Positions 1 to 64,000 of a DNA stretch of 64,000 nt are shown here, piece by piece. The notes beneath the pieces are model-generated. The model was not told the origin of the DNA. It saw only the letters and a list, made by a program, of their open reading frames with translations, and made no database searches. The DNA lies in the sequence record OR525698.1, one strand, 5' to 3'. How positions within the stretch are numbered: position 1 is the first letter of the stretch; every line of letters begins with the position of its first letter. A program made the position numbers and the translations under genes. This stretch comes from Escherichia phage vB-Eco-KMB43.

Positions 1-119
1 TCTAGATATGTAAACATACCATCAATATTAGGTCTTTGTTCGTAACTCCAACAATCACGCAAAATACGCTTTTCGTATTCGCCAACCAACGCATAGGTCT
101 TACCTTCTTCCCATTTCAT
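1..119 (-). CDS. hypothetical protein, N-terminal part only (gene runs past window start); paralog of 124..621
   Basis: ATG at 119-117; translation MKWEEGKTYALVG resembles MKWELGKMYTLDG of the next ORF. Confidence 0.4.
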   Translation of the reverse strand, partial: MKWEEGKTYALVGEYEKRILRDCWSYEQRPNIDGMFTYL

Positions 120-123
120 AATA

Positions 124-621
124 TTATCTCTCATTTTTGATACGTGATTCTAATTGGATCATACGGTCGCGCGTTTGCTTGTATTCACGGATAGCACCGA
201 TCCGGCTAGGCATACCATCTAGGACGCTCTTAATCCCTTCTAGGGTAGTGATTTTAGCAATGCTATTATGTAACCCCATCTTATCGATCAACTGAATGTC
301 GTAGGCTTCCATAAGCAGACCCAGACGTTCTAAGGTTAGATCTGGTTCTTTAACTTCTTTAAAGAATCGACGTTCACCAGCCCAAAACCACGCACCGTGC
401 GCACCAATTGGAGTGTCTCGAACAGAAATACATTTACCATCACTTAACGAGATTTCAAGAACATGACCCTCATTACTCATAACCTCGACTGTAAAAGGAC
501 GTCCATCAAGAAACTCAGCAACTTGACGGTTGATTGACAGTTCAGATTTGGTAAATTCTGCTTTCTTCTCATCACCATCAAGAGTGTACATCTTACCCAA
601 TTCCCATTTCATAGCAATCAC
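124..621 (-). CDS. hypothetical protein (probable start near 612)
   Basis: ORF track; start overlaps nrdG stop; N-terminus paralogous to ORF at 1..119. Confidence 0.55.
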   Translation of the reverse strand: MIAMKWELGKMYTLDGDEKKAEFTKSELSINRQVAEFLDGRPFTVEVMSNEGHVLEISLSDGKCISVRDTPIGAHGAWFWAGERRFFKEVKEPDLTLERLGLLMEAYDIQLIDKMGLHNSIAKITTLEGIKSVLDGMPSRIGAIREYKQTRDRMIQLESRIKNER

Positions 622-622
622 C

Positions 623-1132
623 TCAAATAATTTTTACTGGAATACTATTAACAATCTTGTATTGTACTTGATTGTCAGACCCCCGCCACGGCTTCTTCGT
701 TGGCATATCTTTAATATAACGACCATCGATGAACATGTCAACTGATTCTACAATTTTTCTTTGCTCATCATTCAATTGGTCAAGGGTATAACCAGACCAT
801 AGCCAAATATCTTTATTTGGCATCCATGATTTTACTTCATCGATGATCCGCTGTACACCCTTTAAATTGCGTTTATACAGTGGATCTCCACCTAAGAATG
901 TTAGCCCCTGAATAAAATCAGGTCTAAGCAGATCCAGAATCAATCCCATTGTATCATCGGTGAATGGTTCCCCGTTCTTAGGATTGAGTAGACTAGCATT
1001 AAAGCAACCATCACATGCGTGTGAACATCCGGTAACGTAAAGGGAGACTCTCACTCCCTCACCGTTAACCATATCACAATCTTTAATATCGGCATAGCGT
1101 AATTTGCCGTATGTATCAGAACTCATATTCAA
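623..1132 (-). CDS. nrdG: anaerobic ribonucleotide reductase activating protein (radical SAM)
   Basis: CxxxCxxC motif (CSHACDGC); size and position downstream of nrdD as in T4-type phages. Confidence 0.85.
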   Translation of the reverse strand: MNMSSDTYGKLRYADIKDCDMVNGEGVRVSLYVTGCSHACDGCFNASLLNPKNGEPFTDDTMGLILDLLRPDFIQGLTFLGGDPLYKRNLKGVQRIIDEVKSWMPNKDIWLWSGYTLDQLNDEQRKIVESVDMFIDGRYIKDMPTKKPWRGSDNQVQYKIVNSIPVKII

Positions 1133-1343
1133 TTACCCCGAACTCGTTTACAATCTGCGCTTTATAGTAACCACCGCGAGATGCTAATAGATAAGCTGGG
1201 CTTAGGTATTCGTATTCGCGGATTTCTACTTGTGCGTTTTCAGTTTCCCAAATCAGTAAAGTCCACATATTTGATTCTCCTGTAAAGTTGTATCTCGTCT
1301 TGATGAATATAGTATAGGGGATCGCGAGATCCCCGTCAAGCAT
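1116..1343 (-). CDS. small hypothetical protein (likely 1116..1268, ATG at 1268)
   Basis: Track ORF start lies inside the promoter; internal ATG preceded by GGAGAATCAAAT RBS. Confidence 0.4.
   Translation of the reverse strand: MLDGDLAIPYTIFIKTRYNFTGESNMWTLLIWETENAQVEIREYEYLSPAYLLASRGGYYKAQIVNEFGVIEYEF
1311..1339 (-). promoter_or_regulatory. sigma70-type early promoter (TTGACG -17- TATACT), palindromic GGGGATC..GATCCCC spacer
   Basis: Reverse complement reads TTGACG gggatctcgcgatcccc TATACT; RBS and ATG follow. Confidence 0.6.
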
Positions 1344-1357
1344 TTATTTTAAAAATC

Positions 1358-1903
1358 TCAAAGTATTCTTTCTAGCCATTCGCGACCAGTCATATGAGTA
1401 CCCGCAATCATAAAATTATGGTCTGGCGAGGACCGAAACATATCTAAAATAAACTTCCGACATTCCTCATAGTCATCACGTTTAAGATAGACCACGTTCT
1501 CGCCAGTGCCAATAACTCCTTTACGATAGCCATGTTCTTTACGCGTAGACCATTGCACAGTATCCTTTTTAACTCGAATCACGATTGGTTCCCAATATCC
1601 AGCACATCCAGCATGACCACACGAACAAGTAAGGAAGTATTGACCCTTTGCTTTGTTCTCATCCCATCCAACATTAATCGGATAACATTCATGAAACAAT
1701 GCTAAAACATCATGTGTCTCGTCAATATCTTTATCGTCAATTCGTGCAGTAAACACCCAAACAGGGATCTTATTACCTATTGGTTCATAATCATCGCCCC
1801 ACTCGTCATAAATAGTTTCTAAGGTCATATCAATATTGATTGATTTTGCCGCGTCAATATGTCGTTGTGCTTTACGTTTACGGTTTAATGATTTCATAGT
1901 CAC
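1358..1903 (-). CDS. hypothetical protein (Cys/His-rich)
   Basis: ORF track; between nrdD and nrdG on the same strand; no motif recognised. Confidence 0.55.
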   Translation of the reverse strand: MTMKSLNRKRKAQRHIDAAKSINIDMTLETIYDEWGDDYEPIGNKIPVWVFTARIDDKDIDETHDVLALFHECYPINVGWDENKAKGQYFLTCSCGHAGCAGYWEPIVIRVKKDTVQWSTRKEHGYRKGVIGTGENVVYLKRDDYEECRKFILDMFRSSPDHNFMIAGTHMTGREWLERIL

Positions 1904-1914
1904 CTCACATTATT

Positions 1915-2454
1915 TCAAAGATCGCGATATTGTACATTATGAAAATGAGAACTTGCATTACCAATATTGTAGATAACAAATTCTTCATCCGGCGCTTGCG
2001 CTACAAATTGAGTATGAGCAACCGCCACAACCTTAAAAATACGATCCGTGATCTTGTGTTTAATTTCTGCCCCTACTTCCATAGGAACATATTCATTTGT
2101 TTCTGTTTCAGTCGCAAAACAGCCATCTTCTTCATAAGCACGAACAAATCGGTCGCAATCAGTACGCTTAACAAATTCAAGAGTATATAATTCTCGTGAA
2201 TTGTCGGTATAGACCAATACAGAATTATTATGATAGCGAATCACATACAGGTTATTATCATCGTCAATTACGCAAAAGCTACGGATTCCTTCGCCTTGAC
2301 TCCAGCAGATATTAACCACCGTTCCTCTAATAAAAAAACTTTCCTTTAAATTAAAACTAGCCAATGTGCTAGCGTGCATTTTAACAACAACGCCATCACC
2401 AATTTCCAGTTTACGAAGTTTAACTTCTTTGCTCAGTACACAAAACATCATCAT
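1915..2454 (-). CDS. hypothetical protein
   Basis: ORF track; preceded by promoter cassette and RBS. Confidence 0.55.
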   Translation of the reverse strand: MMMFCVLSKEVKLRKLEIGDGVVVKMHASTLASFNLKESFFIRGTVVNICWSQGEGIRSFCVIDDDNNLYVIRYHNNSVLVYTDNSRELYTLEFVKRTDCDRFVRAYEEDGCFATETETNEYVPMEVGAEIKHKITDRIFKVVAVAHTQFVAQAPDEEFVIYNIGNASSHFHNVQYRDL

Positions 2455-2483
2455 GTTATCCTCTCGTTGTTTTCGATGTGAGC

Positions 2484-2511
2484 ATTATACATTAGCTAAT
2501 CAGGTTGTCAA
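2484..2511 (-). promoter_or_regulatory. sigma70-type early promoter (TTGACA / TATAAT)
   Basis: tgtcaa at 2506-2511 and attata at 2484-2489 on the top strand; member of the repeated cassette family. Confidence 0.6.
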
Positions 2512-2520
2512 CACCCCAAA

Positions 2521-2550
2521 ACGAAAAAGCCGACCCTTTCGGATCGGCTG
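2521..2550 (-). terminator. rho-independent terminator after nrdD
   Basis: Hairpin GCCGATCC-gaaa-GGGTCGGC followed by a T-run on the minus strand. Confidence 0.7.
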
Positions 2551-2554
2551 AAAA

Positions 2555-4417
2555 TTACATGTGCTTAACGCGGTTTACCATCTCGGAGTGTTTCCCGTGG
2601 TTAAATGGACGCAGATCAACAGATCCAAGATATCCACTAACGCGACGGATAACATTCATCTTTTCCAGATTGTCATTGCCGCAATCAGGGCAAACAAAAC
2701 CAGACTCGGTCGCTCTCATTTCCTTATTAGATCCGCATACATGACATACATCAGAAGGAGTATTAACACCGAAGTAGTGCAATTTATCCATTGCATAGTC
2801 TACTACAGTTTCAAGACCTTTCAGGTTGTTTTTCATGTCTGGGAACTCAACATAAGAGATCATGCCACCGGACGCCAGCCAGTGATAATCTTTCTCAAAG
2901 TCGATTTTCTCAAACGGTGTGACTTTCCGGTCTACGTCAAGGTGGAATGAGTTGGTGTACCAGTCTTTATCGGTAGCACCCTTAACAATACCAAATTGCT
3001 CTCGGTCCAGTCGATTAAATCGATAGCAAAGGCTCTCGGCTGGAGTACCGTAAAGACTAAACCCAAGTCCGGTTTCGTCCTTCCATTTTTCAGTATAATG
3101 ACGCAAGATCTTAAGAATATGTTTACCGTATCGCTGCGCATCTTCCGAATCAAACGGATGAACACCAAACAGGACGCTCAATACCTCATGTAAACCAATA
3201 TATCCAAGAGAGATACTAGCGCGACCATCTTTCAACACTTCCAAAATTTCATCGTTTTGATGAATACGGAAAAACGCACCTTCGGTATACAGTACAGGAG
3301 CAACATTGGCTTTAGCACCTTTTAAAGCGTCTACGCGACTCATGAGCGCATCAAAGCAAATAGGCATACGATTAGCTAGCTCTTGTTCGAATAGCTCAAT
3401 TCTGCGCATTACAGACGCTTTACCAGCACGACGCGCGGCAATAAGGGCAATACGCGGAAGATTCAGAGTCACAACACCTAAGTTATTACGTCCGTCTAAT
3501 ACTTCCTCGCCTTTCTCATTATGCCACACACCCAGGAAGCTACGACAACCCATCGGGCTAACCGGAACACTAGATCCGGTGATACTACGGTTATTCTTCG
3601 CAGAGATATAATCAGGGTAAAGACGCTTACTAGAACATTCCAATGCAAGTTGCTTAATGTCGTAGTTCGGATCTTCCGGTTTAAGGTTTAATCCTTCTTC
3701 TAAGAACATCACCAGCTTAGGAAACACCGGAGTGATACCATCTTTACCTAAACCTTTAGTTCGAACGTTCAGGATCGCTTTCTGAATCAGTTTTTCTTCC
3801 CAGCTAGTCCCCATACCAAATGTTAAAGTCACAAAAGGTGTTTGACCGTTGGTGGAGAACAAAGTGTTGATTTCATATTCCAACGCTTGATACCCGTCTA
3901 GCGTTTCTTTTTCTGTCTTCTCTTGTGCATAGAGAGTATCCGCTTTGATTCCGTAGGTTTCGGCATCAGCAAGGTGTTTATGATATGTTTTCTCAACGTA
4001 TGGCGCTAAAACCTGATCGATGTTTGCAATTGTGGTCCCGCCATATTGATGACTTGCCACCTGTGCGATAATTTGAGCGGTTACAGCACAAGCAACGCCG
4101 ATTGATTTCGGACTTTCGATTTGTGCGCTACCCAATTTAAAACCATTCTCTAACATGTCTTTGAGGTTAACAAGACAGCAGTTAGTAAACGGCATAGCGG
4201 GTGCATAATCCATATCATGATAATGAATGTCACCGTCTACATGCGCTTTATAGATGTGCTCAGGTAACACGGTTTTAGCAATCTGTTTAGACACAGCACC
4301 AGCAATCAGATCTCGACGTGTCGGGAATGTTCGCGCGTCTTTGTTCGCGTTCTCTTTGCTTACTTCGTTTTCTTTACCCGTTGCGATCTCTGTAATGTCT
4401 TTGATTAGTTTTTCCAT
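2555..4417 (-). CDS. nrdD: anaerobic ribonucleoside-triphosphate reductase (glycyl radical enzyme)
   Basis: C-terminal RVSGY glycyl-radical motif plus CxxC zinc ribbon; N-terminus closely resembles T4 NrdD as recalled; uninterrupted 620 aa ORF. Confidence 0.95.
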   Translation of the reverse strand: MEKLIKDITEIATGKENEVSKENANKDARTFPTRRDLIAGAVSKQIAKTVLPEHIYKAHVDGDIHYHDMDYAPAMPFTNCCLVNLKDMLENGFKLGSAQIESPKSIGVACAVTAQIIAQVASHQYGGTTIANIDQVLAPYVEKTYHKHLADAETYGIKADTLYAQEKTEKETLDGYQALEYEINTLFSTNGQTPFVTLTFGMGTSWEEKLIQKAILNVRTKGLGKDGITPVFPKLVMFLEEGLNLKPEDPNYDIKQLALECSSKRLYPDYISAKNNRSITGSSVPVSPMGCRSFLGVWHNEKGEEVLDGRNNLGVVTLNLPRIALIAARRAGKASVMRRIELFEQELANRMPICFDALMSRVDALKGAKANVAPVLYTEGAFFRIHQNDEILEVLKDGRASISLGYIGLHEVLSVLFGVHPFDSEDAQRYGKHILKILRHYTEKWKDETGLGFSLYGTPAESLCYRFNRLDREQFGIVKGATDKDWYTNSFHLDVDRKVTPFEKIDFEKDYHWLASGGMISYVEFPDMKNNLKGLETVVDYAMDKLHYFGVNTPSDVCHVCGSNKEMRATESGFVCPDCGNDNLEKMNVIRRVSGYLGSVDLRPFNHGKHSEMVNRVKHM

Positions 4418-4461
4418 TGTATCACCTATGAAAAAGCGGGATTTCTCCCGCTCGTTGATAG

Positions 4462-4956
4462 TTATTTTACCAGTTCTGCTAATTCTTTTTCCGCCGCTTC
4501 CAGTTCAGCTTTCAGTTGTTTGATCTCTTGTCGCTTCTTATTAGCGGCTTCCTGCTTACTATTTCGGATAATCTGATCTAGATATGAATCCCACTCCTGA
4601 ATATTTTTGATAATGTAACCGTCAACATTAATTGGTCGGAGATTTAGTACAGCTTCCAGTTTAGTTGCAAAAACTTTAATTGCTGGTGTGAAGTATTCAT
4701 ACTCGTTATCTTCAAACCAATAGCCTAGACTTGCATTCTCAATACGAAGACGAAGTTCAAGATCAAGGTCTTTATCTTCGGTGTAAAGATCTTGCACATG
4801 CCCCATCGAACTAACAACAACTTTAAAACGAATTTTATCAACACCACCAAACACACCAGTAAGTATACCAGCAATTGAGCTATTAGCGCAAGATTGGTCG
4901 CTGAATGCGTCAAGGTTTTCTTTAGTTACAGTATACCAAACATCTTGTACCCACAT
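4462..4956 (-). CDS. hypothetical protein with C-terminal coiled coil
   Basis: ORF track; C-terminal heptad-like tail (KQLKAELEAAEKELAELVK) similar in character to tails of 5011..6189 and 6246..6830. Confidence 0.55.
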   Translation of the reverse strand: MWVQDVWYTVTKENLDAFSDQSCANSSIAGILTGVFGGVDKIRFKVVVSSMGHVQDLYTEDKDLDLELRLRIENASLGYWFEDNEYEYFTPAIKVFATKLEAVLNLRPINVDGYIIKNIQEWDSYLDQIIRNSKQEAANKKRQEIKQLKAELEAAEKELAELVK

Positions 4957-4980
4957 AATATAATCCTCTCGTTGTTAAGT

Positions 4981-5014
4981 GGGAGTATTATAGCATACTC
5001 CCTTCGCATGTCAA
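4981..5014 (-). promoter_or_regulatory. early promoter with inverted repeat GGGAGTAT..ATACTCCC spanning the -10
   Basis: tgtcaa at 5009-5014; perfect 8 bp inverted-repeat arms at 4981-5002. Confidence 0.55.
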
Positions 5015-6189
5015 ACACTAACTTTTTTCTTTACTGCTTTCACCTTCTGGCGAATTGCTCGAATCTCTTCGATCTCTTTTTCAGTCTCTTTAACAATTTC
5101 TTTGCGATTCTGAATATCTGTATCTAGATTCTCATCGAGTTTAGGAAGCATGTCGATCAAGAACTTTTTAAGGTCTTTCAGGTTGCGAATAACAGTACCT
5201 TCACCCATTACCGCAACACCCACACCATCCGGCAGATCACCAAACAGCTTAACCAGTTCAGACAGATGATCATGATCTTCTAGTGCTTCTTCCGGTTCAG
5301 ATGGCAGTTCAACAAAGTTATAACGTTCATCATTGCTGATCAAGTGATACCAGCAAAGCCCGAAAGATTTCGGTGTATATTCTACACCATCAATTTCAAC
5401 CGCGTCAACACTTCCATAATCATCTACTTTAGTTACCTTAAATCCTTGTCCCAGCTTTTGAACAATTTCAACAACATGACTTGATACAGTTTCAGCGGTA
5501 AACCAATATGGCAAATTATGCTGATTTGGCTTGTAGCGTTCACCTACTTTAAATCTCTGACCATCCGCTTGCATAGCATGAAATTGTTGTTGCGTGATTT
5601 CCGCGAAGTATTCAAATTCGCTACCGTCAAACAAGCAATTCCATTGATCACAAAAACGATCTGCCTTAACAGTTTCACCTTTCGCGGTGATCATGGTAGC
5701 TGATCCGTGCAATTCTTCTTCAACTAAAAAGCCATATTCGACAAAATCAACAAGTTTCATAGCTTCTTTGTGATCTGGATCATGCTCTCCCCAGAATCGC
5801 TTAAATTCTTGCAAACCTTCTGGGGTAAACGAATAACATTTACCTTTTTCAAAGTAAGTCGGCATTGCATCCTCTTTCTTGTTCATCGCTTCGTATGCCT
5901 CTTTTGAGATACGTTTAAAGTATTTGCGCTCATTGTTCATAATCATAGTAGCCCAATAATCCACAATATCATTAGCGGAATAAACTACATCTCCAGCTTC
6001 AATAGTAATAACATGACCGTGGTCATCTTTTTCTAATACTTTAAAGCCCTTTTCTACGATTTCAGCAACCCGAATATGACCACGGCGCGAAGCATCGGTC
6101 AGAATAATTGAATAGCGAGAAAAGTCTAGAAACTCATCTTTACCGCCTTCACGGAATGCATAGTAATGACCTTCAAAGAATTTAGCCAT
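5011..6189 (-). CDS. hypothetical protein with three copies of an ~80 aa repeat domain
   Basis: Internal repeats (YYAFREGG...KGFKVLEKDDHGHV; QGFKVTKVDDYGSVDAVEIDGVEYTPKSF) shared with ORFs 6246..6830 and 6839..7159. Confidence 0.65.
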   Translation of the reverse strand: MAKFFEGHYYAFREGGKDEFLDFSRYSIILTDASRRGHIRVAEIVEKGFKVLEKDDHGHVITIEAGDVVYSANDIVDYWATMIMNNERKYFKRISKEAYEAMNKKEDAMPTYFEKGKCYSFTPEGLQEFKRFWGEHDPDHKEAMKLVDFVEYGFLVEEELHGSATMITAKGETVKADRFCDQWNCLFDGSEFEYFAEITQQQFHAMQADGQRFKVGERYKPNQHNLPYWFTAETVSSHVVEIVQKLGQGFKVTKVDDYGSVDAVEIDGVEYTPKSFGLCWYHLISNDERYNFVELPSEPEEALEDHDHLSELVKLFGDLPDGVGVAVMGEGTVIRNLKDLKKFLIDMLPKLDENLDTDIQNRKEIVKETEKEIEEIRAIRQKVKAVKKKVSV

Positions 6190-6204
6190 AATATAATCCT
6201 CTCG

Positions 6205-6239
6205 TTGTTTAGATGGGAGTATCTTACTACTCCCGTTTC
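6205..6239 (-). promoter_or_regulatory. early promoter (TTGACA -17- TAAGAT) with inverted repeat GGGAGTA..TACTCCC over the -10
   Basis: tgtcaa at 6234-6239; atctta at 6211-6216; inverted repeat 6205-6224. Confidence 0.6.
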
Positions 6240-6245
6240 ATCATG

Positions 6246-6830
6246 TCAAGCGTTAAATGACTTTTGGATCTCTTTCAGTTCAGCTACTTTATCGGCGCTA
6301 TATTTTGCTTGATGTTCCATGCGCTTAAGCTCACCTTTGATATAGGTTTCTAGCTTAGGTTTATTCTCAATCAGAAAATCTTTCAAGTCATCGGCATTTT
6401 TAAAGTATAGCTGATTGTCAAAGCTAAAATCTTCCAGCGTCAATGATACCAAAGAAGACTTCGCAAACAAGTTAATCAGACCTTCCAGAGATTCTTCTTT
6501 CTTAACTGGTTTCATTTCTTCAAACTGCTTTTTAGTGATGCGTTTAAAGTATTTGCGCTCGTTTGCAGCAATCAGAACAGATGCACCTTCATACCCATGA
6601 GTTTCTACCAGATACACACGCCCCATCGCATCAACAGTGAGAACTTTAAAGCCGTTACAAAGCACGTCATACAAGAACTTATTATGTTGCGGACATCGTT
6701 TGATAAATTCTGCGGCTGTTTCTGCACTACGGAAAGTGTAATAACGACCTCGTTCAAAAACAGCATCATTTGAAGACTTAGCCGGATACAATTTATACGT
6801 TTTCTGTACCATAATATAATCCTCTATCAT
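6246..6830 (-). CDS. hypothetical protein, paralog of 5011..6189 (one repeat domain plus helical tail); probable start 6812
   Basis: Shares NERKYFKRI(S/T)K and GFKVL motifs with neighbour; internal ATG at 6812 (MVQKTYK). Confidence 0.6.
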   Translation of the reverse strand: MIEDYIMVQKTYKLYPAKSSNDAVFERGRYYTFRSAETAAEFIKRCPQHNKFLYDVLCNGFKVLTVDAMGRVYLVETHGYEGASVLIAANERKYFKRITKKQFEEMKPVKKEESLEGLINLFAKSSLVSLTLEDFSFDNQLYFKNADDLKDFLIENKPKLETYIKGELKRMEHQAKYSADKVAELKEIQKSFNA

Positions 6831-6838
6831 TTCACTAA

Positions 6839-7159
6839 TTAAACAGCACGGAACAGAATGCGCTCACACGGAAGCAGCATAAATTCCCAACGCGGGTCAA
6901 AGTCTTTAGCGGTGTATGTTTTCCCATCAACCGCTATTTCACTTACATAACCAACAGGTGACACTTTAAGAACAGTAAACCCATTCTTGATGACTTCGTA
7001 GGTATCTTTCACCCCTTCGTATTCATCATCTAAGAAGTCTTTATGTGCTTGCTCAGATTTAAAAACATAGGCCACACCGGATTTAAACATCTTACGCATT
7101 GTTGATTCTCCTTCTTGATTAGATGGGAGTATTTTACTACTCCCATTTCTTATTGTCAA
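6839..7159 (-). CDS. small hypothetical protein, single repeat domain of the same family (probable CDS 6839..7099)
   Basis: Track start is TTG inside the promoter -35; ATG at 7099 (MRKMFKS) has GGAGAATCAACA RBS; NGFTVLKVSPVGYVSEIAVDGKTYTAKDF matches the family repeat. Confidence 0.5.
   Translation of the reverse strand: MTIRNGSSKILPSNQEGESTMRKMFKSGVAYVFKSEQAHKDFLDDEYEGVKDTYEVIKNGFTVLKVSPVGYVSEIAVDGKTYTAKDFDPRWEFMLLPCERILFRAV
7125..7159 (-). promoter_or_regulatory. early promoter with GGGAGTA..TACTCCC inverted repeat
   Basis: tgtcaa at 7154-7159; inverted repeat 7125-7144. Confidence 0.55.
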
Positions 7160-7162
7160 CTA

Positions 7163-7651
7163 CTATCTTAATCTTTGTATGAATTGTTTCTTATACTTCT
7201 TCGTGATTTCTTCTCGTGTATCAGCGTCACAGTAATCGAAACCTTCTGCGTCCATAATATCAACCATCTCCGCGCGTGTCAAGCGTGAAAATCGTTTTAC
7301 TTTATCAACGGCATATTGAGGATGTAAATGATTGTTGGTGTAGTCTCCTTTGATGTAATTAACATAGTTTGTAGCCCAAACAACGAAATCAGCACCTAAA
7401 GCACCAACACCAAACCGTTTAAAGTCTCCGGTCAACGATCCTTCTAGGCGGTTGCAACACGAATGAAGCAATCCCCTTACTCGGCCTTGCCCTTTCCCAT
7501 CTAGATCATGATCATGGTCAAGATGGTTTTTGCTCATATCCTCAAAAAGTGGCAATTGACAAAGGGGGCAAATGCCCCCCTGTTTTTCGAATAGTTCTTG
7601 TTTGTACTCTTTAGCACTCTTAGCAGTCAGTAACATAAATTCACCCTCCAA
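7163..7651 (-). CDS. 49: recombination endonuclease VII (Holliday junction resolvase)
   Basis: CPLCQ...NHLDHDHDLDG...GRVRGLLHSCCN motifs match T4 gp49 as recalled (zinc site plus His-Me finger). Confidence 0.9.
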   Translation of the reverse strand: MEGEFMLLTAKSAKEYKQELFEKQGGICPLCQLPLFEDMSKNHLDHDHDLDGKGQGRVRGLLHSCCNRLEGSLTGDFKRFGVGALGADFVVWATNYVNYIKGDYTNNHLHPQYAVDKVKRFSRLTRAEMVDIMDAEGFDYCDADTREEITKKYKKQFIQRLR

Positions 7652-7660
7652 AGAAGGTAT

Positions 7661-7954
7661 TTAACCATTAATCTTGTTTTTGACTACAAAGGATCGGAAC
7701 TCATCAAAACCACCGATATAATCACCGTCATAGAAAATCTGCGGCATGGTGGCAATAACTTCTACCCCTGCGCGATCCTGAATGTCGGCAATGATAGAAT
7801 CAATCTTTACCGGACGACCGTTTTCGTCTACACCATCATTAACCGGAATGTAGATGTAAGGGATCTTACGCGATTCACAAAGGCGCTTTGCATTCTGGCA
7901 ATACTTACAGTTGTAACCTTCAAAACCAAAAATTTCTACCATGTTATACCTCAT
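7661..7954 (-). CDS. nrdC: glutaredoxin/thioredoxin (RNR electron donor)
   Basis: CKYCQNAKRL active-site CxxC and C-terminal MPQIFYDGDYIGGFDE resemble T4 NrdC as recalled. Confidence 0.85.
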   Translation of the reverse strand: MRYNMVEIFGFEGYNCKYCQNAKRLCESRKIPYIYIPVNDGVDENGRPVKIDSIIADIQDRAGVEVIATMPQIFYDGDYIGGFDEFRSFVVKNKING

Positions 7955-8699
7955 TCAGTTCTATATCAAGTTCATTTTCAATAATATAGGCATTAACTGC
8001 CCGTGCCGCATCATCTTCTGTGTCAAATCTTCCTATATACACACCGCGAACTTTAGCACCGTAATTACCTTGTTTTGGTACTTTGTAAACGTATCTATGA
8101 CGGGAACTTGCTGCTTTTTGGAGCTTCTTGCCATATTCAGACTTTGCATATTCTATATCATCAATCTCGTTTATACAAGACCTATCACCAAAATGTTTCA
8201 ACGCGGCAAGATTATATGCATACGCCGCGCCGATCTCGGAGGGAAAATATCCTAAATGTATCGACTTCCCATCCAACATTATTGCACCAGTCCAATAACC
8301 TTTATTCTTATTAAACGACACACCTTTATACTTCGAATATGTTTTGCATTTGGTCTTGCTCATATTCATATTATTTTGTTTGCGTGTCGTCTCTCTAAGG
8401 TTTTCAATGCGGCTATTATAACGATCTCGGTCTTTATGATCTATATACTTAGGACAATGACCATGAAACATATGATAGATAACACGGTGCATACGTTCGT
8501 ATCGCTCGCCAGTCCATACAATACGATACCCATCGGGGGTATCACTTCCAGCTAATCCGTTTATAACACCTTTTCGGTGCGGGTGAATCTTCCACCTAAG
8601 AAAACCATCATCATAATAAAACCGTGAATGATATAAATCATATAAACGTTTATCTTCTGGAGTCTTGTGTATAACCTCATATTTTAACATTGGTGACAT
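7944..8699 (-). CDS. free-standing HNH homing endonuclease with two AP2-like DNA-binding domains
   Basis: HNH core (IDHKDRDRYNSRIENLRETTRKQN) plus two YKGVS/YxYKV...GxYxGRF AP2-type repeats. Confidence 0.8.
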   Translation of the reverse strand: MSPMLKYEVIHKTPEDKRLYDLYHSRFYYDDGFLRWKIHPHRKGVINGLAGSDTPDGYRIVWTGERYERMHRVIYHMFHGHCPKYIDHKDRDRYNSRIENLRETTRKQNNMNMSKTKCKTYSKYKGVSFNKNKGYWTGAIMLDGKSIHLGYFPSEIGAAYAYNLAALKHFGDRSCINEIDDIEYAKSEYGKKLQKAASSRHRYVYKVPKQGNYGAKVRGVYIGRFDTEDDAARAVNAYIIENELDIELNEV

Positions 8700-9492
8700 A
8701 AACTTCCTTAGTATCGGATTTTTTACCCCCGCTACGATCTAAACAATATGTTTTATCCAGTTCAACAACAGAAACATCATTACGTTCGATAAAATCGAGC
8801 AAATGGTTGTTAACTTTCCCTTTGTGGTGAGTAACATTGCTTAATCCAAACTTAGCACCGCTAGACATTAATGATTCTATCCACATGTAGAATTTAATCT
8901 CTTCTTCTTCACTCCAGAACTTATTATATTCTGCCGACGTGATCCAATATGGCGGATCAAGGAAAACGAAATCACCTGGCAAGATCTCGATCTCGTCATA
9001 GCGACCAGACGTAAAACTGATTCGACCGTCTTTGTTTTCTTCCTTAAAATTCAGGACACGCTCTACCGCGTTTTCGTTAAAAGTCCGGCGACCAAAATTA
9101 GCATTAAATTCGCCCTTCCGGTTATGGCGGTTAATGTTGCTAAAACTATGCTGAATCAACACAAACAGCGATAGCGGATCTGGATTCTCATTATACTTCT
9201 TACGGAATGCCATGTAAGCGTCTTTATCTTCGCGAGACAAACCATTTTCGGCAATAATCCGCTTGATCGTAGAAACCGGATCAGGACACTCGTCAATGGC
9301 CTTGTAAGCGTCAATTAAGCGGTGATCATAGTCATTAGCCAGCACATCCCCTTCGACGTACAGAGACACGCTCAAGCCGCCACAAAAGGCATCAACAAAG
9401 CGGTTATAGTGCTTAGGGAAATACTTACTAACACCGGGCAATAACTTTTCCTTATTGCCAGTATAGGGAATTAAACCTAATGCTTTCTTCAT
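8677..9492 (-). CDS. dam: DNA adenine methyltransferase (Dam-type, N6-A)
   Basis: YTGNK, FVDAFCGGLSV (SAM site) and DPPY motifs; near-collinear with T4 Dam as recalled. Confidence 0.9.
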   Translation of the reverse strand: MKKALGLIPYTGNKEKLLPGVSKYFPKHYNRFVDAFCGGLSVSLYVEGDVLANDYDHRLIDAYKAIDECPDPVSTIKRIIAENGLSREDKDAYMAFRKKYNENPDPLSLFVLIQHSFSNINRHNRKGEFNANFGRRTFNENAVERVLNFKEENKDGRISFTSGRYDEIEILPGDFVFLDPPYWITSAEYNKFWSEEEEIKFYMWIESLMSSGAKFGLSNVTHHKGKVNNHLLDFIERNDVSVVELDKTYCLDRSGGKKSDTKEVYVTNVKI

Positions 9493-9923
9493 TATCCCTT
9501 CCTCAAATAAGTTCGCTCAATCTCTACCAGTTCGAAAAATTCATTCCAATCACACGGAAAATTGCAGTTTCCAAAATGGTCTTCGTTATAGAGTTCTTTA
9601 CCGGATGGCAGCTTAATATCTGTTACAGTATACCAACCGCAACAATCGCAATCACCCTCAGCAACAGAAACCTTCGTAGGAATTTGCATCATTGCTAGAT
9701 AGGTCGGTACGTCAGACTGTTCAAAGATCATGTAACCTTCATGGTCAAACGAGACAAAATTGTCATCACCCAAAAAAGGAATGTAATGGTCATAATCGGT
9801 TACAGGTTGACCGTGCAATTCCCATTCTACAATTTTAACATTACCACTAAACTTTATACCCATAATTTCAACAAGAAAATGAGTATCGTCAATGTAAATC
9901 TTACTAGGAGTTGGATAAACCAT
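9492..9923 (-). CDS. hypothetical protein
   Basis: ORF track; RBS GAGGA upstream; no motif recognised. Confidence 0.5.
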   Translation of the reverse strand: MVYPTPSKIYIDDTHFLVEIMGIKFSGNVKIVEWELHGQPVTDYDHYIPFLGDDNFVSFDHEGYMIFEQSDVPTYLAMMQIPTKVSVAEGDCDCCGWYTVTDIKLPSGKELYNEDHFGNCNFPCDWNEFFELVEIERTYLRKG

Positions 9924-9933
9924 TATATAATCC

Positions 9934-10230
9934 TCATATCTCAGAGAATAGAATCTCTGTTAGCTTCACTGACTGCTCTCTGAATGTTAGCGTATACTCG
10001 AAAGGAAAGTCAACACCCAACTTCAAAAGAGAATAGCCTACCGCCTCTTTATGCTTATCGGTTAGGGCGATCCTAACCAATTCCCGTTGAATCTCTTTAG
10101 GCGGTGAATGGATAGTAACACGGGTATCATGCAATGTCCAGTCACCATTACGAATTAAGATTAACGGTTTATCGTCATTGAAGATCACCGACCCCTTTCC
10201 GGTCGGTGAGTGTTTTATACTAATCATCAA
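9934..10230 (-). CDS. hypothetical protein
   Basis: ORF track; tightly packed in minus-strand operon. Confidence 0.5.
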   Translation of the reverse strand: MMISIKHSPTGKGSVIFNDDKPLILIRNGDWTLHDTRVTIHSPPKEIQRELVRIALTDKHKEAVGYSLLKLGVDFPFEYTLTFREQSVKLTEILFSEI

Positions 10231-10441
10231 ATTCTAAGAAATATTCTGGAACGATATAACCGTTAAAGTCATTACACTTATAAAAATGTGGTGCATTTAA
10301 TGCTGGATGAGCATTAGTAAAGAGTTTACCCTCTAGAAACAGAATGTAATTAATAGGTCTAATACCGACAGAATCAGGGTCTAAACCTTTTTCTTTCAGT
10401 TCAGCCAGCGTTAAAACTCGTCCAGATCGTAACTTAGCCAT
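10220..10441 (-). CDS. hypothetical protein
   Basis: ORF track; start/stop overlap with neighbours. Confidence 0.5.
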   Translation of the reverse strand: MAKLRSGRVLTLAELKEKGLDPDSVGIRPINYILFLEGKLFTNAHPALNAPHFYKCNDFNGYIVPEYFLEFDD

Positions 10442-10727
10442 GATTTACCCCTAATTCATCAAGATTATGTCGCAGCATTTCAGAGTATTTTTCTACTTCC
10501 TTGATCTTAGTGTGGATCTCCACGATCTCATCTTCACTATCAGAAAGTTTAATGGCAATAGCGAGCGTGCTTTTACCCGCTTTCACAGTCTCTTTCAGTT
10601 CAGCCAACAGGTCAGCGTGTTTCAATAGTAATTCTTCACGTCGAACATAAGCGACGGTCAAAGCCTCATCAGCAATTTCTAAAGCGTTTTCAGCGACACC
10701 AACAACCATTTTACGAGTAGACAGCAT
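10434..10727 (-). CDS. hypothetical protein (helical)
   Basis: ORF track; overlapping stop/start with neighbours. Confidence 0.5.
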   Translation of the reverse strand: MLSTRKMVVGVAENALEIADEALTVAYVRREELLLKHADLLAELKETVKAGKSTLAIAIKLSDSEDEIVEIHTKIKEVEKYSEMLRHNLDELGVNHG

Positions 10728-10741
10728 AAATTCACCTCACA

Positions 10742-11050
10742 TTATTTCACGTTAACGCCGTCATCAATCCAGCCGACGCTATTTGGTTTAACAGTTTTAC
10801 CATAGGATGCATACTTAATCAAGCATGGTTTAACATCATTATCAAATCTTCCTAAACGTACTCCCAAATCAGGAATATCCATGTATGCGGCTTTATATCC
10901 CCATGTGCCATATTCAGAATCAATCTCAACCGGACGGCCTTTAAAAGCATACACTACACCGTGACGGTCAACGATAACATAACAATAACCAGCCGGAAGA
11001 TACACAGTTTCGCCGTAAACTTTAACTGGAGTAGCAGAAGAGATAAACAT
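10742..11050 (-). CDS. hypothetical protein
   Basis: ORF track; preceded by promoter cassette at 11085-11113. Confidence 0.55.
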   Translation of the reverse strand: MFISSATPVKVYGETVYLPAGYCYVIVDRHGVVYAFKGRPVEIDSEYGTWGYKAAYMDIPDLGVRLGRFDNDVKPCLIKYASYGKTVKPNSVGWIDDGVNVK

Positions 11051-11084
11051 AATATAATCCTCACATCGTTCATTTGATGCGGCT

Positions 11085-11113
11085 ATTATAGATTAACCGC
11101 ATTTTCATGTCAA
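11085..11113 (-). promoter_or_regulatory. sigma70-type early promoter (TTGACA -17- TATAAT)
   Basis: tgtcaa at 11108-11113 and attata at 11085-11090. Confidence 0.65.
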
Positions 11114-11120
11114 ACAGTTT

Positions 11121-11495
11121 TTAAAAATCTTCTTCCGGTTTATATCGACCGTCATCGACTGGTTTTGGACTGAATCCTTTATGCGTGCGCGGCTTCGCTT
11201 CCGGTTTACCAGCAATCATCAAACCAAAACATTTCAGCCCCTTATAACACATAACAATATCAACCACGGTCCACGTTATAGGCCATAAGATTGCAGCAAT
11301 ACAAAATGCTCCTGTATCGACCTCTTTGGTGTCCTTGTCGAATCTGGCGTACAAGCAGAATACTAGATACGAGATCATTGCACCAGTAGTCCAGATATAA
11401 AGCACATTAACAATATCTTGTGTTGTCACATTATCCTCCTTACATGTCTTGCAGTGCATAAAAGCATTTTTCTTCGTAGTCATAGAAAATGTCAA
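11121..11495 (-). CDS. hypothetical membrane protein (start uncertain, possibly ATG at 11483 or 11459)
   Basis: ORF track; hydrophobic segments; track start is TTG. Confidence 0.45.
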   Translation of the reverse strand: MTFSMTTKKNAFMHCKTCKEDNVTTQDIVNVLYIWTTGAMISYLVFCLYARFDKDTKEVDTGAFCIAAILWPITWTVVDIVMCYKGLKCFGLMIAGKPEAKPRTHKGFSPKPVDDGRYKPEEDF

Positions 11496-11775
11496 AGTAT
11501 GCTTTTTCTACATACTCACCATTGATCCAAGCGGCAGTAACAATCAGAGTGGTCCAGTTAGATCCGCTCTCAACGGTAAAGGTTTTAATACCCAGCTTCA
11601 CAGCAAGGTCACGAGCAAACTGGTCACAACCACGGCAGGAAGTGATATTGGAAGTTTTGATTTTAAAGCCACCGCGAGTTTTAGAAATTTCTACTTTAGC
11701 GAAAGACAGGTTGCTCATTTTGATTCTCCTTAAGAAAGTGTGTTTCGTTTTGATGTGTGTAGTATAGGGGATCAC
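11440..11775 (-). CDS. hypothetical protein (probable CDS 11440..11718)
   Basis: Internal ATG at 11718 (MSNLSFAKV) with GGAGAATCAAA RBS and promoter cassette upstream. Confidence 0.55.
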   Translation of the reverse strand: MIPYTTHIKTKHTFLRRIKMSNLSFAKVEISKTRGGFKIKTSNITSCRGCDQFARDLAVKLGIKTFTVESGSNWTTLIVTAAWINGEYVEKAYFDIFYDYEEKCFYALQDM

Positions 11776-11789
11776 CGATCCCCTGTCAA
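11761..11789 (-). promoter_or_regulatory. early promoter (TTGACA -17- TATACT), spacer GGGATC..GATCCC palindrome
   Basis: tgtcaa at 11784-11789; agtata at 11761-11766. Confidence 0.6.
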
Positions 11790-11806
11790 CAACTTTTTTT
11801 ATGATT

Positions 11807-12127
11807 TTAGTGAATTAACTCTACACCAAAATGAGGCACAGAGAACGCCTTACGAAACACATATTCATCATGTTTAGGAATCGCGCCTAACCTCTCTATT
11901 TCGCTCGCTAACACGATAAACTGTTTATCTGGTGCATATGCCTTGTGTGCTTCAACAACGCACGGAAAACGCGTTTTAGAGAGTTCTGGATAGTTTTCTG
12001 AATCCAGAAGGACAATGAATACCCTGTTACATTGATTGTAGAATCCTGTTTTTGATTTCATCAAGTTTTCTTCTCTGTACAATTCGTGCAATCTTCCTTT
12101 CATGATTTCGTTGGTTCTTGTCTTCAC
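11807..12127 (-). CDS. hypothetical protein (start probably 12103 or 12061)
   Basis: ORF track; overlaps 3' end of next ORF in another frame. Confidence 0.45.
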   Translation of the reverse strand: MKTRTNEIMKGRLHELYREENLMKSKTGFYNQCNRVFIVLLDSENYPELSKTRFPCVVEAHKAYAPDKQFIVLASEIERLGAIPKHDEYVFRKAFSVPHFGVELIH

Positions 12128-12368
12128 AGTTTACCCACTCAACAAGATCTTTACCTAACTCGAAAGCCCATTCTCGGTCTTGCTTTACATTTTGTAGGTA
12201 TGGACTTTCCGACACTCGACGAAGTGATCTTGTCGTAACAAGAATGATCCCAGGAATGTTCGGATGTTCCTTTCCATATACAATAGGACGCGAGTCACTA
12301 TCAATACCCTGTAAGAAGGTGTATCCTGAATCACTTAGGATCATATACATTTTCATTTCATACATCAC
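12027..12368 (-). CDS. hypothetical protein
   Basis: ORF track; several in-frame ATGs near the start. Confidence 0.45.
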   Translation of the reverse strand: MMYEMKMYMILSDSGYTFLQGIDSDSRPIVYGKEHPNIPGIILVTTRSLRRVSESPYLQNVKQDREWAFELGKDLVEWVNCEDKNQRNHERKIARIVQRRKLDEIKNRILQSM

Positions 12369-12622
12369 AGTTTCCTCAACCAGTTATTAAAGCGAGTAAA
12401 CCATGATGCTTTTCGTGCTTCTTTTACTTTATATGCACGCAAACCACTGAAACACCATTCATAATCATCACTGAAACATGATTCAACAGGAACACCCGCA
12501 TTTCGTAGTTCTCTGGTCTTTATCATGAATCCTTGACATAAGGGGCGACCTTCAACAATGATAGGAAGTTTAACTTTTTCCATGAAAGTATACCCAGCAC
12601 GGTCAATAATTTCAATCTTCAT
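12365..12622 (-). CDS. small hypothetical protein, YEWCF family paralog
   Basis: MKIEI...YEWCFSG shared with 12633..12845. Confidence 0.55.
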   Translation of the reverse strand: MKIEIIDRAGYTFMEKVKLPIIVEGRPLCQGFMIKTRELRNAGVPVESCFSDDYEWCFSGLRAYKVKEARKASWFTRFNNWLRKL

Positions 12623-12632
12623 AATATAATCC

Positions 12633-12845
12633 TCAATTAGTTATAGCGCGTGCTTCGTTGCCAGTAAAGCACCATTCATACTTACGATTATGAATACCTG
12701 AAACAGATACACCAGCTTTGATCAATTCTCCAGTTGCCACAAGAAACGATCCGCCAAACTTCTTACCTTCTACAACAATTGGTAATTCAACACCTTTCAT
12801 AAAGCTAAATGCAATATCTTCTAAAGTAAAAATTTCAATTTTCAT
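12633..12845 (-). CDS. small hypothetical protein, YEWCF family paralog
   Basis: MKIEI...KYEWCFTG; adjacent paralog. Confidence 0.55.
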   Translation of the reverse strand: MKIEIFTLEDIAFSFMKGVELPIVVEGKKFGGSFLVATGELIKAGVSVSGIHNRKYEWCFTGNEARAITN

Positions 12846-13089
12846 TTACATTATCTCCATAGATCTTTCCAGCAATATCAATTTCACCAGCGCGAACATC
12901 TAGGATAAGATGCGGTAGGTGAATGCAGTTTTCCCACCCTACGCGCTTCATTTCTGAAACAGTGACGTAAGCCCATCCGTTCGCTGTAATAAAGTCTACT
13001 TCAACCTTGAGAGGAAAGCAAGACTTTTCTATGTTTTCAAATCCGATAATGTGTTTTGTCGTTGAATATGGAATATATCCGGTGATCAT
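12835..13089 (-). CDS. hypothetical protein
   Basis: ORF track. Confidence 0.45.
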   Translation of the reverse strand: MITGYIPYSTTKHIIGFENIEKSCFPLKVEVDFITANGWAYVTVSEMKRVGWENCIHLPHLILDVRAGEIDIAGKIYGDNVNEN

Positions 13090-13547
13090 TTTGTGATCTC
13101 CTTATACTCAACACACCATAAGCGGGTAGCCCATGATAAACGCTCATAACGCTGGCAGAAATCGGACCATAGATATTGTGTACCGTCTTGCATGGTTGAA
13201 ATATGCGTTTTCTCACCTACTTTCACGAAAGAAGTATTCGATTTTGTGATCTCGACCGGAGTATATCCGAAAGCTGGTTCCAAGTCAACATCTGAACTAA
13301 ATGCTAATTTAACAGAATTTGTTTTTCTGACCGCTGTCCGGTTTCCTTCTGGGTATAGCACAGCAGGTTTAGCGCCTAAGCGGATAAACTCAGTGTTTTT
13401 AATAAACAGAATATCATGATAACCGTCATATTCCGACACTTCCATAGTAACAGGAAAATCGACAGGTTCTAAACCTGGTAGATCTCGCATATCATGAAAG
13501 GTCGCCATCAACTTTTTCATTCTATATTCCTCACTCTTCTGTTTCAT
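13086..13547 (-). CDS. hypothetical protein
   Basis: ORF track; overlapping stop/start with neighbours. Confidence 0.5.
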   Translation of the reverse strand: MKQKSEEYRMKKLMATFHDMRDLPGLEPVDFPVTMEVSEYDGYHDILFIKNTEFIRLGAKPAVLYPEGNRTAVRKTNSVKLAFSSDVDLEPAFGYTPVEITKSNTSFVKVGEKTHISTMQDGTQYLWSDFCQRYERLSWATRLWCVEYKEITK

Positions 13548-13767
13548 TTCTTTTATATGGTACTATAACAGGATTAATACAGCAAGCACCAATTACGTTA
13601 TGAGCACCACAATTTAAGCATTTATAATCATGGAACTTATTAAGGAATCGCCCGAACTCATAACCGACCAACGCCGAGTGTACTTGAGTCTCGATCTCAT
13701 CCATATCAGCCAATGTTTTAACCTTCATAATATAATCCTCAAATACTGGTTTTGCGAAGATGGTCAT
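13531..13767 (-). CDS. small Cys-rich hypothetical protein
   Basis: ORF track; CLNCGAHNVIGACC cysteine cluster. Confidence 0.45.
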   Translation of the reverse strand: MTIFAKPVFEDYIMKVKTLADMDEIETQVHSALVGYEFGRFLNKFHDYKCLNCGAHNVIGACCINPVIVPYKRNETEE

Positions 13768-14029
13768 TACATGCTTTTAATGCATCAGTCGCGGTGTCAT
13801 AGCGAGTATTATCATAGCACCAATAACCATCTGTCAACTGATAAATTAATCCATCCTTTTTAGCGTCGATGAAAGACAATTCTTTGAAAGTTTCTACTTT
13901 CTTTGCTGATACTCCACGGTCACGGCGTTTATAGAGTTTAGCTAAAACGCGTTCAGCTTGTTCCTCTTTATCGCCAGACAGATCCCAGATGACGTTTCTG
14001 ATATGCTTGATTAATTGTTCAGTGGTCAT
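13739..14029 (-). CDS. hypothetical protein
   Basis: ORF track; promoter cassette and RBS upstream. Confidence 0.55.
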   Translation of the reverse strand: MTTEQLIKHIRNVIWDLSGDKEEQAERVLAKLYKRRDRGVSAKKVETFKELSFIDAKKDGLIYQLTDGYWCYDNTRYDTATDALKACNDHLRKTSI

Positions 14030-14059
14030 ATTTGATTCTCCTTAGTTGGTATGGTTATC

Positions 14060-14088
14060 ATTATACGGGGATTTCTCCCCGTGTCAAC
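14060..14088 (-). promoter_or_regulatory. early promoter (TTGACA -17- TATAAT), spacer GGGGA..TCCCC palindrome
   Basis: tgtcaa at 14083-14088; attata at 14060-14065. Confidence 0.65.
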
Positions 14089-14090
14089 AA

Positions 14091-14312
14091 TTAAATGATC
14101 TCTGCTTCACCGTTAAGGAAGAAAGACCATGTTTTGTTAGGATAGCGAAGCGCCCATGATTCAGCAGTTTTAACACCAGCTTCAAACAATTGACGGCTGG
14201 TTACTTTAGCCATACCATCTTCGATGGCAACGTTTTCAATAATCATCGGGTACTTAGCGCCACGCATGAAACCGAAGCCAGCGGAAGATTTGATAATTTT
14301 AACAGTTGCCAT
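14091..14312 (-). CDS. small hypothetical protein, distant member of the YEWCF-like family
   Basis: Similar size and pattern (GFMRGAKYPMIIEN...AGV) to 12365..12845 ORFs; own promoter. Confidence 0.5.
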   Translation of the reverse strand: MATVKIIKSSAGFGFMRGAKYPMIIENVAIEDGMAKVTSRQLFEAGVKTAESWALRYPNKTWSFFLNGEAEII

Positions 14313-14353
14313 TTTTGATTCTCCTAGAAAGTGTATCTCGTTTCGATGTGTGT

Positions 14354-14382
14354 ATTATGCAATAACACAGGATCGCTGTCAA
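14354..14382 (-). promoter_or_regulatory. early promoter (TTGACA -17- CATAAT) with conserved leader
   Basis: tgtcaa at 14377-14382; leader CATCGAAACGA...GGAGAATCAAAAATG. Confidence 0.65.
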
Positions 14383-14400
14383 CACTTTCTAAGAAAAATT

Positions 14401-14685
14401 TTAAACTAATCGAATGTAGCCCAGAATTTCAGCACCTTTAGCCAGACCTAAAACTTCCCATTCAAGGTCGCCGTAGTCATAATTTGCAACCATCAACTGA
14501 CCATTTTTCATGCAGCAATCATGAGAGAAAATTTGCCCCGCATAAACTACGATAGTAATAAACTTTCCTGATTCTGGCGGTGTGGAAGACAAAGCGACCA
14601 TATGACCATTCAGCTTAGTCACCAGTGATGGAACAATAAAATTCGGGCTTACCTGAATACCGTTAAATTCGTTTGTGTCTTTCAT
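14401..14685 (-). CDS. hypothetical protein
   Basis: ORF track. Confidence 0.5.
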   Translation of the reverse strand: MKDTNEFNGIQVSPNFIVPSLVTKLNGHMVALSSTPPESGKFITIVVYAGQIFSHDCCMKNGQLMVANYDYGDLEWEVLGLAKGAEILGYIRLV

Positions 14686-15032
14686 GCCATACCCCTTAAA
14701 ACACTAATAGCATAATCATGCTGGTTATTCATAATATCAATTGCATTGTGATAACGAGCTAAACCATCAAGGATAAATTCTTGTTTATCCTGTTTCAGTT
14801 TGGTATCACGCGCAGCCATAAGAGCATCAAGAACAGGTCCAAAGTGATTATCTAATTCATCTTCGGTTGCAATATTTCCTATTGCCTCGTCGATCCGTGA
14901 TTCTAATGCTTGCTTTTCGTTGATCACTTGCTGGGTATATTCCAACACATCAAGAATATCGCGGGTAACGTCGCCATGATAAGGTATTCCCGCATGAAGA
15001 TGATCAATTAATCGCTGAATATCAATGTTCAT
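14682..15032 (-). CDS. hypothetical protein
   Basis: ORF track; ATGA-type overlap with neighbours. Confidence 0.5.
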   Translation of the reverse strand: MNIDIQRLIDHLHAGIPYHGDVTRDILDVLEYTQQVINEKQALESRIDEAIGNIATEDELDNHFGPVLDALMAARDTKLKQDKQEFILDGLARYHNAIDIMNNQHDYAISVLRGMA

Positions 15033-15367
15033 TTGTAACCCTCCTCTGAAAGCACATCCCAGATCGTTGAGTCAAGGTGCATTAAATTCCACATAATAGA
15101 GTCATAACTACCGAAGCCAGAAGTAAAAATTACATCACACTGGCGATATGTCTTATGAAAATCGGTGGCTGTCTCTGCATCAATCGGCATATCGTCACCT
15201 GAAAGCACCAGACATTTAAGAATCATAACTCTGTTAGCCGTTGGCGCTTGCTTAGTCTTTTCAGCATATTTTTCGATGATCCGTTTTGCCTTTTCTTCTT
15301 TGATACGTCCAGACCAAATCCGGTTTCGGTATTGATTCATAATAATTTCAATCACATCATTTTGCAT
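15029..15367 (-). CDS. hypothetical protein
   Basis: ORF track. Confidence 0.5.
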   Translation of the reverse strand: MQNDVIEIIMNQYRNRIWSGRIKEEKAKRIIEKYAEKTKQAPTANRVMILKCLVLSGDDMPIDAETATDFHKTYRQCDVIFTSGFGSYDSIMWNLMHLDSTIWDVLSEEGYK

Positions 15368-15566
15368 TCTTCACGGTCTCCATAATTGTTTTGTAAGCCA
15401 GTTTAAGATGATCACCGAAAAACTTTGCGGTGTTACCCTTCGGATCGCGGAGCATGGTTTCTACGATCTCATCGGCAGTAACAATTTCTCCTTTCTTTGC
15501 TGCATGTTCTACCATATACTTCAAAGTTTCTTCGGAAGCAAGTGCTGCCGCTACTGGATTAATCAT
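15357..15566 (-). CDS. small hypothetical protein
   Basis: ORF track; promoter cassette and RBS upstream. Confidence 0.5.
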   Translation of the reverse strand: MINPVAAALASEETLKYMVEHAAKKGEIVTADEIVETMLRDPKGNTAKFFGDHLKLAYKTIMETVKNAK

Positions 15567-15595
15567 TTTTGATTCTCCTTTGTTGTCGATGTGTG

Positions 15596-15625
15596 CATTA
15601 TGCTATACCCTATTCCGGTTGTCAA
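15596..15625 (-). promoter_or_regulatory. early promoter (TTGACA -17- CATAAT)
   Basis: tgtcaa at 15620-15625; conserved leader and RBS. Confidence 0.65.
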
Positions 15626-15631
15626 CACCTA

Positions 15632-15664
15632 AAAACGAAAAAGCCACCCTTTCGGATGGCTTTT
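15632..15664 (-). terminator. hairpin terminator (usable in both directions)
   Basis: GCCACCC-tttc-GGATGGC stem flanked by A-run and T-run. Confidence 0.65.
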
Positions 15665-15894
15665 GATTATATTTTATTCACGTCCATTTGTATAGTAGTG
15701 TTTGAATCGACCTTTGCTAAACTAGTTAAACATAGTAACCAATTCACCATCCCTTTCCAATGATAACCCTTCCTCGTCTTAGACGGGTCTTCCGATTCGG
15801 CAGTAATTGAACACGCGAAAGTATGAGGAAGCCAAATAGTTGTCTTAATGCTAGTATTCTTTTACTTCTGGTATGCATCCCACGGTGACTAACA

Positions 15895-16392
15895 TTAAGA
15901 CAGTCGAGTGAGTTTATAAATTGTTTTAAAACATAGAGCTTTGATATCGTCTAAAACGCTCTGTAACGAGCTATCAACATCATTATAAATCTCACTAGCC
16001 ATTTGCGTTAACTCTTGCAAATAGGCAATTTCGCTAATCTCCTTGCGGACGACCAACGTTGGCTGATAACGACCAGTGATCCCAATATTGGTTTCAGTGA
16101 AATCATCAACCAATTCTTGCATTTCAAGATAGAACTCTTCTAGAGCCTTATGTTTTGCATAAGATCCAGGACCAGTTACCCCAAAATGCGCAGAATGCAT
16201 ATAAGTAACACTCATCAGACATTCACCGATAAAGCGGTCAACTTTATTAGCTTTCCCCTCTTCGGACGTCTTTCGAAAATCACTGAATTTCATGTTCTCG
16301 ATTCTCCATATTATGCAACATAACAAACTGTTGTGCGGCATATTCCCCCATAATAAAACACTGCTTAGAATCCATACATTTACTACGAGCAT
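15895..16392 (-). CDS. hypothetical protein (probable CDS 15895..16293)
   Basis: Internal ATG at 16293 (MKFSDF) with GGAGAATCGAGAAC RBS. Confidence 0.5.
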   Translation of the reverse strand: MLVVNVWILSSVLLWGNMPHNSLLCCIIWRIENMKFSDFRKTSEEGKANKVDRFIGECLMSVTYMHSAHFGVTGPGSYAKHKALEEFYLEMQELVDDFTETNIGITGRYQPTLVVRKEISEIAYLQELTQMASEIYNDVDSSLQSVLDDIKALCFKTIYKLTRLS

Positions 16393-16582
16393 ACATCTTC
16401 ATAATATGGGCATGAAATTTCTGGCTGGTTTCAATGGAAGGAGATATTTTGTTTACATATACTATCATTGCGCCGTCGAAATAATCAGTAAAGTCACCAG
16501 TTGGATCATATTGATCAGCACTGACACTTCCGACCGCAGTCAAGCATATTGCCGCTGTTAGAGTTTTACGAATAAATGACAT
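16280..16582 (-). CDS. secreted small protein with N-terminal signal peptide
   Basis: MSFIRKTLTAAICLTAVGSVSA signal-like N-terminus; TATAAATA motif upstream on the minus strand. Confidence 0.5.
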   Translation of the reverse strand: MSFIRKTLTAAICLTAVGSVSADQYDPTGDFTDYFDGAMIVYVNKISPSIETSQKFHAHIMKMYARSKCMDSKQCFIMGEYAAQQFVMLHNMENREHEIQ

Positions 16583-16615
16583 AAGTCATTCCCCCAGATT
16601 AAAAATATTCAGTTA

Positions 16616-16623
16616 TATTTATA
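16616..16623 (-). promoter_or_regulatory. possible T4-type late promoter motif (TATAAATA) inside a hairpin loop
   Basis: tatttata on the top strand, flanked by CCCCAGATTA/TAATCTGGGG inverted repeat 16591-16630. Confidence 0.35.
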
Positions 16624-16650
16624 ATCTGGGGCTTTATTTATGATTAACTC

Positions 16651-17247
16651 TTATTTGGTAGTACCGTCAATAAAATGTTTACGACACACAGAAACATATT
16701 TATCCTCTGCACCAACTTCTATTTGAGCACCATCGCGAATAACATTACCATCTTTATCTACGCGAAGGACCATAGTCGCTTTCTTGCCACAATGACAAAT
16801 ACCCTTCATTTCGACCAGTTTATCAGCAAATGCCATTAATGCCGTAGATCCTTCAAATAGATTGCCCTGAAAGTCAGTGCGAAGGCCATAGCACAGTACA
16901 GGGATATTAGCATCATCAACAAGCGCACACAAGCCTAAAACATGCTCTTTAGTCATAAATTGGGCTTCGTCTACAAAAACTGCATCTGGACGCCATCGAT
17001 CCGGTCTACGCTTACCTAACGATTCACGATAAACCAAGTCGAAAAGATCATCCGATTTAGTGAAGGTGATCGCTGGAGCACTTAGGCCAATTCGGGAAAC
17101 GACTTCACTTTCTGAATCTCGATTATCAATCGCTGGCTTAAGAATTAATACTCGCATATCACGTTCGGTATAGTTATAAGCACTTTGTAACAGAGAAGTT
17201 GATTTGCCAGCGTTCATAGATGCATAGTAGAAATATAATTGCGCCAT
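16651..17247 (-). CDS. tk: thymidine kinase
   Basis: P-loop YFYYASMNAGKST, VDEAQF, CYGLRTDFQG and C-terminal Cys cluster match bacterial/T4 thymidine kinases as recalled. Confidence 0.9.
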   Translation of the reverse strand: MAQLYFYYASMNAGKSTSLLQSAYNYTERDMRVLILKPAIDNRDSESEVVSRIGLSAPAITFTKSDDLFDLVYRESLGKRRPDRWRPDAVFVDEAQFMTKEHVLGLCALVDDANIPVLCYGLRTDFQGNLFEGSTALMAFADKLVEMKGICHCGKKATMVLRVDKDGNVIRDGAQIEVGAEDKYVSVCRKHFIDGTTK

Positions 17248-17540
17248 TAATTAATCTCCAAAAATCCAACAAGGCCTAAACCGATATAAGTCCAGATACC
17301 AATGAAAAAGATGTTAATGCTCATGGCAAGGATAAACCCTTTCAGAGTTTTGGGATACCCGACCCAATATTCCCGACCATCTTCTAACCGGATCAACTTA
17401 TTGCCTTGCGAGTCCATATCAACTACAACATGTTTATTTCGAGATTGCAATAGATATTGTTTTACAATCTCTACACCCGCCATAATAACAATAACGAAAA
17501 TAAAAGTCCACACAACAAGATTAATGATAGTCTCAAGCAT
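17247..17540 (-). CDS. small membrane protein (2-3 TM)
   Basis: ORF track; long hydrophobic stretches. Confidence 0.5.
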   Translation of the reverse strand: MLETIINLVVWTFIFVIVIMAGVEIVKQYLLQSRNKHVVVDMDSQGNKLIRLEDGREYWVGYPKTLKGFILAMSINIFFIGIWTYIGLGLVGFLEIN

Positions 17541-17775
17541 TTTCTATCACCTCCACCCAATCAGGTGTTTCCTGAAAGACTCCTTCACCTTCATGATGGT
17601 CGCAACCTTTATTGCTGCAATACATCCACCAATCCCACATTCCCCACGGTAAACGCTGCATATCGTCGTTACAGCAAGTGAAGATAATAGGCCAACCACA
17701 TCTAACACATCGGCAGTTTTCCTTCATGTGTGCGGTATTAGGCTTCTTCATAGATGACTCCAATATAATCGACAT
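17533..17775 (-). CDS. small Cys-rich (zinc-finger-like) protein
   Basis: CRCVRCG...CC...C...C..H pattern. Confidence 0.5.
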   Translation of the reverse strand: MSIILESSMKKPNTAHMKENCRCVRCGWPIIFTCCNDDMQRLPWGMWDWWMYCSNKGCDHHEGEGVFQETPDWVEVIENA

Positions 17776-17978
17776 TTACATTTAGGGCAATGCGGTTCTT
17801 TAATATAATACCCGTCTGTCTTTGGAACACTAACAGGAGCGGTTTTTATATTGTATTCAGTGAAACAACGAAAACAAGTTACGTTTTCTACAGACTGACG
17901 TTTCACCCAATCACCGGAATATAGATCATTTTTATTTGTCATATTCAACCACCACAATGTTAATGTCTGGAGTAGCAA
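17748..17978 (-). CDS. small zinc-ribbon-like protein
   Basis: CFRCF ... CPKCKC cysteine pairs. Confidence 0.5.
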   Translation of the reverse strand: MLLQTLTLWWLNMTNKNDLYSGDWVKRQSVENVTCFRCFTEYNIKTAPVSVPKTDGYYIKEPHCPKCKCRLYWSHL

Positions 17979-18387
17979 TATTAATGATCTCTTCTACACA
18001 TTCCCACTCAAGGCCACCGATACCGCAACCGATTTTAGGAATATAGAAAGGCTGTATAGCACCTTCAAAAACATCATTGATAGTCTCAAATCCTTTCAGG
18101 ATAGCACCATATTCAGCATTTGGACCCGGTCGGAATTGGGTATAGAGATTCACCCCGCACCAGTTATAACCATTAACTTGATGCGTCCAGACACTAAACC
18201 CACCCAGCTTTTCTACCTTACCGCGAGAAGTTTGCTTGTCAATCTCTAACGCTTGCGGGAACTCTTTCGCGATCTTTGCAGCAATACCAGCGCCCATAGT
18301 ATGAAAACAATTACAACCATGAATTAAATGACCGTTTCCTTGTTTAAACAGGGCGATGAGATCGCCCTTTACAGTATCAATAATCAT
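17932..18387 (-). CDS. macrodomain protein (TARG1/DarG-like ADP-ribose hydrolase fold)
   Basis: GDLIAL...HGCNCFHTMGAGIAAKIAKEF matches the TARG1/OARD1-type macrodomain signature as recalled; 151 aa. Confidence 0.6.
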   Translation of the reverse strand: MIIDTVKGDLIALFKQGNGHLIHGCNCFHTMGAGIAAKIAKEFPQALEIDKQTSRGKVEKLGGFSVWTHQVNGYNWCGVNLYTQFRPGPNAEYGAILKGFETINDVFEGAIQPFYIPKIGCGIGGLEWECVEEIINIATPDINIVVVEYDK

Positions 18388-18402
18388 AATATAAACCTCT
18401 CA

Positions 18403-18762
18403 TTAGTCACGGGAAGACAACCCAGCCATAAAACGGCTTAACAGTGTGTCGCGATAAGCAAAGCATAATTGCTTATCAGGGGCAGTATCACAAAGGTTGC
18501 GTTTTGTTTTAGCAAAGCTGGCAATACTCAGATCCCATGCTCGATTTTTTCGTTTTTCGTCTCGACCTTGTTTGTATGCTTCGTCGAGTTCAAGTGCGAT
18601 AAAATCACTACACATGTTATCATCATCACAGAAAGTTTTAATGATCTTTTTGTTGATCTCAAATCCTTTGTATTCGAACTTTGGATAAGGGCGCTCATTA
18701 CTAGCAAGCGCACCAGCCGAGAACATCATAGCAATCATAGCAATTATTGTCAACTTTTTCAT
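18403..18762 (-). CDS. secreted Cys-containing small protein
   Basis: MKKLTIIAMIAMMFSAGALA signal peptide. Confidence 0.5.
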   Translation of the reverse strand: MKKLTIIAMIAMMFSAGALASNERPYPKFEYKGFEINKKIIKTFCDDDNMCSDFIALELDEAYKQGRDEKRKNRAWDLSIASFAKTKRNLCDTAPDKQLCFAYRDTLLSRFMAGLSSRD

Positions 18763-18769
18763 ATATTCC

Positions 18770-19360
18770 TCAATAGCGTTTAGTCTTAAGAATGCCTTTA
18801 CTCTTTAGATGGTTAGCCTTTTTTAGTACGTCATCAGCATAACCTAATCCGGCTTTATAGTTCCATCCAGCATTGTAAGAAGCTAGCGCGAGTCGGATAT
18901 TACCGTTTCGAACATCCAGCCAGTATGCTAACTCATCCATCGCGTAGAATGCAGAAACCTCGCGATTCATGATAAAGTTGATAGTCTGGCGATCACTCAT
19001 TTTAACACCGCGCTTTGCATTTTTCGCTTTCACCGTTTTAAGGTAATTTTGAAATAATCCATAAGCATGATGATTTTTCTTTGGTGCTAAGTTTGCACCC
19101 GCGCTTGATTCTTGCCATGCGATACCCGCCAGGATGTGACCTAAACCCTTTCCGTTATAGCGAATATTCGGATGGTCCTTTTTCAACTTACCGCTTTTCT
19201 CGAATTGCTCGCCGTATTGATAGGCGAAATGTAAATTATCTAGTTGGTGTGCTGTAAAGTTGTCTATCGGCGCTTTTTTGATCGGTGCGCTAGTCGATGC
19301 GTGTGTAGCACCAACGGCTAGTGACAGACTCAATACTATCGCTTTTAGAACTTTTAACAT
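18770..19360 (-). CDS. secreted lytic transglycosylase-like protein (SLT domain)
   Basis: Signal peptide, then AWQESS, GLFQ and YNAG motifs typical of family 1 lytic transglycosylases. Confidence 0.6.
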   Translation of the reverse strand: MLKVLKAIVLSLSLAVGATHASTSAPIKKAPIDNFTAHQLDNLHFAYQYGEQFEKSGKLKKDHPNIRYNGKGLGHILAGIAWQESSAGANLAPKKNHHAYGLFQNYLKTVKAKNAKRGVKMSDRQTINFIMNREVSAFYAMDELAYWLDVRNGNIRLALASYNAGWNYKAGLGYADDVLKKANHLKSKGILKTKRY

Positions 19361-19446
19361 TAATTTCTCCTGTTTGGCTTAACTTTCTGATTCCATAATA
19401 TAGCCCTATCACCAGAAAGTCAAGCATTATTTTTAACCAATTTCCA

Positions 19447-19941
19447 TTATTGGTCTACCTTCAAAACAACCGCCGACATTTTACCCGCCAGTCGTTTTGG
19501 ATTCTCTATAATCATTCGACAGCATAGACCGTGATACGGCTTGCCGTCTTCAATTAGGTCTACTGTCATCCCGATCCACATGTTACCGTCAGTAATTTCT
19601 AATCGATTAGGTCGGTCTTCCATTTTCAGGAAGTCGAAGATCTCCGGCAAACGAGTTTCTATCTTATTGAATAGTTCCATTGTCTTATGTTCATCGATAT
19701 GACGATCGGTTAGACGGTCGATCATATGCGGACTAAAGCGAATAAAAATATACTCACCATAACCATCATTCAAACACTTTTCTTTGATCTGCGCATTGGT
19801 TTTGCGCATTTCGGTTTCGAAGAATCTACGCAGCTTACTACGGCGAACATGTACGTTAATTGTTTCCATTTTATTATCCTTTCTTAAACAAATTGCGAAT
19901 CCAGTATACAAACGGGATTTCTTTAAACTTGAACTTGTCAA
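19447..19941 (-). CDS. hypothetical protein (probable CDS 19447..19869)
   Basis: Internal ATG at 19869 (METINVH) preceded by AGGA RBS. Confidence 0.5.
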   Translation of the reverse strand: MTSSSLKKSRLYTGFAICLRKDNKMETINVHVRRSKLRRFFETEMRKTNAQIKEKCLNDGYGEYIFIRFSPHMIDRLTDRHIDEHKTMELFNKIETRLPEIFDFLKMEDRPNRLEITDGNMWIGMTVDLIEDGKPYHGLCCRMIIENPKRLAGKMSAVVLKVDQ

Positions 19942-20269
19942 TAGTTAATTCTTTAGTAGCAAGATGAATACCATAAGCATCATGTGTAACTATATGCCAT
20001 TTTCTATAGTCCAAATGTGAACAACCGTCTGGATCTAGGTTAATAAGAGTTTCTCTCTCACTAGGATTATTTTTCCACAATTTTGTAATAGGATCGCACA
20101 TAATTCGACCTAGCGTACCATGAATAATCTCACAACGGTAAAGTTTTCCAGCAGTGAGATAGGCGCACCCGTCATAGTCGGTATAAACAAACACTTCTTT
20201 AACACTCATTTTAATACTCCTTTGTTGTTTCGATGGGGGTATATTACTACCCCCGATCATGTGTGTCAA
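19874..20269 (-). CDS. small hypothetical protein, GCSHL family (probable CDS 19874..20209)
   Basis: Track start lies in the promoter; ATG at 20209 with GGAGTATTAAA RBS; DPDGCSHLDYRKWHIV motif. Confidence 0.5.
   Translation of the reverse strand: MTHMIGGSNIPPSKQQRSIKMSVKEVFVYTDYDGCAYLTAGKLYRCEIIHGTLGRIMCDPITKLWKNNPSERETLINLDPDGCSHLDYRKWHIVTHDAYGIHLATKELTIDKFKFKEIPFVYWIRNLFKKG
20241..20269 (-). promoter_or_regulatory. early promoter (TTGACA -17- TAATAT) with GGGGGTA..TACCCCC inverted repeat
   Basis: tgtcaa at 20264-20269; inverted repeat 20235-20254. Confidence 0.6.
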
Positions 20270-20530
20270 CTACTTTTTCAAGATTTTTTTGATTGCATTC
20301 CAAAGACCTTTATTTCCAGGTTGTTTTGGTTCTTCGATCAGTGTCCATGTTCGACCGTCTAAGTGTGCACAATTTTTAAGACAAATAAAAATCTGGTGTC
20401 CCTTATCATCACGGATATAACCACTATTCGCAAATCTTTCATGTGGTGTATATTCATACAGTGTATTAGGTGTAATATACTTGCGGTTACTATAAGGTGT
20501 CATCACATACATCATGGTACTAACTCCCAA
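20270..20530 (-). CDS. small hypothetical protein, GCSHL family paralog
   Basis: CLKNCAHLDGRTWTLIEEP motif shared with neighbours. Confidence 0.5.
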   Translation of the reverse strand: MGVSTMMYVMTPYSNRKYITPNTLYEYTPHERFANSGYIRDDKGHQIFICLKNCAHLDGRTWTLIEEPKQPGNKGLWNAIKKILKK

Positions 20531-20706
20531 TTATCACCGCGAAGATGAGAACATCCACCATCAAGAAGGATCGTAATACGATAACCTATATCATCTTTGA
20601 TGTAACCGATTGTCGGTGGATTTTCGTAGTCTCGTGTCGGGGTAAAATCATACATCTTTCCTGGCGTAATATCTTGTCCTTTATTGCTATTGGTATAAAC
20701 TTTCAT
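20512..20706 (-). CDS. small hypothetical protein, GCSHL family paralog
   Basis: LLDGGCSHLRGDNWELVP motif. Confidence 0.5.
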   Translation of the reverse strand: MKVYTNSNKGQDITPGKMYDFTPTRDYENPPTIGYIKDDIGYRITILLDGGCSHLRGDNWELVP

Positions 20707-20727
20707 TTTCTTAATCTCCTATATTAA

Positions 20728-21426
20728 CTAACCACGGGTATAGTGTTCCAGAACAACTGTCAGATGAATATATTCTAATAAATCTTTCCAAAAGTCAACA
20801 TCTGGTTCTTCCGGCATACCGTTTTTCTTTGCCTCTTCACGAGCGAGTTTAACACGCTCGTAGAGATCTTTCAATTCTTCCCGCACATTATCAAAGGTTC
20901 TTTCTCCTAACTTACACGCTAAAATAGAAGAACGTCGCGCGAGCGGGAATTGTAGATCACCTGTCTGATAGATTTCAAGTAGCTGATAACCAACACGCAG
21001 AGCATGAGAAAGATCTTTCCAGTTACTGAAATACTTTTCAGATTTGGCTACCTGCTTTTTGAGATAGCCAGACAAACCCCACATACCAACATGATAGAAT
21101 TTATCTCGATGTGTTCGGATGTATTCCCATTCTCTGGAGGATTCAATCAACATGTTACTAGGAGCGTGCACCATGTCAATAGCGCCGATATCGCCTTTAC
21201 ATGCCAGATTGATAAACCGTTTTAGACTGAACATATTAACATCAATATCGTCTTTGGTGTTCTTGATACCTTGACCGCTAGTGCTTTGGTCATAGTGTTC
21301 TTTCATCGATCCTAAGATAATTTCTTTCGCAGTCGGAACAAAGATACCACGATAATCTTTATCGGAATTTTCAGTATCAAGGCCGTATAAGTGAGATCCG
21401 AAGACCATTTTAACCATTGTATGCAT
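20728..21426 (-). CDS. nucleotidyltransferase-fold protein (pol-beta/MNT-like GS...D.D motif) with C-terminal helical domain
   Basis: MVFGSHLYGLDTENSDKDYRGIFV fits the GS-x(9-13)-D-x-[DE] minimal nucleotidyltransferase signature. Confidence 0.55.
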   Translation of the reverse strand: MHTMVKMVFGSHLYGLDTENSDKDYRGIFVPTAKEIILGSMKEHYDQSTSGQGIKNTKDDIDVNMFSLKRFINLACKGDIGAIDMVHAPSNMLIESSREWEYIRTHRDKFYHVGMWGLSGYLKKQVAKSEKYFSNWKDLSHALRVGYQLLEIYQTGDLQFPLARRSSILACKLGERTFDNVREELKDLYERVKLAREEAKKNGMPEEPDVDFWKDLLEYIHLTVVLEHYTRG

Positions 21427-21470
21427 AATTAAACCCTCAGTTGATTAAGAGATTGCATCATATCATCATA

Positions 21471-21504
21471 AAACGAAAAAGCCAACCCTTTTCGGATTGG
21501 CTTG
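21471..21504 (-). terminator. rho-independent terminator after the grcA-like gene
   Basis: GCCAATCC-gaaaa-GGGTTGGC hairpin followed by a T-run on the minus strand. Confidence 0.65.
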
Positions 21505-21512
21505 ATGAAAAA

Positions 21513-21929
21513 TTAGAGAGATTCGGTAAAGGTACGAGCGATAACATCACGTTGCTGGTCTGGAGTCAGACTATTGAAGCGCACTGCGTAACCAGAAACG
21601 CGAATTGTAAGCTGCGGGTACTTCTCAGGATGTTCAACAGCGTCCAGCAACATTTCTCGTAACAATACGTTAACATTCAAATGCTGACCACCTTCGACAA
21701 CCGGAGCACCATTATCTACAATCACCGGACGGAAGCTAGTTGTGTGCAGTGCCAGCGAATCGACGTCTTCTGCGGTGATCACATGGTCTTCTGCGAAAGT
21801 TTTACTAACAATTACTTTAGCGCCGATCAGTGCTTTCGGTTCGGATACCAGAATCATAGGCGCGAAGTGTCCACCAATAATAGTACCTTTATGTTCACCT
21901 TTCATGATTTGAATTGCTTTAAATTCCAT
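21513..21929 (-). CDS. grcA: autonomous glycyl radical cofactor (GrcA/YfiD-like)
   Basis: C-terminal ~60 aa ([12 protein letters not shown]...[36 protein letters not shown]) near-identical to E. coli GrcA as recalled. Confidence 0.8.
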
Positions 21930-21939
21930 AATTCACCTC

Positions 21940-22065
21940 TTATAGATCAGGACGTTCGTCATTAATTTTACCAACCAAAACACCATAGAGTTTATCAGGT
22001 TGGACTTTACGATTCTTATTGATTTTAGCACGGAATCGACGAGCTACGCTATCTTTATTTTTCAT
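21940..22065 (-). CDS. possible small basic protein (41 aa), not in the ORF track
   Basis: ATG overlaps upstream stop (TAATG); stop overlaps the grcA RBS; translation MKNKDSVARRFRAKINKNRK... Confidence 0.3.
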   Translation of the reverse strand: MKNKDSVARRFRAKINKNRKVQPDKLYGVLVGKINDERPDL

Positions 22066-22556
22066 TAGTTGATACCTAAGCCAATGAAAATAGGTTGGTC
22101 TTCTACATTACCCATCCCAACACTAAGTCGATTTACTTCTAAAAACTGCAATACGCTGTCAGTAAATCCGCGCATGGTAGTATCTAGGATAAAAATTGTT
22201 TTGTCAAGACTACGACCTCGCCATGTGATCGGATTCAGGAAAGTTCGGATCGACGTACAATCTACATTTGAAATATTTACATTTTCACCGCGACCGCGAT
22301 CTCGGATCGTTTTGGCATGTCCCCGCGTCGTTGAAACGATAAAGACACTATAGCCTTTTCTCGTATAATGGTCATATAACTTGATTGTAGCGTCTGTATG
22401 CCCTGTCTGACGGCCTAAATTGATTGAGACAATGGAATCTAGGTCATCAGCAAAATTGCGTCGCTTACGGCGTTCTATGATGCAATTTACGGCAGAAATA
22501 CACGCAGCATAAATCAAATCTTTACTTTCTAATTCTAAATCAATGTCAATATTCAT
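22065..22556 (-). CDS. hypothetical protein
   Basis: ORF track; preceded by GC hairpin 22577-22607. Confidence 0.5.
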   Translation of the reverse strand: MNIDIDLELESKDLIYAACISAVNCIIERRKRRNFADDLDSIVSINLGRQTGHTDATIKLYDHYTRKGYSVFIVSTTRGHAKTIRDRGRGENVNISNVDCTSIRTFLNPITWRGRSLDKTIFILDTTMRGFTDSVLQFLEVNRLSVGMGNVEDQPIFIGLGIN

Positions 22557-22618
22557 GGTAAAGTCTCCAGTGAACGGGGAGAGATCCTTAGATTGTCTCC
22601 CCGTTGATGGTTAATATT

Positions 22619-23194
22619 TTATTTTGGATCTGGGAAATTCAATAGAGCATATTCTCCATAAAATTTCCTAGCTGCATTATCATAAGCGATTGCAGCTTCG
22701 ATTTCTGTGTCATATTGTCCAAGAACATGTCTTTGTAGGTTGACCATTATACTAGCTCTCCATTTCTTACGCAAATCCTTCCTGTTACACTTACTAACAC
22801 CCTTATACACACTAGAAAACTTTTTAGACTTCTTCTTTCTATTATGTTGATTTTGCGCGTCGGTTGCCTCCCTAAGATTTGGAGGATTGTTATTAGCAGG
22901 ATTACCGTCAATATGATCAATTAATCTAACTTGCGTCCCATGTTCTAGAAACCAAACAACCCTATGCACGAATAAATGAACTCTAGGAAGACCGTCATCT
23001 CTACTATGCCAAAATCGAAGATGACCATCTTTATTTGTTCTGACTTTAACTAAATCGCCGTGTTTATATCTACTCCCTAATGGTCGTCCTTTGATAGCTT
23101 TACTATCGACTCTATAATATAAGATACCCTCTATATGAGCATATCTAAGTTTTATCTCGTTTTGTAGGGATTCATCCCAATATTTAAAAGCCAT
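22619..23194 (-). CDS. free-standing HNH homing endonuclease with AP2-like domain
   Basis: HNH core IDHIDGNPANNNPPNLREATDAQNQHN and AP2-type YKGVS...W.A.I segment. Confidence 0.75.
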   Translation of the reverse strand: MAFKYWDESLQNEIKLRYAHIEGILYYRVDSKAIKGRPLGSRYKHGDLVKVRTNKDGHLRFWHSRDDGLPRVHLFVHRVVWFLEHGTQVRLIDHIDGNPANNNPPNLREATDAQNQHNRKKKSKKFSSVYKGVSKCNRKDLRKKWRASIMVNLQRHVLGQYDTEIEAAIAYDNAARKFYGEYALLNFPDPK

Positions 23195-23239
23195 TTTATA
23201 ATCCTCACAAAGCCAGCGATTAAGCTGGCTTGATTTTAG

Positions 23240-23629
23240 TTATACCGGGTCTGGATATACCTTTTTATCGAGTTCCATATGCGGTCCGTCTTTAAAAGTA
23301 ACCCAATCAACACCGCAGATAACAGGAACACCCAATTCTCGACCAGCTTGTTTAAATGCATCCGCGATCATGCGGTAGTATTTCATGTTCCATGTATCCT
23401 TATCTTTCGGATACGCTACAACGTCAACCGCGAAACCGTGAAGATGACGAGATTTCATAGTCTTAGATTTACCTTCCGCAACATATTTCTTTTGCGTTTC
23501 TAGACTACGTACACCTTCCGTAATACCAAAATCGACCGGAGTCAGTTCTAACGCACGATGAACGACTTTTACCAGGTCAGGATGCACACCAACAAGCCGA
23601 TCTTTGCTTCTTTGAGATAATTTAAACAT
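23240..23629 (-). CDS. peptidase M15-like protein (VanY/L-Ala-D-Glu peptidase fold), candidate endolysin
   Basis: SRHLHGFAVDV and DWVTFKDGPHMEL resemble the H-x6-D...H zinc site of M15 peptidases; no signal peptide. Confidence 0.6.
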   Translation of the reverse strand: MFKLSQRSKDRLVGVHPDLVKVVHRALELTPVDFGITEGVRSLETQKKYVAEGKSKTMKSRHLHGFAVDVVAYPKDKDTWNMKYYRMIADAFKQAGRELGVPVICGVDWVTFKDGPHMELDKKVYPDPV

Positions 23630-23657
23630 TATTCACCCCCTTTGTGAGTGATAATAT

Positions 23658-23849
23658 TTAGATTCCGGCGATCCTGCATAGAGTTCTTGTATTAGCACCA
23701 ATAAGGATAGCATTAACGACAACCATTCCCCAATCAACCCACGGATTATTATAAATGCTAAATCCGTTTGCTAGGCCAAATACAAGCATTCCGGTACACA
23801 TACTCAGAGCAATAATCAACATCACGGTAAAACCAAATGCAAATCTCAT
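23658..23849 (-). CDS. tiny hydrophobic membrane protein
   Basis: ORF track; 2 predicted TM segments. Confidence 0.45.
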   Translation of the reverse strand: MRFAFGFTVMLIIALSMCTGMLVFGLANGFSIYNNPWVDWGMVVVNAILIGANTRTLCRIAGI

Positions 23850-23850
23850 A

Positions 23851-24117
23851 TTATTTTCCTTTTCTCTGTTTACGTTTATAAAAGTAATACATTACCTCAT
23901 CGCGTCCGGTGATCCAACATGCTAGGGCGGTAAACAGGTTTACAATTCCCAACACACCTACGGATGCGGCGCTGTCAACAGACATAGGAACAGTAAAGGC
24001 CATAGCTAACATAGCAACGCCACAAATGACATTAAGCACCATTATAATAAGACCGAAGAAAACCATTGTCAATCCTCCGACACAAGAAAACCAACAATCA
24101 CGCCAGTGATAAGACAT
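23851..24117 (-). CDS. small membrane protein
   Basis: ORF track; hydrophobic core, basic C-terminus. Confidence 0.45.
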   Translation of the reverse strand: MSYHWRDCWFSCVGGLTMVFFGLIIMVLNVICGVAMLAMAFTVPMSVDSAASVGVLGIVNLFTALACWITGRDEVMYYFYKRKQRKGK

Positions 24118-24260
24118 GATGCGCCGCTAATCAGACAACCCGCACCAAGTGATTCCCACCAGATCAGAGAAGCGACAATAACACAGAATCCCCACACTAC
24201 CGCAATCACAACATAGGCAAGGGTCGCCCAAAACATATATTTGTTCATAATAAATCCCAT
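24069..24260 (-). CDS. tiny hydrophobic membrane protein
   Basis: ORF track. Confidence 0.4.
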   Translation of the reverse strand: MGFIMNKYMFWATLAYVVIAVVWGFCVIVASLIWWESLGAGCLISGASCLITGVIVGFLVSED

Positions 24261-24433
24261 TCACCAAACAAATAAGAAAAAAGCCATATCAACAGAAACG
24301 AGGCAATTGATCCGACAAGCAAAATGATATTAGAGAATCCGCCGTCTATCCAGGCGACAAAACAGAATACACCAGTATAGAAGCATAAACCCATTACAAA
24401 ACATACTATAAGCAACCATAGACAAAACGCCAT
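24245..24433 (-). CDS. tiny hydrophobic membrane protein
   Basis: ORF track. Confidence 0.4.
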   Translation of the reverse strand: MAFCLWLLIVCFVMGLCFYTGVFCFVAWIDGGFSNIILLVGSIASFLLIWLFSYLFGEWDLL

Positions 24434-24656
24434 AGAAAGCCCTCCAGTGAGCTAATTTAGTGCGGGTAGTACATTACCCTACCCGTATTGTTAATCATCG
24501 CAGAGCTTCTTCTAGCGCGATCCCAAACCATCCACAAACAACGCCCATACAGACAGCTACAAGAAGATTCATTCTCTCTTTAGGGATCATTGCAATCATA
24601 ACAACAACCATACAGAAAGCCATTACCATTGAAGTTAACATTTGTTCAACCATTTA

Positions 24657-24995
24657 TCACACCTTTAAAGTCATAGACGCATAAACATTAATGCCAGGCC
24701 AGTTAGGATCGCAATTATACTCAACATCCCACAAATAAAGCGGTTTAGATGTATCAGCCAAGTTTTTAAAATCTTCTACCCACATTTCAAGGCTATATGA
24801 TGGATAAACTAGGCTATCATATCCGCCGTAACGTTGGCCTACTGGTCGGTCAGTAAAAACTACCTCAAGATCCGGTAATTCTTTTTCAAGGATAACCGCC
24901 AGCGCATAAATCAGACGGTCTTCCTTGTTACGCTGCCGAAGGACCGTTGTCAGTTGGTTTTTCTGGTTCACTAGCAAGCACCTCCACATTTTCAC
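24657..24995 (-). CDS. hypothetical protein
   Basis: ORF track; start uncertain (overlaps next ORF). Confidence 0.45.
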   Translation of the reverse strand: MKMWRCLLVNQKNQLTTVLRQRNKEDRLIYALAVILEKELPDLEVVFTDRPVGQRYGGYDSLVYPSYSLEMWVEDFKNLADTSKPLYLWDVEYNCDPNWPGINVYASMTLKV

Positions 24996-25248
24996 AGAAT
25001 GAAATTTTCACAGACACAATTTTACCATAAGTGAAGAATGAATATACATTATCGAGATATTCAACGTCACCTACAATCACATCAAACTGCGGATCAGCAA
25101 CCACCGCAACATATTCTACCAGTTCATCAAGAGAATGCAACTTAATTTCATCAATTCGGCTGTATTTGGTCGCATCTTTAATTTTAAAACCAAGTTCTTT
25201 CAGCTTGTCAATCAGAATTTCACGCGGAGTTTCAAACAGTTTGCTCAT
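24928..25248 (-). CDS. hypothetical protein
   Basis: ORF track; GAGGATTATATTATG RBS and start. Confidence 0.5.
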   Translation of the reverse strand: MSKLFETPREILIDKLKELGFKIKDATKYSRIDEIKLHSLDELVEYVAVVADPQFDVIVGDVEYLDNVYSFFTYGKIVSVKISFCENVEVLASEPEKPTDNGPSAA

Positions 25249-25269
25249 AATATAATCCTCACATTAAAT

Positions 25270-25470
25270 CTAAAATTTGTTAACGACGAATTGCATAATT
25301 AGACTAATCACAAACATTGCAAACCAAGTATAAATGCAACAGATAAAAGCTACATACAATTCAATCTGGTCAGAGAATACACCGGGTAAAAGCATTAGCA
25401 AAATAACAACAGTAAAGACGCTAGCGATACCCGCAACAAAACCAATATCATTTTTACTAATCGTCATCAA
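25270..25470 (-). CDS. tiny hydrophobic membrane protein
   Basis: ORF track. Confidence 0.45.
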   Translation of the reverse strand: MMTISKNDIGFVAGIASVFTVVILLMLLPGVFSDQIELYVAFICCIYTWFAMFVISLIMQFVVNKF

Positions 25471-25664
25471 GTCACCGTTTTGTAAAGAAACACAATAAAA
25501 TCCCAGACAAAAAAGACAGTGAAAATAATCATCGTCAAGACAATAAACACTGTCAGATTTTCATCGTTAGTTAATTCATGACCGTCCATCCATATAATCA
25601 CCAGATAAAACATCGAAATCAAGGAGGCGAATACCAAATTATAAAACTCTTCCTTTAATGACAT
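25467..25664 (-). CDS. tiny hydrophobic membrane protein
   Basis: ORF track; ATGA overlap with neighbour. Confidence 0.45.
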   Translation of the reverse strand: MSLKEEFYNLVFASLISMFYLVIIWMDGHELTNDENLTVFIVLTMIIFTVFFVWDFIVFLYKTVT

Positions 25665-25665
25665 A

Positions 25666-25848
25666 CTACACCTCGTCGCGGCTTAAGTCAACAGCAATTG
25701 CATACAGCATAATTAATATGCTAGCAGATCCGAGAATCAATGCACCCTCACATTTTGAAACTCGCTCATCAAAATGTAACATTATCCATCCGAGGATGTT
25801 AAAGGCGCAGACCGCGCCTATGTTCGCTAACCAATTAATCTTTTTCAT
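25666..25848 (-). CDS. tiny hydrophobic membrane protein
   Basis: ORF track. Confidence 0.45.
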   Translation of the reverse strand: MKKINWLANIGAVCAFNILGWIMLHFDERVSKCEGALILGSASILIMLYAIAVDLSRDEV

Positions 25849-25856
25849 AATATACC

Positions 25857-26183
25857 TTAGAAAGAAACAGTTTTCAAGAAATCCAGATTTTTAGTACCGA
25901 AAACAGAAAAGTAGTGTTCTCCTTTTTCGGTTTTAGAGAAAGCGATTGTCTTCTCTACATGGTGACGGAAGCCAGACAGACGATCACCCAGGTCAAGGCG
26001 GCAAGCGTAAGTAGTGCCGTTTTCGAAAGTAACCTCGATTTGAGTTTTGTCATATTCGCTTTCATAGGCTTTTGCTGCTGCGTCCTGTGCTTTACGCTCG
26101 AAGTCTTCGAAGTGGAATACTTCGTTTGCGTTAGCGAATACAGAAGATTCAGAGAAGATAACTTTAACAGATACTGGTTTCAT
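25857..26183 (-). CDS. hypothetical protein
   Basis: ORF track; promoter cassette with conserved leader upstream. Confidence 0.55.
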   Translation of the reverse strand: MKPVSVKVIFSESSVFANANEVFHFEDFERKAQDAAAKAYESEYDKTQIEVTFENGTTYACRLDLGDRLSGFRHHVEKTIAFSKTEKGEHYFSVFGTKNLDFLKTVSF

Positions 26184-26225
26184 TTTGATACTCCTTAGTA
26201 GTTCGTGTTTCGTTTCGATGGGTGT

Positions 26226-26254
26226 ATTATGCTATACACCCTCTCTCGTGTCAA
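26226..26254 (-). promoter_or_regulatory. early promoter (TTGACA -17- CATAAT) with conserved leader
   Basis: tgtcaa at 26249-26254; attatg at 26226-26231. Confidence 0.65.
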
Positions 26255-26262
26255 CAACTTTT

Positions 26263-26451
26263 TTAGTCTTTTTTCATAATTTCTAGAGCTGTTTCTACAG
26301 CACCTTTCCAACCCTCCCACATAATGGACATAGTAAGGAAGTTAAAGCACCCGCAGGAATCAACCTTTTTAGAGATAAACCATTCTACAAACGCTTCGCT
26401 CATACCATGCTCTTTAGCGGATTCGCGTAATTGTTCAATTTGGTCTTCCAT
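26263..26451 (-). CDS. small hypothetical protein
   Basis: ORF track. Confidence 0.45.
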   Translation of the reverse strand: MEDQIEQLRESAKEHGMSEAFVEWFISKKVDSCGCFNFLTMSIMWEGWKGAVETALEIMKKD

Positions 26452-26473
26452 AGTATCACCTCAACACTTAACG

Positions 26474-26668
26474 TTATTCAAACTCAAACGGTCTATTCAA
26501 CCTATTGTAAAAGTACATATAACAAGCAAAATTATGCTTTGGCTGTACCGTATCAGATAGACACGCTTTTACAGCCTCGCGGTCCGATGGGTCTACACCC
26601 TCAGCTTTAAGTAATGCTAAAATCTGGTTATAGCGTACTCTTAGTTGTACTAATGGTTTATCCCCCAT
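26474..26668 (-). CDS. small hypothetical protein
   Basis: ORF track. Confidence 0.45.
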   Translation of the reverse strand: MGDKPLVQLRVRYNQILALLKAEGVDPSDREAVKACLSDTVQPKHNFACYMYFYNRLNRPFEFE

Positions 26669-26677
26669 ATTACCCCC

Positions 26678-26905
26678 TTATAGTTGATCAGCAATGTATG
26701 CGGTGCATTTGCGGAGTTTAGCCATAGCACCACCTTTCATGTCGCTTGCGCCTACAATGTTCATGATCTCTAAGCGATCAGCCGGATTCAGTCTAGTAGC
26801 CCAGATCTGGTTAGCCAGTTCCATTTTACCCATCTGCGGTTCCATCTCAAACATTTCACGCTCAAAGTCGATAATTTCTTTTGCTGCGTCTTTAAAGTTA
26901 ATCAT
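26678..26905 (-). CDS. small hypothetical protein
   Basis: ORF track; promoter upstream. Confidence 0.5.
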   Translation of the reverse strand: MINFKDAAKEIIDFEREMFEMEPQMGKMELANQIWATRLNPADRLEIMNIVGASDMKGGAMAKLRKCTAYIADQL

Positions 26906-26934
26906 TTTGGTCCTCCCGTTTCGTTGATGGTTGT

Positions 26935-26963
26935 ATTGTAGGGGAGTTATCCTCCCATGTCAA
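26935..26963 (-). promoter_or_regulatory. early promoter (TTGACA -17- TACAAT)
   Basis: tgtcaa at 26958-26963; spacer contains GGGAG..CTCCC. Confidence 0.55.
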
Positions 26964-26971
26964 CACTTTTA

Positions 26972-27157
26972 TCAGAAATATGCAATATAGTTTGCCAGTC
27001 CTACAGAGTCATCATTCGGCATTGCTTTTACCGCCAGTTCAAACCCTGCTTCAACTTTCTGTTTAGCGGATTCTTCGTTATAACCCCAGATGACCAGAAT
27101 AGCTACTACGTTTTCTTTGCTTACTGCTTTCAGTGCTTTAGTGATGCGACGTGCCAT
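26972..27157 (-). CDS. small hypothetical protein
   Basis: ORF track; promoter and conserved leader upstream. Confidence 0.5.
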   Translation of the reverse strand: MARRITKALKAVSKENVVAILVIWGYNEESAKQKVEAGFELAVKAMPNDDSVGLANYIAYF

Positions 27158-27203
27158 AATTTGATTCTCCGTTTAAGAAAGCGTGTTTCGTTTCGATGGG
27201 TGT

Positions 27204-27232
27204 ATTATGCTATAGGCGTGATCTGGTGTCAA
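27204..27232 (-). promoter_or_regulatory. early promoter (TTGACA -17- CATAAT) with conserved leader
   Basis: tgtcaa at 27227-27232; leader CATCGAAACGAAACAC...GGAGAATCAAATTATG. Confidence 0.65.
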
Positions 27233-27258
27233 CAACTTTTTTAAAAAAATTTTAGGCA

Positions 27259-27286
27259 ATAAAAAAGCCACTCCGAAGAGTGGCTT
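27259..27286 (-). terminator. rho-independent terminator (UUCG tetraloop hairpin)
   Basis: AGCCACTC-ttcg-GAGTGGCT perfect 8 bp stem followed by a T-run on the minus strand. Confidence 0.75.
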
Positions 27287-27290
27287 ATAG

Positions 27291-27434
27291 GGAAGGTAGC
27301 GAATCTTCCTTGTCTCCAACCTGCTAGCGGCCTAGCAAGTGAATGCTTTAGCGTACCGGATCACCCCATACGCTGTAATAAATGCGGCTAGGTGACGTCC
27401 AAATCATTCTAACCGCGCTGTCTTTAGTTCACTA
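27291..27434 (-). ncRNA. ORF-free structured 3' region, possible small RNA (speculative)
   Basis: 144 nt without ORF between gene end and terminator; several local stem-loops (GGAAGG..CTTCC; GCGGCTAG..CTAACCGC). Confidence 0.2.
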
Positions 27435-27653
27435 TTATTTATATCGCTTTCTCTCGCGACGTTTTTGATCTTCTTCCTTGATAGAGTTAAACGCATCAAA
27501 AAGACACATGACACTGATAATGAACATAACCGTATTTTCTACGATATCCCACGGCTTCGCATCAGTACAGATCCCCCAAACGGTAAGAAATGCAAATAGT
27601 GCAGAAGAGATCACAAGCATGATACTTGCTAAGATATAAAAAGTCATTTTCAT
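27435..27653 (-). CDS. small membrane protein
   Basis: ORF track; hydrophobic N-terminal half, basic tail. Confidence 0.45.
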   Translation of the reverse strand: MKMTFYILASIMLVISSALFAFLTVWGICTDAKPWDIVENTVMFIISVMCLFDAFNSIKEEDQKRRERKRYK

Positions 27654-27844
27654 GGTTTTACCTCAATTCTTCGATATTCATCACACATCCACGCAGTAAG
27701 CAAGAATCCCAGCACATAAGCAACAAAATACGTTAATGCTTCTTCTGGTTCGGTGCTATGCGCCATCATCAGACCAGCGAGAAAGGTCTTAACAATTACA
27801 TTTAAAATAATTAGCCACGCAAATAATTTCATCGTTTGCCCCAT
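27650..27844 (-). CDS. tiny hydrophobic membrane protein
   Basis: ORF track. Confidence 0.45.
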   Translation of the reverse strand: MGQTMKLFAWLIILNVIVKTFLAGLMMAHSTEPEEALTYFVAYVLGFLLTAWMCDEYRRIEVKP

Positions 27845-28068
27845 TTCGGTCGAGTCTTTTCAAACTTATACATCCCGTAACAATCTCGAATCATCCACGT
27901 AACAAGAGCACCAGTCAACACAGACAATACACAGAAGAAGTAAAACGGTCCGGTTGCATTATCAACATGAGCAAGCCAGGTAAAGAAAACACATGCTAAG
28001 AATGTGAAGAACATCATAAAACACAAGAAAGCAAAATATTTTATGCTACTCATAGCGCCACCATACAA
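27829..28068 (-). CDS. small membrane protein
   Basis: ORF track. Confidence 0.45.
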   Translation of the reverse strand: MYGGAMSSIKYFAFLCFMMFFTFLACVFFTWLAHVDNATGPFYFFCVLSVLTGALVTWMIRDCYGMYKFEKTRPKWGKR

Positions 28069-28156
28069 CAGATCATAAGAAAACCCAACGCAATAAGAAT
28101 TGCATCAAATTTAGTGAACTCCGGTCCACATATCAACATCATTCGTTCCTGTTCAT

Positions 28157-28399
28157 TCATAGATCACAGAGCCATCTTAAAGCACCACATAAAGCGAGCA
28201 GAATACTAGGTATAAACGAGATCAAAACAAGTTTGCAAAAATCATCTAAGGTAATACCGGAATAGATACCAACTGTAACAACACCGATCATCAGACACAG
28301 AAAGAAAACAAATGCAATCAGAAACAAAGTATTGCTAAACAGTTTAGTGATCATTAGACACCCCACGACGATCAATTTCAAAAACTTTTTTATCATCAA
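28157..28399 (-). CDS. small membrane protein
   Basis: ORF track. Confidence 0.45.
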   Translation of the reverse strand: MMIKKFLKLIVVGCLMITKLFSNTLFLIAFVFFLCLMIGVVTVGIYSGITLDDFCKLVLISFIPSILLALCGALRWLCDL

Positions 28400-28547
28400 C
28401 GAAGCATGTCACAACTGCCTCGTTGACTTCCGCAAATTGTTGTGTTACCCACTTAAGGTCAGAGCGAAACAATGTTCTATTAATAACAAATGTTTTACCT
28501 TTCTTATCCATACCCATAAATTTTGCTTTAACCATATCCAATTCCAT
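28344..28547 (-). CDS. dmd: Dmd-like antitoxin (inhibitor of host RnlA/LsoA-type toxins)
   Basis: MEL.KV.FMG...DD..W.TQQ.AEVN.A.V..F.DDKKV.E.D.RG pattern matches T4 Dmd along its full length as recalled. Confidence 0.75.
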   Translation of the reverse strand: MELDMVKAKFMGMDKKGKTFVINRTLFRSDLKWVTQQFAEVNEAVVTCFVDDKKVFEIDRRGVSNDH

Positions 28548-28556
28548 ATTATCACC

Positions 28557-28715
28557 TTATTTGCTAATCGCTAAACCCAATCCGAAGAGAGCACCCGATG
28601 CTACAGTATACCCGAAAGTTTCAAAGGCAGTAAAGATATCTAAGCCGCCAGCTAACAGAGTTGCAGTAAACAGAGTACCAGCTACGAACATAAAAGTTTT
28701 ACCGATAAATTTCAT
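28557..28715 (-). CDS. possible tiny hydrophobic/Gly-rich protein (~52 aa), not in the ORF track
   Basis: ATG at 28715 preceded by GGAGAATCAAA RBS and promoter cassette. Confidence 0.4.
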   Translation of the reverse strand: MKFIGKTFMFVAGTLFTATLLAGGLDIFTAFETFGYTVASGALFGLGLAISK

Positions 28716-28747
28716 TTTGATTCTCCTTTCGTTTGTTTGTGGGGGGT

Positions 28748-28776
28748 ATCTTACTACCCCCGTTTCATGTTGTCAA
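28748..28776 (-). promoter_or_regulatory. early promoter (TTGACA -17- TAAGAT) with GGGGGTA..TACCCCC inverted repeat
   Basis: tgtcaa at 28771-28776; inverted repeat 28741-28761. Confidence 0.6.
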
Positions 28777-28782
28777 CTGTTT

Positions 28783-29157
28783 TTAAGAAAATTTTACTTC
28801 GTCTACAATGTCTTTCATGACATTGATTTCCATTCCGGTCAGAACACGTTGGAACATGTGCTGCACATACGCTTTCAGGTATTCATTTGATGGCTTGCTA
28901 TCGAAAGTCTTTTTAGTGTAGTAGTCATCACCGAAAGCTACTGTAATTACATTTTCGTCGTCGTTCCAAGCGATATAAGCAAATTTGCCGTTATCCCAGA
29001 AGCGAGCACTAATTGCTACTTTTGTTGAATCGAATCCTACTTCGCTGTGAGATTCAAGAACTACTTGCGTGCCAGTTTCTTTATGAATGTAGTAGCGGGA
29101 TACTAAGTCAAAGTTACGGGTGTAGTGACATTCGAATTTATCTTTAAACATCATCAT
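28783..29157 (-). CDS. hypothetical protein
   Basis: ORF track; promoter cassette and RBS upstream. Confidence 0.55.
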   Translation of the reverse strand: MMMFKDKFECHYTRNFDLVSRYYIHKETGTQVVLESHSEVGFDSTKVAISARFWDNGKFAYIAWNDDENVITVAFGDDYYTKKTFDSKPSNEYLKAYVQHMFQRVLTGMEINVMKDIVDEVKFS

Positions 29158-29195
29158 TTTTGATTCTCCTAAGTGTGTTTCGTTTCGATATGTGC

Positions 29196-29224
29196 ATTAT
29201 GCTATAGTCGTTTATGGTTGTCAA
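29196..29224 (-). promoter_or_regulatory. early promoter (TTGACA -17- CATAAT) with conserved leader
   Basis: tgtcaa at 29219-29224; attatg at 29196-29201. Confidence 0.65.
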
Positions 29225-29229
29225 CACCT

Positions 29230-29261
29230 AAAAACAAAAAACCCCGAAAAATTTTTCGGGG
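29230..29261 (-). terminator. rho-independent terminator after 57B
   Basis: Perfect palindrome CCCCGAAAAATTTTTCGGGG followed by a long T-run on the minus strand. Confidence 0.75.
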
Positions 29262-29268
29262 TATAGAA

Positions 29269-29739
29269 TTACAGTTTGGTCGTCCACTCCAGGTCTAGAT
29301 CTTCGACATACTCATGAGATCGGACAATCTCTAAATCGAACTCAAGGTCAGTGCCAAATTTACGCGCACCAACATCATAAGAAAGCGTGATATGCGGTAC
29401 ATATTCAGGATAATCCCACGTCGCACCTAAAGCAGTGCCGATATCGTGTCTGAATTGCATGTAGTCGCTTTCAAATGCCAGCACAAGCGCATTAGTACCG
29501 GATTGAGTTTCAAACACTTTCAGATGGCATAGAGAGCCTAAGAACTTCTCCCCTTCTTCTGGGATAAACGGAACATAGACACGAGAATATAAGATAGTGC
29601 TATGCAGTTTATCACGAGGAACGGCATTAGGCAGATCGTAGAACTCCTGCAATTTTTCAATGCGGTCTAGTGTATCCTCAGTGAATTTAACCGCCGCATA
29701 TGTACCTTTAACGGATTCTCTAAACGGGGTCATAATCAA
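29269..29739 (-). CDS. 57B: 2H phosphoesterase, Acb1-type anti-CBASS nuclease (T4 gene 57B position)
   Basis: Two H-x-T/S motifs (HSTILY, HITLSY); position next to 57A and gene 1 as in T4. Confidence 0.75.
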   Translation of the reverse strand: MIMTPFRESVKGTYAAVKFTEDTLDRIEKLQEFYDLPNAVPRDKLHSTILYSRVYVPFIPEEGEKFLGSLCHLKVFETQSGTNALVLAFESDYMQFRHDIGTALGATWDYPEYVPHITLSYDVGARKFGTDLEFDLEIVRSHEYVEDLDLEWTTKL

Positions 29740-30002
29740 GCCTCCGTGATCAGTTCTACTTCCTCTTCTGCTTCTTCTGCGGCTTCGTCTTTAGGGAGAA
29801 GTGCTTTCACTTCTTCGACGATAGCATCAAGGGAAACAGTCCCGTTTTCGTCTGGCTGAATACCCAGAATGCGTACCAGTTCCATCAATACACGCTCACG
29901 ATCTTTCAGTTGGCCTTCTAAGAATGCGGCCTTTTCTTGAGTGTCAAACAGACGTACTTTCAGGACATTAATCATTTGTTCATGCTGATTGGACATATTC
30001 AC
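29736..30002 (-). CDS. 57A: tail fiber assembly chaperone
   Basis: Small acidic helical protein resembling T4 gp57A as recalled; synteny with gene 1. Confidence 0.7.
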   Translation of the reverse strand: MNMSNQHEQMINVLKVRLFDTQEKAAFLEGQLKDRERVLMELVRILGIQPDENGTVSLDAIVEEVKALLPKDEAAEEAEEEVELITEA

Positions 30003-30028
30003 ATCTCCTACTTGTTGATAACTTTTTA

Positions 30029-30685
30029 TTAAATGTTCGCGAGAATCGCGCTTTCAAATTCTTCTAATGTACCATTATTTATGATAATGGTTTCACTGTC
30101 AATAGGCAAAATTCCTTTTTCGGTGGAGTGAGTCGATACAATACCAGTATCACGCTGAATATGCAACACCTTAGCACCCATAGCACGCACGAGAGCAATT
30201 TCAATAGGCTGACGCACATCAACCACTACAAAATAACCTTCTTCATTTTTGCGCTTCATAAACTCATTAACGAAGAGATTACACCAATAAAGCGGATTGA
30301 TCAAGTTAACCATTATATCAGTACCGAGAGTGGTTAACATGAGACGAATAGACCAGACGTTATTATGTTTTTCGCCAATCTCATTAACGACCTTGTAAAT
30401 CTCAGCCAGACGATCACAAGTAAAGGAACTACCTCCATACTTCGAATCTAGCATAAGCAGACACTGAATAAACCACTTATGCGCGGTATAGGTATCAATA
30501 CCTAGATCGGATTCTCTGTCACGCCCTAACCCGTCAAAGTCAAGATAAGTCAGACCTAAGTCTGGTTGACATTCGCACAATATTTCTTTGATCGGTGCTG
30601 CCAGTTGATAACTATGTCCATCAATGATTAACGCGGCAGTGTCTTTTCCTACTCGCTTTTTACCACAAAGTGCAATCAATTTCAT
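30029..30685 (-). CDS. 1: deoxynucleoside monophosphate kinase
   Basis: P-loop GKKRVGKDT and LGTD, MGAKVLH, THSTEKG segments match T4 gp1 as recalled. Confidence 0.85.
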   Translation of the reverse strand: MKLIALCGKKRVGKDTAALIIDGHSYQLAAPIKEILCECQPDLGLTYLDFDGLGRDRESDLGIDTYTAHKWFIQCLLMLDSKYGGSSFTCDRLAEIYKVVNEIGEKHNNVWSIRLMLTTLGTDIMVNLINPLYWCNLFVNEFMKRKNEEGYFVVVDVRQPIEIALVRAMGAKVLHIQRDTGIVSTHSTEKGILPIDSETIIINNGTLEEFESAILANI

Positions 30686-30700
30686 TATATAAGCCTCTTA

Positions 30701-31291
30701 TTACTTTCTAAAAGCAGGGTGCATAGCTTTAATACCTTCCACCCGCTGACGATCCGCCGCCTGAATTGCTGGGCGAGGAACGATCAGTTGACCATCACGT
30801 TCAATGCTCATTGTTTTAAAGGGAAGAATTGCAGTACACACCAGAGATTCATGCATATCATCGGTGTATGTTAACTCAAGTTCCCCCAATTGTGAACACC
30901 AACAACCATAAAAGTTAAAAGTGCACACAATGTTACGTCGTTCGTTGTCCATCATGTGAACTTGAACGGCTTCCGGCATTGAATCCTTCCACGCAGTGGA
31001 GTTACCGTTATTGTAGTCTACTATAGAAAGCATCCATGTGTAAAGGTTTAGATAACTTTCCAAATGCTCATCGACAATAAACCGGACTACCAACGGGTCA
31101 AACTCCACATGACTAGAAGGATAATCAGCAACCGCCAAACCATATTGACCAGCAACTTGCTTAGTCGGTGGAATGGTTATAGCCGGAAGTGTAACACCTT
31201 GAGCATTTAAAGTAAAGCCTTTTGTTAGTTGTCCATCTGGAATATTGATCTGCCAGTTGCTGGGGTTAGCATAGTTAAAGAGATTGGACAT
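30701..31291 (-). CDS. 3: tail completion / sheath stabiliser protein
   Basis: Position between gene 1 and gene 2 as in T4; similar size; sequence not independently verified. Confidence 0.6.
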   Translation of the reverse strand: MSNLFNYANPSNWQINIPDGQLTKGFTLNAQGVTLPAITIPPTKQVAGQYGLAVADYPSSHVEFDPLVVRFIVDEHLESYLNLYTWMLSIVDYNNGNSTAWKDSMPEAVQVHMMDNERRNIVCTFNFYGCWCSQLGELELTYTDDMHESLVCTAILPFKTMSIERDGQLIVPRPAIQAADRQRVEGIKAMHPAFRK

Positions 31292-31480
31292 TTTCGATTC
31301 CTCAAATGAAAATATTTATTAACAATTGTCGCTTTGCGACGTGCCGGAGGCACTGACTACTTTTTAACCGAAACAAATTTCTATTATTCTAAAGATCTTT
31401 CTTCGTTTTGGTTATGTTTTAACCAATAACTATATTTTTATACAGTAATAAATAAAACGGGTACTATACGAGGACTTCTT

Positions 31481-31735
31481 ATGACAGAAGACATTTTGTT
31501 AAAACTCTATGATCGTTTGGATAACGAATTAGCAACATTGCGGGGTGAAGTTCTCTATTTGTCTAAATGCAATACAGATCTGCTTAAGCAGATTGCAGAA
31601 AGGGATGATCAAATAAAATCCCTTTCAGGTGCATTACGTGATCGCGACAAGGCATTAGAGATTTTACAGCGTGTTACCAATAAGGAAGAATTAAAAGACT
31701 TCTTACATGGTTATGCTCATGCTATCGATCTATAA
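31481..31735 (+). CDS. hypothetical coiled-coil protein, opposite strand to its neighbours
   Basis: 84 aa ORF with GAGGA RBS; heptad-like sequence; ends at a terminator hairpin. Confidence 0.45.
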   Translation: MTEDILLKLYDRLDNELATLRGEVLYLSKCNTDLLKQIAERDDQIKSLSGALRDRDKALEILQRVTNKEELKDFLHGYAHAIDL

Positions 31736-31763
31736 TAAAAAAAAGCCCGTCAATGACGGGCTT
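31736..31763 (-). terminator. rho-independent terminator after gene 2
   Basis: AGCCCGTC-att-GACGGGCT stem followed by T8 on the minus strand. Confidence 0.75.
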
Positions 31764-31767
31764 AATG

Positions 31768-32589
31768 TTATGCATCCTTCCAAACTTTCCTTGCGTCGTA
31801 TTTCTTGCCTTTTGACATAAACTGATATGTCGGCATATAGATAATATTGCTCCAGTCTTTCGGGCTAATCTCAACAAGTTTTGTTTTAATGTGTCCCGGT
31901 AGATATGCTTTGATCATGTGGTCACTACCACGCATACCTTTTACATCGCTCCATTTGATTTTTAAGCGTGTTTTATTGCTCAAGGTAGGAGTAGATGCAT
32001 ATTGCTTTAAAAGTGCTTCCAGAAACTGCTGACGGGCTTTAGGCGTTACATAGTGTAAGTTAAGACCCAGCATTACAGTATTACCCGCCTTTGTCTTAGA
32101 ATCACCCAGACAAATGATCAGCGGGAAAACATCCCAATATGGCAAAGTGTCTTTATACTTCGCATCATACATAAAGGTATAGATTCGCCCTACTTGCGGT
32201 TTTACAATCTGGTGTCCCTTTATTCCCGCTTTTATTGTTTTAGTAAACCACTCCTGTGATTTTTCTTTAGGACGACTCTTTGATACAGCACGCATAGACG
32301 CACGAAAATCATTAATCATCATCATTGCGCGTTGCTGCTTATTGAGACCCTTTGCGCCTTTCCCTTTTAGTTTTTCAACTTCTATTGCTGTTTTAATTTC
32401 GCTTGCATAACGAGACATACTTTTAGTGAAAGTCGCATAGGCTATTCCCTTAGAATCTGCAAATGCTTTAGCTGTCATGCCTTTGGCTTTTGCTTTCGCA
32501 AATTCTACACCCAATTCGACCCACTGTTTAGACTTTCTTTTTTGGGGAGACGGCTTTTCGTCTTCTGTGATTATTTCAAATACGCTCAT
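31768..32589 (-). CDS. 2: DNA end protector protein
   Basis: Position and size as T4 gene 2 between genes 3 and 4; basic N-terminus. Confidence 0.65.
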   Translation of the reverse strand: MSVFEIITEDEKPSPQKRKSKQWVELGVEFAKAKAKGMTAKAFADSKGIAYATFTKSMSRYASEIKTAIEVEKLKGKGAKGLNKQQRAMMMINDFRASMRAVSKSRPKEKSQEWFTKTIKAGIKGHQIVKPQVGRIYTFMYDAKYKDTLPYWDVFPLIICLGDSKTKAGNTVMLGLNLHYVTPKARQQFLEALLKQYASTPTLSNKTRLKIKWSDVKGMRGSDHMIKAYLPGHIKTKLVEISPKDWSNIIYMPTYQFMSKGKKYDARKVWKDA

Positions 32590-32600
32590 AATATTATCCT

Positions 32601-33077
32601 CTATTTGTTAAGCCCTTTAAAGCCAAACACTTTCTTTAATGCATGTTCGGTGATGATCTTAAACTCCATGTTATGCTTTTGGCACAAATCAACCGCAGCT
32701 TTCCACTTTTCCGTGTTTACAGTATATGTGTAACACTCTTGCATGTATCTTTGCTTAGTCTTAGTGGTTATTCTTTTTGGCCTTTCCGGTGGCCGTGTCT
32801 CTTTTGCCGGTTTAACTTCCCATAAGAACTCTTTACCATCTACAAATTTCACCCAAAAATCCATATGATACTTTCTGGATCGTTTATCTGCGCTAGACCA
32901 GTAAGGTATAATCACACACTCAGAGTTCCATTTAGACACGCTAGGACTACGGTCCAAAAATTTCATTATGTGCAATTCCCAGCTTGATCTATAAGTGATT
33001 TTATGCAAGTTGTTTCCTTTGTACTTCTCAGGATTTTCTGGCTTGAACTTGCCCTTATAAGTGTTAGATCCTCCCAT
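32601..33077 (-). CDS. 4: head completion protein
   Basis: Position divergent from gene 53 as in T4; size similar. Confidence 0.65.
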   Translation of the reverse strand: MGGSNTYKGKFKPENPEKYKGNNLHKITYRSSWELHIMKFLDRSPSVSKWNSECVIIPYWSSADKRSRKYHMDFWVKFVDGKEFLWEVKPAKETRPPERPKRITTKTKQRYMQECYTYTVNTEKWKAAVDLCQKHNMEFKIITEHALKKVFGFKGLNK

Positions 33078-33092
33078 TTTAGCACCCTTTAT

Positions 33093-33100
33093 TATAAATA
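33093..33100 (+). promoter_or_regulatory. T4-type late promoter motif TATAAATA upstream of gene 53
   Basis: Exact TATAAATA 33 nt upstream of the start codon. Confidence 0.65.
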
Positions 33101-33132
33101 CATAATACTATTTATCAATTGAGGGTGCTAAA

Positions 33133-33687
33133 ATGCTCTTTTCTTTCTTCCCTGCCATTGAATACAACGGCAAGATGATTACTGACATTGTGCGCAATTA
33201 CCGCGCCTATTTCAACGCAATAATTTCTGATTATAACATACAAACATATTACATTCAAGGTAGTCCACGACCGGAACAAGTTGCATATGAAGTATACGGA
33301 AACCAACAACTTTATTGGATCTTGCTGATGCTTAATGACGTATACGATCCGTTCCATGACTGGATCACCGATCAAGAGACAGCATATGAATCAGCCGAAC
33401 AGCGATATGCAAATGTAGGAGGAAATCAAGTATTATACCACGTTGATATTGACGGAAACAAGTATTGGAATCTTACCGAATATCCGAAAGGATCAAGCAA
33501 TTGGTATGATAAAGGGGATATTCATCATCGTCATTTGCAGTTTCAAGGTGCACTATCGGCAGTAGACACACTGGAAGATGCGATCCTCCGTAATGAGGAA
33601 CGACGCAAGATCAAGATCATAGATCCTACACAAATTAAACAATTTATTAACGCATTCATTCGAGAAATGGAAAAGGCTGATGTGTAA
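33133..33687 (+). CDS. 53: baseplate wedge protein
   Basis: Immediately precedes gene 5 as in T4; late promoter upstream. Confidence 0.75.
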   Translation: MLFSFFPAIEYNGKMITDIVRNYRAYFNAIISDYNIQTYYIQGSPRPEQVAYEVYGNQQLYWILLMLNDVYDPFHDWITDQETAYESAEQRYANVGGNQVLYHVDIDGNKYWNLTEYPKGSSNWYDKGDIHHRHLQFQGALSAVDTLEDAILRNEERRKIKIIDPTQIKQFINAFIREMEKADV

Positions 33688-33698
33688 GGTGATTAATT

Positions 33699-35498
33699 AT
33701 GCTAATGTTTAATAACTCCGTTAAATGGTTTACCGGAATTGTAGAAAACAGGGAAGACCCATTAATGCTGGGGCGTGTTCAGGTTAGGATTCATGGTATA
33801 CATCCCTCGCTATCCGCACACGGTGACATTCAAGGTCTCCCAACCGAAGATCTATTATGGATTACGCCAGTACAAGATATTACAAGCGCGGCGATCTCCG
33901 GTATAGGTCAAAGCCCTACTGGTATTGTTGAAGGTTCAATGGTATTTGGTTTGGCTTTAGATGAACGTTATTTAAACTGCGTTATTCTGGGTACTATTGC
34001 CGGACAATATACAGAGAAACCACTCACTACAGAAGGTTTTTGCGACCCTTCTGGTGCATATCCTCGTTATATTGGTAATGATGTTAATATTCTTGCTCGT
34101 GGCGGTATTAACCCAGAAACCGGACAAACAACAAAACCTGATAGTGTCTATATTCGAGATGAAAACACTGGAGTTGCAGTAAATCCAGACGACGAGCCAT
34201 TAGACCAAATTCCGGTTGATGATAATCCTGATTTTACAATAGAAAAAATGCTGCGGGGCGATGAGGGATATCGCGAGAAATGGTATCTTGATTCAGAAGG
34301 ATATCCGACAATAGGCATCGGGCATTTGATCATTTATAAGAAAACCAGTGATCTGGGTATTATCAATAATGAACTTTCTAAGCTGGTAGGGCGTGAAGTT
34401 ACAAACGGAAGACTTACCGCCGAAGAAGTTAGTAAAGTATTTGCCGACGATATAGAAAAGACTCGTCGTGATATGCGCAAACATCCACGAATTGCACCTG
34501 TCTATAATAAATGTAATGCTTCTCGTCGTATGGCATTAGAAAATATGGCGTTTCAAATGGGTGTTGGTGGATTGGGTAAATTTAAGAATAGTCTTGCTGC
34601 GATGTTAGCGGAAGAATGGAAACAAGCCTATGATGGATTACGTCAATCTGTATGGGCTAACCAAACTCCAGGACGATCCAGCCGTGTTTCTAAAATTATT
34701 TTAACTGGTAACTTAGAATCATATGGCGTAATTGCTCCAAAGAAAGATGAATCTGTTTCTGATGATCCGCGAGCACGTTTGAGAAATGCCCGTATTGCTG
34801 CCTATAAGACGCAGAGAGCAGAAGAAGACCCAGAAGCACCGTTTACCCCACAAGACACACGAATCATGTTTAAAGAGCCTAAGAGTTCGTATTCTGCGAG
34901 GTATCCTTATAACCATGTGTACGAGTCAGAGAGCGGTCATATTATCGAGATTGATGATACTCCTTCTCACGAACGTTATCACCGCAAACATCCTTCTGGT
35001 ACATTTGAAGAAACCAGACCGGACGGAACGAGGGTAGAAAAGATTGAGGGTGATGATTATCTGATCGTTAAGCAAGGCCGGAAAGTCAACGTTAAGGGTA
35101 ATTTGCAAGTTGTTGTTGAAGGTGACGCGCAAGTTTATTATATGGGTAATGTAATGCAAACCGTTGATGGTAACGTCACTGAATTTATTCGTGGCAATGT
35201 TAATCAGACCGTTGAAGGTACTGCTAACATGCATGTTGTAGGTGATGTTACCGCTCAGCTTGACGCTAATTTAACGGCTAATGTCAAGGGTAATGCTGAA
35301 TTAATGATCGAGGGTAACACTACCGAAACAATTAAAGGTAACTATGATTTAACCGTTGAGGGTAATTTTAATATGACCGTCAATGGCACTAAATCAGATC
35401 AGGTTAATGGTGACTGGTCCCGTAATTGTGGTGCAAGCGTTAAAGATATTGCATCTGGTACAGTTAAAATTGATGGTAGCCGTATTGATCTTGGGTGA
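33699..35498 (+). CDS. 5: baseplate hub / cell-puncturing protein with lysozyme domain and C-terminal beta-helix
   Basis: Lysozyme motif DSEGYPTIGIGHL; C-terminal VxGxxxxx repeats (VEGDAQV, VDGNVTE, VEGTANM, IEGNTTE). Confidence 0.92.
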   Translation: MLMFNNSVKWFTGIVENREDPLMLGRVQVRIHGIHPSLSAHGDIQGLPTEDLLWITPVQDITSAAISGIGQSPTGIVEGSMVFGLALDERYLNCVILGTIAGQYTEKPLTTEGFCDPSGAYPRYIGNDVNILARGGINPETGQTTKPDSVYIRDENTGVAVNPDDEPLDQIPVDDNPDFTIEKMLRGDEGYREKWYLDSEGYPTIGIGHLIIYKKTSDLGIINNELSKLVGREVTNGRLTAEEVSKVFADDIEKTRRDMRKHPRIAPVYNKCNASRRMALENMAFQMGVGGLGKFKNSLAAMLAEEWKQAYDGLRQSVWANQTPGRSSRVSKIILTGNLESYGVIAPKKDESVSDDPRARLRNARIAAYKTQRAEEDPEAPFTPQDTRIMFKEPKSSYSARYPYNHVYESESGHIIEIDDTPSHERYHRKHPSGTFEETRPDGTRVEKIEGDDYLIVKQGRKVNVKGNLQVVVEGDAQVYYMGNVMQTVDGNVTEFIRGNVNQTVEGTANMHVVGDVTAQLDANLTANVKGNAELMIEGNTTETIKGNYDLTVEGNFNMTVNGTKSDQVNGDWSRNCGASVKDIASGTVKIDGSRIDLG

Positions 35499-35506
35499 GG
35501 TAACTA

Positions 35507-36073
35507 ATGGTTGAAATTCTTCCGATGAGTTCAAAATTGGAGGATATCAGCGAGCGAGAAATCTTTGAGGTGGTGTTCTCTTATAAAGCAACGCCACCGG
35601 ATGCAAATACCACATACACGATTAAAGAGTTTAAGATCAGCGAGTATCGCCCTAATAAGGGCGTTACCGTTGAAGAAACTAAAATATCTGGTGAGTATCG
35701 GGATAGTTTTTCGCTTGGCGCGGATTCTCTTAAATATATAACGAAAGATAGAATTAAAAAATCTGCCGGAAGTTTTGATGATTTACCAGATCCAACTACC
35801 GCAGATCTATATTATTTTAACGCTCCTACACGTCTACAGGAGGTTTATACTTATAAAGTAACCCTAACCTATATCCAATCTGTTTCAGAGTCTTCTGGTG
35901 GTTCTGATGAAGGAAATAGTGGTGGTTCCAATAGCCGAGAGGGTGCTGGTGAAACTAATCCGCCTCCGGTAGTAACCGAGCACACAATAGAGAAAGTTTA
36001 TACTCAAACCGTTTTTGGAAATTGGGATGTGTGGGCGCAGCAACTAAGAGATTATGTACATAGGGGTGTTTAA
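35507..36073 (+). CDS. hypothetical protein in gene 5.1 position
   Basis: ORF track; between gene 5 and the PAAR gene. Confidence 0.55.
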
Positions 36074-36366
36074 TGGCTGGATTATCCTACGATAAAGCTA
36101 AAACTACAGGGCACGGAAACTACCCACCTACGGTAATTAATGCAACTCAATCTAAGGTATTTGTTGAGGGTATCCCTGTATTAGTCGAAGGAGACCCAAT
36201 TACACCACATACAAAAACAACAAAGCCTTATGATACACACGGGGGAACTACGGTCGCCAGTACCCCGAAAGTATTTGTTACCGGAAAGAAAGCAATTCAA
36301 ATGGCAGATCGTATTAGCTGTGGCGATACCGTCGCTATGGCATCACCGAAGGTATTCATAAAATGA
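36073..36366 (+). CDS. 5.4: PAAR-repeat spike tip protein
   Basis: 97 aa; position and size as T4 gp5.4; overlapping stop/start. Confidence 0.75.
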
Positions 36367-38267
36367 CAAAGCAAAAGATTACACAAATTCCTGATATTTT
36401 TAATGCTGCTACATTCGATGAAATTAAAAGCGCATTAACAGACTGGATGAGAAACCAGGAAGAATTTAAAGATTTTGATTTTAATGGTGCTGGTATTAAC
36501 GTATTGATGGACTTGCTCGCATATAATACCCTTTATATTCAGCAATTCGCCAACGCCGCGCTATATGAATCTTTTATCAGAACGGCAATTAAGCGTAGTT
36601 CAGTTGTTCAAGCCGCGCAAGATTTAGGATATTTGCCAGCAAGTAAAACTAGTGCATCGACTACAATTATGTTGCACGTATCCCATCCGCGAAATCCGGC
36701 AAGTATTCGAATCCCACGAGGAACTAAATTTATTGCAAGTGTGGATCGCCAGACGTCTTACCCGTTTGTGACTACAGAAGACGTTGTGAGCGTTTTAGGT
36801 TCAAATGGTTTATATACGCCCATGCTTAAAGTCGCACAAGGTCGTATTGTTCGTACAGAAATGTTATTTGATCCGAAGAAACAAATTCTGATCCGTGATC
36901 CTGATATTGACCGCGCTCAGGTTAAGTTGTGGGTAGACGGTGCTGAATGGAAAGACTGGACGCGAGAAAGCATTGTTAATGCAACTGGCGCTAGTAATAT
37001 TTTCTATATGCGTGAAACCGTAGACGGACATACTGAAATTTTCTTTGGTGAGGGCGAATCAACTTTATCTGCTGCTGGTGGGGCGCTGGAAGCAAATTAT
37101 ATTGGTGGACTTAAGCCGTCAACTGGTGCTAATATTGTTATCGAATATATCAGCACTAAGGGCGCGGAAGCAAACGGTTCAGTTAATTTCACATACGCGG
37201 ATACCCTTGCATCTATCTCTATTGTTAAAATTATTGAGAATCCGACAAATGATCGTGATTATGTCGGTGCAGATGGTGGTGGTGATCCTGAATCAATCGA
37301 ACGTATCCGTGAACTTGCTCCGGTAATGCGTGAATCTCAGCGTCGTTGTGTAACTGCTTCCGACTACGAGGCTTTTGTATCTAGCCGTTTTGGTAGTATT
37401 GTTCAGGCGGTACAATGTTTCACCGACCGAGAAAAACCAGGTTATGCTTTTGTTGCTGTTAAGCCTAAATCTGGCTTGCGCTTGACAACTGTTCAAAAAG
37501 AAGATATGCGGGATTATCTGGCAAAATATAACCTTGCCCCTATCACGCCGAGCATCATTGACCCTAACTATCTGTATATTAAACAGAATATTAAAGTTTC
37601 CTATTCAATCAATGACTTGTCAGAATCAGAGCAGTGGTTGCGAGGTGCGGTTATTGATCAGATTGATGCATATTATACCGACGAAGTGGAAATTTTTAAC
37701 CAGACATTTAGTAAGTCTAAAATGCTTGCTCGTATTGACAAAGCTGATGTATCTGTGATAGGTTCTAGTGCAGAAATCGAGATGGTGCGAGAGATCGACA
37801 ACTTCTATAAAGCACCGATGGCGGGAATCAAGTTTTTAAACCAGTATAAGAGCGGAATCAAGTCTAGTTCATTCAACTTCGAAAAGGACGACAAGCAATA
37901 TCCGATCCATTATGTAAGTACAGAAATGAACAAAGAATCCGGTTTAGCTAAATTGTTGGTTGGACCTTTCCCTGTTGATTCTACAATCGCTTTACCGCAC
38001 TATTCCGGCACTGATTTTGATAAAGAGGTTATTGACGGGGCGGACCTATACTTTGAGGTTGGAGAGGTTCAGCATTATGACGACCTTATTTCATGGGATC
38101 TGGGTAAACTGAATATCAATAGCGATCGCTTTACTGGTTCATATATTGAGTTGACAGCTAAACCGATTGCTGATAACATCTTTACTAAAGACGGTTCTTT
38201 GATCGTGTTTGAAAACGATCTCCGTCCTCAGTACACAACTATTAGTCTGGAGGCAATTGCTCAATGA
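36363..38267 (+). CDS. 6: baseplate wedge protein
   Basis: Size and synteny (5.4-6-7-8). Confidence 0.85.
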
Positions 38268-41200
38268 TTAAAGCGCCTAGTGTAACTAGCTTGACAATAG
38301 AAAAATTGTCTGCTAATCAGGCGTATATCACATGGGATGACGTAGGCGAAAACTTCTTTTATTTTGTGGAGTTAGCCGAAACCAGAACACGAGACGGGGA
38401 GATCATCCCCGTCGATGAGTTAAGCTGGGTAAACCTGGGATATACTGCCGACCAAAACTGGTTTGAGGATAAAAACCTTTTTCCAGAATATTATTACAAA
38501 TTTCGTGTAGCAGTAGCCGCAGAAGGATTTGAACAAAGTAAATGGATTGAAACCGAAGAGTTTCAGACATTTAAAACAAACGCATATAATTTTTCTATGA
38601 TGCGAGAGTTCAACCTTGCAAACGAGTTTATAAAGGAAAAATTTACATACGATAATCGAGAGTATGTCAAGTTTAATACCGACCTTATTCAAGCATCATT
38701 GATGAAGGAAGATTTTGTCTTTAGTCCTGAATATGCAAACATGACAAATATCTCAAACTACATTGTAGTTGATGAGAACTTTCATGAAATACAGGATCAC
38801 ATAGAAAAAGTTTGTATTGATATAAACCGCACTATGTTAGCGGAAATGAACGGTGTTTTGTACCTTTTCGAACGGTTCCAGCCGATTGTGAAAGTGTCAA
38901 ATGATAAAGGTCAATCATGGAAAGCATACAAGGCTTTTAATGACCGTGTAGGAAATCCGGTTTCCCGCACATGCGTTTATCAGTCTAAAACCACTACTTA
39001 CGTTTTAGGATATGACCGAATCTTTTACGGACGACAAGCTAGCGATACTCGATGGAGCGCGGACGATGTTCGATTTAGTGATGATACGATCACTTTTGCA
39101 AAGGTTGGTGACGAGAACGATTTAGGCTTTGACGTTGAGGTCTTTGGTGTATTTTCCAGATTAACAGGGGACACCACAAAATACGCCGAAGCTATGGCGT
39201 GCAGTGATGACTATTTGTGGGTTGGTGCTAAAGATGTTATTCGCCGGATTCGTCTTAAGAATACTCCAGTTGATACCGTACAGGGTTCGCCTACGTTTGG
39301 AGAAAAAATATTCGATCCTGATGTTATCCGAGTAACAGGAAATGATAAAGCTGTCATTCAGAAAATGGATGTGATCGACGGTAAATTGCTTGTATTTGTT
39401 ACTGGTGAAGTTAAACAGCGTTATCAAGATCCAACCAAACCAGAAAACGTTGTTCCGTCAGATGATGCGGGTGTATACTTAATAGGGAGTGATGGTCTGT
39501 CTTTTCAGAGAGTATTTGGCAACACTCCGCAGGAAAGGGAATATATTCAGCATGGGTTCAGTAATATGTCAACCAATGGTGATGAGGTGTTCATAAGCCA
39601 TTATAATCATCACTTCGAAAGCATTTTACCTGATCCAGAAACTGCCGAGAAATATGAATTGGGCGAAGCTGTAAAATATTCTCAGGAGCCAACTTATCTA
39701 ACTGATAAGAAAATACATCAAACGACTTTCAGAGCAAGTTATGATGATTTGCGTATTTGGGAATTAGGACCGCAAGCGTATTATAATGAGGCTGATTATA
39801 CATGGATGCGTCGAAACGGTGTTCGTGTATGGATCACAAATGATAATCGCCCGTTGGTTGTTTATCCAGAGGTTATCTATACTCAAGAAGTTGATACTTC
39901 CGGCATTCTTGATAAAAACAGAATTAACCGTGAAGTTTATGATAAAGGGACCGTGACCTGTTATCTTAACAATGTTAAATTTGAAGGATTTAAACAATAT
40001 GCATCCGGTGTAATGTTCCATAAAAACACGGGAGAGATCATAGGATTCTATCAATTTAACTATCGCGTTCGTGATCAGGTTGGTGTATATTGGAAACCTA
40101 CAAATGTAGCATTTGTTGCTGAATTGCAAAATCAGGTTCGAGAGGTTCCCTGGGTTCCGGTTCACTACGATCGAGAACAAGACCCAGATTTGCGACCTTT
40201 ACTGAATAAGATGACACCTGATAGCTTTTTACTTGAGAACGAAAATTTCAGAAAATTCTCTGAATATTATCTGCAATTCTTAAGTGATGGTTCAGGAACA
40301 TATTATAATAAACTAAAAAATCTGATTAAAAACAAATATCCACGCGAGCAAGATGCATATGAGTATCTTTGGTCAGAGATGAACAAACGAAACATCTATG
40401 CAGATAAAAACAAGCGAGATGCGGTCGTAAGATTCTTTGAATCCCGCAAATCAGATTTTTATTCCACTAAGGGCGTGGAGGCTTCTTATAAGTTCTTGTT
40501 TAAGTTACTTTATAATGAAGATGTGGAAATTGAGGTTGAATCACAAGCCGGACTAGAGTATGATATTGTTGTTAGTTCAACGAACATTGACGAGGATATC
40601 GTAGGTCGCACGATTTATACCACGACCGGACGGGCTAACGTGACTTATCTTGAAAGGGAATATGAAGGTGGACGTCTACGCTGGCGAGTAACCATTCATA
40701 ACCTGATCGGGCGGTTCGAAGAAGGTCAAGTGATCAAATCAGAGAAAACAGCGTTTGAAGGGATGATCCTTGTTGGTGTACGTGGTAAAGAGTTGCTGAG
40801 TAGTTCAATCGACTATATCAACCGATCACGAAGCCAATACACCATGAAGATTAAAAGTGCATTGCCAGTTTCGCGCTATGCAAATGATGTAATGCGATTC
40901 GTTCATCCTGTCGGCTTTGGGTTTATCGGTGTTACCCTGCTTACGATGTTCATTAACAGCGGGTTGAGCATGAAGCACACCGAGACTATAATTCAATCTC
41001 TGAAAAATTATAAGTTTGACAGCGGATTGCCTAGCGTGTATCCTGATCGGGTGGCAGACCTTGATGTTGATGGAAATATTAAGATTGACCCACTAACAGG
41101 GAAACCATTATACTTAACGTCACCGACAATTGGCGAAGAGTTCCCTGTTCCTCCTGAATATGATCAGGAGAACAGCGAATTGTTCCACGGACTTAAAGCA

Positions 41201-41350
41201 AGCGAACGAAGATTTGCAATGAGTCCACTGTTTGACCAGTCGGCGGTAACATTCTCTATGTTCCGTGAACTTGTAGATAAAAGGTTGAAGGATAATATAG
41301 GGAATCCACGCGATCCGAAGAATCCGACACAGAGGAAAATTAATGGCTAA
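38264..41350 (+). CDS. 7: baseplate wedge protein
   Basis: 1028 aa ORF in gene 7 position. Confidence 0.85.
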   Translation: MIKAPSVTSLTIEKLSANQAYITWDDVGENFFYFVELAETRTRDGEIIPVDELSWVNLGYTADQNWFEDKNLFPEYYYKFRVAVAAEGFEQSKWIETEEFQTFKTNAYNFSMMREFNLANEFIKEKFTYDNREYVKFNTDLIQASLMKEDFVFSPEYANMTNISNYIVVDENFHEIQDHIEKVCIDINRTMLAEMNGVLYLFERFQPIVKVSNDKGQSWKAYKAFNDRVGNPVSRTCVYQSKTTTYVLGYDRIFYGRQASDTRWSADDVRFSDDTITFAKVGDENDLGFDVEVFGVFSRLTGDTTKYAEAMACSDDYLWVGAKDVIRRIRLKNTPVDTVQGSPTFGEKIFDPDVIRVTGNDKAVIQKMDVIDGKLLVFVTGEVKQRYQDPTKPENVVPSDDAGVYLIGSDGLSFQRVFGNTPQEREYIQHGFSNMSTNGDEVFISHYNHHFESILPDPETAEKYELGEAVKYSQEPTYLTDKKIHQTTFRASYDDLRIWELGPQAYYNEADYTWMRRNGVRVWITNDNRPLVVYPEVIYTQEVDTSGILDKNRINREVYDKGTVTCYLNNVKFEGFKQYASGVMFHKNTGEIIGFYQFNYRVRDQVGVYWKPTNVAFVAELQNQVREVPWVPVHYDREQDPDLRPLLNKMTPDSFLLENENFRKFSEYYLQFLSDGSGTYYNKLKNLIKNKYPREQDAYEYLWSEMNKRNIYADKNKRDAVVRFFESRKSDFYSTKGVEASYKFLFKLLYNEDVEIEVESQAGLEYDIVVSSTNIDEDIVGRTIYTTTGRANVTYLEREYEGGRLRWRVTIHNLIGRFEEGQVIKSEKTAFEGMILVGVRGKELLSSSIDYINRSRSQYTMKIKSALPVSRYANDVMRFVHPVGFGFIGVTLLTMFINSGLSMKHTETIIQSLKNYKFDSGLPSVYPDRVADLDVDGNIKIDPLTGKPLYLTSPTIGEEFPVPPEYDQENSELFHGLKASERRFAMSPLFDQSAVTFSMFRELVDKRLKDNIGNPRDPKNPTQRKING

Positions 41351-42338
41351 TGAAAATAGTGTGATCTATCGCTCAATCATTACTAGCAAATTCAGAACAG
41401 AAAAACTTCTGAACTTCTATAATTCTGTAGGCGATGGAGCAAATCAAATTACAATTTATGGAACGTTTGGACGTTCGGAGCCGTGGTCAGAAAACGAAAA
41501 AGAGGTGGGCTTTGCCCCACCTTATCCGACCGATTCAACGGCTGGTGTTGTTGACATGTGGACCCATATGATGGGGGCGGTTAAGATTAACAAATCACTT
41601 CTTGATGCGGTTATCCCTCGTAAAGATTGGGGTGATACCGGACAGGATAACCCGCGCACGTTCTTTATCAATGACATTGTTGTCGTAAACTCAGCACCAT
41701 ATAACCGTACAGATGTTGGTAGCGGCTGGATGGTTTACCGTGTAACTGATGTTCCTGATCGCGGTTACTGCTCGATTTCAAGCATTGACGCTAAAGTAGA
41801 GTGTTTGAAGTTGGGCGGAAAGTGGACACCTACCCATGAATCAATTGCGCCACCTGTAGGAAAGGGCGATTCTATTGATATGGGTGATGGGTATCGTTGG
41901 GAATATCTGTACACAATTCCGCCTGATGCGGCGATCAACCGTTGCACCAATGAACATATTGTTGTACCGTTCCCCGATGAACTGCGACAAGATCCGGCGC
42001 GTTGGGGCTATGACAATGTGATCACCTGGTATAATGACTATAATCTGCTTTATCGGCTGAAAGTAGTAACTTTGCGTTTTCAGGCTTATATGGACTCTGC
42101 GCAATTCCCAACTACCGCGTTAGTGGGTAATACTGGTTTCCGTCAGTTAAGCATTATCCTTAACCCATTGGAAAAGAAAGCACGCCCTAGCGATCCAGAC
42201 GTTAAAGCGGTTAAATATAAGTACCGACCGCAAGACTTAGAGCCACACTCAGGAGAAATGATCTACATGGAAAACCGACAACCTATCGTTCGGTCATTAG
42301 ACCAAACAGAACTTGTTTCTGTATTGTTTGAGTTCTAA
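41343..42338 (+). CDS. 8: baseplate wedge protein
   Basis: 331 aa in gene 8 position. Confidence 0.85.
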   Translation: MANENSVIYRSIITSKFRTEKLLNFYNSVGDGANQITIYGTFGRSEPWSENEKEVGFAPPYPTDSTAGVVDMWTHMMGAVKINKSLLDAVIPRKDWGDTGQDNPRTFFINDIVVVNSAPYNRTDVGSGWMVYRVTDVPDRGYCSISSIDAKVECLKLGGKWTPTHESIAPPVGKGDSIDMGDGYRWEYLYTIPPDAAINRCTNEHIVVPFPDELRQDPARWGYDNVITWYNDYNLLYRLKVVTLRFQAYMDSAQFPTTALVGNTGFRQLSIILNPLEKKARPSDPDVKAVKYKYRPQDLEPHSGEMIYMENRQPIVRSLDQTELVSVLFEF

Positions 42339-42351
42339 GTGTATGATTTTA

Positions 42352-42380
42352 AAAGCCAATTCGAGAGAGTTGGCTTTTTC
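42352..42380 (+). terminator. rho-independent terminator after gene 8
   Basis: AAAGCCAA-ttcgagagag-TTGGCTTT hairpin followed by TTTTCC. Confidence 0.7.
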
Positions 42381-42391
42381 CATTTTTGGTG

Positions 42392-42419
42392 TTGACAATA
42401 TTATTTGGTAAGGTATAAT
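42392..42419 (+). promoter_or_regulatory. sigma70-type promoter (TTGACA -16- TATAAT) inside the late structural cluster
   Basis: TTGACA at 42392-42397, TATAAT at 42414-42419; GGAGGA RBS and ATG 30 nt downstream. Confidence 0.7.
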
Positions 42420-42448
42420 GCTCACATCTAAACAACGGAGGATAAATT

Positions 42449-42706
42449 ATGGCACGTCGTAAATTTACAGATAATTGTGAAGCAATTCAGGTATCCCCTT
42501 GCGGTTGGTATGTGATCGCGAACGGTGAAAAGATCGGAGAGATCATCGATCATACTCATTCATCACTAGCCGATTACACCGATGAACTATGGGAGGGTAT
42601 CAACTTCATGAATGACACTAAACGATTCAAGACTATCGACGAAGCTATCTATTTTGTGTATAATCCAACTTTCGGTATGTGGGGAACTAGAAAATGGCAC
42701 GCGTAA
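42449..42706 (+). CDS. hypothetical protein (insert ORF 1)
   Basis: 85 aa; GGAGGA RBS; stop overlaps next start. Confidence 0.6.
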   Translation: MARRKFTDNCEAIQVSPCGWYVIANGEKIGEIIDHTHSSLADYTDELWEGINFMNDTKRFKTIDEAIYFVYNPTFGMWGTRKWHA

Positions 42707-43023
42707 ATATTAAACTGCATTATACAATGGGTAAACCAAAACATCCAATGCATAAAGTGTTTTGGGGCTTGCATCTTCAAGAAAAATGGCATGATAACTA
42801 TTGGTTTTGTGACCATGATAAGAAGTGGCATTCTCAAGATGAAGTTAATGCGATGATGGAACATGGTATAAAATTTAATTACTCTAATTATGACCATAGC
42901 ATTACTTGTATTCGAAAATTGAAACGGTTTATTCGAAAGAATCCGCAATTTAAAAACTTTGTGTTCTTTATGTCTCATGTTTATTTGGGGCATAGCGTTA
43001 CCGTAACAGCAAAGGTTAAATAA
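42694..43023 (+). CDS. hypothetical His/aromatic-rich protein (insert ORF 2)
   Basis: 109 aa; translationally coupled (TAATG) to the next gene. Confidence 0.6.
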   Translation: MARVNIKLHYTMGKPKHPMHKVFWGLHLQEKWHDNYWFCDHDKKWHSQDEVNAMMEHGIKFNYSNYDHSITCIRKLKRFIRKNPQFKNFVFFMSHVYLGHSVTVTAKVK

Positions 43024-43862
43024 TGGCACGACTTTCTAAACAAGAGCAAAAATTACACGATCGGGCGATGGAGCTAATCAATTCAGATCGCCCATTGACC
43101 TATGAAGAAAAAGAATTTTGCTATAACAACTATCATGGCGATGGGCTAGGTGGTTCCGGTGCATTCTTTACCCCAGAAGGGCTTGCCTGGGATTTTACCA
43201 TTGATGCACACTGCACCGGAAAAGTATTGGACCTTTGTGCTGGGATCGGTCGTTTATCTTTTTGTATGTTGCATCGCTGTAAGCCAGAAAAGATCGTATG
43301 CGTCGAACTCAATCCAGAATTTGCGAGGATTGGCAAGCGACTATTACCGGAGGCAGAATGGATCACCAGCGATGTATTCGAATTTGAGTCAAACGAGAAA
43401 TTCGATGTTGTAATTAGCAATCCACCTTTCGGGAAAATCAATACAACCGACACAAAGGATGTATTTGAGTACACTGGCGGCGAATTTGAATTTAAGGTTA
43501 TGACATTAGGCCAGAAGTTTGCCGATGTAGGTTATTTTATTGTTCCTACTGGTTCCGCTGGTTTTGCCTATTCCGGTAGACCTTATTATGATGGATCAGT
43601 GAAGTCTAATAAATATCTAAAATGGAGCAAACAAACTGGTTTGGTGACTTATGCCGGATGTGGGATCGATACATCAATCTATCGCGATGAATGGCACAGT
43701 ACCAACGTTTTAACAGAAGTGGTTGAGGTTCGGTATTACGAGAAAGAAGCCGTAGAAGCGCCTAAATCGCGTCCTAACGAACAAATAGAAGAAAGTAAGG
43801 AGATTACCTTACCGGAACAAGAAACAGCGTCTGGGACGCTCTCAGACTTGTTTGACATTTAA
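43023..43862 (+). CDS. class I SAM-dependent amino-methyltransferase-like protein (NPPF motif)
   Basis: Motif I VLDLCAGIGRLS and motif IV VISNPPFGKI about 55 aa apart (gamma-like order); acidic C-terminal tail. Confidence 0.65.
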   Translation: MARLSKQEQKLHDRAMELINSDRPLTYEEKEFCYNNYHGDGLGGSGAFFTPEGLAWDFTIDAHCTGKVLDLCAGIGRLSFCMLHRCKPEKIVCVELNPEFARIGKRLLPEAEWITSDVFEFESNEKFDVVISNPPFGKINTTDTKDVFEYTGGEFEFKVMTLGQKFADVGYFIVPTGSAGFAYSGRPYYDGSVKSNKYLKWSKQTGLVTYAGCGIDTSIYRDEWHSTNVLTEVVEVRYYEKEAVEAPKSRPNEQIEESKEITLPEQETASGTLSDLFDI

Positions 43863-43865
43863 TTA

Positions 43866-43893
43866 TAAGCCGTCCTCGTGGGCGGCTTTTTTG
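43866..43893 (+). terminator. rho-independent terminator after the methyltransferase-like gene
   Basis: AGCCGTCC-tcgtg-GGCGGCT stem followed by T6. Confidence 0.65.
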
Positions 43894-43902
43894 TATGTAT
43901 TT

Positions 43903-43910
43903 TATAAATA
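43903..43910 (+). promoter_or_regulatory. T4-type late promoter motif TATAAATA upstream of gene 9
   Basis: Exact TATAAATA 28 nt upstream of the start. Confidence 0.65.
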
Positions 43911-43937
43911 ATACATCATAACATGAGGAATTAAACA

Positions 43938-44792
43938 ATGGCACAAGTTCCAAAGAAAAGAATAGACACAGGTACGGTCGGCAATCCATCGACTGGCGAT
44001 ATCTTATATGATGGCGGTAATAAAATTAACGATAACTTTGATTCAATATATGACGCATTTGCTGATCAACGTCTAAAAGAGATTGATCATGGTGCTGGTC
44101 GAATGATTATTCATGCCACGGGATACTATCAGAAACACCCACGACAAAGCTATGCAGGATCGGCGGTAGAGATTGGTAGCTTACATGATATTGACACAAC
44201 TCAAGGCGCATTAATAGCAATTCTTCCTAAAGCTAAAGTTGGTGAGGGTGTTGTGTTCATAAATAGTAACGGTAGCTTTTCGGCAACAACACCACTAAAC
44301 ATTAGAACTCAAGCAGGAGATTCTATTAGCGGGTATTCCGGTGACGCGGTAATAACTCAACCTTTCTCAAAAGTCACCGTCTGGTGTACTGCCGTCGAAG
44401 GTAGTAGAGTTACCTGGCGGCTGGGCATCGAAAGTATGTTTACCGACACAACCACACCACTAGATAGGACAGTTAATGTAACTGGAGTTGCAACCAACGT
44501 TGCTATTGCAGCAAAAACAGAATATGTATCAATTAAACTATTAACAACCGCTAGCAATACGACGGGTTCAAAAATGCGCTCAAGCGAAACTCTATTGATG
44601 ATTGATGCCAGAGCCGGAAAAGTTTACGCGACAGAATATGCGGTTTTACAGAAAACAGAAGACGAATTATACACGGTTCGTTATTTCATTGGTTCCGGCG
44701 ATAAAGTATATGCAGAGTATAAGGCTACTGGCGAAAATATTCGTTTAGCAGTTAAAGCCACAGACACTATTAAAATCGGGGTTGCTACATGA
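43938..44792 (+). CDS. 9: baseplate wedge protein / long tail fiber socket
   Basis: 284 aa in gene 9 position. Confidence 0.8.
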   Translation: MAQVPKKRIDTGTVGNPSTGDILYDGGNKINDNFDSIYDAFADQRLKEIDHGAGRMIIHATGYYQKHPRQSYAGSAVEIGSLHDIDTTQGALIAILPKAKVGEGVVFINSNGSFSATTPLNIRTQAGDSISGYSGDAVITQPFSKVTVWCTAVEGSRVTWRLGIESMFTDTTTPLDRTVNVTGVATNVAIAAKTEYVSIKLLTTASNTTGSKMRSSETLLMIDARAGKVYATEYAVLQKTEDELYTVRYFIGSGDKVYAEYKATGENIRLAVKATDTIKIGVAT

Positions 44793-46591
44793 AACAATTA
44801 ATTAATATCGGTAACGTTGTTGATGACGGTACTGGTGATTATCTAAGAAAAGGCGGTCAAAAGATCAACGACAACTTTTCTGAACTTTATACTAAGCTGG
44901 GGGACGGCGATACCCCCCACGCATCCGGTGCATGGAAAACGCATACAGCGCCATTATTAAAGCCTAATTTTGGGGATGCGTGGGCTATCAATACAACAAA
45001 CAACGCGGTGTCGGTAGAGCTTCCTAAAGGTGGAGTTGGTGATTATAACAAGACAATTAAACTTCGTGATGTTTGGCGCTCGTGGGCGTCTCATAACGTA
45101 ACACTTAAGCCAGCACAAGGCGATACAATTAAAGGATCACCAATTGACCGAGAATTGTATAAAGATTTTATGGATGTTGAACTGGTTTATTGTGCGCCTG
45201 GGCGCTGGGAATATATCGAAAACAAGCGAGTTGACACGATCACCACGTCTGACCTAAGCACAGTAGCTAAGGAAGTTTATATTGCCACAGAAGGGCAAAC
45301 AGATTTCCCTAATGTATTTGGTTCTAACACATATAACACTCGAAATGTTGAAGTATATTATCGAGGAAACCTTTTATATTATGGTAAGTCTTTTAGTAAT
45401 GACTCTAACTACGGTTCAATTGGTGAGGATGGATCACTTGTTGAACTTGATGGCAAAAGCATAAAACTTCGTTTTCCTTGTTCGGCTGGGGACACCGTTC
45501 AAATTATTACATACATGGACGGAATTGCATCATTCCGATCTAGTTATATCACACACACAATTAGAGTGTATGATACCGGAATGACAGCACTAGAAACTAT
45601 TCCGGGTGAAGTGTGGGTAGGTGATTTATCGACGAAAAAAGAATTTACCAATGCTGATTTGGGAGTTAGTAAACGTGATATAATTAACCCAAATTCATTT
45701 GAGTTATTAATAAATGGTACTCAAATGATTAAAGCTGGTGATGCTGATCTTCCTTCGTTTGTCTGTGAAGGTGCTGACGGAGAAACCGAAGAGAGTTGCG
45801 CACTTGCTGGCGGTCAGTGGGTACAGTCTGGAGAAGATTATTCACTGGTATTTGATGAGAATAGCATTGTAACAGGGATTAAATTAGCTAAAGCGTTGGA
45901 CAATAGAGATACTATAACAATTCGTTGGTTTAATAACGATATCGGAACTCTATTAGAATGGGATGGTGTCGGCGGAATTAAAGAAAAAGCAGACAAGATT
46001 TATCTCAATAACGAAGACGAAGTTAATTTAACAAAACAAATTGAATATACAGACTTCCAGAATCCTAGTCAGAAAAACACTCGTCCGGCAGAAGAGTATT
46101 CAGGTCGAATTATGGATATATATTCACTGTTTGATATTTTTCATCCGGTCGGCACGATATACGAAAACGCACATAACCCAGCTAACCCAGCGACCTATAT
46201 GGGGTTTGGTATCTGGGTTCGGTATGCGGAAGGAGAATTTCTTGCTGGTTGGTCTTCCGATGCCAGCGACCAGAATTTTGCATTAAACAATAACGATCTT
46301 GATATTCATGGACAACCTACACACACCGCTGGTGGTACTGGTGGTGAAGTTGCCTATCAAATCAAGAAAGATATGATTCCTGAATTACAATCCAGCGATC
46401 GTGTTTTGGTGAAAGACGATACAGGGTCAATTATCATTGGTGGCTGTCAAGTTGATCCTGATGCGGCAGGTCCAGCGTTTACGAAATATAGAGAGGATAT
46501 CGTAAAAGTTAATTCTGGAAATGCCGATCCATCAATGATGGGTATTCTTCCTCCATATCGCACCGTTCATCGCTGGTTAAGGGTAGGTTAA
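44789..46591 (+). CDS. 10: baseplate wedge protein
   Basis: 600 aa in gene 10 position. Confidence 0.8.
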   Translation: MKQLINIGNVVDDGTGDYLRKGGQKINDNFSELYTKLGDGDTPHASGAWKTHTAPLLKPNFGDAWAINTTNNAVSVELPKGGVGDYNKTIKLRDVWRSWASHNVTLKPAQGDTIKGSPIDRELYKDFMDVELVYCAPGRWEYIENKRVDTITTSDLSTVAKEVYIATEGQTDFPNVFGSNTYNTRNVEVYYRGNLLYYGKSFSNDSNYGSIGEDGSLVELDGKSIKLRFPCSAGDTVQIITYMDGIASFRSSYITHTIRVYDTGMTALETIPGEVWVGDLSTKKEFTNADLGVSKRDIINPNSFELLINGTQMIKAGDADLPSFVCEGADGETEESCALAGGQWVQSGEDYSLVFDENSIVTGIKLAKALDNRDTITIRWFNNDIGTLLEWDGVGGIKEKADKIYLNNEDEVNLTKQIEYTDFQNPSQKNTRPAEEYSGRIMDIYSLFDIFHPVGTIYENAHNPANPATYMGFGIWVRYAEGEFLAGWSSDASDQNFALNNNDLDIHGQPTHTAGGTGGEVAYQIKKDMIPELQSSDRVLVKDDTGSIIIGGCQVDPDAAGPAFTKYREDIVKVNSGNADPSMMGILPPYRTVHRWLRVG

Positions 46592-46592
46592 T

Positions 46593-47237
46593 ATGATTTC
46601 TAAAACACGTTCTAAAGCAAGCGTATTTTCTAGCGACGCAGCATTCATTTCATACGATCCGGGGTCGAAAGACCCCATTATTGGTGACATTCGCCCAATT
46701 GGTGGATTAAACGTAGACCAATCTCGCAAAGGTTCTTTTATTAACAACGTACAATCAGCCATTGATGATTTGTATAGCATTTCTATGCTTAATGTCGGTG
46801 ATGTATTGGTAACTACAAATTCAACTCCACCGGAAGCGGCGGGACAAATAGAAACTCTTTCTTTCACTGGAACGGTAACAAATAAACACGATCCAGCCGC
46901 GACAAAAGTTGTAATTGAAGTTTTGGGTTATCCATTTGTTGTTAATGTTGGAACATCGAATGTTGCATTATGCGAAATGGTCACAACAAAATTTACTGAA
47001 TTGAAAGACAAAAGTATCTTATTCTCTAGAGTTGAGAGGAAAGGTACTGGCAACGATAAAATAGAGATTCAGTATATTGATTCAAATGCACACGAAGCAA
47101 CGGTCGTAGAAAAATATGGTATTAGCGTTCGTGGGGAAATAAATTCCCCTGCTCGTTATGGTTATGGTGCATGGTCCAGAATGGGAACGGAAGAAAAATT
47201 TGGTTCAACACTATTTTATTTTAAGCGTATTGCGTAA
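46593..47237 (+). CDS. 11: baseplate wedge protein (short tail fiber attachment)
   Basis: 214 aa in gene 11 position. Confidence 0.8.
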   Translation: MISKTRSKASVFSSDAAFISYDPGSKDPIIGDIRPIGGLNVDQSRKGSFINNVQSAIDDLYSISMLNVGDVLVTTNSTPPEAAGQIETLSFTGTVTNKHDPAATKVVIEVLGYPFVVNVGTSNVALCEMVTTKFTELKDKSILFSRVERKGTGNDKIEIQYIDSNAHEATVVEKYGISVRGEINSPARYGYGAWSRMGTEEKFGSTLFYFKRIA

Positions 47238-47247
47238 GGTGTAAATT

Positions 47248-48651
47248 ATGAATAACACTATTAATCACGTAAAAGACGATGCACAGTATGTTAAGTTTGA
47301 CCCTACCGGAAATTGGCCTAGCAATATAAAAAACGTACAAGCGGCATTAGCCGCTATTCAGGGGTTTGCTATTGCAGGTCTTCCAACGGCAACCGAAGAA
47401 ACAGCGGGTATTGCTGAAATTGCTACTCAAAAAGAAGTAGATGATGGGTTGGATGGAACTAAAATTGTTACCCCAAAAACATTGGCTGTTAAGCTGTCAA
47501 GACCGGACGCAACAAAACTTGTCAAAGGGATCACTCGCTATGCTAATAACGATGAAGCTATGGGCGATACTCCAAATATTGCAATTGGTCCTGATACATT
47601 AACCCATGTATTCGAGAAGAAGAAGGCAACGGAAACCGTACAGGGTACAATTAAAATTTGTTCTATGGATGCGGCAAAAATAGGTAGCGATGACACTATG
47701 GCAGTAACGCCTAAAAAGATGCACGCTGCGATTGCTCAGATTGTTCCTGGATTGATCCCAGAGCAAAATACCGCTTCCGAATCCCGTGAGGGTCTAGTTA
47801 GGCTGGCAACAAGCCAACAAACGCTTGCTGGTACTATCAGAGAAGGATTTGCCGTTAGCCCATATGCATTTTCCAACGCAAGAGCCAATGAAAATCAGGC
47901 GGGTACTGTTAAAATTGCGTCATCCCAACAAATGATTGACGGTAATGACAACACAGTAGTAGTATCAGCACAAAAATTTGCGAACACTAAAGCAACCACT
48001 GGACAATTCGGTGTTGTTAAGCTAACAGATAATCCCGGTTCCGGTGAAGCAAATGCTGCGTTATCTGCAAATGCTCGTGTATTGCCTCTAAGCGGTGGTG
48101 TCGTTACTGGTGATGTGTATCGTCATAGTGGAGGTGACGGAAACCAGTTTACCACTAAAAACGAAATGGATGCATGGTGTATGCCAATTGGTGCAATTAT
48201 TCTAACTGCATTCAATAGCAATGATCACGGTGCATTTAAAATTTGTAACGGGCAATGGTTGAATAAACACCAATATCCTACGCTATTTGCTCGCATCGGA
48301 TTTACATATGGTGGTGACGGTGGAGATCATTTCGCTGTTCCAGATATGCGCGGTCTTGTTGCTCGTGGGTGCGATTGGGGAAGAGGTTTAGACCCAGGTC
48401 GTGGATTTGGTACTTATCAAGACGACACCATGCAACATATGACAGGTAACTTCCCTGTAGCTAACCGTTGGCGCGGTTGGACTGGTGGTGCATTTGCTAT
48501 CACAGGTGGTCAATGGAGCACGAACTATAAAAACGGTGGTGGTGATGATTGGGGTAGTATTGTTAACTTTGACAGCGCAAGACAGGTTAGAACGTCTGGC
48601 GAAACTCGCGTTAAAAGCCTTGCATTAAACTACGTTATAAGGGTACAATAA
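47248..48651 (+). CDS. 12: short tail fiber protein
   Basis: Gly-rich repeats; C-terminal GGDHFAVPDMRG...MQHMTG region typical of gp12-type receptor-binding tips. Confidence 0.8.
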   Translation: MNNTINHVKDDAQYVKFDPTGNWPSNIKNVQAALAAIQGFAIAGLPTATEETAGIAEIATQKEVDDGLDGTKIVTPKTLAVKLSRPDATKLVKGITRYANNDEAMGDTPNIAIGPDTLTHVFEKKKATETVQGTIKICSMDAAKIGSDDTMAVTPKKMHAAIAQIVPGLIPEQNTASESREGLVRLATSQQTLAGTIREGFAVSPYAFSNARANENQAGTVKIASSQQMIDGNDNTVVVSAQKFANTKATTGQFGVVKLTDNPGSGEANAALSANARVLPLSGGVVTGDVYRHSGGDGNQFTTKNEMDAWCMPIGAIILTAFNSNDHGAFKICNGQWLNKHQYPTLFARIGFTYGGDGGDHFAVPDMRGLVARGCDWGRGLDPGRGFGTYQDDTMQHMTGNFPVANRWRGWTGGAFAITGGQWSTNYKNGGGDDWGSIVNFDSARQVRTSGETRVKSLALNYVIRVQ

Positions 48652-50420
48652 TGATCGAACAATTAAACATTCGAAAGATCCCTAACGTCGATGGTGTCCC
48701 TGGAGAGGGACAACATTCTATTAGCTGGATTAAAAATGGTGAATGTCTAAGCGCAGCAACCACAGAAACAGGACACGAGGGGACGCTTAACCGCGCCCCT
48801 TATGCGATTCAAGAAAATATTGTTCGTTTGGATGAAAATTCTAAGACAACGGTAACAAAAGTTAACGAAGTTGTTACAGCAGTTAATGATATTAAAACTA
48901 CTTTAGGCGCGGTTGCTGATGGTAGTATTATTGATATTGTCAATCAAACTATTGCAAAGGTTGAGTCTGTAGAAGAAAATTTAGGAGAAACTTCAAGGAC
49001 ATTACAAACCACAGTAGATGAACTGGCGGAGACAGGAAAGAAAATTGGTGTTCGTCCGGCAGCAGATCCGAGTACACGAACAATATATGATGATATTTCT
49101 TTCATCAAACAAGAATTGGGCGCTTTCCCTAACTTCAATATCAACGGTTATCCAGATCCAGGTAGTTCCGGTTCCGGTATCAAATATCGAGTTATCCAGA
49201 ATACGGAAGCATTAAACAACCACGGTCAGCGAATCCGCCAACTAGAAAACGACTGGCAAGATTCTGACGTTGGAGAGCTAACAGAACAAGTTAACAAAAT
49301 GCGAAGCGAGCTAGGAGACACATCACTAGCAACACAGGACAATGTTTATCTTCGTCTTCGCACAAACACTCGCAATATCGCTAGTATATCAAACGAAGTT
49401 CAGGAAGTAAAGAAAGCGATTCTATTTGAATCAATTCCCGATATCGGGACTAAAGTAACTAAGCTACAATCTGATTATACACAGCTTAATGATGAAGTCA
49501 ACGGCTTTGACGCTGGTATCCGTCCTCGTTTAACTCTTCTGGAAAATAAGATCGGCAATCCTCAAGCCGCTGGAAGTATTGATTATCGATTGACCAATCA
49601 AGAACTGGAATTTGTAGATCTTAAATCTATTGTCGGTGTCAGTGGTGCTGATGGCCTACGTGGTGAGGTTGCACGAATCTCTAACACAGTTGGTACTGAC
49701 AGTGAGCGTCATACTATCGCAGGTCGTCTAAAAATTGTAGAAAACACACAGGGACGACTAGAAGCTAGCGTACAGGATATCGAGCAAATGATCGGCGATC
49801 GAGATTCCGGTCTAACCGCCGGGGTTATTAAGCTGTCAAGCGACATGTACGGCAATCCAGAAGGAAGCACGCAGCTTGAACAAGATGGGATCGTGAAAAC
49901 TGTTAAGGAATTGAGCACATCAAATGCAAGCAAGGTAACAGACGTTCCTGATGATGGTTTCCATTATCTACGTAAGCACGGGGAATGGGTTCAGGTCGCA
50001 TGGGCGGCTGGTGCATTTAAAAACACCGCTCAGATTGATATTACTCTCGACGGACAAGATCAATACAAAGGAATCCCGCTAAACGATATGACCGAAGAAG
50101 TTCCTGCGCGTGGAATGGTTAAGAGCGAATCTCTTGTTACGGTTAACGACAAAGGCTTATTCCGTTGTGTTTTCCGTTGTTCTGTAAATGCGGCACATAA
50201 CGCTACTTTCGTAGTCGGTATTGCTAAAAATGGTCAGATTGTACATGAGGTACGACATGGTCATTATGGAACTGATGATTTAATTAGCTATTCTACCAGT
50301 GCTTTCCTAAATATTGAAAAGGGCGACCGGATCGATATTCGCATTAAGGGCGTATCCGAAGAAGCATTAGCGCAACAGCTACAAATTAAAGAGTTCCTCT
50401 TTGGGATTTCTCCGGTATAA
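48651..50420 (+). CDS. wac: fibritin (whisker/neck protein)
   Basis: Long coiled-coil-like central region; position between genes 12 and 13. Confidence 0.8.
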   Translation: MIEQLNIRKIPNVDGVPGEGQHSISWIKNGECLSAATTETGHEGTLNRAPYAIQENIVRLDENSKTTVTKVNEVVTAVNDIKTTLGAVADGSIIDIVNQTIAKVESVEENLGETSRTLQTTVDELAETGKKIGVRPAADPSTRTIYDDISFIKQELGAFPNFNINGYPDPGSSGSGIKYRVIQNTEALNNHGQRIRQLENDWQDSDVGELTEQVNKMRSELGDTSLATQDNVYLRLRTNTRNIASISNEVQEVKKAILFESIPDIGTKVTKLQSDYTQLNDEVNGFDAGIRPRLTLLENKIGNPQAAGSIDYRLTNQELEFVDLKSIVGVSGADGLRGEVARISNTVGTDSERHTIAGRLKIVENTQGRLEASVQDIEQMIGDRDSGLTAGVIKLSSDMYGNPEGSTQLEQDGIVKTVKELSTSNASKVTDVPDDGFHYLRKHGEWVQVAWAAGAFKNTAQIDITLDGQDQYKGIPLNDMTEEVPARGMVKSESLVTVNDKGLFRCVFRCSVNAAHNATFVVGIAKNGQIVHEVRHGHYGTDDLISYSTSAFLNIEKGDRIDIRIKGVSEEALAQQLQIKEFLFGISPV

Positions 50421-50426
50421 GAAATT

Positions 50427-50450
50427 AAAGGGGCGTTAAGCCCCTTTTCC
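50427..50450 (+). terminator. rho-independent terminator after wac
   Basis: GGGGC-gttaa-GCCCC hairpin followed by TTTT. Confidence 0.65.
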
Positions 50451-50466
50451 GTTTATAGGTGATATT

Positions 50467-51399
50467 ATGTCAGGATATGTAACCAATAACCCAAGAGAAT
50501 TAAAAGACGCTATTCTGCGTCGTTTAGGCGCACCAGTAATTAACGTAGAAGTCACAGAAGACCAGATTTACGATTGTATTCAGAGAGCACTAGAACTCTA
50601 TGGGGAATATCATTTCGATGGTGTGAATAAAGGATATAAAGTATTTCGTGTTAGTGCAGAGCAAGCGCAACACGGGGTATTTGATTTAAGCGATTCTGGA
50701 GTATTCGCAGTAACTAAAATAATTCGAACAAACGTAGGTAGCGCGGCTACGATGGATGGCACTGCCGTTTATCCGTGGTTTACTGACTTTCTGTTGGGTT
50801 TAGCGGGTGTAAATGGCGGTTTAGGATCTGGCTGTAGTAAATTTTATGGTCCAAATGCAATGGGTGGTGATCTAGGATATTTCGAACAGCTTATGAGCTA
50901 TCGAGCCACTATGCAAAATATGCTCAATCCGCTGCCAGACTATTGGTATAATAGCGCAAACGGACAACTTAAGATTACAGGAAACTTCCGAGAAGGTGAT
51001 CTCATTGTTGTTGAATTATATGTTAAAAGCTATATAGACGTTCCTGACATGATCGGCGCGGTTGCTGGTTATGCTCATGCAGGAGGATGTTCTACCGCTG
51101 GCGGGATTAGCGCCGTTTATGATAATCCAACTGCTGGTTTAAGCGGGATTGTTGCTGGAATGGGACCGATCCGTGATAACAAGCAGGGCGCATATAATAA
51201 CCGTTGGGTTAAAGACATGGCAACCGCTTTCACTAAGGAGGTGTGGGGGTCCATCATGGCTAAACATCAAGGTCTGCAATTACCCGGCGGTGTCACTGTT
51301 GATGGTATCCGAATCATTGAAGAAGCACGCGCCGACATTGAGAAATTGCGACAAGAACTAGAATTATTAGATCCTCCGTTCGGCATCCTCATGATTTGA
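50467..51399 (+). CDS. 13: neck protein
   Basis: 310 aa in gene 13 position. Confidence 0.8.
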
Positions 51400-51435
51400 T
51401 TTATTGGGGGAGTATTCCCCCATTTGGAGTAACAT

Positions 51436-52176
51436 ATGTTTAACAACACTCTTTTTGCTCGCCTTGAATCGCAGAAGGACTACGAGAATACACGACAAAC
51501 AGAGATTCTTAATCCTTATGTGAACTTTCACAAATATACAAATACTCAGACGTTAGCCGACGTTATGGTCGCCGAAGCTATTCAGATGCGAGGTGTAGAA
51601 TTATATTACATCCCTCGTGAATTTGTCAAACCAGATATGATCTTTGGTGAGGATGTTCAAAGCAAATTTACTAAAGCATGGAAATTTGCGGCTTATATTA
51701 ACTCATTTGATGGGTATGAAGGAGCGGGTAATTTCTTCTCTAGTTTCGGGTATCAAGCTAATGATGAACTAACTTTTACGGTTAACCCCAACCTATTCAA
51801 GCATCAAGTAGATGATCAAGAGCCAAAATCAGGTGACTTAATTTATATTCCTATGAGCAATGATTTATTTGAAATCTCATATGTAGAGCCATATCAGCCG
51901 TTTTTTCAGGCTGGCAAAAATGCCATGCGTAAAATTATTGCAGAGAAATTCGTGTATAGCGGTGAGGAATTGCGACCAGAATTACAACGCAATGAGGGAA
52001 TTAATGTTGATGAGTTTGCGGATCTGGATCTTGCACCGATCACTAATCTGGACGGGTTAACAGATATCAACTTAGATCAGTACAAAGAAGATAAGCAATT
52101 CAGAAGCGAAGGACAAGATTTTATTGATCCGTTTGATCCTATTAATGGCAAGGGTTCACCTTTCGCCGATTTTTGA
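51436..52176 (+). CDS. 14: neck protein
   Basis: 246 aa in gene 14 position. Confidence 0.8.
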
Positions 52177-53036
52177 TAAATACTCATAAACAAGGGGGTC
52201 AAATGTTCGGTTGGCACTATAATTCGTCAATTAGAAGGTATATTGTATTGCTGGGTAATTTATTCTCCGGCGTACAAATTAAAAGGGTGCGTAGTGACGG
52301 TGAGCGTTTTATTAAAGTTCCTATCACCTACGCAAAGAAAGAAAAATTCATGATGAGTCTGGACAAATATAACAATATCTTAAGCGAGGAAGACGTAGCA
52401 AAGGTAGAAACTATTTTACCTCGTATGTGTCTTTCTTTGATTGATATGACATACGCCCAGAACTTTAAAACCAATATTGCAAATAAGACAGTACCAAAAT
52501 ATACAGAGGATGGAATCAGGAGCGTAACACAATATAATCCTGTACCATATAAGTTTACTTTCGAGTTAGGGATTTATACGCGTAACGAAGATGATATGTT
52601 TCAGATAATTGAACAGATTCTTCCTTACTTCCAGCCTCATTTTAACTGTAAGATTAAAGAACTACACGGTAATGATGTATGGATTGATCGAGATATTCAG
52701 GTCACAATTAGTTCTATTACTCCAGATGAACAGGTAGGCGAAGATAAGTTTTCTCGTCGTCGTCTTGAGTGGACCATTATGTTCGAATTTATCGGGTTTA
52801 TATATCCTCCAGCTACCGACGTTAAGGGGGAAATCAGAACGATTTATCTTGATTTTCATGCTAATTCTCGTGAATTGAATCCTAGCGGTAATTTTGAATC
52901 AGTGGATCACGAGGTCGTTAAACGTGACGTCGAGCAAGAAGATTGGGACGGAACTATCAAAGAATCATATTCTAGTGATATTCCAATACCAGTTGCACCG
53001 ACTCCACCGGGTCCACGTAGTGTAAGAGAATTTTAA
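52173..53036 (+). CDS. 15: tail sheath terminator/stabiliser protein
   Basis: 287 aa in gene 15 position. Confidence 0.8.
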
Positions 53037-53049
53037 GAGGTAATTTATT

Positions 53050-55370
<2,321 letters not shown>

Positions 55371-55401
55371 CGATAATGCATAAAAAGATGAGGAAATTCT
55401 A

Positions 55402-57402
55402 ATGACTCTATTATCACCGGGTTTCGAAACGAAAGAAACTACTCTCTCCACTACCATTGTGCAATCTGCGACTGGTCGCGCGGCGCTGGTAGGTAAATTT
55501 CAATGGGGTCCAGCTTTCCAGATTGTTCAAGTAACTAATGAAGTTGAATTAGTTAATAAATTTGGTCAGCCGGATAATAACACCGCAGACTATTTCATGA
55601 GCGGGGCTAACTTCCTCCAGTATGGCAATGACCTGCGTGTTGTTCGTGTACTCAATAAAGAAAAAGCAAAAAACGCAACCGCACTGGCTGGTAACGTCGA
55701 GTTTGAAATCACAAACGAAGGTTCAAACTATGAAGTAGGCGATACCATCAAGATTAAACATAACCGTCAAGATATTGAAACGGCAGGTAAAGTAACTAAA
55801 GTTGATGGTGATGGTAAAGTTAAGGGAGTATTTATCCCAACTGGTAAAATTATCGCTCACGCTAAAGCAATTGGTGTTTATCCAGAACTTGATGGCGATT
55901 GGACGGCAGAGTTCACTTCTTCGTCAGGTAACGGCAGTGCGGCGCTGTCAGTAACTAAAATTGTTACTGATTCCGGTCTTCTGTTAACGGATCTGGAAAC
56001 TTCCCGCGCCAATATCACAAATCAAACTTTCTTGACTAAACTCCAGAAGTATGATATGCCAGCGGTAAGCGCGATCTATGCTGGTGAGATTGGCAACTCG
56101 CTGGAAGTGGAAATTCTGGCGCGTAGTGCGTTTAAGAACACTGCACCGGATCTGACCATATATCCTTATGGTGGCGAGCGCACCGCAGCACGCAACCTGA
56201 TTCCATATGCACCGCAGAATGATAATCAATATGCGTTTATTGTTCGTCGTGATGGTGTTGTGGTAGAATCCTATGTACTGTCTACTCTGAAAGGGGATAA
56301 AGACGTATACGGCAATTCTATCTATATGGACGACTTCTTTGCTCGTGGTTCTAGCCAGTACATCTATGCAACCGCTCAGGGCTGGGTAGATGGTTTCAGT
56401 GGCATTATCTCTCTTGCTGGTGGCGTTTCTGCTAACGAATCCGCAACTGCTGGTGTTGGTGCTGATCCGTTCATCGGTGCGATGATGCAAGGATGGGATC
56501 TGTTTGCTGAACGTGAATCTATTCACGTAAACCTGTTGATTGCTGGTGCATGTGCTGGCGAAGGCGATGCGTTCTCTACCGTACAGAAACATGCTGTTTC
56601 CATCGGTGACGAGCGTCAGGATTGCTTAGTAATGGTTTCTCCGCCGCGTAGCACTGTTGTTAATATTCCGGTGACTACCGCAATTGATAACCTGATTGCA
56701 TGGCGCGAAGGTTCAGGAAACTATAATGAAAACAACATGAACATTAATACCACTTACGCGGTTATTGATGGTAACTACAAATATCAGTATGACAAATACA
56801 ACGACGTAAACCGTTGGGTTCCGTTGGCTGCTGATATTGCTGGTTTATGTGCTCGAACTGATGTGGTATCTCAACCGTGGATGAGTCCGGCAGGTTATAA
56901 CCGTGGTCAGGTCATGAACGTGGTTAAACTGGCAATTGAGCCTCGCAAGGCGCACCGCGATCGTCTGTATCAGGCCGCAATTAACCCGGTAATCGGTGCT
57001 GGTGGTGAAGGGTTTATCCTGATGGGTGATAAAACCGCTACGACTGTTCCTAGCCCGTTTGACCGCATTAACGTTCGTCGTCTGTTTAACATGCTGAAAA
57101 AGAATATCGGCGATTCAAGCAAATACAAACTGTTTGAAAACAACGATAACTTTACTCGCGCTTCCTTCCGTATGGAGGTTTCGCAATATCTCAGCACGAT
57201 TCGCTCTCTTGGTGGCATTTATGACTTCCGAGTACAATGCGACACCACGAACAACACGCCTGATGTAATTGATCGTAATGAATTTGTTGCTAGCATGTTC
57301 ATCAAACCGGCAAAATCGATCAACTATATCATGCTCAATTTCACTGCTGTTGCAACTGGTGCTGATTTTGACGAAATTATCGGTCCAGCTAACCAGGCAT
57401 AA
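55402..57402 (+). CDS. 18: tail sheath protein
   Basis: 666 aa in gene 18 position. Confidence 0.9.
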   Translation: MTLLSPGFETKETTLSTTIVQSATGRAALVGKFQWGPAFQIVQVTNEVELVNKFGQPDNNTADYFMSGANFLQYGNDLRVVRVLNKEKAKNATALAGNVEFEITNEGSNYEVGDTIKIKHNRQDIETAGKVTKVDGDGKVKGVFIPTGKIIAHAKAIGVYPELDGDWTAEFTSSSGNGSAALSVTKIVTDSGLLLTDLETSRANITNQTFLTKLQKYDMPAVSAIYAGEIGNSLEVEILARSAFKNTAPDLTIYPYGGERTAARNLIPYAPQNDNQYAFIVRRDGVVVESYVLSTLKGDKDVYGNSIYMDDFFARGSSQYIYATAQGWVDGFSGIISLAGGVSANESATAGVGADPFIGAMMQGWDLFAERESIHVNLLIAGACAGEGDAFSTVQKHAVSIGDERQDCLVMVSPPRSTVVNIPVTTAIDNLIAWREGSGNYNENNMNINTTYAVIDGNYKYQYDKYNDVNRWVPLAADIAGLCARTDVVSQPWMSPAGYNRGQVMNVVKLAIEPRKAHRDRLYQAAINPVIGAGGEGFILMGDKTATTVPSPFDRINVRRLFNMLKKNIGDSSKYKLFENNDNFTRASFRMEVSQYLSTIRSLGGIYDFRVQCDTTNNTPDVIDRNEFVASMFIKPAKSINYIMLNFTAVATGADFDEIIGPANQA

Positions 57403-57435
57403 TCAGTAAATTAGCATAGATTAAAAGTTAAATCA

Positions 57436-57460
57436 AGCGGGGAGAAAATCCCCGCTCTAT
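57436..57460 (+). terminator. intergenic hairpin GCGGGGAGAAAATCCCCGC (terminator or RNA-stability element)
   Basis: 8 bp GC stem after the gene 18 stop; weak U-tract. Confidence 0.45.
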
Positions 57461-57475
57461 TAAGGAATATCAATT

Positions 57476-57970
57476 ATGGCACTCGATTTGAATGATATTA
57501 CACGCGGTTTCGAGTCTGGCGATTTTGCTCGTCCTAACCTGTTTGAAGTTGAGATCCCGTATCTGGGGCAAAACTTTAAGCTGATGTGTAAGGCTGCGAC
57601 CGTCCCGGCTGCGACCGTAGAAAAAATTGCTATAGGTTATCAAAACCGTAAAATTAACATCGCTGGCGACCGTGTATACGACGACTGGACCATCACTGTA
57701 TTCAACGATGACGCACACAAGATCCGTGATGCTATCGTTGCATGGAGCGATCAGACACACGGCACTGGTTCGGCGATCACTGGCGCAACTCCTGCACAGT
57801 ATAAGAAACAAGCTATTGTTCGTCAACTTAACCGTAACACCGAATCAACTAGCGAAAAAACATTGTACGGTATTTTCCCGACCAACGTAGGTGAAGTAAC
57901 CCTCGATTGGGAACAAAACAACGAAGTTGAAACGTTTGAAGTTACTTTTGCTATCGATTGGGTAGAATAA
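57476..57970 (+). CDS. 19: tail tube protein
   Basis: FESGDFARPNLFEVEI...TFEVTFAIDWVE closely resembles T4 gp19 as recalled. Confidence 0.92.
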   Translation: MALDLNDITRGFESGDFARPNLFEVEIPYLGQNFKLMCKAATVPAATVEKIAIGYQNRKINIAGDRVYDDWTITVFNDDAHKIRDAIVAWSDQTHGTGSAITGATPAQYKKQAIVRQLNRNTESTSEKTLYGIFPTNVGEVTLDWEQNNEVETFEVTFAIDWVE

Positions 57971-57982
57971 ATATATTATCAT

Positions 57983-58001
57983 GCGGGGAGAAGTTCCCCG
58001 C
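57983..58001 (+). terminator. intergenic hairpin GCGGGGAGAAGTTCCCCGC (same family as 57436-57460)
   Basis: Near-identical hairpin after gene 19. Confidence 0.45.
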
Positions 58002-58028
58002 CTAATTTCTCCCAATTCGAGGTGAATA

Positions 58029-59594
58029 ATGTTTAGTAGATTAAAAATGCTTGCGCGTTGGGCTGATTTTGACAACGACAAATACGAAGAACAAATTAAA
58101 GATAAAGCAGAGTCTATCGCCGCACCTAAAAACAATGATGGTGCTACGGAAGTAGAAATTAATGATAATTTACCTGCTAGCGCGTGGAACTCTCTTACCC
58201 AGCAATTTTACAGCACCGACCAGAAAATCAGCACAACTAAGCAATTAGTTAACACATATCGCGGTTTGATGAATAACCATGAAGTCGAAAACGCTGTACA
58301 AAATATCGTTAACGATGCGATTGTATTTGAAGAAGGTCATGAAGTTGTTTCATTAAATCTTGAGGCGACTGGTTTTAGTGAATCTGTAAAAGAGCGCATT
58401 CATGAAGAATTTAAAGATCTTTTAAACACTATCCAGTTTGATAAGCGTGGTCAGGATATGTTCCGTCGCTGGTATGTCGATTCGCGTATTTTCTTCCATA
58501 AGATCATCGGTAAAAATCCAAAAGATGGTATCGTAGAATTACGCCAGCTTGATCCACGAAATCTTGAATATGTTCGCGAGATCATTACAGAAGACACCCC
58601 GGAAGGTAAAATTTATAAAGCAACGAAAGAATATTTCATTTACACCGTAGGCAATAGTTCTTATTGCGCGGGCGGTCAAGTATTCTCTCCTAATAGTCGC
58701 GTTAAAATCCCGCGTAGTGCTATTACATACGCTCACAGCGGCTTGATGGATTGCGATGATAAATATATCATTGGTTATTTGCATCGGGCTGTTAAGCCAG
58801 CAAACCAGCTTAAATTGTTGGAAGACGCAATGGTCGTTTATCGTATCACGCGTGCACCGGAACGCCGAGTGTTCTTTATTGATACCGGAAACATGAACAA
58901 CCGCAAGGCTGCACAGCACATGAACTCAGTGGCACAGTCTTTTAAAAACCGCGTTGTTTATGATGCATCGACTGGTAAACTTAAAAACCAGCAAGCAAAC
59001 CTATCAATGACAGAGGACTACTGGTTACAGCGTAGAGATGGTAAAGCAATCACCGATGTTACTACTTTACCCGGTGCATCCGGTATGAGTGATATCGATG
59101 ATATTCGCTACTTTAACCGTAAATTGTATGAAGCGTTGCGTGTGCCATTGTCACGTAGCAATCTCTCCGATGCTAATATGGTGATCGGTGGTGACGGTTC
59201 AGAAATTACTCGCGATGAGTTGGAATTTTCGAAATTCATTAGAACTCTGCAATCACAGTTTTCGGAAGTATTGCGCGATCCGCTTAAATATAATCTGATT
59301 CTCAAAAATGTAATTACGGAAGACGATTGGGATCGTGAAATAAATAATATCAAGGTGGTTTTCCATCGGGACTCTTACTATACAGAAGTTAAAGACGCGG
59401 AAATTTTAGAACGTCGAATCGGTCTAATCGAACGTATTACACCTTACATTGGTAAATATTTCTCTAACCAGACAGTGATGCGTGACATTCTGAAATATAC
59501 CGATGACCAGATGGACACCGAGAAGAAACAGATCGAAGAAGAAGCGAACGATCCGCGCTTTAAACAAACTCCCGATGAAATAGAGGATTTTTAA
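58029..59594 (+). CDS. 20: portal vertex protein
   Basis: 521 aa in gene 20 position. Confidence 0.9.
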   Translation: MFSRLKMLARWADFDNDKYEEQIKDKAESIAAPKNNDGATEVEINDNLPASAWNSLTQQFYSTDQKISTTKQLVNTYRGLMNNHEVENAVQNIVNDAIVFEEGHEVVSLNLEATGFSESVKERIHEEFKDLLNTIQFDKRGQDMFRRWYVDSRIFFHKIIGKNPKDGIVELRQLDPRNLEYVREIITEDTPEGKIYKATKEYFIYTVGNSSYCAGGQVFSPNSRVKIPRSAITYAHSGLMDCDDKYIIGYLHRAVKPANQLKLLEDAMVVYRITRAPERRVFFIDTGNMNNRKAAQHMNSVAQSFKNRVVYDASTGKLKNQQANLSMTEDYWLQRRDGKAITDVTTLPGASGMSDIDDIRYFNRKLYEALRVPLSRSNLSDANMVIGGDGSEITRDELEFSKFIRTLQSQFSEVLRDPLKYNLILKNVITEDDWDREINNIKVVFHRDSYYTEVKDAEILERRIGLIERITPYIGKYFSNQTVMRDILKYTDDQMDTEKKQIEEEANDPRFKQTPDEIEDF

Positions 59595-59828
59595 ATGAAA
59601 CAATTTATCGAAGCAATTAAAACTCGCGATCTAACGCTGATCGAAAAAGAATTTGATAAGATCATGGAGGCTAAAAAAGCCCAGATCATCGAATCCCAGC
59701 GTGTCGAAATCGCATCCAGTATCATGATCGAAGGTGAAGAAGAAAAAGACCGCGATGATGAAGATATGGAAGATGAGGACGACGAAGATCGCAAAGACGA
59801 TAAAAAAGACAAAGAAGACGACGAATAA
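59595..59828 (+). CDS. 67: prohead core protein (acidic tail)
   Basis: 77 aa with highly acidic C-terminus; position after gene 20. Confidence 0.7.
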   Translation: MKQFIEAIKTRDLTLIEKEFDKIMEAKKAQIIESQRVEIASSIMIEGEEEKDRDDEDMEDEDDEDRKDDKKDKEDDE

Positions 59829-59840
59829 TAGGAAGCCAAC

Positions 59841-60248
59841 ATGATTAAAGATTTTACTCCTAAAGCTGACTTAGAAACTTTTCTGCCGGAAGCACAGGAA
59901 AAATTGGACATGTTGGCTATGTTTGAGTCAGAAGAACTATTGAAAATCGTTGAAGGTATCTCCGAGGATGAGCCGGAACTGGCGGTAGCAATGCTGTCTA
60001 TCATCGACGGAATTACTGTAAATGAAGCAATGGTTAAACATGTAAACGCACGCGGGGAAGTTGCACGTAAGAAAGATCGCAAAACCCGTGAGCGTAATGC
60101 TTACATGACTACTGGCCTAAGCAAAGCTAAACGCCGTCAAATTGCCCGTCGTGCTGCAAAAACCAAACGTGCAAATCCATCTATAGAACGTCATGCGGAA
60201 CGTAAGCGCAAAAAAGCAATGCGTAAACGTAAGGCGTTAGGATTATAA
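59841..60248 (+). CDS. 68: prohead core protein
   Basis: 135 aa; basic C-terminus; position before gene 21. Confidence 0.7.
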   Translation: MIKDFTPKADLETFLPEAQEKLDMLAMFESEELLKIVEGISEDEPELAVAMLSIIDGITVNEAMVKHVNARGEVARKKDRKTRERNAYMTTGLSKAKRRQIARRAAKTKRANPSIERHAERKRKKAMRKRKALGL

Positions 60249-60259
60249 CAGGAAACAAC

Positions 60260-60955
60260 ATGGAAAAGAACGAATTACTGATCGAACAATGGGGCGTTCC
60301 TTGTGCTCGCGGTAGTTCGTCATTGCTTGAATCATTTGATGATAAGGCTACAGGAAATCTCTATATTCAAGGGATTTTCCTGCAAGCCGAAACGGTAAAC
60401 CGCAATAAACGCTGGTATCCTCGCAGTGTTCTAGAAAATGCGGTTACTAAATACATACATGAACAAGTTGAGACACATCAAGCTCTAGGCGAACTTAATC
60501 ACCCAGCAAGAGCAATGCCAGATCCATCTAATGCTTGCATCATAATTGAAAAATTATGGTGGGAAGGTAATAACGTGATGGGTAAAGCCCGTGTTATTGA
60601 AGGGGATAAAGGCGCAGGTGATAAACTTGCTGCACTGATTCGCGCTGGCTGGATTCCTGGCGTTTCCTCCCGTGGGTTGGGTCGTTTGAAAGACTCAGGT
60701 CGCGGATACAATATTGTACAGGAAGGTTTTGTGTTGACGGTTGGTGTTGATGTTGTATGGGGTCCGAGCGCACCTGATGCGTGGGTAACTCCGGTGGTTG
60801 AGTCAACGGATAGCGATTCTAGCGCGTCAGACGCACCAGAAAGCGATAAAACCGAAAAAGTGACTAACCCTACAGCCTCGCAACAAAACATCGTAGAATC
60901 GAATAATAGCGCGTTTATGGCGCTCGCAGAAGCGTTATCTAAACGCTATAAATAA
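60260..60955 (+). CDS. 21: prohead core protease
   Basis: 231 aa in gene 21 position. Confidence 0.85.
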   Translation: MEKNELLIEQWGVPCARGSSSLLESFDDKATGNLYIQGIFLQAETVNRNKRWYPRSVLENAVTKYIHEQVETHQALGELNHPARAMPDPSNACIIIEKLWWEGNNVMGKARVIEGDKGAGDKLAALIRAGWIPGVSSRGLGRLKDSGRGYNIVQEGFVLTVGVDVVWGPSAPDAWVTPVVESTDSDSSASDAPESDKTEKVTNPTASQQNIVESNNSAFMALAEALSKRYK

Positions 60956-60986
60956 TAACGTCGTTATCAACAAGAAGGTTATAACC

Positions 60987-61781
60987 ATGCTTAAAGAAAT
61001 GCTGCTCGAAGAAGCAAAACAGATCACCGTAGACCTTGCTCTCGATGACCTGTTTGAATCCGTCGAACTGTCGCCGGAAGTAAAAGAAAATTTTGGTACT
61101 ATCTACGCTCAGGCGGTAAAAGCTAATGCTGTTGCACTGGCAGAAAGCCACATTGAAAAAATCGCCGCTAAAGCCGATGAACTGGTAGAATCAAAGGTCG
61201 AAGAAGCACGCACCGAGATTGAAACCAAACTGTACGAAGATGCAGATAAATTCCTGAATCACTTAGGCGCTAAATGGCTGGCAGAAAATAAAGAAGCCGT
61301 TACCCGTAATATTAAAGCGGATCTGTGCGAATCCCTGATTGGTTCTCTGAAAGATGTTTTCGTTACTCACAATGTTGTAGTACCGGAAGAATCTGTAGAC
61401 GTTGTTGCTGAACTTGACGAAGCACTCAAAGAAGAAAAAGAAAAAACCTCCGAACTCTTTGATGCCAAACTGCAACTTGAAAGCGAAATTCGTGGCATGA
61501 AGCGCGAACAAGCGATCAATGAAAGCACTCGTGATCTTTCCGATACTCAGAAAGAAAAAGTAACCGCGCTGATTGAAGGTCTGGAATATAGCGAAACTTT
61601 CGATAAGAAATTAACTGCAATTGTCGAAATGGTTGCTAAGAAAGAAGACAAACCAGCGAAGATTGAAGAATCACTAAATACTGATGCCGACAAGCTGAAT
61701 GTTATTGCAGAAGCTGTCGAAGAATCAGAGAAAAAGGCAACTGTAGATTCCGGCGTATCCCGCTACCTGAATTTCATCTAA
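60987..61781 (+). CDS. 22: prohead core scaffolding protein
   Basis: 264 aa, acidic and helical; position before the major capsid gene. Confidence 0.85.
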   Translation: MLKEMLLEEAKQITVDLALDDLFESVELSPEVKENFGTIYAQAVKANAVALAESHIEKIAAKADELVESKVEEARTEIETKLYEDADKFLNHLGAKWLAENKEAVTRNIKADLCESLIGSLKDVFVTHNVVVPEESVDVVAELDEALKEEKEKTSELFDAKLQLESEIRGMKREQAINESTRDLSDTQKEKVTALIEGLEYSETFDKKLTAIVEMVAKKEDKPAKIEESLNTDADKLNVIAEAVEESEKKATVDSGVSRYLNFI

Positions 61782-61799
61782 TGTAATTCAAATCTACTT

Positions 61800-61807
61800 T
61801 ATAAATA
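61800..61807 (+). promoter_or_regulatory. T4-type late promoter motif TATAAATA upstream of gene 23
   Basis: Exact TATAAATA 34 nt upstream of the start. Confidence 0.7.
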
Positions 61808-61840
61808 CTTTAGGTTAACAACAAACAAGGTTTAAAGAAC

Positions 61841-63439
61841 ATGAAAACTACCAAAGAACTGATGGAAAAATGGTCCCCGCTGCTGGAGAACGAAAAACTG
61901 CCGGAAATCGCAACTGCGTCTAAGCAGAAACTGGTTGCTAAAATTCTGGAATCTCAGGAAGCGGATTTTGCTGTAGACCCGATCTATAAGGATGAAAAAG
62001 TTGTTGAAGCATTCGGTGGCTTTATCGTAGAAGCCGAAGTTGCTGGCGACCACGGTTATGACGCATCTCAGATCGCGGCTGGTCAGACTACTGGTGCAAT
62101 CACTAACGTAGGTCCGGCTGTTATCGGTATGGTTCGCCGTGCTATCCCTAACCTGATCGCATTTGATATTTGTGGTGTTCAGCCGATGAGCACTCCGACT
62201 AGCCAGATCTTTGCAATCCGTTCTGTATACGGTCCAGATCCGCTGGCAGGTGGCAATGCTCAGAATGTTCGTGAAGCATTCCATCCGATGTATGCACCTG
62301 ATGCGTTCCATAGCTCTCTTGCTGCTAAAGGTGCAACTGTAGGTTCACCAACTGGTACTGCATTCGCTAAACTAACTCTCAGTACTCCGATTGCTGCAGG
62401 TGATATTGTACACCACACCTTCGCAGAAACTGGCATTGCATATCTGCAAAACGTTACCTCAGGACAAGTAACCCCGACCAAATCTGGCAGCGAGTCAGAT
62501 GATGAAGTTGTCATGAAGCTGATTGAAGAAGGTAAACTGGCTGAAATCGCTTTCGGTATGGCGACTTCCATTGCCGAAATTCAGGAAGGATTTAACGGTT
62601 CCAGCAATAACCCGTGGGCTGAAATGTCAATGCGTATTGACAAACAGGTTGTTGAAGCGAAATCTCGCCAACTGAAAGCCCGTTACTCTATCGAAGTTGC
62701 GCAGGATCTGCGTGCTGTACACGGTATGGATGCTGACGCTGAACTGAATGCTATCCTGGCTAACGAAGTTCTGCTGGAAATCAACCGTGAAATCGTTGAC
62801 GTCATCAACTTTACCGCTCAGGTTGGTAAGACTGGTATGACTCAGACCGTTGGTTCTAAAGCTGGTGTATTTGACCTGCAAGACCCGATCGATACTCGCG
62901 GTGCTCGTTGGGCTGGTGAATCCTTCAAATCTCTGATCTACCAGATCGACAAAGAAGCTGCTGAAATCGCTCGTCAGACTGGTCGCGGTGCTGGTAACTT
63001 TGTTATCGCTTCCCGTAACGTTGTAAACATTCTGGCTTCTGCTGATCAGGGTATCAGTCTTGCTATGCAGGGTGCTGCAAAAGGTCTGAACACCGACACC
63101 ACTAAAGCTGTTTTCGCTGGTGTTCTGGCTGGTAAGTACAAAGTGTTCATCGACCAGTATGCTCGTCAAGACTACTTCACCGTAGGTTACAAAGGCGACA
63201 ACGAAATGGATGCTGGTATCTACTATGCTCCGTATGTTGCTCTGACTCCGCTGCGTGCAACTGACCCGCAGTCTTTCCACCCGGTTCTGGGCTTCAAGAC
63301 TCGCTATGGCATCGGCATTAACCCGTTTGCAGACAGCAAATCCCAGGCACCGTCCGCTCGCATCACCTCCGGTATGTTGAGCAAAGACAGCGTAGGTAAA
63401 AACGCATACTTCCGTCGTGTATGGGTTAAGGGTTGCTAA
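61841..63439 (+). CDS. 23: major capsid protein
   Basis: Long blocks nearly identical to T4 gp23 as recalled (GPAVIGMVRRAIPNLIAFDICGVQPM; DAGIYYAPYVALTPLR; YGIGINPFA). Confidence 0.97.
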   Translation: MKTTKELMEKWSPLLENEKLPEIATASKQKLVAKILESQEADFAVDPIYKDEKVVEAFGGFIVEAEVAGDHGYDASQIAAGQTTGAITNVGPAVIGMVRRAIPNLIAFDICGVQPMSTPTSQIFAIRSVYGPDPLAGGNAQNVREAFHPMYAPDAFHSSLAAKGATVGSPTGTAFAKLTLSTPIAAGDIVHHTFAETGIAYLQNVTSGQVTPTKSGSESDDEVVMKLIEEGKLAEIAFGMATSIAEIQEGFNGSSNNPWAEMSMRIDKQVVEAKSRQLKARYSIEVAQDLRAVHGMDADAELNAILANEVLLEINREIVDVINFTAQVGKTGMTQTVGSKAGVFDLQDPIDTRGARWAGESFKSLIYQIDKEAAEIARQTGRGAGNFVIASRNVVNILASADQGISLAMQGAAKGLNTDTTKAVFAGVLAGKYKVFIDQYARQDYFTVGYKGDNEMDAGIYYAPYVALTPLRATDPQSFHPVLGFKTRYGIGINPFADSKSQAPSARITSGMLSKDSVGKNAYFRRVWVKGC

Positions 63440-63524
63440 TATAAGCCAATTCCTGAAAACTCCGGTCGGGTGCAATACCCGACTTATCATAAACCTTATG
63501 ACAGTGTAAAGTGTTAATTCCAAA

Positions 63525-63555
63525 GGGAAGACTCGAAAGGGTCTTCCCTTTTTGC
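63525..63555 (+). terminator. rho-independent terminator after gene 23
   Basis: GGGAAGAC-tcgaaagg-GTCTTCCC stem followed by T5. Confidence 0.8.
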
Positions 63556-63569
63556 GTATTATAACCAGT

Positions 63570-63577
63570 TATAAATA
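63570..63577 (+). promoter_or_regulatory. T4-type late promoter motif TATAAATA
   Basis: Exact TATAAATA just downstream of the gene 23 terminator. Confidence 0.55.
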
Positions 63578-63753
63578 AGGTTGCAAGCCTATATTCTATT
63601 GGGAGCGAAAATAGATACACACAACAAAGACAGGAAGATGCAGAACATCGGTGGGTTGCTAGCCTAAATCCGGTGGCTATGATATGTGATTGATTTTGAT
63701 GCTGGATTTATTAAAACACAACAAACAATTCCACCAATTTTCGTAGTAACTGC

Positions 63754-63942
63754 ATGGCAAAGGGACCAATGAATGAAATGAGCGTTCATGTTGATATTGG
63801 GTCGGATAGATTTGGTAGATATACAGATCTGGTGTCTGCCGACCTTGTTATGACATTCCAGTGTGACGCTAGCGGTAATTTTTGGTTTTGGTACGCTGTT
63901 CCCCGAATTAACCCAAAATTCTCCATAAGGAGGAATGCATGA
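63754..63942 (+). CDS. possible small late protein (62 aa)
   Basis: Stop overlaps the next start (ATGA); no clear RBS. Confidence 0.3.
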   Translation: MAKGPMNEMSVHVDIGSDRFGRYTDLVSADLVMTFQCDASGNFWFWYAVPRINPKFSIRRNA

Positions 63943-64000
63943 GTAAGAAAGAAAACAGCTATGTTATGACTCGTAAGGAATACAACGAATTGATGTTAGC
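63939..64000 (+). CDS. hypothetical protein, N-terminal fragment (continues past window end)
   Basis: AAGGAGGA RBS 4 nt upstream of ATG; translation MSKKENSYVMTRKEYNELML. Confidence 0.5.
   Translation, partial: MSKKENSYVMTRKEYNELML

Follow-up and report, generated by a model that had tools for sequence, protein, structure and literature searches.

The window analysed here is a stretch of 64,000 nucleotides from Escherichia phage vB-Eco-KMB43 (OR525698.1), in which vs.6, a gene predicted to encode an autonomous glycyl radical cofactor of the Y06I type, lies on the minus strand at 21513-21929. In the list of open reading frames it comprises 138 codons and a stop, beginning with ATG and ending with TAA at 21513-21515 (minus strand), and the peptide quoted in the first-pass annotation of this DNA matches part of this ORF exactly. 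Reading the sequence upstream, we found a Shine-Dalgarno element, GAGGTGA (21933-21939, minus strand), 3 nt 5' of the ATG, with the stop codon of an upstream 41-aa ORF immediately 5' of it. Downstream, between vs.6 and nrdC.11, a pattern scan detected an intrinsic terminator at 21469-21503 (minus strand) with a 10-bp stem, a 5-nt loop and a U-rich tail; the stem-loop spans 21479-21503, is followed by UUUUUCGUUUU, and folds as RNA with -15.6 kcal/mol (z of -3.8 versus shuffled sequences). This terminator had been described as enterobacterial in style. The motif is real, but comparison with the E. coli grcA terminator returned scattered matches only, with no evident sequence similarity. Three ORFs on the opposite strand (21441-21662, 21681-21965 and 21742-21912) overlap vs.6 and were taken as non-coding. 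With its 138-aa ORF and its own Shine-Dalgarno element, stop codon and terminator, Vs.6 is a small protein in its own right rather than a piece of some full-length glycyl radical enzyme, and the ORF has been kept intact in more than 60 close genomes.

The protein divides into two parts. Residues 78-138 (21516-21698, minus strand) form a glycyl radical domain that mimics residues 699-759 of PflB and 67-127 of GrcA. Within it, the motif RVSGYAV contains Gly113 (codon at 21591-21593, minus strand), the predicted radical-bearing glycine, which corresponds to G102 of GrcA and G734 of PflB in alignments to 6owr and 1cm5 and is invariant across 62 homologs. All residues that are invariant in the glycyl radical domain of the family are kept in the window protein. 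Sequence comparison marks residues 1-77 (21699-21929, minus strand) as a divergent, phage-type half. Taken as a whole, vs.6 reads as an intact, expressed-looking gene with an intact radical loop.

In the window and in RB49 the gene order is vs.8, the 41-aa ORF, vs.6, nrdC.11 and, further on, regB, and in T4 it is vs.8, vs.7, vs.6, vs.5-vs.3 and regB, all on one strand in each case; the position of vs.6 downstream of vs.8 and upstream of regB is thus conserved between the window, RB49 and T4. The downstream neighbour nrdC.11 (20728-21426, minus strand) matches the RlaP nucleotidyltransferase family (Pfam PF10127, E 3.4e-14). The phage's own anaerobic nrdD and nrdG, to which the first-pass annotation had drawn attention, are both present in the window on the minus strand. 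NrdD (2555-4417; Pfam NRDD, E 2.6e-175) is itself a glycyl radical enzyme and an expected user of formate, and its residues 592-596 read RVSGY around the radical glycine, the same pentapeptide as in PFL and GrcA. NrdG, the NrdD activase (623-1126; Pfam Fer4_12, E 2.4e-43), is 99% identical to NrdG of RB49.

Relation to GrcA, PflB and the phage Vs.6 proteins

The C-terminal 61 residues of window Vs.6 are identical to E. coli K-12 GrcA (YfiD) at 56 of 61 positions, the five differences being R90L, T93M, E95L, K99E and E124D, and to the GrcA proteins of Salmonella, Klebsiella and Kosakonia at 58 of 61. Identity to T4 Vs.6 is 54/61, and that to PflB and TdcE of E. coli 50/61 each (82% for PflB). 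In PflB this stretch, residues 699-759, is the segment that is lost or disabled on cleavage by O2 and replaced by the spare part. E. coli GrcA, too, is small and stands alone, its C-terminal domain duplicating the end of PflB and keeping RVSGYAV intact. PflB, in contrast, is an enzyme of 760 aa, whereas the window protein consists of the radical domain and an unrelated leader, and ends with a GrcA-type C-terminus where PflB has TKEQQQDVITRTFTQSM.

Residues 1-77 are far less similar to either relative. Against E. coli GrcA, 20 of 64 aligned positions are identical (approximately 31%), and the half is 11 aa longer in the phage protein; both the near-identity of the C-terminus and the divergence of the N-terminal half are therefore as first described. 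Against T4 Vs.6, identity is 22/58 (38%), and the window protein is 18 aa longer, the additional residues lying in the N-terminal half in blocks of approximately 12 and 5. The two phage proteins nevertheless have the N-terminal motifs KAxQIxxGxHKGTI and VSKTFxED in common, the T4 counterparts of which are KAYQILEGTHKGTI and ARIIVSKTFKED.

Profile and structure searches placed the protein close to GrcA, with matches far above chance level. The Pfam Gly_radical family (PF01228) matched residues 78-119 (E 1.5e-16; 61.3 bits versus a cutoff of 22.2), and phmmer retrieved the NMR structure of GrcA/YfiD, 6owr, at E 5.8e-33 and PflB at E 5.5e-27. An AlphaFold model had a pLDDT of 81.8 overall and of 84-94 over residues 91-138; in the N-terminal half, with pLDDT of about 58-89, short strands were predicted and not disorder, a further difference from E. 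coli GrcA. Foldseek of this model returned 6owr as the best match (E 2e-6; 92% identity over 60 columns), followed by the PflB structures 1cm5 (77% identity over 65 columns) and 1mzo, so that E. coli GrcA is the top match in both sequence and fold. The likeness is specific to GrcA rather than that of a generic glycyl radical domain, the outcome that would have spoken against the original description: the protein ends in the GrcA-diagnostic C-terminus, and GrcA is the top match in both NCBIfam and the PDB.

The best NCBIfam match, GrcA TIGR04365, covers residues 37-138 only and scores 133.8 bits, below its cutoff of 170. E. coli GrcA scores 234, and T4 Y06I, at 151.1, is also under 170. We rejected this cutoff as a criterion of membership, since the validated T4 protein fails it too; it separates bacterial from phage subfamilies and not functions. 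Because its score lies below the cutoff, we file the window protein in the phage Vs.6 subfamily and not as an equivalog of bacterial-type GrcA, while by homology it would work in the same way. A search for a full-length bacterial relative found none, and the nearest 25 relatives are all of phage type. In contrast to E. coli grcA, the window gene is phage-encoded, has a phage-like composition and carries a terminator of its own.

The window is a genome segment of a Krischvirus (the RB49 group). A stretch of 901 nt around vs.6 is 98-99.4% identical to RB49, Phi1, kaaroe, ELT4 and approximately 55 other coliphages. RB49 Vs.6 (AAQ15354.1), annotated as vs.6, has 99.3% protein identity with a single difference (V86I), 98% DNA identity and identical neighbours, and thus no difference of substance. 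The T4 protein Vs.6 (Y06I, NP_049730) shares this architecture, and its gene lies in the same place, between regB and vs.8. Window residues 3-138 match positions 1-121 of the 121 positions of phrog_1209, a full-length match (E 3.4e-51). Because of the 99% identity to RB49 Vs.6, the same gene order and the full-length phrog_1209 match, the window gene is assigned as the ortholog of T4 vs.6/Y06I, which is already known. The protein shows all the features of the phage Vs.6/Y06I family, and of the autonomous glycyl radical cofactor class, that are open to sequence and structure analysis.

A survey of phages for grcA-like genes, which had been suggested for T4-type genomes at the outset, found homologs of Vs.6 in 1580 of 50,697 phage records by tblastn. 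T4-like, T5-like, Aeromonas, Vibrio and jumbo Erwinia phages are represented, and 'autonomous glycyl radical cofactor' is the annotation of many of the homologs. In Klebsiella phage KPV15, vs.6 (225-586 of the extract used) is annotated as two short ORFs, with the radical domain out of frame with the N-terminal part, a frameshift that reflects either a pseudogene or a sequencing error. Nolan et al. (2006) had already noted vs.6 with a Gly_radical match in 6/6 T4-like genomes, including the RB49 copy (PMC1524935). Wagner et al. (2001; PMID 11444864), of the Knappe group, identified E. coli YfiD and T4 Y06I as spare parts of approximately 14 kDa that restore the activity of O2-cleaved PFL once PFL-AE installs the radical, and these are the sole two validated spare-part proteins to date in the account given by PMC8683613. 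As a gene, window vs.6 thus adds little, phage GrcA-like spare parts having been known since 2001 and annotated in hundreds of genomes.

Age of the GrcA-like tract

The near-identity to the host protein had been taken to indicate a fairly recent capture of a host gene, a reading that the DNA contradicts. We compared the conserved tract of 183 nt (window 21516-21698) with E. coli K-12 grcA, pflB and tdcE and with T4 vs.6, and found DNA identities of 74.3%, 74.3%, 73.2% and 73%, respectively. Third codon positions of the tract match those of E. coli grcA in 44% of cases, and synonymous sites are saturated, with a pS of 0.79. In 5,426 complete E. coli genomes, blastn matches to the tract ranged between 60% and 80% with none above 80%, the best being pflB at 75.9%; on these matches and the codon-level divergence, we rejected a recent capture from E. 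coli. Alignment to enterobacterial grcA had been proposed as a way of dating the transfer, and no recent transfer from another bacterium was seen either: in a GTDB scan with one genome per species, the closest of the best 80 of at least 577 matches (80 species) reached 79% DNA identity. Across bacterial genera, grcA tracts have a median DNA identity of 80%, so that the phage tract lies as far from any sampled host as one such genus lies from another. An origin from pflB instead of grcA was considered and rejected; DNA identity to the two is equal (74.3% each), and the diagnostic residues are of GrcA type.

T4 vs.6 provided a positive control for this analysis. Over the same 183 nt, T4 vs.6 (NC_000866) is 97.3% identical to E. 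coli K-12 grcA at the DNA level, with a dS of 0.07, and the identity extends from the EGGQHLN codons to the stop codon (positions 6558-6740 of the T4 extract and 2067-2252 of the grcA extract). GC content rises from 0.34 in the N-terminal part of the T4 gene to 0.475 in the C-terminal part, and the T4 tract is nearer to E. coli grcA than Citrobacter grcA is (92%). Approximately 650 records of Tequatrovirus type share the T4 state, with tracts of T4 type 95-98% identical to E. coli grcA, and in Klebsiella phages of the genus Jiaodavirus the tract is 86-89% identical to it. The T4 tract thus looks like the product of a recent host-to-phage gene conversion, and the recent-transfer test is able to detect transfer, as it does in T4 vs.6. 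The capture scenario of the first-pass annotation appears to be real at this locus, but in the T4-type lineage and not in the window phage: Escherichia grcA was recently copied into the 3' tract of T4 (97%) but not into that of the window (74% to E. coli). This contrast, a fresh copy of Escherichia grcA in the same tract, may be of interest for phage evolution, although it does not amount to a new kind of system.

A module copied a short time ago from an enterobacterial host grcA would account for the protein identity of 56/61 to E. coli GrcA and 58/61 to GrcA of the Salmonella/Klebsiella type, and T4 and its relatives demonstrate that such conversion occurs at the locus. Against this stand the saturated synonymous sites and low third-position identity of the window tract, the ceilings of 80% among the E. 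coli genomes and of 79% among the best 80 of the at least 577 bacterial matches, and the GC content, which in window vs.6 is even (0.44 and 0.47 for the N- and C-terminal parts) with no jump of the kind seen in T4. The homology of the N-terminal half to T4 Vs.6, the T4-like gene order and the presence of vs.6 in 6/6 T4-like genomes also speak for a long-resident phage gene. We therefore regard a recent copy from a host as highly improbable. Comparison of the window tract with that of RB49 gave a dS of 0.12 and a dN of 0.007 (dN/dS of approximately 0.06), and this excess of synonymous over non-synonymous change argues for strong purifying selection. Because DNA divergence from the host is saturated and composition does not change along the gene, the near-identity of the C-terminus to host GrcA is likewise best read as the outcome of purifying selection on a domain constrained to match host PflB and PflA. 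Close resemblance to a host protein at the amino-acid level does not, in this case, testify to recent transfer; according to the DNA, this is an old phage gene that the requirement for compatibility with these two partners has kept in place.

Proposed role in repair of pyruvate formate-lyase

Our preferred reading, to which we assign a probability of roughly 85%, is that the gene is the Krischvirus ortholog of T4 vs.6/Y06I and encodes a spare part for PFL, and that it is an old resident of T4-like genomes, its C-terminus kept by purifying selection. By analogy with Y06I and YfiD, traces of O2 that reach active host PflB would break its chain at the radical Gly734 and kill the enzyme. The phage protein would then bind the cleaved PflB through its PflB-like residues 78-138, the host activase PflA would install a new radical on the phage Gly113, and the conversion of pyruvate to acetyl-CoA and formate would resume. 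The phage could benefit in two ways, through a fermentative ATP supply sustained during micro-aerobic infection and through a sustained supply of formate feeding its own anaerobic dNTP synthesis. Class III RNRs of the E. coli/T4 type use formate as their reductant, as do most class III enzymes characterised so far, and T4 NrdD has been proposed to contain a site for it (PMC4493059). Of the function originally suggested, the GrcA-like repair of PFL is supported by homology, as the T4 ortholog Y06I performs it according to the account in PMC8683613, while the anaerobic benefit to the phage is something that we infer.

A point against this reading is that the N-terminal half differs strongly from those of both validated proteins (31-38% identity, with extra residues). 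The five C-terminal differences from E. coli GrcA and the TIGR04365 score below 170, a shortfall that validated T4 Y06I shares, are further counterpoints. In YfiD, the N-terminal region matters for activation and controls when activation occurs. This half, completely different in the phage and yet conserved within the genus, could be taken to favour a decoy that manipulates the host, either by soaking up PflA or radical equivalents or by occupying PflB, and so redirects pyruvate flux. The window protein, however, retains all the family-invariant residues of the glycyl radical domain, nothing positive speaks in favour of inhibition, and in vitro the effect of the ortholog on PFL is to restore its activity and not to block it, as described in PMC8683613; we give a decoy very little weight. 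The presence of nrdD and nrdG in the same genome raises the alternative that Vs.6 serves as a replacement part for the phage NrdD, or has another role in nucleotide metabolism. Oxygen is known to cleave NrdD, too, at its radical glycine, and the window NrdD has the same RVSGY pentapeptide around this residue. A role in nucleotide metabolism was suggested in 2006 from the Gly_radical match (PMC1524935). BLASTP of Vs.6 against the window NrdD nevertheless aligned the five residues RVSGY only (E 1.3-1.8), 50 of the 61 C-terminal residues equal those of PflB instead, and the T4 ortholog works with PFL and PFL-AE in the description of PMC8683613. We rejected a spare part for NrdD because the similarity between the two proteins does not extend past this pentapeptide; such a role appears unlikely, and nucleotide metabolism as a whole no more plausible than a decoy. 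Repair of host PFL remains the reading that we prefer.

Variable vs.6 alleles and homing endonucleases in Krischvirus

Comparing the Krischvirus alleles of the window, JK32 and six metagenomic relatives, we found that the N-terminal 67 codons and the DNA upstream are 93-100% identical among all of them, and the N-terminal half is nearly invariant among Krischvirus genomes. In the variant alleles, aligned with window 21450-21740, identity drops to 40-75% from a breakpoint whose position varies between approximately nt 190 and approximately nt 340 of the gene; it stays low into the spacer between vs.6 and nrdC.11 and then returns to about 100%. In all of the variant alleles with readable downstream DNA (6/6), vs.6 and nrdC.11 are separated by a gene for a NUMOD4-HNH endonuclease of 197 or 175 aa; at this site, nothing but the terminator is present in the window and in RB49. 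Overall, approximately half of the Krischvirus-like alleles, such as those of JK32 and phiS, have both a replaced 3' tract and a downstream HNH gene, and the window has neither. Nine phage records contain the 197-aa endonuclease and nine the JK32-type tract, and a search for the donor of this replacement tract returned nothing above 80% DNA identity outside the nine Krischvirus records.

This pattern is what homing by a free-standing endonuclease, with co-conversion of the gene beside it, is expected to leave; in that case the window allele, without an endonuclease gene, would presumably be the cleavable one. More broadly, the radical module of vs.6 may be a recurrent target of recombination, overwritten by host grcA in T4-type phages and by variable tracts with NUMOD4-HNH genes in Krischvirus, with the window representing the unconverted ancestral allele and its 3' tract or terminator holding the cleavage site; we consider the arguments for and against this scenario to be evenly balanced. 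If true, the endonucleases would exploit a sequence that the phage cannot change, since mimicry of host PflB is required. The endonuclease-linked mosaicism in sister genomes could, like the T4 contrast, interest students of phage evolution, again short of a new kind of system.

Two further ORFs resembling homing endonucleases lie elsewhere in the window, both on the minus strand and both with HNH_3 and AP2 domains. One, of 251 aa (7944-8699), abuts a dam methyltransferase gene (8677-9492), and the RB49 annotation has no such ORF between nrdC and dam. The other, of 191 aa (22619-23194), lies between vs.8 and an M15 peptidase gene; JK32 and phiS-like contigs have it, whereas RB49 lacks it at that position.

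Follow-up and report, generated by a model that had tools for sequence, protein, structure and literature searches.

The window analyzed here, a 64,000-nucleotide stretch of the genome of Escherichia phage vB-Eco-KMB43 (sequence record OR525698.1), derives from a Krischvirus (an RB49-like, T4-type coliphage) and is 97-99% identical to FL04, JSE and RB49. The region of interest displays the gene order rI-tk-vs-regB-vs.6-vs.8-endolysin-...-57B-1-3, which is the order found around gene e of T4. Between vs.8 and 57B, where T4 has gene e, there is thus an M15C peptidase gene, implying a non-orthologous replacement of the T4 lysozyme. A free-standing homing endonuclease gene (HEG) lies on one side of it, and on the other is a densely packed run of small ORFs, which we designate A to J, followed by ORF K and a predicted early promoter (Table 1).

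Table 1. Features of the endolysin region and of two related loci in the window.
Feature	Position	Strand	Description and basis
RI antiholin homolog	16280..16582	(-)	100 aa, N-terminal signal-like segment; PF24205, 1.6e-23
HEG	22619..23194	(-)	HNH-AP2 free-standing homing endonuclease gene; domain matches
Endolysin 3' segment	23240..23320	(-)	Last 81 nt, codons 104-129, putative HEG-linked replacement; RB49 comparison
Endolysin	23240..23629	(-)	Zinc L-alanyl-D-glutamate peptidase (M15C), 129 aa; ortholog of EndoRB49 (RB49p102) and LysECD7
RNA hairpin, predicted	23619..23664	(-)	Pairs endolysin Shine-Dalgarno and AUG; fold
ORF A	23658..23849	(-)	63 aa membrane mini-protein (RB49 ORF103), directly upstream of endolysin
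ORF B	23851..24066	(-)	71 aa, two TM and basic C-terminal tail (RB49 ORF104)
ORF C	24069..24248	(-)	59 aa, two TM helices (RB49 ORF105)
ORF D	24245..24433	(-)	62 aa, two TM helices (RB49 ORF106); pN/pS 0.56
ORF E	24495..24653	(-)	52 aa, two TM helices (RB49 ORF107)
ORF F	24657..24971	(-)	104 aa, soluble, GTG start (RB49 ORF108), module core; pN/pS 0.11
ORF G	24928..25248	(-)	106 aa, soluble (RB49 ORF109), module core; pN/pS 0.08
ORF H	25270..25467	(-)	65 aa, two TM helices (RB49 ORF110)
ORF I	25467..25664	(-)	65 aa, two TM helices (RB49 ORF111)
ORF J	25666..25848	(-)	60 aa, two TM helices (RB49 ORF112), kept in distant lineages
ORF K	25857..26183	(-)	108 aa, LPD25 domain PF18840, 3.2e-14 (RB49 ORF113)
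Early promoter, predicted	26226..26254	(-)	Sigma70-type, TTGACA-17-CATAAT, PeSL type; RB49 Pe:57746
gp5 baseplate hub	33699..35498	(+)	T4 e-type lysozyme domain; virion protein, not endolysin

The endolysin contains the M15 zinc-site motifs to which the initial annotation had drawn attention (SRHLHGFAVDV at residues 60-70 and DWVTFKDGPHMEL at residues 108-120), and this assignment agrees with matches to Pfam Peptidase_M15_4 (33.9 bits, E 4.8e-08, above the gathering cutoff of 25 bits), the PHROG 465 endolysin profile (5.5e-63) and the PDB entries 23ri (RB49 peptidase, E 2e-77) and 8q2g (LysECD7, E 3e-74), all of them far beyond what would be expected of chance similarity. Overall identity to EndoRB49 is about 91%, and residues 1-103 are the same in both. 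The zinc triad H62/D69/H117 is found along with D114 and W109, and H62, D69, D114 and H117 are invariant across 45 aligned homologs; H62 and H117 are among the zinc ligands named for EndoRB49, in which the role of W109, the conserved Trp near the active site, has likewise been described (PMC10487532). An AlphaFold model (pLDDT 92) compares with 8q2g at a TM-score of 0.91-0.94 and an rmsd of 1.5 A. Scanned in 19-residue segments, the protein nowhere reaches the hydrophobicity of a signal peptide or TM helix, consistent with the earlier remark that it lacks a signal peptide.

A search for T4 e in the JSE genome and the window recovered gp5 as the sole match and no further e-type soluble muralytic gene. 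The claim that the window has no T4 e-type lysozyme gene is accordingly right in respect of a free-standing e, but gp5 carries an e-type domain (34239-34724; 42.6% identity to T4 e, E 8e-37), beyond which the window has no e-like sequence. Neither gp5 nor the SLT-domain protein Vs.1 was retained as a possible endolysin, since both are conserved in T4 itself, whose endolysin is e. Phages with this endolysin allele are propagated isolates without another endolysin, and the M15C gene emerges as the sole soluble endolysin candidate in the genome. The original call of a candidate endolysin is hence upheld, both by the similarity to EndoRB49 and by the absence of any other e-type soluble muralytic gene from JSE and the window. 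Its enzymatic identity and its role are, however, already known, this being an RB49-type enzyme with published biochemistry (obtained in vitro with the RB49 ortholog) and solved structures; LysECD7 has already been studied as an antibacterial, and the finding as initially written matters little.

The 3' end of the endolysin gene departs sharply from its RB49 ortholog, with identity of 62% in the last 81 nt versus 97.7% in nt 1-309, and 12 of the last 26 residues differ from EndoRB49. Two of these changes, to C105 and V107, fall on positions at which W105 and G107 are nearly invariant across the 45 homologs of the alignment, giving CGV where WGG almost always precedes DW. Of the 120 best homologs, about 100 have the xWGG-DW configuration; CGV or CGI is restricted to the homologs P0001-P0006. 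Given that EndoT5 has FGA at the WGG positions (PMC10487532, primer sequence), WGG before DW is a habit of the family and not a catalytic requirement. We rejected a sequencing artefact as the source of the divergent C-terminus, which is common to 13 independent isolates. The neighboring HEG encodes an HNH_3 domain (2.6e-10) and an AP2 domain (2.1e-05, with a score of 25.2, under the cutoff of 33.3). It is present in six of the 12 genomes compared and absent in the other six, and its presence correlates perfectly with which version of endolysin nt 310-390 a genome has; 13 records contain the HEG at a level of at least 99%, and 13 contain this endolysin allele at a level of at least 99%. What was originally the end of the endolysin frame now forms the last five codons and stop of the HEG (PDPK-stop). 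Sequence comparison thus points to a HEG lodged within the ancestral frame of the endolysin, to which it has brought a new 3' segment; as it supplies this substitute coding segment, the endolysin gene stays whole. A natural endolysin allele altered at two near-invariant positions, and apparently made by a HEG inside an unbroken gene, merits follow-up.

Ten ORFs are found between 23658 and 25848 (with starts as in PHROG profiles and as given by annotators). Eight of them are hydrophobic, with GRAVY values of 0.8-1.8, and for most of these eight two TM helices are predicted. The run itself and the one-or-two-helix character of its products had been correctly recognized at the outset, while the counts (nine ORFs of 60-112 aa, seven of them hydrophobic) had not, the 52 aa ORF E having been omitted. 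These mini-ORFs have been in RB49 annotations since 2003-2006: their RB49 counterparts were listed as TM proteins, with TMHMM predicting two helices in ORF103, 104, 106, 107, 110, 111 and 112 (Nolan 2006). An AT-skew spike of +0.20 at 24001-26000 coincides with the stretch. At most junctions the spacing of neighboring ORFs ranges from -44 to +3 nt, with ORF G overlapping ORF F by 44 nt and the ORF C start overlapping the ORF D stop (ATGA). Their pN/pS values are 0.08-0.59 (0.22 for ORF A and 0.15 for ORF B), and ORFs A-J are intact in every compared genome from which an ungapped ortholog was retrieved (8-12 of 12; 12 of 12 for ORF A). Variation takes the form of two allele classes of ORF E among Krischvirus genomes (about 84% identity) and allele classes of ORF I about 86% identical; ORF H was not detected in JSE, Whisky and Makalu_001 among the compared genomes. 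None of the small ORFs matched a curated Pfam family and NCBIfam was empty for every protein; profiles of ORF G and ORF F had no match in PDB (best E 0.26 and 0.42), and the single-sequence AlphaFold model of ORF G (pLDDT 56) lacked the quality needed for fold searching. Scanning the region for Rfam families and tRNAs likewise gave nothing. When eleven mini-proteins were tested for paralogy against shuffles, only the I-P pair reached z = 5, suggesting that they are not a recently duplicated family. That the small ORFs are no genes at all but chance reading frames in a T-rich spacer is an interpretation with next to no probability, for although they are very short, lack curated family matches and in the case of ORF D or ORF I are skipped by some annotators, they stay intact with pN/pS below 1 for each, have Shine-Dalgarno sequences at the right distance from their starts and are packed end to end with room for nothing else, and E, F, G and J are still detectable where endolysin identity is 78-82%.

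The arrangement K-J-(2TM)-G-F-E-(2TM)n-endolysin is conserved in three more distant metagenomic lineages, with endolysins of 95%, 82% and 78% identity. The core K-J-G-F-E is kept in the distant relatives (ORF E, for example, in L023 and L017); which other mini-proteins are present, and how many, varies. Among 50,697 phage records searched by tblastn with the concatenated small proteins, only the 58 Krischvirus records matched. Being conserved well beyond the genus, the K-to-endolysin module is less plastic than the neighboring ORFs L to R, and is worth follow-up in its own right. No further early promoter is predicted between the one ahead of ORF K and the endolysin, and the next predicted downstream in RB49 is Pe:52389. 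RB49 likewise has no predicted late promoter from 48756 to 64518, and the exact late box TATAAATA was not found on the minus strand of 23630-27435. Co-expression of novel ORFs with early genes has been reported (Nolan 2006). ORF K through the endolysin is predicted to be one early transcription unit in a hyperplastic region, with K as its first gene; the endolysin would be its last cistron, followed by the HEG.

The start of the endolysin gene is covered by a predicted RNA hairpin (-12.5 kcal/mol, z = -2.9), whose main stem begins at the UAA stop of ORF A and whose 5' arm contains TCTAAATA (23655-23662), which is not the canonical late box. The hairpin is identical in 11 of 12 genomes, AV108 having two extra G. 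Hairpins masking the Shine-Dalgarno and AUG, with differing arm sequences, were also found in L021, L023 and L017, and none was found in the homolog from a Mu-like prophage. This evidence relied on folds of individual lineages and on ranks among neighboring genes, in which the endolysin placed 2/26, 8/26, 1/17 and 3/27 for TIR pairing among the genes compared at each locus. The RNAalifold consensus of a MAFFT alignment of the endolysin leaders was weak (-1.26 kcal/mol), a result of the differing registers of the hairpins across lineages. The hairpin probably holds down endolysin translation from the early transcript. Its release could come from ribosomes terminating on ORF A, or from a weak late promoter in the 5' arm, along the lines known from T4 e; the ORF upstream in L017 stops far short of the hairpin, and hence termination coupling cannot be general.

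The mini-proteins had been put forward as holin, antiholin or spanin candidates. We regard this as unlikely, since these roles are filled elsewhere, the predicted promoter is early, and neither a holin-family match nor a lipobox was found. A T-type holin (PF11031, 1.6e-60) occurs in 58 of 58 Krischvirus records, the RI antiholin homolog has an exact late promoter TATAAATA at 16616-16623, and pseT.2 and pseT.3 are annotated in JSE at 132346-133061, in agreement with the inclusion of RB49, JSE and Phi1 in the T4 spanin families PseT.3/PseT.2 (PMC6139136). The holin and spanin genes were located in near-identical complete genomes and not in the 64-kb window. The initial annotation had itself named a separate canonical endolysin/holin pair elsewhere as an observation that would speak against it, and for the holin half such a gene is indeed present. 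ORFs A-J had no match to Pfam Antiholin (PF24205), and the small ORFs had none to the described holin families of Pfam, PHROG-lysis and NCBIfam. The hydrophobic ORFs, of 52-71 aa and filled by their two TM helices, were read for a canonical lipobox or periplasmic domain and showed none. Of the features by which holins are recognized, small size with at least one TM helix is seen in eight of the ten ORFs; late expression is not indicated, the predicted promoter being early and an exact late box being absent. A highly charged C-terminal tail is present only in ORF B among A-J, and also in ORFs P and R further upstream.

A more specific proposal would be that one or more mini-proteins act as a dedicated holin, pinholin, antiholin or lysis-timing factor for the M15 endolysin, with ORF A (directly upstream) and ORF B (basic tail) as the leading candidates, and that such a protein might have arrived with the endolysin when gene e was replaced. 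ORFs D, C, B and A and the endolysin gene follow one another in this order at close spacing, the hairpin begins at the ORF A stop codon, and the Mu-like prophage has the same peptidase family after a recognized holin. Furthermore, a two-TM ORF directly precedes the endolysin in all four lineages, but this ORF is not homologous between lineages. ORF B has the shape most like a holin among the mini-proteins, resembling class II holins with its two TM helices and KRKQRKGK tail, but its Pfam match to Phage_holin_3_5 (E 0.032) is far under the 27-bit cutoff, and an exhaustive phmmer search with it over 1.84 billion representatives gave three matches, none linked to a holin family. With T holin, RI antiholin and spanins all present, and an early rather than a late promoter predicted, we find a dedicated lysis partner among the mini-proteins decidedly improbable.

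Based on these observations we consider it quite probable that the locus codes for the Krischvirus M15C endolysin at the e position, and that the ten small ORFs are real, early and accessory genes which are not its lysis partners. Under the T4 paradigm, and because all four homologs are present, the signal-less endolysin would accumulate in the cytoplasm and reach the murein once the T-type holin opens the inner membrane, the RI antiholin would modulate the timing of lysis, and the PseT.3/PseT.2 spanins would then disrupt the outer membrane. As for the mini-proteins, we would guess at accessory proteins of the inner membrane that are produced early in infection and whose roles might lie in Imm-like superinfection exclusion or in interference with host membrane proteins or defenses.

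The first of these roles, in which the mini-proteins would be superinfection-exclusion or immunity proteins functionally analogous to T4 Imm and Sp, and their early insertion into the inner membrane would prevent secondary phages from delivering their DNA or from causing lysis from without, is a tentative possibility. T4 Imm is an 83-aa early protein with hydrophobic stretches, a format shared by ORFs A-E and H-J, and the mini-protein genes are predicted to be early and undergo allele replacement, gain and loss, as would be expected of genes involved in competition. With T4 Imm and Sp as phmmer queries, no ORF in JSE or in the window was matched at E <= 1; Imm and Sp homologs are thus undetectable in both, as the analogy would have it, but the mini-proteins are also without sequence similarity to Imm. 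Moreover, the proposal leaves eight or more such proteins unexplained, and nothing in the Imm or Sp systems corresponds to the soluble conserved partners G and F. Going beyond the preferred interpretation of early accessory genes, K (with its LPD25 domain), J, G, F and E could together with the variable two-helix mini-proteins constitute one membrane-acting system of Krischvirus-like phages, transcribed with the endolysin and translationally linked to it, with the T4-e-like hairpin switch having arisen independently after the gene replacement. We think this unlikely; if true, a single membrane-acting system might take over the exclusion role of Imm and Sp or place lysis under a second level of control.

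Comparison with known systems places the window endolysin as the same gene at the same locus as those for EndoRB49 (RB49 ORF102; 23ri) and LysECD7 (8q2g). Serratia ChiX (5opz; phmmer E 2e-32, Foldseek probability 1.0) shares its M15C fold and catalytic residues; unlike the phage endolysin, ChiX is a bacterial enzyme, which has a holin-like protein as its partner in the secretion of chitinase. The same fold and residues are found in EndoT5 (2mxz; phmmer E 3e-20, Foldseek probability 1.0), which is activated by calcium via a loop that EndoRB49 lacks (PMC10487532). The HEG is reminiscent of the seg and mob HEGs of T-even phages, known for intronless homing and co-conversion (PMC2988022), in its HNH domain, its presence/absence polymorphism between near-identical phages and the sharply bounded foreign tract in the adjoining gene. 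Unlike those free-standing HEGs, it is predicted to lie within the original frame of its target, reusing the last five codons and stop of the latter. The early unit recalls the hyperplastic regions and PeSL cassettes of RB49 and phi1 (Arbiol 2010; Comeau 2014; PMC4122927), where near-perfect TTGACA-N17-TATAAT-like early promoters precede small ORFans, and insertions, deletions and allele replacements distinguish close relatives, as they do here; unlike those cassettes, the K-to-endolysin stretch is a single long unit without internal PeSLs. RB49 and phi-1 were given in a 2010 review merely as phages without an apparent gene e. T4 e has the same map position, strand and lysis role as the window endolysin, but it encodes a muramidase and not a peptidase, the two proteins being unrelated. 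On read-through early transcripts of T4 the ribosome-binding site of e is sequestered in a hairpin (PMC3014915), as is predicted for the endolysin, though the T4 structure includes two exact TATAAATA late promoters and the structure in the window only TCTAAATA. A start-masking hairpin that mirrors the classic control of T4 e on an unrelated gene is worth follow-up.

The 129-aa product of the minus-strand ORF at 23240-23629 contains both zinc-site motifs quoted in the initial annotation, which had proposed it as an endolysin, and this assignment is correct: the protein scores above threshold for Pfam Peptidase_M15_4, matches PHROG 465 'endolysin' (E = 5.5e-63) and recovers the solved structures 23ri ('l-alanoyl-d-glutamate peptidase bacteriophage RB49 complex with Zn2+', E = 2e-77) and 8q2g ('LysECD7 endolysin', E = 3e-74). 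It retains H62, D69, D114, H117 and W109; in EndoRB49 the zinc ligands H62 and H117 and the conserved W109 have been the subject of mutagenesis and NMR studies (PMC8140593, PMC10487532). Its AlphaFold model (45 homologs) has a pLDDT of 92 and superposes on 8q2g with a TM-score of 0.91-0.94. The endolysin identity of this ORF is already long known, and the family is common among phages (1249 records). The enzyme has no hydrophobic N-terminus and therefore needs a holin for access to the wall; in a Mu-like prophage the family occurs in a cassette of textbook order, Phage_holin_3_1, M15 peptidase and DUF2570.

Across 99% of the JSE genome and the window, T4 lysozyme matched a single sequence, the lysozyme domain of gp5, and the M15 peptidase is the only endolysin candidate of the genome. 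The Vs.1 homolog, a second murein-active candidate, was rejected as an endolysin, T4 having Vs.1 too. The order of genes around the peptidase (rI, tk, tk.4, vs, vs.1, regB, nrdC.11, vs.6, vs.8, [endolysin], small ORFs, dmd, 57B, 57A, 1, 3) is shared with that around T4 e (vs.6, vs.7, vs.8, denV, ipII, ipIII, e, nudE, e.2-e.8, tRNAs, ipI, 57B, 57A, 1, 3). Given this common order, the peptidase is a non-orthologous replacement of T4 e in place. A 2010 review counted RB49 and phi-1 among the phages 'with no apparent gene e' (PMC3014915). T4 has a tRNA cluster in the syntenic e-57B interval, whereas a tRNA scan detected no tRNA genes in the window (1-64000); an Rfam scan of 20000-32000 likewise returned no families.

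The run of tiny hydrophobic ORFs that had been noticed beside the peptidase was borne out. It comprises ten ORFs, A (nearest the endolysin) to J, equivalent to RB49 ORF103-112, with starts supported by PHROG profiles and annotations. All retrievable orthologs are intact and pN/pS ranges from 0.08 to 0.59 in the window and 11 related genomes; these are real genes. Eight of the ten (A-E and H-J, here termed mini-proteins) show strong hydrophobicity and roughly two TM helices each, and TMHMM likewise gave about two helices for RB49 ORF103, 104, 106, 107, 110, 111 and 112 (Nolan 2006). About half of the RB49 ORFs with predicted TM helices fall within ORF103-ORF124 (Nolan 2006, Additional file 2); by the same source, ORF103-112 and the run P-R hold about half of them in about 5 kb. 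Each small ORF defines a separate PHROG of unknown function, and PDB searches with profiles of G and F gave no match (best E 0.26 and 0.42). Among the mini-proteins compared only I and P resemble each other, at a borderline level; the small ORFs are not a recent gene family. By tblastn the small ORFs are confined to Krischvirus (RB49-like, T4-type coliphages). A megablast of 22600-26200 likewise matched nothing but Krischvirus, in 58 phage records; identity is 95-99% for all but one of them (90-95%), and FL04 is the top match (98.6%).

Metagenomic contigs whose endolysins are 95%, 82% and 78% identical keep the order K (LPD25), J, one or two two-TM ORFs, G, F, E, one to four two-TM ORFs, endolysin and vs.8, with ORF K at the module head in L020-L023. 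By phmmer J, G, F and E are detectable in these divergent lineages, one of which also has a detectable C; the remaining mini-proteins are swapped for unrelated ones of equal size and shape. The module predates the genus Krischvirus. Within the genus the region is a mosaic (24495-24653, 25270-25664 and 26474-26905, minus strand): alleles of E, I, M and N are only 82-87% identical where flanking genes are 97-99% identical, JSE, Whisky and Makalu_001 have no detectable ORF H, and in JK32 additional DNA separates C from E.

Early genes run leftward to about 33 kb and are followed by late structural genes running rightward, as seen in GC skew and in agreement with the JSE annotation. ORFs K to A and the endolysin look like one predicted early transcription unit, because an early promoter lies directly upstream of ORF K, the RB49 promoter predictions agree and the ORFs are tightly packed, with few-base gaps or overlaps at their junctions. 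In RB49 the same early promoter was predicted (Pe:57746), with the next one downstream at 52389 and no late promoters from 48756 to 64518, and it was concluded that the novel ORFs are co-expressed with early genes (Nolan et al.).

The proposal that the mini-proteins are lysis partners of the endolysin found no support, as such partners were found elsewhere. A 218-aa JSE protein downstream of the tail-fibre genes matches Phage_holin_T (1.6e-60), and its relatives of at least 95% identity occur in 58 phage records, the number holding the 22600-26200 region. Furthermore, the JSE annotation places pseT.2 and pseT.3 next to pseT, the T4 i- and o-spanin families of Kongari et al. include RB49, JSE and Phi1 (PMC6139136), and an RI antiholin homolog adjoins tk, as in T4. 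A lysis function of the mini-proteins is thus unlikely. That a single one of them might have a lysis-related role is suggested by the holin-like outline of ORF B and by the two-TM ORF that always precedes the endolysin; an exhaustive phmmer search of 1.84 billion representatives gave ORF B three matches in all and no link to a holin family, and we regard such a role as improbable. Our best guess, held with low confidence and drawn by analogy, is that the mini-proteins may act like T4 Imm (83 aa, small, hydrophobic and early) or as other early membrane accessories; no homologs of Imm or Sp were detectable in JSE or the window. The hyperplastic region holds counter-defence genes, because the 57B-position gene of the metagenomic contig L017 (2704-3159) has a Pfam match to Acb1 (anti-CBASS phosphodiesterase family) and dmd (antitoxin) lies within the Krischvirus counterpart of this region.

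Coordinates of genes and predicted signals in and around the endolysin locus
Feature	Coordinates	Strand	Remarks
RI antiholin homolog	16280-16582	-	PF24205, 1.6e-23; adjoins tk
Exact late promoter TATAAATA	16616-16623	-	33 nt upstream of RI antiholin ATG
Vs.1 homolog, SLT lytic transglycosylase domain	18770-19360	-	PF01464, 26.1 bits (cutoff 21.3)
HNH-AP2 homing endonuclease gene	22619-23194 (element + segment 22619-23320)	-	inside ancestral endolysin reading frame
Predicted hairpin	23664-23619	-	15-bp main stem + 3-bp outer stem, -12.5 kcal/mol, z = -2.9
Small ORFs A-J	23658-25848	-	A 63, B 71, C 59, D 62, E 52, F 104, G 106, H 65, I 65, J 60 aa
Stem-loop CGGGTAG-N9-CTACCCG	24460-24486	-	within 61-nt E-D gap, the cluster's sole sizeable gap; without T-run
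ORF K, LPD25 (large polyvalent protein associated) domain	25857-26183	-	3.2e-14; first gene of the predicted unit
Promoter TTGACA-17-CATAAT	26254-26226	-	directly upstream of ORF K
Predicted near-perfect early promoters TTGACA-N17-xAxAAT	26226-26254, 26935-26963, 27204-27232, 29196-29224, 30074-30102	-	series
Second two-TM run, P, Q, R	27435-28068	-	RB49 ORF118-120; P 72 aa, beginning with MKM and carrying a basic tail; Q 64 aa as listed, 60 by annotated start; R 79 aa as listed, 74 by annotated start
gp5 baseplate hub, lysozyme domain	33699-35498, domain 34239-34724	+	42.6% to T4 e, 8e-37; window's only e-like sequence

The endolysin gene itself has been modified at its 3' end. In endonuclease-free genomes the endolysin ends in ...YPDPK*, and in the window the endonuclease ORF ends in ...FPDPK*, followed by identical downstream DNA, so the element lies within the old reading frame, the endonuclease ORF taking over the final five codons and stop (PDPK*). 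It provides a substitute C-terminal coding segment (codons 104-129) with its own stop. The HNH-AP2 gene is carried by six of the 12 compared genomes and missing from the other six; all six carriers, and only they, have one particular version of endolysin nucleotides 310-390. The endonuclease gene is found in 13 records and this endolysin allele in 13, each at 99% or above; JSE and G2248 are among the phages with this allele. Over this stretch identity to RB49 is 62%, against 97.7% over nucleotides 1-309, and 86% to the corresponding stretch in the lineage with the 95% identical endolysin, a lineage that shares the CGV-type C-terminus but lacks the endonuclease. The replacement segment has C and V instead of W105 and G107, near-invariant in homologs, and the AlphaFold model is still confident. 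This pattern is consistent with intronless homing and co-conversion (PMC2988022), and the endonuclease target is likely to be the active-site-coding stretch of the endonuclease-free endolysin allele.

The series of early promoters in the window, some preceded by G+C-rich stem-loops (27265-27286 and 29241-29262), represents the PeSL cassettes known from RB49 and phi1, and a repeated core is common to the promoter regions at ~26200-26260 and ~27180-27240. At the endolysin start, a predicted hairpin pairs the Shine-Dalgarno sequence and AUG. Of 12 genomes, 11 share its exact sequence and AV108 differs by two additional G, and the leaders of the metagenomic contigs L021, L023 and L017 differ in sequence but each folds over both elements (z -3.3 to -4.3); folding found no such hairpin in the Mu-like prophage homolog. 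When the genes compared at a locus are ordered by the pairing probability of their starts, the endolysin takes ranks 2/26, 8/26, 1/17 and 3/27. The 5' arm opens at the stop of ORF A and includes TCTAAATA, which agrees with the late box at 7 of 8 positions and precedes the endolysin ATG by 25 nt; for the canonical late boxes of the window the distance to the gene is 27-33 nt. Release from the hairpin might come from a weak late promoter at TCTAAATA, or from ribosomes finishing ORF A. In T4 a hairpin of this kind silences e on early transcripts, and expression proceeds from late promoters within it (PMC3014915); the structure predicted here by folding would be an analogous start-masking hairpin on an unrelated gene.

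Follow-up and report, generated by a model that had tools for sequence, protein, structure and literature searches.

ORF130w of RB49-like phages: a conserved gene for a predicted coiled-coil protein, probably expressed late, between genes 3 and 2

The short open reading frame (ORF) that lies between genes 3 and 2 in the genome of Escherichia phage vB-Eco-KMB43 is a real gene, conserved in place and under purifying selection. It is already annotated, as an uncharacterised gene, and is restricted to the genus Krischvirus (RB49-like phages) and a few uncultured relatives. Most likely, judging from the motifs in its upstream region, it has its own T4-type late promoter, and the best guess as to its function, made by analogy, is that of a late oligomeric adaptor or chaperone. 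To what was known of this gene our analysis adds a well-supported predicted late promoter, the context of a transcription unit boundary, the anatomy of a coiled coil, negative results of protein family tests, and a repeated hairpin element. The gene can thus be better annotated in every RB49-like phage, as encoding a conserved, probably late-expressed coiled-coil protein instead of an anonymous ORF. Several RB49-like phages are used or have been proposed for therapy.

The gene 2/gene 3 interval and its gene

The analysed stretch of 64,000 nt (GenBank Acc. No. OR525698.1; here referred to as the window) belongs, by its sequence, to an RB49-like Krischvirus, and over the 2.1 kb around the ORF its identity to RB49 and to 57 further records of Krischvirus (Straboviridae) is 97-99%. 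The relevant features are as follows.

29736-30002, minus strand: gene of gp57A (the gene of gp57B is likewise on the minus strand)
30029-30685, minus strand: gene 1
30701-31291, minus strand: gene 3, with its ATG at 31291
31292-31480: spacer between gene 3 and the ORF, 189 nt, 30.7% GC (40.7% in the whole window)
31313-31320, minus strand: late-promoter motif of gene 3, AATAAATA, 21 nt before the ATG at 31291, marking the start of the gene 3 unit
31447-31454, plus strand: late-promoter motif of the ORF, AATAAATA, 26 nt before its ATG
31470-31474, plus strand: Shine-Dalgarno sequence GAGGA of the ORF, 6 nt before its ATG
31481-31735, plus strand: ORF, 84 aa, ATG start (homologue of RB49ORF130w/RB49p130)
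31743-31763, minus strand: intrinsic terminator AAGCCCGTC-ATT-GACGGGCTT, common to the converging gene 2 and ORF
31768-32589, minus strand: gene 2
32601-33077, minus strand: gene 4
beyond gene 4, plus strand: genes 53 and 5

The first-pass annotation of this region had described an 84 aa plus-strand ORF with a good ribosome-binding site, an AT-rich flank of 190 nt, and an orientation opposite to that of genes 1, 3, 2, and 4, and in all these points it agrees with the coordinates above. It had also placed the ORF inside a single transcription unit of these four genes, which has to be corrected. Since gene 2 is followed by a strong minus-strand terminator and gene 3 is preceded by its own late-promoter motif, the ORF is located between two units and not inside one: the leftward genes 4-2 and 3-1 form separate units, with the ORF at their boundary. 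A foreign origin of the ORF cannot be deduced from its composition, as its GC content (36.5% vs. 40.7% in the window) is unremarkable.

At the other end of the gene 4-2 unit, the divergent region between gene 4 and gene 53 (33079-33131) contains three signals in about 50 nt, namely, TATAAATA for gene 53 at 33093 and, on the minus strand, GATAAATA for gene 4 at 33116 as well as a sigma-70-like site with 11/12 matches (33118-33091). Such packing suggests that genes 4-2 are transcribed both early and late. The product of gene 4 (32601-33077), annotated as head completion protein, matches the N-terminal domain of TnsA-like endonucleases (PF08722, E = 9e-20), in agreement with the annotation 'head completion nuclease' in the record of Erwinia phage COW86c.

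The ORF corresponds to RB49p130 of GenBank, described as 'hypothetical protein' (NP_891701), with which it shares 100% amino acid identity, position, and strand, and which was named RB49ORF130w in the comparative paper of 2006 (Nolan et al. 2006). The profile of PHROG 17832 (function unknown) matches residues 1-84 of its 84 (E = 2.1e-57), and is also matched by a distant homologue, P0008 (E = 3e-16). The RB49p130 and PHROG 17832 entries give no function, promoter, or expression class; otherwise they do not differ from the ORF studied here.

All 58 Krischvirus records contain the ORF, and in 52 of them the encoded protein is 100% identical. A search of about 15 billion proteins revealed homologues in only four further lineages, those of uncultured relatives, with identities of 94, 72, 67, and 44%. 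In each of these lineages the homologue and gene 2 are convergent (in the short contig L009 the converging gene is presumably gene 2), and gene 3 flanks the other side of the homologue wherever the contig reaches that far. Other phage records gave no homologue by tblastn. When 1.84 billion representatives were searched with a profile, one true distant homologue was obtained, P0008, the remainder being long, repetitive coiled-coil proteins, while the three loci found by the scan of IMG/VR all belong to close relatives. No ORF is annotated between genes 2 and 3 in T2 (interval of 107 nt), CC31 (82 nt), or Aes508 (268 nt); in Aes508 a terminator-like hairpin follows gene 2 as well. The earlier suggestion of a lineage-specific insertion is thereby borne out.

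A lack of conservation in relatives had been named in the first-pass annotation among the findings that would refute its reading, but the ORF is kept in them under purifying selection. Its dN/dS values (Nei-Gojobori) are 0.09-0.21, and substitutions pile up at the third codon position (e.g., 21, 10, and 43 at positions 1, 2, and 3, respectively). The ribosome-binding site is also conserved, as GAGG or AAGGAG in the lineages L005 and L009. Identities of the ORF product to its homologues in L010, L005, and L016 (94, 67, and 44%) are comparable with those of gp57A (77, 53, and 46%) and gp1 (94, 59, and 46%), so its divergence rate resembles the rates of these two proteins, unlike those of the virion core proteins gp3, gp2, and gp53, which retain 72-79% identity at the largest distance. 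In phage FL20 the otherwise identical gene has a one-site frameshift at codon 42, and in two metagenomic clusters (P0006 and P0007) the ORF is cut off near the same codon; this may mean that the gene is dispensable, or it may reflect sequencing errors in a homopolymer. One could regard the ORF, which is short and has no known domain, as a chance reading frame of an AT-rich spacer or a decaying remnant, and the frameshifted copies in FL20 and the two metagenomic clusters would fit this. Yet its conservation at the same position down to 44% identity, with dN/dS of 0.1-0.2, already refutes this reading, to which we assign a negligible probability. The ORF is an ordinary lineage-specific accessory gene that is vertically inherited.

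The neighborhood of the gene is less stable. In phage phiS the promoter of gene 3 and the hairpins of the spacer are separated by a gene of an HNH/AP2 endonuclease, which is inserted exactly there and has a TTGACA-17-TAGATT promoter of its own (phiS locus L003, 1724-2257), and in phage ECD7 a gene of a 344-aa HNH-family endonuclease separates the terminator from gene 2 (L002, 2168-3202). By their coordinates and annotations, Phi1, FL37/38, and G2248 appear to have an insertion at the ECD7 site too, and JSE contains extra DNA there, with nothing annotated in it. Two different free-standing HNH homing-endonuclease genes thus flank the ORF in some Krischviruses, and the ORF is intact. Unrelated opposite-strand genes follow gene 2 in the Slopekvirus phage Miro. 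Taken together, the ORF, the two HNH genes, and the cargo in Slopekvirus and in an uncultured relative let the gene 2/gene 3 boundary emerge as a recurrent insertion site. While the ORF130w protein is 100% identical in JSE, G37-3, AV108, PTE-Eco09, and JK32, gp2 of these phages is only 81-88% identical. This contrast places a sharp mosaic boundary at the terminator that the two genes share, possibly owing to co-conversion around endonuclease insertions.

Late promoter and shared terminator

The consensus sequence of T4 late promoters is TATAAATA. The motif before the ORF, AATAAATA, is of this type at -13 to -6 and is located a short distance upstream of the ribosome-binding site, as in T4-type late genes. 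Exact TATAAATA occurs at the aligned position and at the same distance from the start codon in lineages L010/L013, L005, and L009, and ATAAATA (31448-31454) is the sole stretch of 5 nt or longer that stays invariant when the spacers of four lineages are aligned. Among dinucleotide shuffles, 0.8% had a chance [AT]ATAAATA at 12-45 nt from the ATG. In the window, NATAAATA is present 20-33 nt before genes 3, 4, and 53 and several other late genes. Variants of the T4 late promoters most often have A at -13 (9 of 50 promoters; PMC2988020), and A or T at this position is common in RB49 (PMC1524935). In L016, the most distant relative, the motif is reduced to GCTAAATA, 17 nt upstream of the ATG of the homologue, which is preceded by two plus-strand ORFs (64 and 204 aa, without a family match) and a hairpin. 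The interval between gene 3 and the homologue in L016 is 1.5 kb long and contains an array of AGCGATTAC-like direct repeats and a TTGACA-type promoter (L016 positions 4830-4960 and 5072-5941).

The polarity of the ORF agrees with the promoter motif. In T4-type phages all early and all middle transcripts are directed opposite to the ORF, whose strand is late-only (PMC2988020, PMC1524935). Scanning of the plus strand at 31320-31480 revealed no sigma-70-like site of at least 9/12, and the list of Nolan et al. (2006) contains no early promoter at RB49 positions 62,700-63,299, which comprise the spacer and the ORF. The same authors predicted no late promoter at the ORF either; their 17 late sites also omit genes 3 and 4. 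A search of the literature for Krischvirus transcripts, virion proteomes, and phenotypes of this ORF gave nothing usable. From the motif and the polarity we strongly infer late transcription of the ORF. With its probable late expression, it departs from the published rule that novel ORFs of T4-like phages belong to the early genes.

The strong terminator that had been noticed beside the ORF is a real hairpin of nine pairs, six of them G-C, and its stem is invariant in all lineages. Its folding z-scores are -4.8 for the plus strand and -3.5 for the minus strand, with none of 200 shuffles folding as well. Among Rfam 15 families none reached its gathering score, the best match being one of 21.5 bits vs. 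50, on the terminator itself. The attribution of the hairpin to the ORF has to be modified, however, as it is canonical on the minus strand, where its tail is TTTTTTATTA (T8) and where the terminator scan calls it. On the plus strand the stem is followed only by UUAAUGUU, uncalled by the scan, the tail being the weak U-tract TTAATGTT. The T8 tail indicates that the hairpin serves gene 2 in the first place, as the terminator at which the gene 4-2 transcript ends. In the supplement of Nolan et al. (2006) it is listed as the minus-strand terminator 'RB49ORF130w-><-2' with a TransTerm score of 100. The first-pass annotation had further proposed a regulator transcribed convergently with gene 2, of which the convergence and the shared hairpin hold, whereas nothing in the product, an acidic protein without a nucleic-acid-binding family, indicates a regulatory role.

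Two other readings of the expression of this locus have to be weighed. The gene could be an ORFan that is expressed early and serves anti-defence or the take-over of the host, in the manner of most novel ORFs of T4-like phages, for which Nolan et al. (2006) found co-expression with early genes to be the rule and late promoters to be predicted only before T4 orthologues; a weak TTGGTT-17-TATATT at 31408-31436 and a 9/12 site at 31285-31313 might then drive it. The location of the ORF on the late-only strand speaks against this, as do the lack, over the 160 nt upstream of the ATG, of any sigma-70 site that reaches the threshold of the scan, the conservation in L005, L009, and L010 of the late motif but not of the weak site, and the lack of a meaningful match in PADLOC, so that we consider early expression quite unlikely. 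Alternatively, the transcript rather than the peptide would matter, in that gene 2 (or gene 3) is tuned by convergent late transcription or by an antisense RNA arising from read-through, the peptide being incidental. The weak U-tract on the plus strand (TTAATGTT) makes read-through into gene 2 antisense plausible. Nevertheless, strong purifying selection on the amino acids with many synonymous changes, as well as the conserved ribosome-binding site, point to the peptide, and in phages of the ECD7/Phi1 type, where an endonuclease gene lies between the terminator and gene 2, the ORF is still 100% identical. An antisense function alone is therefore highly improbable.

Anatomy and possible function of the protein

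The product of the ORF is an acidic protein of 84 aa (9.7 kDa, pI 5.1). The heptad-like character of its sequence, remarked on in the first-pass annotation, is significant: residues 1-66 follow an unbroken heptad register with L, I, V, or M at 13 of the 19 a/d positions, a number reached by 11 of 20,000 shuffles. Leucine occupies d positions 6, 13, 20, 27, 34, 48, and 62, and Asn31 an a position. In the AlphaFold2 model (mean pLDDT 91) helix 2-64 is followed by helix 68-83, and thus the protein comprises a leucine-zipper coiled coil of eight heptads (approximately residues 3-64) and a C-terminal helix. Leucine at d with beta-branched residues and one asparagine at a is typical of parallel dimers. 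By these coiled-coil rules the composition of the a and d positions suggests a parallel dimer. Two clusters of residues are invariant among homologues, namely, F74, L75, G77, Y78, A79, and H80 of the C-terminal helix (FLxGYAH motif) and L52-R53-D54-R55-x-K57-A58 (LRDRxKA), a polar patch. Both resemble surfaces for the binding of a partner, set on a zipper that is otherwise generic. Parallel zippers of the GCN4 type likewise have leucine at d and beta-branched residues with one asparagine at a. The protein of eight heptads described here differs from them in its acidity, in the lack of a basic region, and in the presence of R41 and the invariant R55 at d positions.

Searches of Pfam, NCBIfam, and PADLOC gave nothing above noise, the matches in NCBIfam and PADLOC being far-sub-threshold ones to coiled coils, and family profile searches revealed no DNA- or RNA-binding family. 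Foldseek comparisons with BFVD and PDB gave no match apart from the protein itself and helices that were not significant, and in a profile search of PDB all matches were coiled coils of a generic kind (a NEMO construct, the dynein stalk, and SIR4). The most similar known protein in size and architecture is gp57A, the T4 tail-fibre chaperone (PF17594, PHROG 1002), which is also an acidic, nearly all-helical coiled coil of about 80 aa, is encoded in the same gene neighborhood, and shares a short LxDRExxL-like patch. As in the gp57A family, the architecture of the ORF product is that of a small coiled coil, with the predicted helix 2-64 and a significant heptad register. Still, there is no detectable homology between the two proteins, their genes are on opposite strands, and the phage has its own gp57A (29736-30002). 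We rejected the ORF product as a paralogue of gp57A, as BLASTP gave no alignment, PF17594 no match, and hhalign a probability of 2.6% over an 18-residue patch.

Our proposal, in which we have moderate confidence as a whole, is that the ORF is a genuine accessory gene of the Krischvirus type, encoding a late-expressed zipper protein that acts as adaptor or chaperone. It would be transcribed rightward from its own gp55-type late promoter AATAAATA (31447-31454) and translated from GAGGA, the transcript ending at the hairpin common to gene 2. The product would oligomerise through its zipper and bind a partner late in infection by means of LRDRxKA (52-58) and FLxGYAH, serving as a non-enzymatic adaptor or chaperone for virion morphogenesis or for DNA-end and head completion. 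Such a role would be analogous to that of gp57A, a protein of analogous size and architecture but unrelated. The oligomeric state, partner binding, and the process served are the parts of this scheme that we infer only weakly.

Instead of assisting morphogenesis, the protein could itself be a minor virion, decoration, or packaged protein, made late and incorporated into particles, as its late promoter and its location in the virion gene block, beside the head-completion genes 2 and 4, would permit. It evolves faster than the neighboring structural proteins, however, no conserved gp21-type processing or capsid-targeting motif was seen by eye in the alignment of homologues, and no proteomic report was found in the literature, all of which makes this variant unlikely. 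A further candidate is a functional analogue of T4 RIII, the small cytoplasmic lysis-inhibition helper that binds the holin. Both proteins are small, helical, and similar in size (82 and 84 aa), and RIII, which is widespread in other Straboviridae (1125 records), has no detectable homologue in the RB49-like genome, i.e., it is itself absent from Krischvirus (the best tblastn match, with an E-value of 0.037, is inside an unrelated 1.5-kb gene). Homology to RIII was rejected, as BLASTP gave no alignment. The loci differ, the ORF being unlinked to the holin gene, annotated at about 155 kb in RB49, and the analogy rests only on an absence; we find it very unlikely. The adaptor or chaperone role thus remains the reading that we prefer.

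A repeated hairpin element in the spacer

Most of the spacer is filled by an intergenic element of about 108 nt that is repeated elsewhere in these genomes and that includes an AT-rich stretch in addition to the following parts.

31319-31426, no strand assigned: repeated intergenic element, about 108 nt
31328-31353, no strand assigned: two abutting 5-bp hairpins, GTCGC-TTT-GCGAC (31328-31340) and GTGCC-GGA-GGCAC (31341-31353)
31391-31400: palindrome AAAGATCTTT with a GATC site
31408-31426: inverted repeat TTGGTTA-N5-TAACCAA

There is no second copy of the spacer within the window. In RB49 a 92%-identical inverted copy (150001-150110) is flanked by the terminator of gene 35 and the late promoter of gene 36 (TATAAATA), and two partial copies are present at 97555-97612 and 97715-97762. 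In nearly all of the 58 Krischvirus records the element is found in four places. In an alignment of eight sequences of the tandem hairpins, representing lineages and copies, 98.7% of the cells pair, and six of the ten pairs have undergone compensatory changes on both sides, which was matched by none of 500 shuffles (slid controls gave 0-4 such pairs). Folding of the tandem hairpins yields a minimum free energy of -13.5 kcal/mol for either strand. The two full copies are alike in that their hairpin end is directed towards a late promoter with its late gene (gene 3 and gene 36), and their opposite end towards a late-like motif. The motif of the second copy is 'TATAAAAAATA', which was scored by Nolan et al. 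(2006) as the late promoter Pl:150021, with Pl:150089 scored on the other side.

The element is reminiscent of the PeSL cassettes of RB49 and phi1 (Arbiol et al. 2010, PMC2839356), being, like them, a repeated composite intergenic module with stem-loops beside promoters, which flanks a lineage-specific ORF. PeSLs have, however, a consensus sigma-70 early promoter, are mostly located in hyperplastic regions, and often have polyG/polyC stems (PMC2839356), whereas the element described here has no such promoter, lies within a conserved virion block, and is bordered by late-promoter motifs. We tried PeSL as an assignment for it and rejected it: the stem-loops are present, but the plus strand has no sigma-70 site of at least 9/12 at 31320-31480, and an element without the sigma-70 consensus is not a PeSL as defined. 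In the literature that we searched, no description of a repeated hairpin element beside late promoters was found.

The element may serve as an insulator or reserve terminator, act in cis on late transcription, or be a substrate for recombination. One may speculate that it is a late-gene counterpart of PeSL, that is, a mobile or duplicated 'late promoter/stem-loop' module with outward-facing late-promoter motifs, which would insulate late units or act in cis on late transcription or replication (e.g., as a clamp-loading or origin-like site) and would have provided a landing pad and a promoter for ORF130w as a Krischvirus-specific late morphogenetic factor. This combination is doubtful, and we put it forward tentatively.

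A 9/12 sigma-70-like site on the plus strand (TGGACA-17-GAAAAT) overlaps the start of gene 3 and points into the tandem hairpins (window positions 31285-31365), which on this strand are followed by CTTTTT. The only single-sided variant of the hairpins (TB34, C to T) keeps pairing on the plus strand only. A short plus-strand hairpin RNA from 31285-31365 is conceivable.

Follow-up and report, generated by a model that had tools for sequence, protein, structure and literature searches.

A Krischvirus cassette between baseplate genes 8 and 9 encodes a putative adenine DNA methyltransferase with a polymerase-like C-terminal peptide

The window analyzed here, a 64,000-nucleotide stretch of Escherichia phage vB-Eco-KMB43 (OR525698.1), is from a phage of the Krischvirus (RB49-like) type. 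It contains a 1.6-kb cassette at 42340–43935, with baseplate genes 8 and 9 on either side. The features of this locus, together with the Dam gene located elsewhere in the window, are as follows.

41343–42338, plus strand: gp8, baseplate wedge, upstream flank (Pfam Phage-Gp8, 7e-143; PHROG baseplate wedge subunit)
42351–42388, plus strand: intrinsic terminator 3' of gene 8 (hairpin 42351–42378; 12-bp stem, 4-nt loop and T-run; terminator scan)
42392–42419, plus strand: sigma70-type (phage early) promoter TTGACA-16-TATAAT, consensus match 12/12
42449–42706, plus strand: ORF1, 85 aa, function unassigned (phrog_16603), with ribosome-binding site GGAGGA at 42437–42442
42694–43023, plus strand: ORF2, 109 aa, function unassigned (phrog_12630), overlapping ORF1 by 13 nt
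43023–43862, plus strand: ORF3, whole, methyltransferase, starting MAR
43023–43757, plus strand: catalytic core of ORF3, aa 1–245, with motifs of adenine-N6-type SAM methyltransferases
43158–43175, plus strand: motif X of ORF3, GAFFTP, aa 46–51
43227–43250, plus strand: motif I of ORF3, LDLCAGIG (LCAGIG being aa 71–76)
43419–43430, plus strand: motif IV of ORF3, NPPF, aa 133–136
43758–43832, plus strand: linker of ORF3, acidic, proline-containing and flexible, aa 246–270, pLDDT <50
43833–43862, plus strand: C-terminal peptide GTLSDLFDI of ORF3 and stop codon, putative gp45 clamp-binding epitope by likeness to the end of gp43
43867–43894, plus strand: intrinsic terminator ending the cassette (hairpin 43867–43888; 9-bp stem with 6 GC pairs, then TTTTTT; terminator scan)
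43903–43910, plus strand: T4-type late promoter of gene 9, TATAAATA (by inspection of the sequence)
43938–44792, plus strand: gp9, baseplate, downstream flank (Pfam T4_gp9_10_N, 6e-41)
8677–9492, minus strand: T4-type Dam, D12-class N6-adenine DNA methyltransferase (PF02086, 1.3e-29)

An initial annotation had described a module with its own promoter, two terminators and three coupled ORFs between genes 8 and 9, and every element was found essentially where it had been placed. Genes 8 and 9 are neighbors in T4, in agreement with that annotation, with a gap of 63 bp between them, and the cassette is thus an insertion relative to T4. The terminator 3' of gene 8 is annotated in GEC-3S and TB34 and was predicted by TransTerm in RB49, and a hairpin also occupies the corresponding position in T4. 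The terminator closing the cassette is likewise annotated in GEC-3S and TB34 and predicted in RB49. TTGACA-16-TATAAT at 42392–42419 is the sole perfect match within 41000–45000. Since promoter-like sites in this interval are no more numerous than expected from shuffled sequence (11 versus 11.2), the case for the promoter rests on its perfection and its conservation: among the window, GEC-3S, RB49 and TB34, the spacer varies but both hexamers (−35 and −10) are unchanged. The promoter is annotated in GEC-3S, and its RB49 counterpart was predicted in 2006 as the early promoter Pe:73830. In two uncultured relatives, L019 and L029, an equivalent promoter precedes a lone methyltransferase gene, so that the layout is kept at only 65–68% protein identity. 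Consensus hexamers 5' of the ORFs and terminators at both ends support the view that the cassette is a transcriptionally insulated unit with a sigma70-type promoter, and its transcription is predicted to be early.

The initial annotation also held that the module brought a late promoter restoring the expression of gene 9. This part has to be given up, because a terminator hairpin and TATAAATA are already present inside the 63-bp gap of T4; the late promoter of gene 9 is therefore ancestral, and the element occurs in L019 and L029 as well. Nor is the cassette itself new or peculiar to this window, as it was found in 58 of 58 Krischvirus records and its signals in RB49 (promoter and terminators) were published as predictions in 2006. 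An unexplained difference in cytosine modification has been described between the Krischvirus phages SAP and TB34 (PMC13390438). The cassette is ruled out as its cause, the 2285-bp cassette region being identical in both.

ORF1, ORF2 and ORF3 all begin with MAR and overlap by 13 nt (ORF1/ORF2) and 1 nt (ORF2/ORF3). No family match was obtained for ORF1 or ORF2 in Pfam, NCBIfam or PADLOC, in agreement with the initial remark that they lack recognizable motifs. Among 5.8 billion proteins, ORF1 was found in 1 cluster only and ORF2 in only 5. The GC content of the two ORFs is 0.34–0.39, slightly AT-richer than the flanks, which is not decisive. ORF2 occurs in Krischvirus as two alleles differing at aa 14–70, and its AF2 model is unusable (pLDDT 55). 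In rV5-like phages, ORF1 (69% identity) and ORF2 are paired and the methyltransferase is missing, whereas in L019 and L029 the gp8–gp9 gap contains the methyltransferase only; the three ORFs are therefore not one unit. Thus, of the self-contained module originally described, the insulation and the promoter stand, but its ORFs are separable among relatives. The same distribution, together with the frameshift of ORF1 in RB49, led us to reject a role of ORF1 and ORF2 as subunits of the methyltransferase (specificity or accessory). Both are near-ORFans that are not linked to the methyltransferase, and they are probably unrelated small early proteins that arrived later in the cassette.

ORF3 contains the methyltransferase motifs reported initially, VLDLCAGIGRLS and VISNPPFGKI. 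GAFFTP, LCAGIG and NPPF are unchanged in 25 homologs, in the order X-I-IV as in the gamma class. GAFFTP, LCAGIG, NPPFG and some 50 further positions are invariant in members of the family with and without a C-terminal tail, indicating that the enzyme activity is under selection. The core was predicted by AF2 with pLDDT >90 and shows a class I Rossmann methyltransferase fold, the fold called for by the initial assignment. The model thus supports ORF3 being a Rossmann amino-methyltransferase, and fold and motifs together point to adenine-N6 chemistry. ORF3 consists of a core of about 245 aa and a disordered tail, with no target-recognition domain or specificity subunit. Its best-matching profiles are those of DNA methyltransferases (Mad2, 5e-17; Type II), whereas profiles of RNA and protein methyltransferases match at 1e-9 or weaker. 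The Mad2 match is partial, covering aa 35–139 of ORF3 and profile positions 259–370 of 492; for MADS membership, no full-length match was found, and the neighbors are baseplate genes. None of the curated NCBIfam cutoffs was reached by ORF3, and no match to PF02086 (MethyltransfD12) was found in the Pfam search. In other T4-like genera, the homologous gene sits among replication genes.

The tail of ORF3, which had escaped the initial annotation, is a new finding. In the AF2 model, aa 246–279 have pLDDT <50, with a short helix at DLF. ORF3 ends with ...SGTLSDLFDI and RB49 gp43, the DNA polymerase, with ...ASLTDLFDI, 6 of 8 residues being the same; T4 gp43 ends with ...ASLDFLFG. The ending DLFDI was found in no other scanned ORF besides ORF3 and gp43. 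Homologs differ greatly in the length and sequence of the linker, and chromosomal copies lack it. The terminal peptide is kept in the window, GEC-3S, RB49, TB34, P0001 and P0002, the last being a 68% identical homolog. In P0002 and P0004, the linker is wholly different and the terminal motif is still present. Between the 3' ends of gene 43 and ORF3, 21 of 27 nt agree and synonymous differences are present, and a recent DNA copy of the gene 43 end as the source of the tail is accordingly unsupported. The C-terminus of gp8, ...VLFEF, is a chance resemblance. The gp45 sliding clamp of T4 and RB69 is the docking site of the equivalent peptide of the polymerase. ORF3 has the features by which a gp45 ligand is defined (PMC2988020), namely a hydrophobic and acidic gp43-like peptide at the extreme C-terminus, borne on a divergent flexible linker, suggesting that ORF3 may bind the gp45 clamp. 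The gp45 epitopes of gp43, gp33 and gp55 in the T4 family have the same construction, but their cargo is a polymerase or a transcription factor, whereas that of ORF3 would be a DNA methyltransferase. In the literature, no methyltransferase was found among the reported gp45 ligands.

The polymerase-type tail also bears on the target. The initial annotation had proposed a second methyltransferase, distinct from Dam, acting on DNA, RNA or protein. The distinction from Dam stands, and the choice is narrowed by the putative clamp-binding tail to DNA, which is the probable substrate. T4 Dam is likewise a phage-encoded orphan adenine DNA methyltransferase expressed before packaging, and Krischvirus has both enzymes. 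However, Dam belongs to PF02086 and ORF3 is MTS/Eco57I-like, and Dam lies at another locus and lacks a clamp-type tail; RB49 Dam, encoded at the syntenic place, ends with ...EVYVTNVD. From M.TaqI, HsdM, Eco57I-type enzymes and Mad2, ORF3 differs in being half the size and in having no specificity subunit and no partner restriction or defense genes.

Exact mimicry of the polymerase tail appears, from the C-termini compared, to be limited to the Krischvirus lineage. The methyltransferases of RB16, Matisse, Phynn and L020 end with ...(D/N)(L/N)FTFxIE, unlike their own gp43, gp33 and gp55 tails. A strict co-variation of methyltransferase and polymerase tails in every T4-like clade was thus only partly upheld: the correspondence is exact in Krischvirus, but the ending is a distinct one, FTFxIE, in the RB43, Slopekvirus and Phynn clade. 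The wider family was surveyed with 138 representatives clustered at 50% identity, 92 of which have tails. The tail is missing in a third of the representatives and in phages CC2, phiM12 and GAP32, and enterobacterial chromosomal copies (236–242 aa) end at the last strand; the enzyme can therefore do without tethering. In the 14 C-terminal residues, Q[LIVMF]x[LIVMF][FL] was found in 24 of the 92 tails versus 0.4 expected from shuffling (maximum of 4 in 2000 shuffles), an enrichment of about 60-fold for this beta-clamp motif, and Qx(1-3)LF was found in 33 versus 0.6 expected. Either motif is exactly C-terminal in 18 tails, and the endings include QLSLF, QLDLF, QLALF and QLTLF. QLSLF is the beta-clamp motif of Hda (PMC7049699). 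The bacterial beta-clamp clients Hda, Pol II, Pol IV and others (QL[SD]LF) thus have the motif that ends many ORF3 homologs, whereas ORF3 of the window lacks its initial Q and has a phage gp45-type peptide. A search of the literature found no report of a methyltransferase among known beta-clamp clients. Genomic context was readable for two motif-bearing members: P0118 (...QQLDLFGEAA) lies within a lambdoid cI-cro-O-P-...-NinB module, and P0213 (...QLSLFA) adjoins ParA/ParB and relaxase genes on a plasmid-like contig. In these cases, the type of tail motif seems to fit the replisome, as the lambdoid phage and the plasmid-like element would use that of the host and Krischvirus brings its own.

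The reading that we favor, and consider reasonably probable, is that ORF3 is an early-expressed adenine DNA methyltransferase tethered by its tail to the replication clamp and encoded in a cassette insulated within the late baseplate operon. Shortly after infection, host sigma70 RNA polymerase would initiate at the consensus promoter, producing a single short, terminator-bounded mRNA for ORF1, ORF2 and ORF3. With a minimal core of about 245 aa, ORF3 would act as an orphan SAM-dependent adenine-N6 methyltransferase. Following a linker of some 25 aa, acidic and disordered, its peptide TLSDLFDI would copy the gp43 C-terminus SLTDLFDI and hook gp45 trimers that have been loaded at forks and nicks of phage DNA, moving along with them. 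The enzyme would thereby sit on newly made duplex DNA, and progeny genomes would be methylated efficiently ahead of packaging. The biological purpose is the weakest step of this proposal; the most likely one would be evasion of host restriction or other DNA-targeting defenses in the next host. Krischvirus genomes contain ordinary cytosine. Since DraI, HpaII and NheI all digest RB49 DNA (PMC4041780), methylation is not a blanket one. A broader proposition, toward which the balance tips only slightly, is that ORF3 represents a widespread family of orphan adenine DNA methyltransferases of mobile elements, linked to the replication fork through an exchangeable clamp peptide at the C-terminus: QLxLF on the lambdoid phage and the plasmid-like element, and a copy of the gp43 tail on Krischvirus.

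The likeness to gp43 could instead be coincidental or serve another partner, ORF3 then being a freely diffusible orphan DNA methyltransferase like T4 Dam with another specificity. The motif is a short one (6 identities in 8 residues), tails in the RB43 clade differ from those of their own polymerases, many family members have no tail, and gp8 shows that such an ending can arise by chance. We nevertheless consider coincidence unlikely. The match lies at the extreme C-terminus of both proteins, behind a disordered linker, survives synonymous codon differences and is kept in P0002 despite an entirely different linker. The enrichment of the unrelated beta-clamp motif at the same position (24 of 92 versus 0.4) is very hard to explain otherwise.

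The tail might also be a genuine clamp ligand with a mainly regulatory role, in which ORF3 modulates replication or the timing of late transcription by competition for gp45 (against gp43, gp33 and gp55) or for beta (against host proteins), catalysis being secondary or lost. One gp45 ligand tail can replace another, and the tails vie for common sites (PMC2988020). Clamp binders, DNMT1 and Pol IV among them, disturb replication independently of catalysis when overproduced (bioRxiv 10.1101/354589), and the predicted early promoter is strong. However, the catalytic motifs are invariant in tailed and tail-less members, the existence of the latter implies a function for the core by itself, and a mere competitor would have no need of a 245-aa enzyme. 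A regulatory role is therefore quite improbable.

Equally little credence is given to ORF3 as an RNA adenine-N6 methyltransferase (METTL5-, Erm- or KsgA-like) acting on host rRNA or tRNA or on phage RNA in early takeover, with the tail serving some other interaction. METTL5 and PH1948 (COG2263) are the closest solved folds for the core and share the NPPF motif. However, they are RNA enzymes with no clamp tail and without the alignment to the GAFFTP N-terminal extension of DNA enzymes, and their sequence similarity to ORF3 is marginal (3.7e-4). METTL5 also requires TRMT112. Only a protein acting on duplex DNA would have a use for a clamp-binding peptide, and the tail equals that of the polymerase, with beta-clamp motifs enriched in homologs. 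The superior DNA methyltransferase profiles, the location among replication genes in other T4-like genera and the lack of any NCBIfam RNA methyltransferase model close to its cutoff argue against an RNA target as well. Finally, a PrmC/HemK-like protein glutamine methyltransferase is very hard to credit, since, although several GenBank records read "release factor glutamine methyltransferase", PrmC gives the top NCBIfam match (1.7e-9) and ORF3 has the NPPF/NPPY motif in common with it, the match reaches 37.5 bits versus an equivalog cutoff of 199.1 and covers aa 64–137 only.

Sliding clamps are known to act as tool-belts, serving polymerases and repair enzymes and, in T4, also late transcription. 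If the tethering of ORF3 is correct, gp45 would be a platform for DNA modification besides replication and late transcription, and epigenetic marking would join the roles of clamps in phages and plasmids. The nearest functional parallel is DNMT1, which is recruited by PCNA via a PIP motif, coupling methylation to replication (PMC9690074). Both would be DNA methyltransferases on a replicative sliding clamp. However, the enzymes share no evolutionary origin: DNMT1 maintains C5-cytosine methylation, has numerous regulatory domains and carries its PIP box at the N-terminus, whereas ORF3 would be a minimal enzyme of the adenine-N6 type whose viral clamp peptide is C-terminal. ORF3 would then be the first case of clamp-coupled DNA methylation in prokaryotes or viruses, a functional analogue of DNMT1–PCNA of independent origin; no earlier report of a clamp-tethered phage DNA methyltransferase was found in the literature. 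Such coupling would explain how fast-replicating mobile DNA is fully methylated before packaging or transfer. It bears on the survival of restriction by T4-like phages with ordinary cytosine (Krischvirus, Pseudotevenvirus and Slopekvirus), which are in use in phage therapy. The identity of the tail could provide a sequence rule for predicting the clamp on which a mobile element relies, and an enzyme this small, with minimal domains and a portable tether, could serve as a tool for replication-coupled DNA labeling.

The region of the window around the cassette, the 1.6 kb module between baseplate genes 8 and 9, shares 99.9% identity with Escherichia phage FL04 and 92-98% identity with 57 other Krischvirus (RB49-like, "pseudo-T-even") genomes. 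Its features are as follows.

41343-42338, gp8 (Pfam)
42351-42378, terminator with a 12-bp stem
42392-42419, promoter TTGACA-16-TATAAT, agreeing with the consensus at 12/12 positions
42449-42706, ORF1, 85 aa
42694-43023, ORF2, 109 aa, overlapping ORF1 by 13 nt
43023-43862, ORF3, 279 aa, overlapping ORF2 by 1 nt
43867-43888, GC-rich terminator
43903-43910, late promoter TATAAATA
43938-44792, gp9 (Pfam)

All the elements listed in the initial annotation (terminators, perfect promoter, three overlapping ORFs and TATAAATA) were thus recovered. Only 63 bp separate genes 8 and 9 in T4, which makes the module an insertion by comparison with that phage, as had been proposed; although absent from T4, it is fixed in the genus Krischvirus and not peculiar to this phage. 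The T4 gap itself holds a terminator hairpin followed by TATAAATA. The late promoter of gene 9 is therefore ancestral, and the idea that the cassette's late promoter restores gene 9 expression was not upheld. Promoter-like sites around the cassette number 11, against 11.2 by shuffling, a total at chance level; the case for the early promoter therefore rests on the perfect match of the 42392-42419 site and on its conservation: across the window, GEC-3S, RB49 and TB34 the spacer varies but neither hexamer does. Matching terminator, promoter and terminator features are annotated in the GEC-3S record. Supplements to Nolan et al. (2006) predicted an RB49 early promoter, Pe:73830 (73830-73879, +), and terminators at 73808-73827 and 75311-75328, and that paper noted a weak methyltransferase-domain match for RB49ORF143w (PMC1524935). 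The RB49 promoter and terminators correspond to elements of the window cassette, so annotation of the cassette predates this analysis.

ORF3 was predicted, as the initial annotation had it, to be a SAM methyltransferase-like protein. Motifs X (GAFFTP), I (LCAGIG) and IV (NPPF) are invariant across 25 homologues, and AF2 models residues 1-245 with confidence (pTM 0.80, core pLDDT >90). The best profile matches are to DNA enzymes, namely Mad2 of the MADS system in PADLOC (5e-17) and then Type II methyltransferases, and the PHROG matches are to DNA methyltransferase and DarB-like families. PrmC and RsmC matched weakly, far under curated cutoffs, leaving the GenBank label "release factor glutamine methyltransferase" unsupported. 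Judged from profiles and model, ORF3 is a putative adenine-N6-type methyltransferase, a member of a known enzyme kind, and it lacks a target-recognition domain. The T4-type Dam that the initial annotation also reported in this phage is encoded separately at 8677-9492 (-). An HNH_3 + AP2 homing-endonuclease-like ORF at 7944-8699 (-) overlaps the 3' end of dam; RB49 carries nrdC at the matching position, so this ORF is an apparent strain-specific mobile endonuclease insertion.

Beyond the core, residues 246-279 of ORF3 are disordered and acidic (pLDDT <50), with a short helical turn in the AF2 model at the terminal ...SGTLSDLFDI. DNA polymerase gp43 ends in ...ASLTDLFDI in RB49 and in ...ASLDFLFG in T4, and ORF3 thus bears its own phage polymerase's peptide almost residue for residue. 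The C-terminal epitopes that bind the sliding clamp gp45 are interchangeable, and that of gp55 follows a divergent linker of variable length (PMC2988020). The disordered tail and the near-identical gp43 peptide together give ORF3 the architecture of a gp45 ligand. The window, GEC-3S, RB49, TB34 and the P0001 homologue cluster all retain the terminal peptide, and a metagenomic homologue (P0002, 68% identical) keeps ...SSGTLTDLFDI behind an entirely different linker. At the codon level, the peptide matches gene 43 at 21/27 nt with synonymous differences, which argues that it is held by selection and is not a recent copy of gene 43. In six-frame translations of the window and 91 kb of RB49, only gp43 and ORF3 end in DLFDI. 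The tail of another homologue, P0003, is T4-like (...TLDFVDFSEI).

The ORF3 family (E 1e-3 or better) comprises 730 clusters at 50% identity and 289 phage records. A complete core is present in 138 representatives, and 92 of these have tails at least 9 aa long. The strict bacterial beta-clamp motif Q[LIVMF]x[LIVMF][FL] occurs in the last 14 residues of 24 of these 92 tails, compared with a mean of 0.4 and never more than 4 over 2000 shuffles of the tails, and in no core 14-mer; Qx(1-3)LF occurs in 33/92, against 0.6 expected. Among tails with either motif, it forms the exact C-terminus in 18. Examples are ...GPQLSLFA, ...GQLDLFGG, ...AAQLALF and ...KQLTLF, and the clamp-binding motif of Hda is QLSLF (PMC7049699). 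Context was readable for two motif members, and both are carried by elements that depend on the host replisome: P0118 belongs to a lambdoid cI-cro-O-P-...-NinB module, and P0213 neighbors ParA/ParB and a relaxase (the contig of a third, P0176, is too short for context). One enzyme family therefore carries a host-clamp or a phage-clamp motif at the same position, and in the cases with readable context the motif matches the replisome that the element would use. The comparison strongly supports the tail as a clamp tether and duplex DNA as the substrate. Among the DNA, RNA and protein targets originally suggested, DNA is thus favored, through a tail and clamp mechanism that had not been foreseen.

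Other members depart from this pattern. The methyltransferase gene of Pseudotevenvirus (RB16), Slopekvirus (Matisse), Pantoea phage Phynn and L020 sits in a group of replication genes (41, 61 and 43), and its conserved hydrophobic and acidic tail, ...(D/N)(L/N)FTFxIE, is unlike the same phages' gp43 (...SLNDLFGDW or ...SLSDLFDF), gp33 (...TLDDFM) and gp55 (...TLEMFL). This tail could be a variant ligand of gp45 or could have another binding partner. The methyltransferases of CC2, phiM12 and GAP32 are tail-less, as are enterobacterial chromosomal copies of 236-242 aa, which end a few residues past the last beta-strand. Tail-less 238-aa homologues on Citrobacter freundii chromosomes (L003-L005, 8001-8717), adjoining bssR, yliI, gstB and dacC, mark the border of an island whose small unknown ORFs are accompanied by an HNH gene and a fragment of an integrase or transposase; a single such protein is present on hundreds of Citrobacter contigs.

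The three-ORF layout of the initial annotation stands, but the three are not one functional unit. In two uncultured Krischvirus-like contigs, the methyltransferase occurs alone between gp8 and gp9 (L019, 10001-10768; L029, 1159-2016), with the order terminator, promoter, terminator and TATAAATA retained. In L019, gp8 is 88% identical and the methyltransferase only 65%, so the latter diverges much faster than its structural neighbors. Conversely, rV5-like Vequintavirus phages have ORF1 and ORF2 side by side and overlapping (~69% identity) but lack the methyltransferase. Both ORFs are near-ORFans, ORF1 with 1 cluster and ORF2 with 5 in a set of 5.8 billion proteins, and, in line with their reported lack of motifs, match no family in Pfam, NCBIfam or PADLOC. 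ORF1 is frameshifted in sequenced RB49 (L002, AY343333, 1949-2195), being split into ORF140w and ORF141w, and is therefore dispensable for laboratory growth. ORF2 has two Krischvirus alleles differing only at residues ~14-70; 19 records match that of the window at 95% identity or more and some 40 others at about 72%, and the N-terminal half of the window allele is closer to the Vequintavirus (HMD-6) homologue, a pattern that suggests mosaic recombination or diversifying selection. The AF2 model of ORF2 (pLDDT 55) is too low for use. We regard ORF1 and ORF2 as small early proteins of unassigned function, either added to a pre-existing methyltransferase cassette or lost in other lineages. Cytosine modification by an unknown pathway reportedly distinguishes TB34 from SAP (PMC13390438); their cassettes are 100% identical, ruling out the cassette as the cause.

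In the proposed mechanism, host RNA polymerase would transcribe the cassette early, putting the enzyme in place by the time gp45 is loaded. The ORF3 tail probably binds gp45, with DNA as substrate, and the minimal enzyme would ride clamps at forks and those left on the lagging strand, scanning and methylating nascent phage DNA. The purpose might be protection from restriction or other DNA-sensing defenses. The tailed version occurs in T4-like genera with ordinary cytosine, Krischvirus and Pseudotevenvirus (PMC6563267; PMC12115623). DraI, HpaII and NheI all cut RB49 DNA (PMC4041780), so any methylation must be site-limited. A full-text literature search, with most subscription journals outside its coverage, found no report of a sliding-clamp-tethered prokaryotic or viral methyltransferase; the only clamp-coupled DNA methyltransferase found was eukaryotic DNMT1-PCNA. 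The cassette is already known, and the apparent novelty is the putative clamp tether, which is directly testable and likely to surprise T4 replication specialists.

The C-terminus of gp8 (...VSVLFEF, window 42317-42338) fits a loose hydrophobic-acidic pattern, a resemblance that is probably coincidental for a baseplate protein. A 108-aa ORF at 25857-26183 (-), matching Pfam LPD25 (3e-14) and phrog_14916, ends in ...GTKNLDFLKTVSF; a T4 gp33/gp55-type 'LDFL' clamp motif thus stands six residues short of the C-terminus, making the protein a possible further ligand of gp45.
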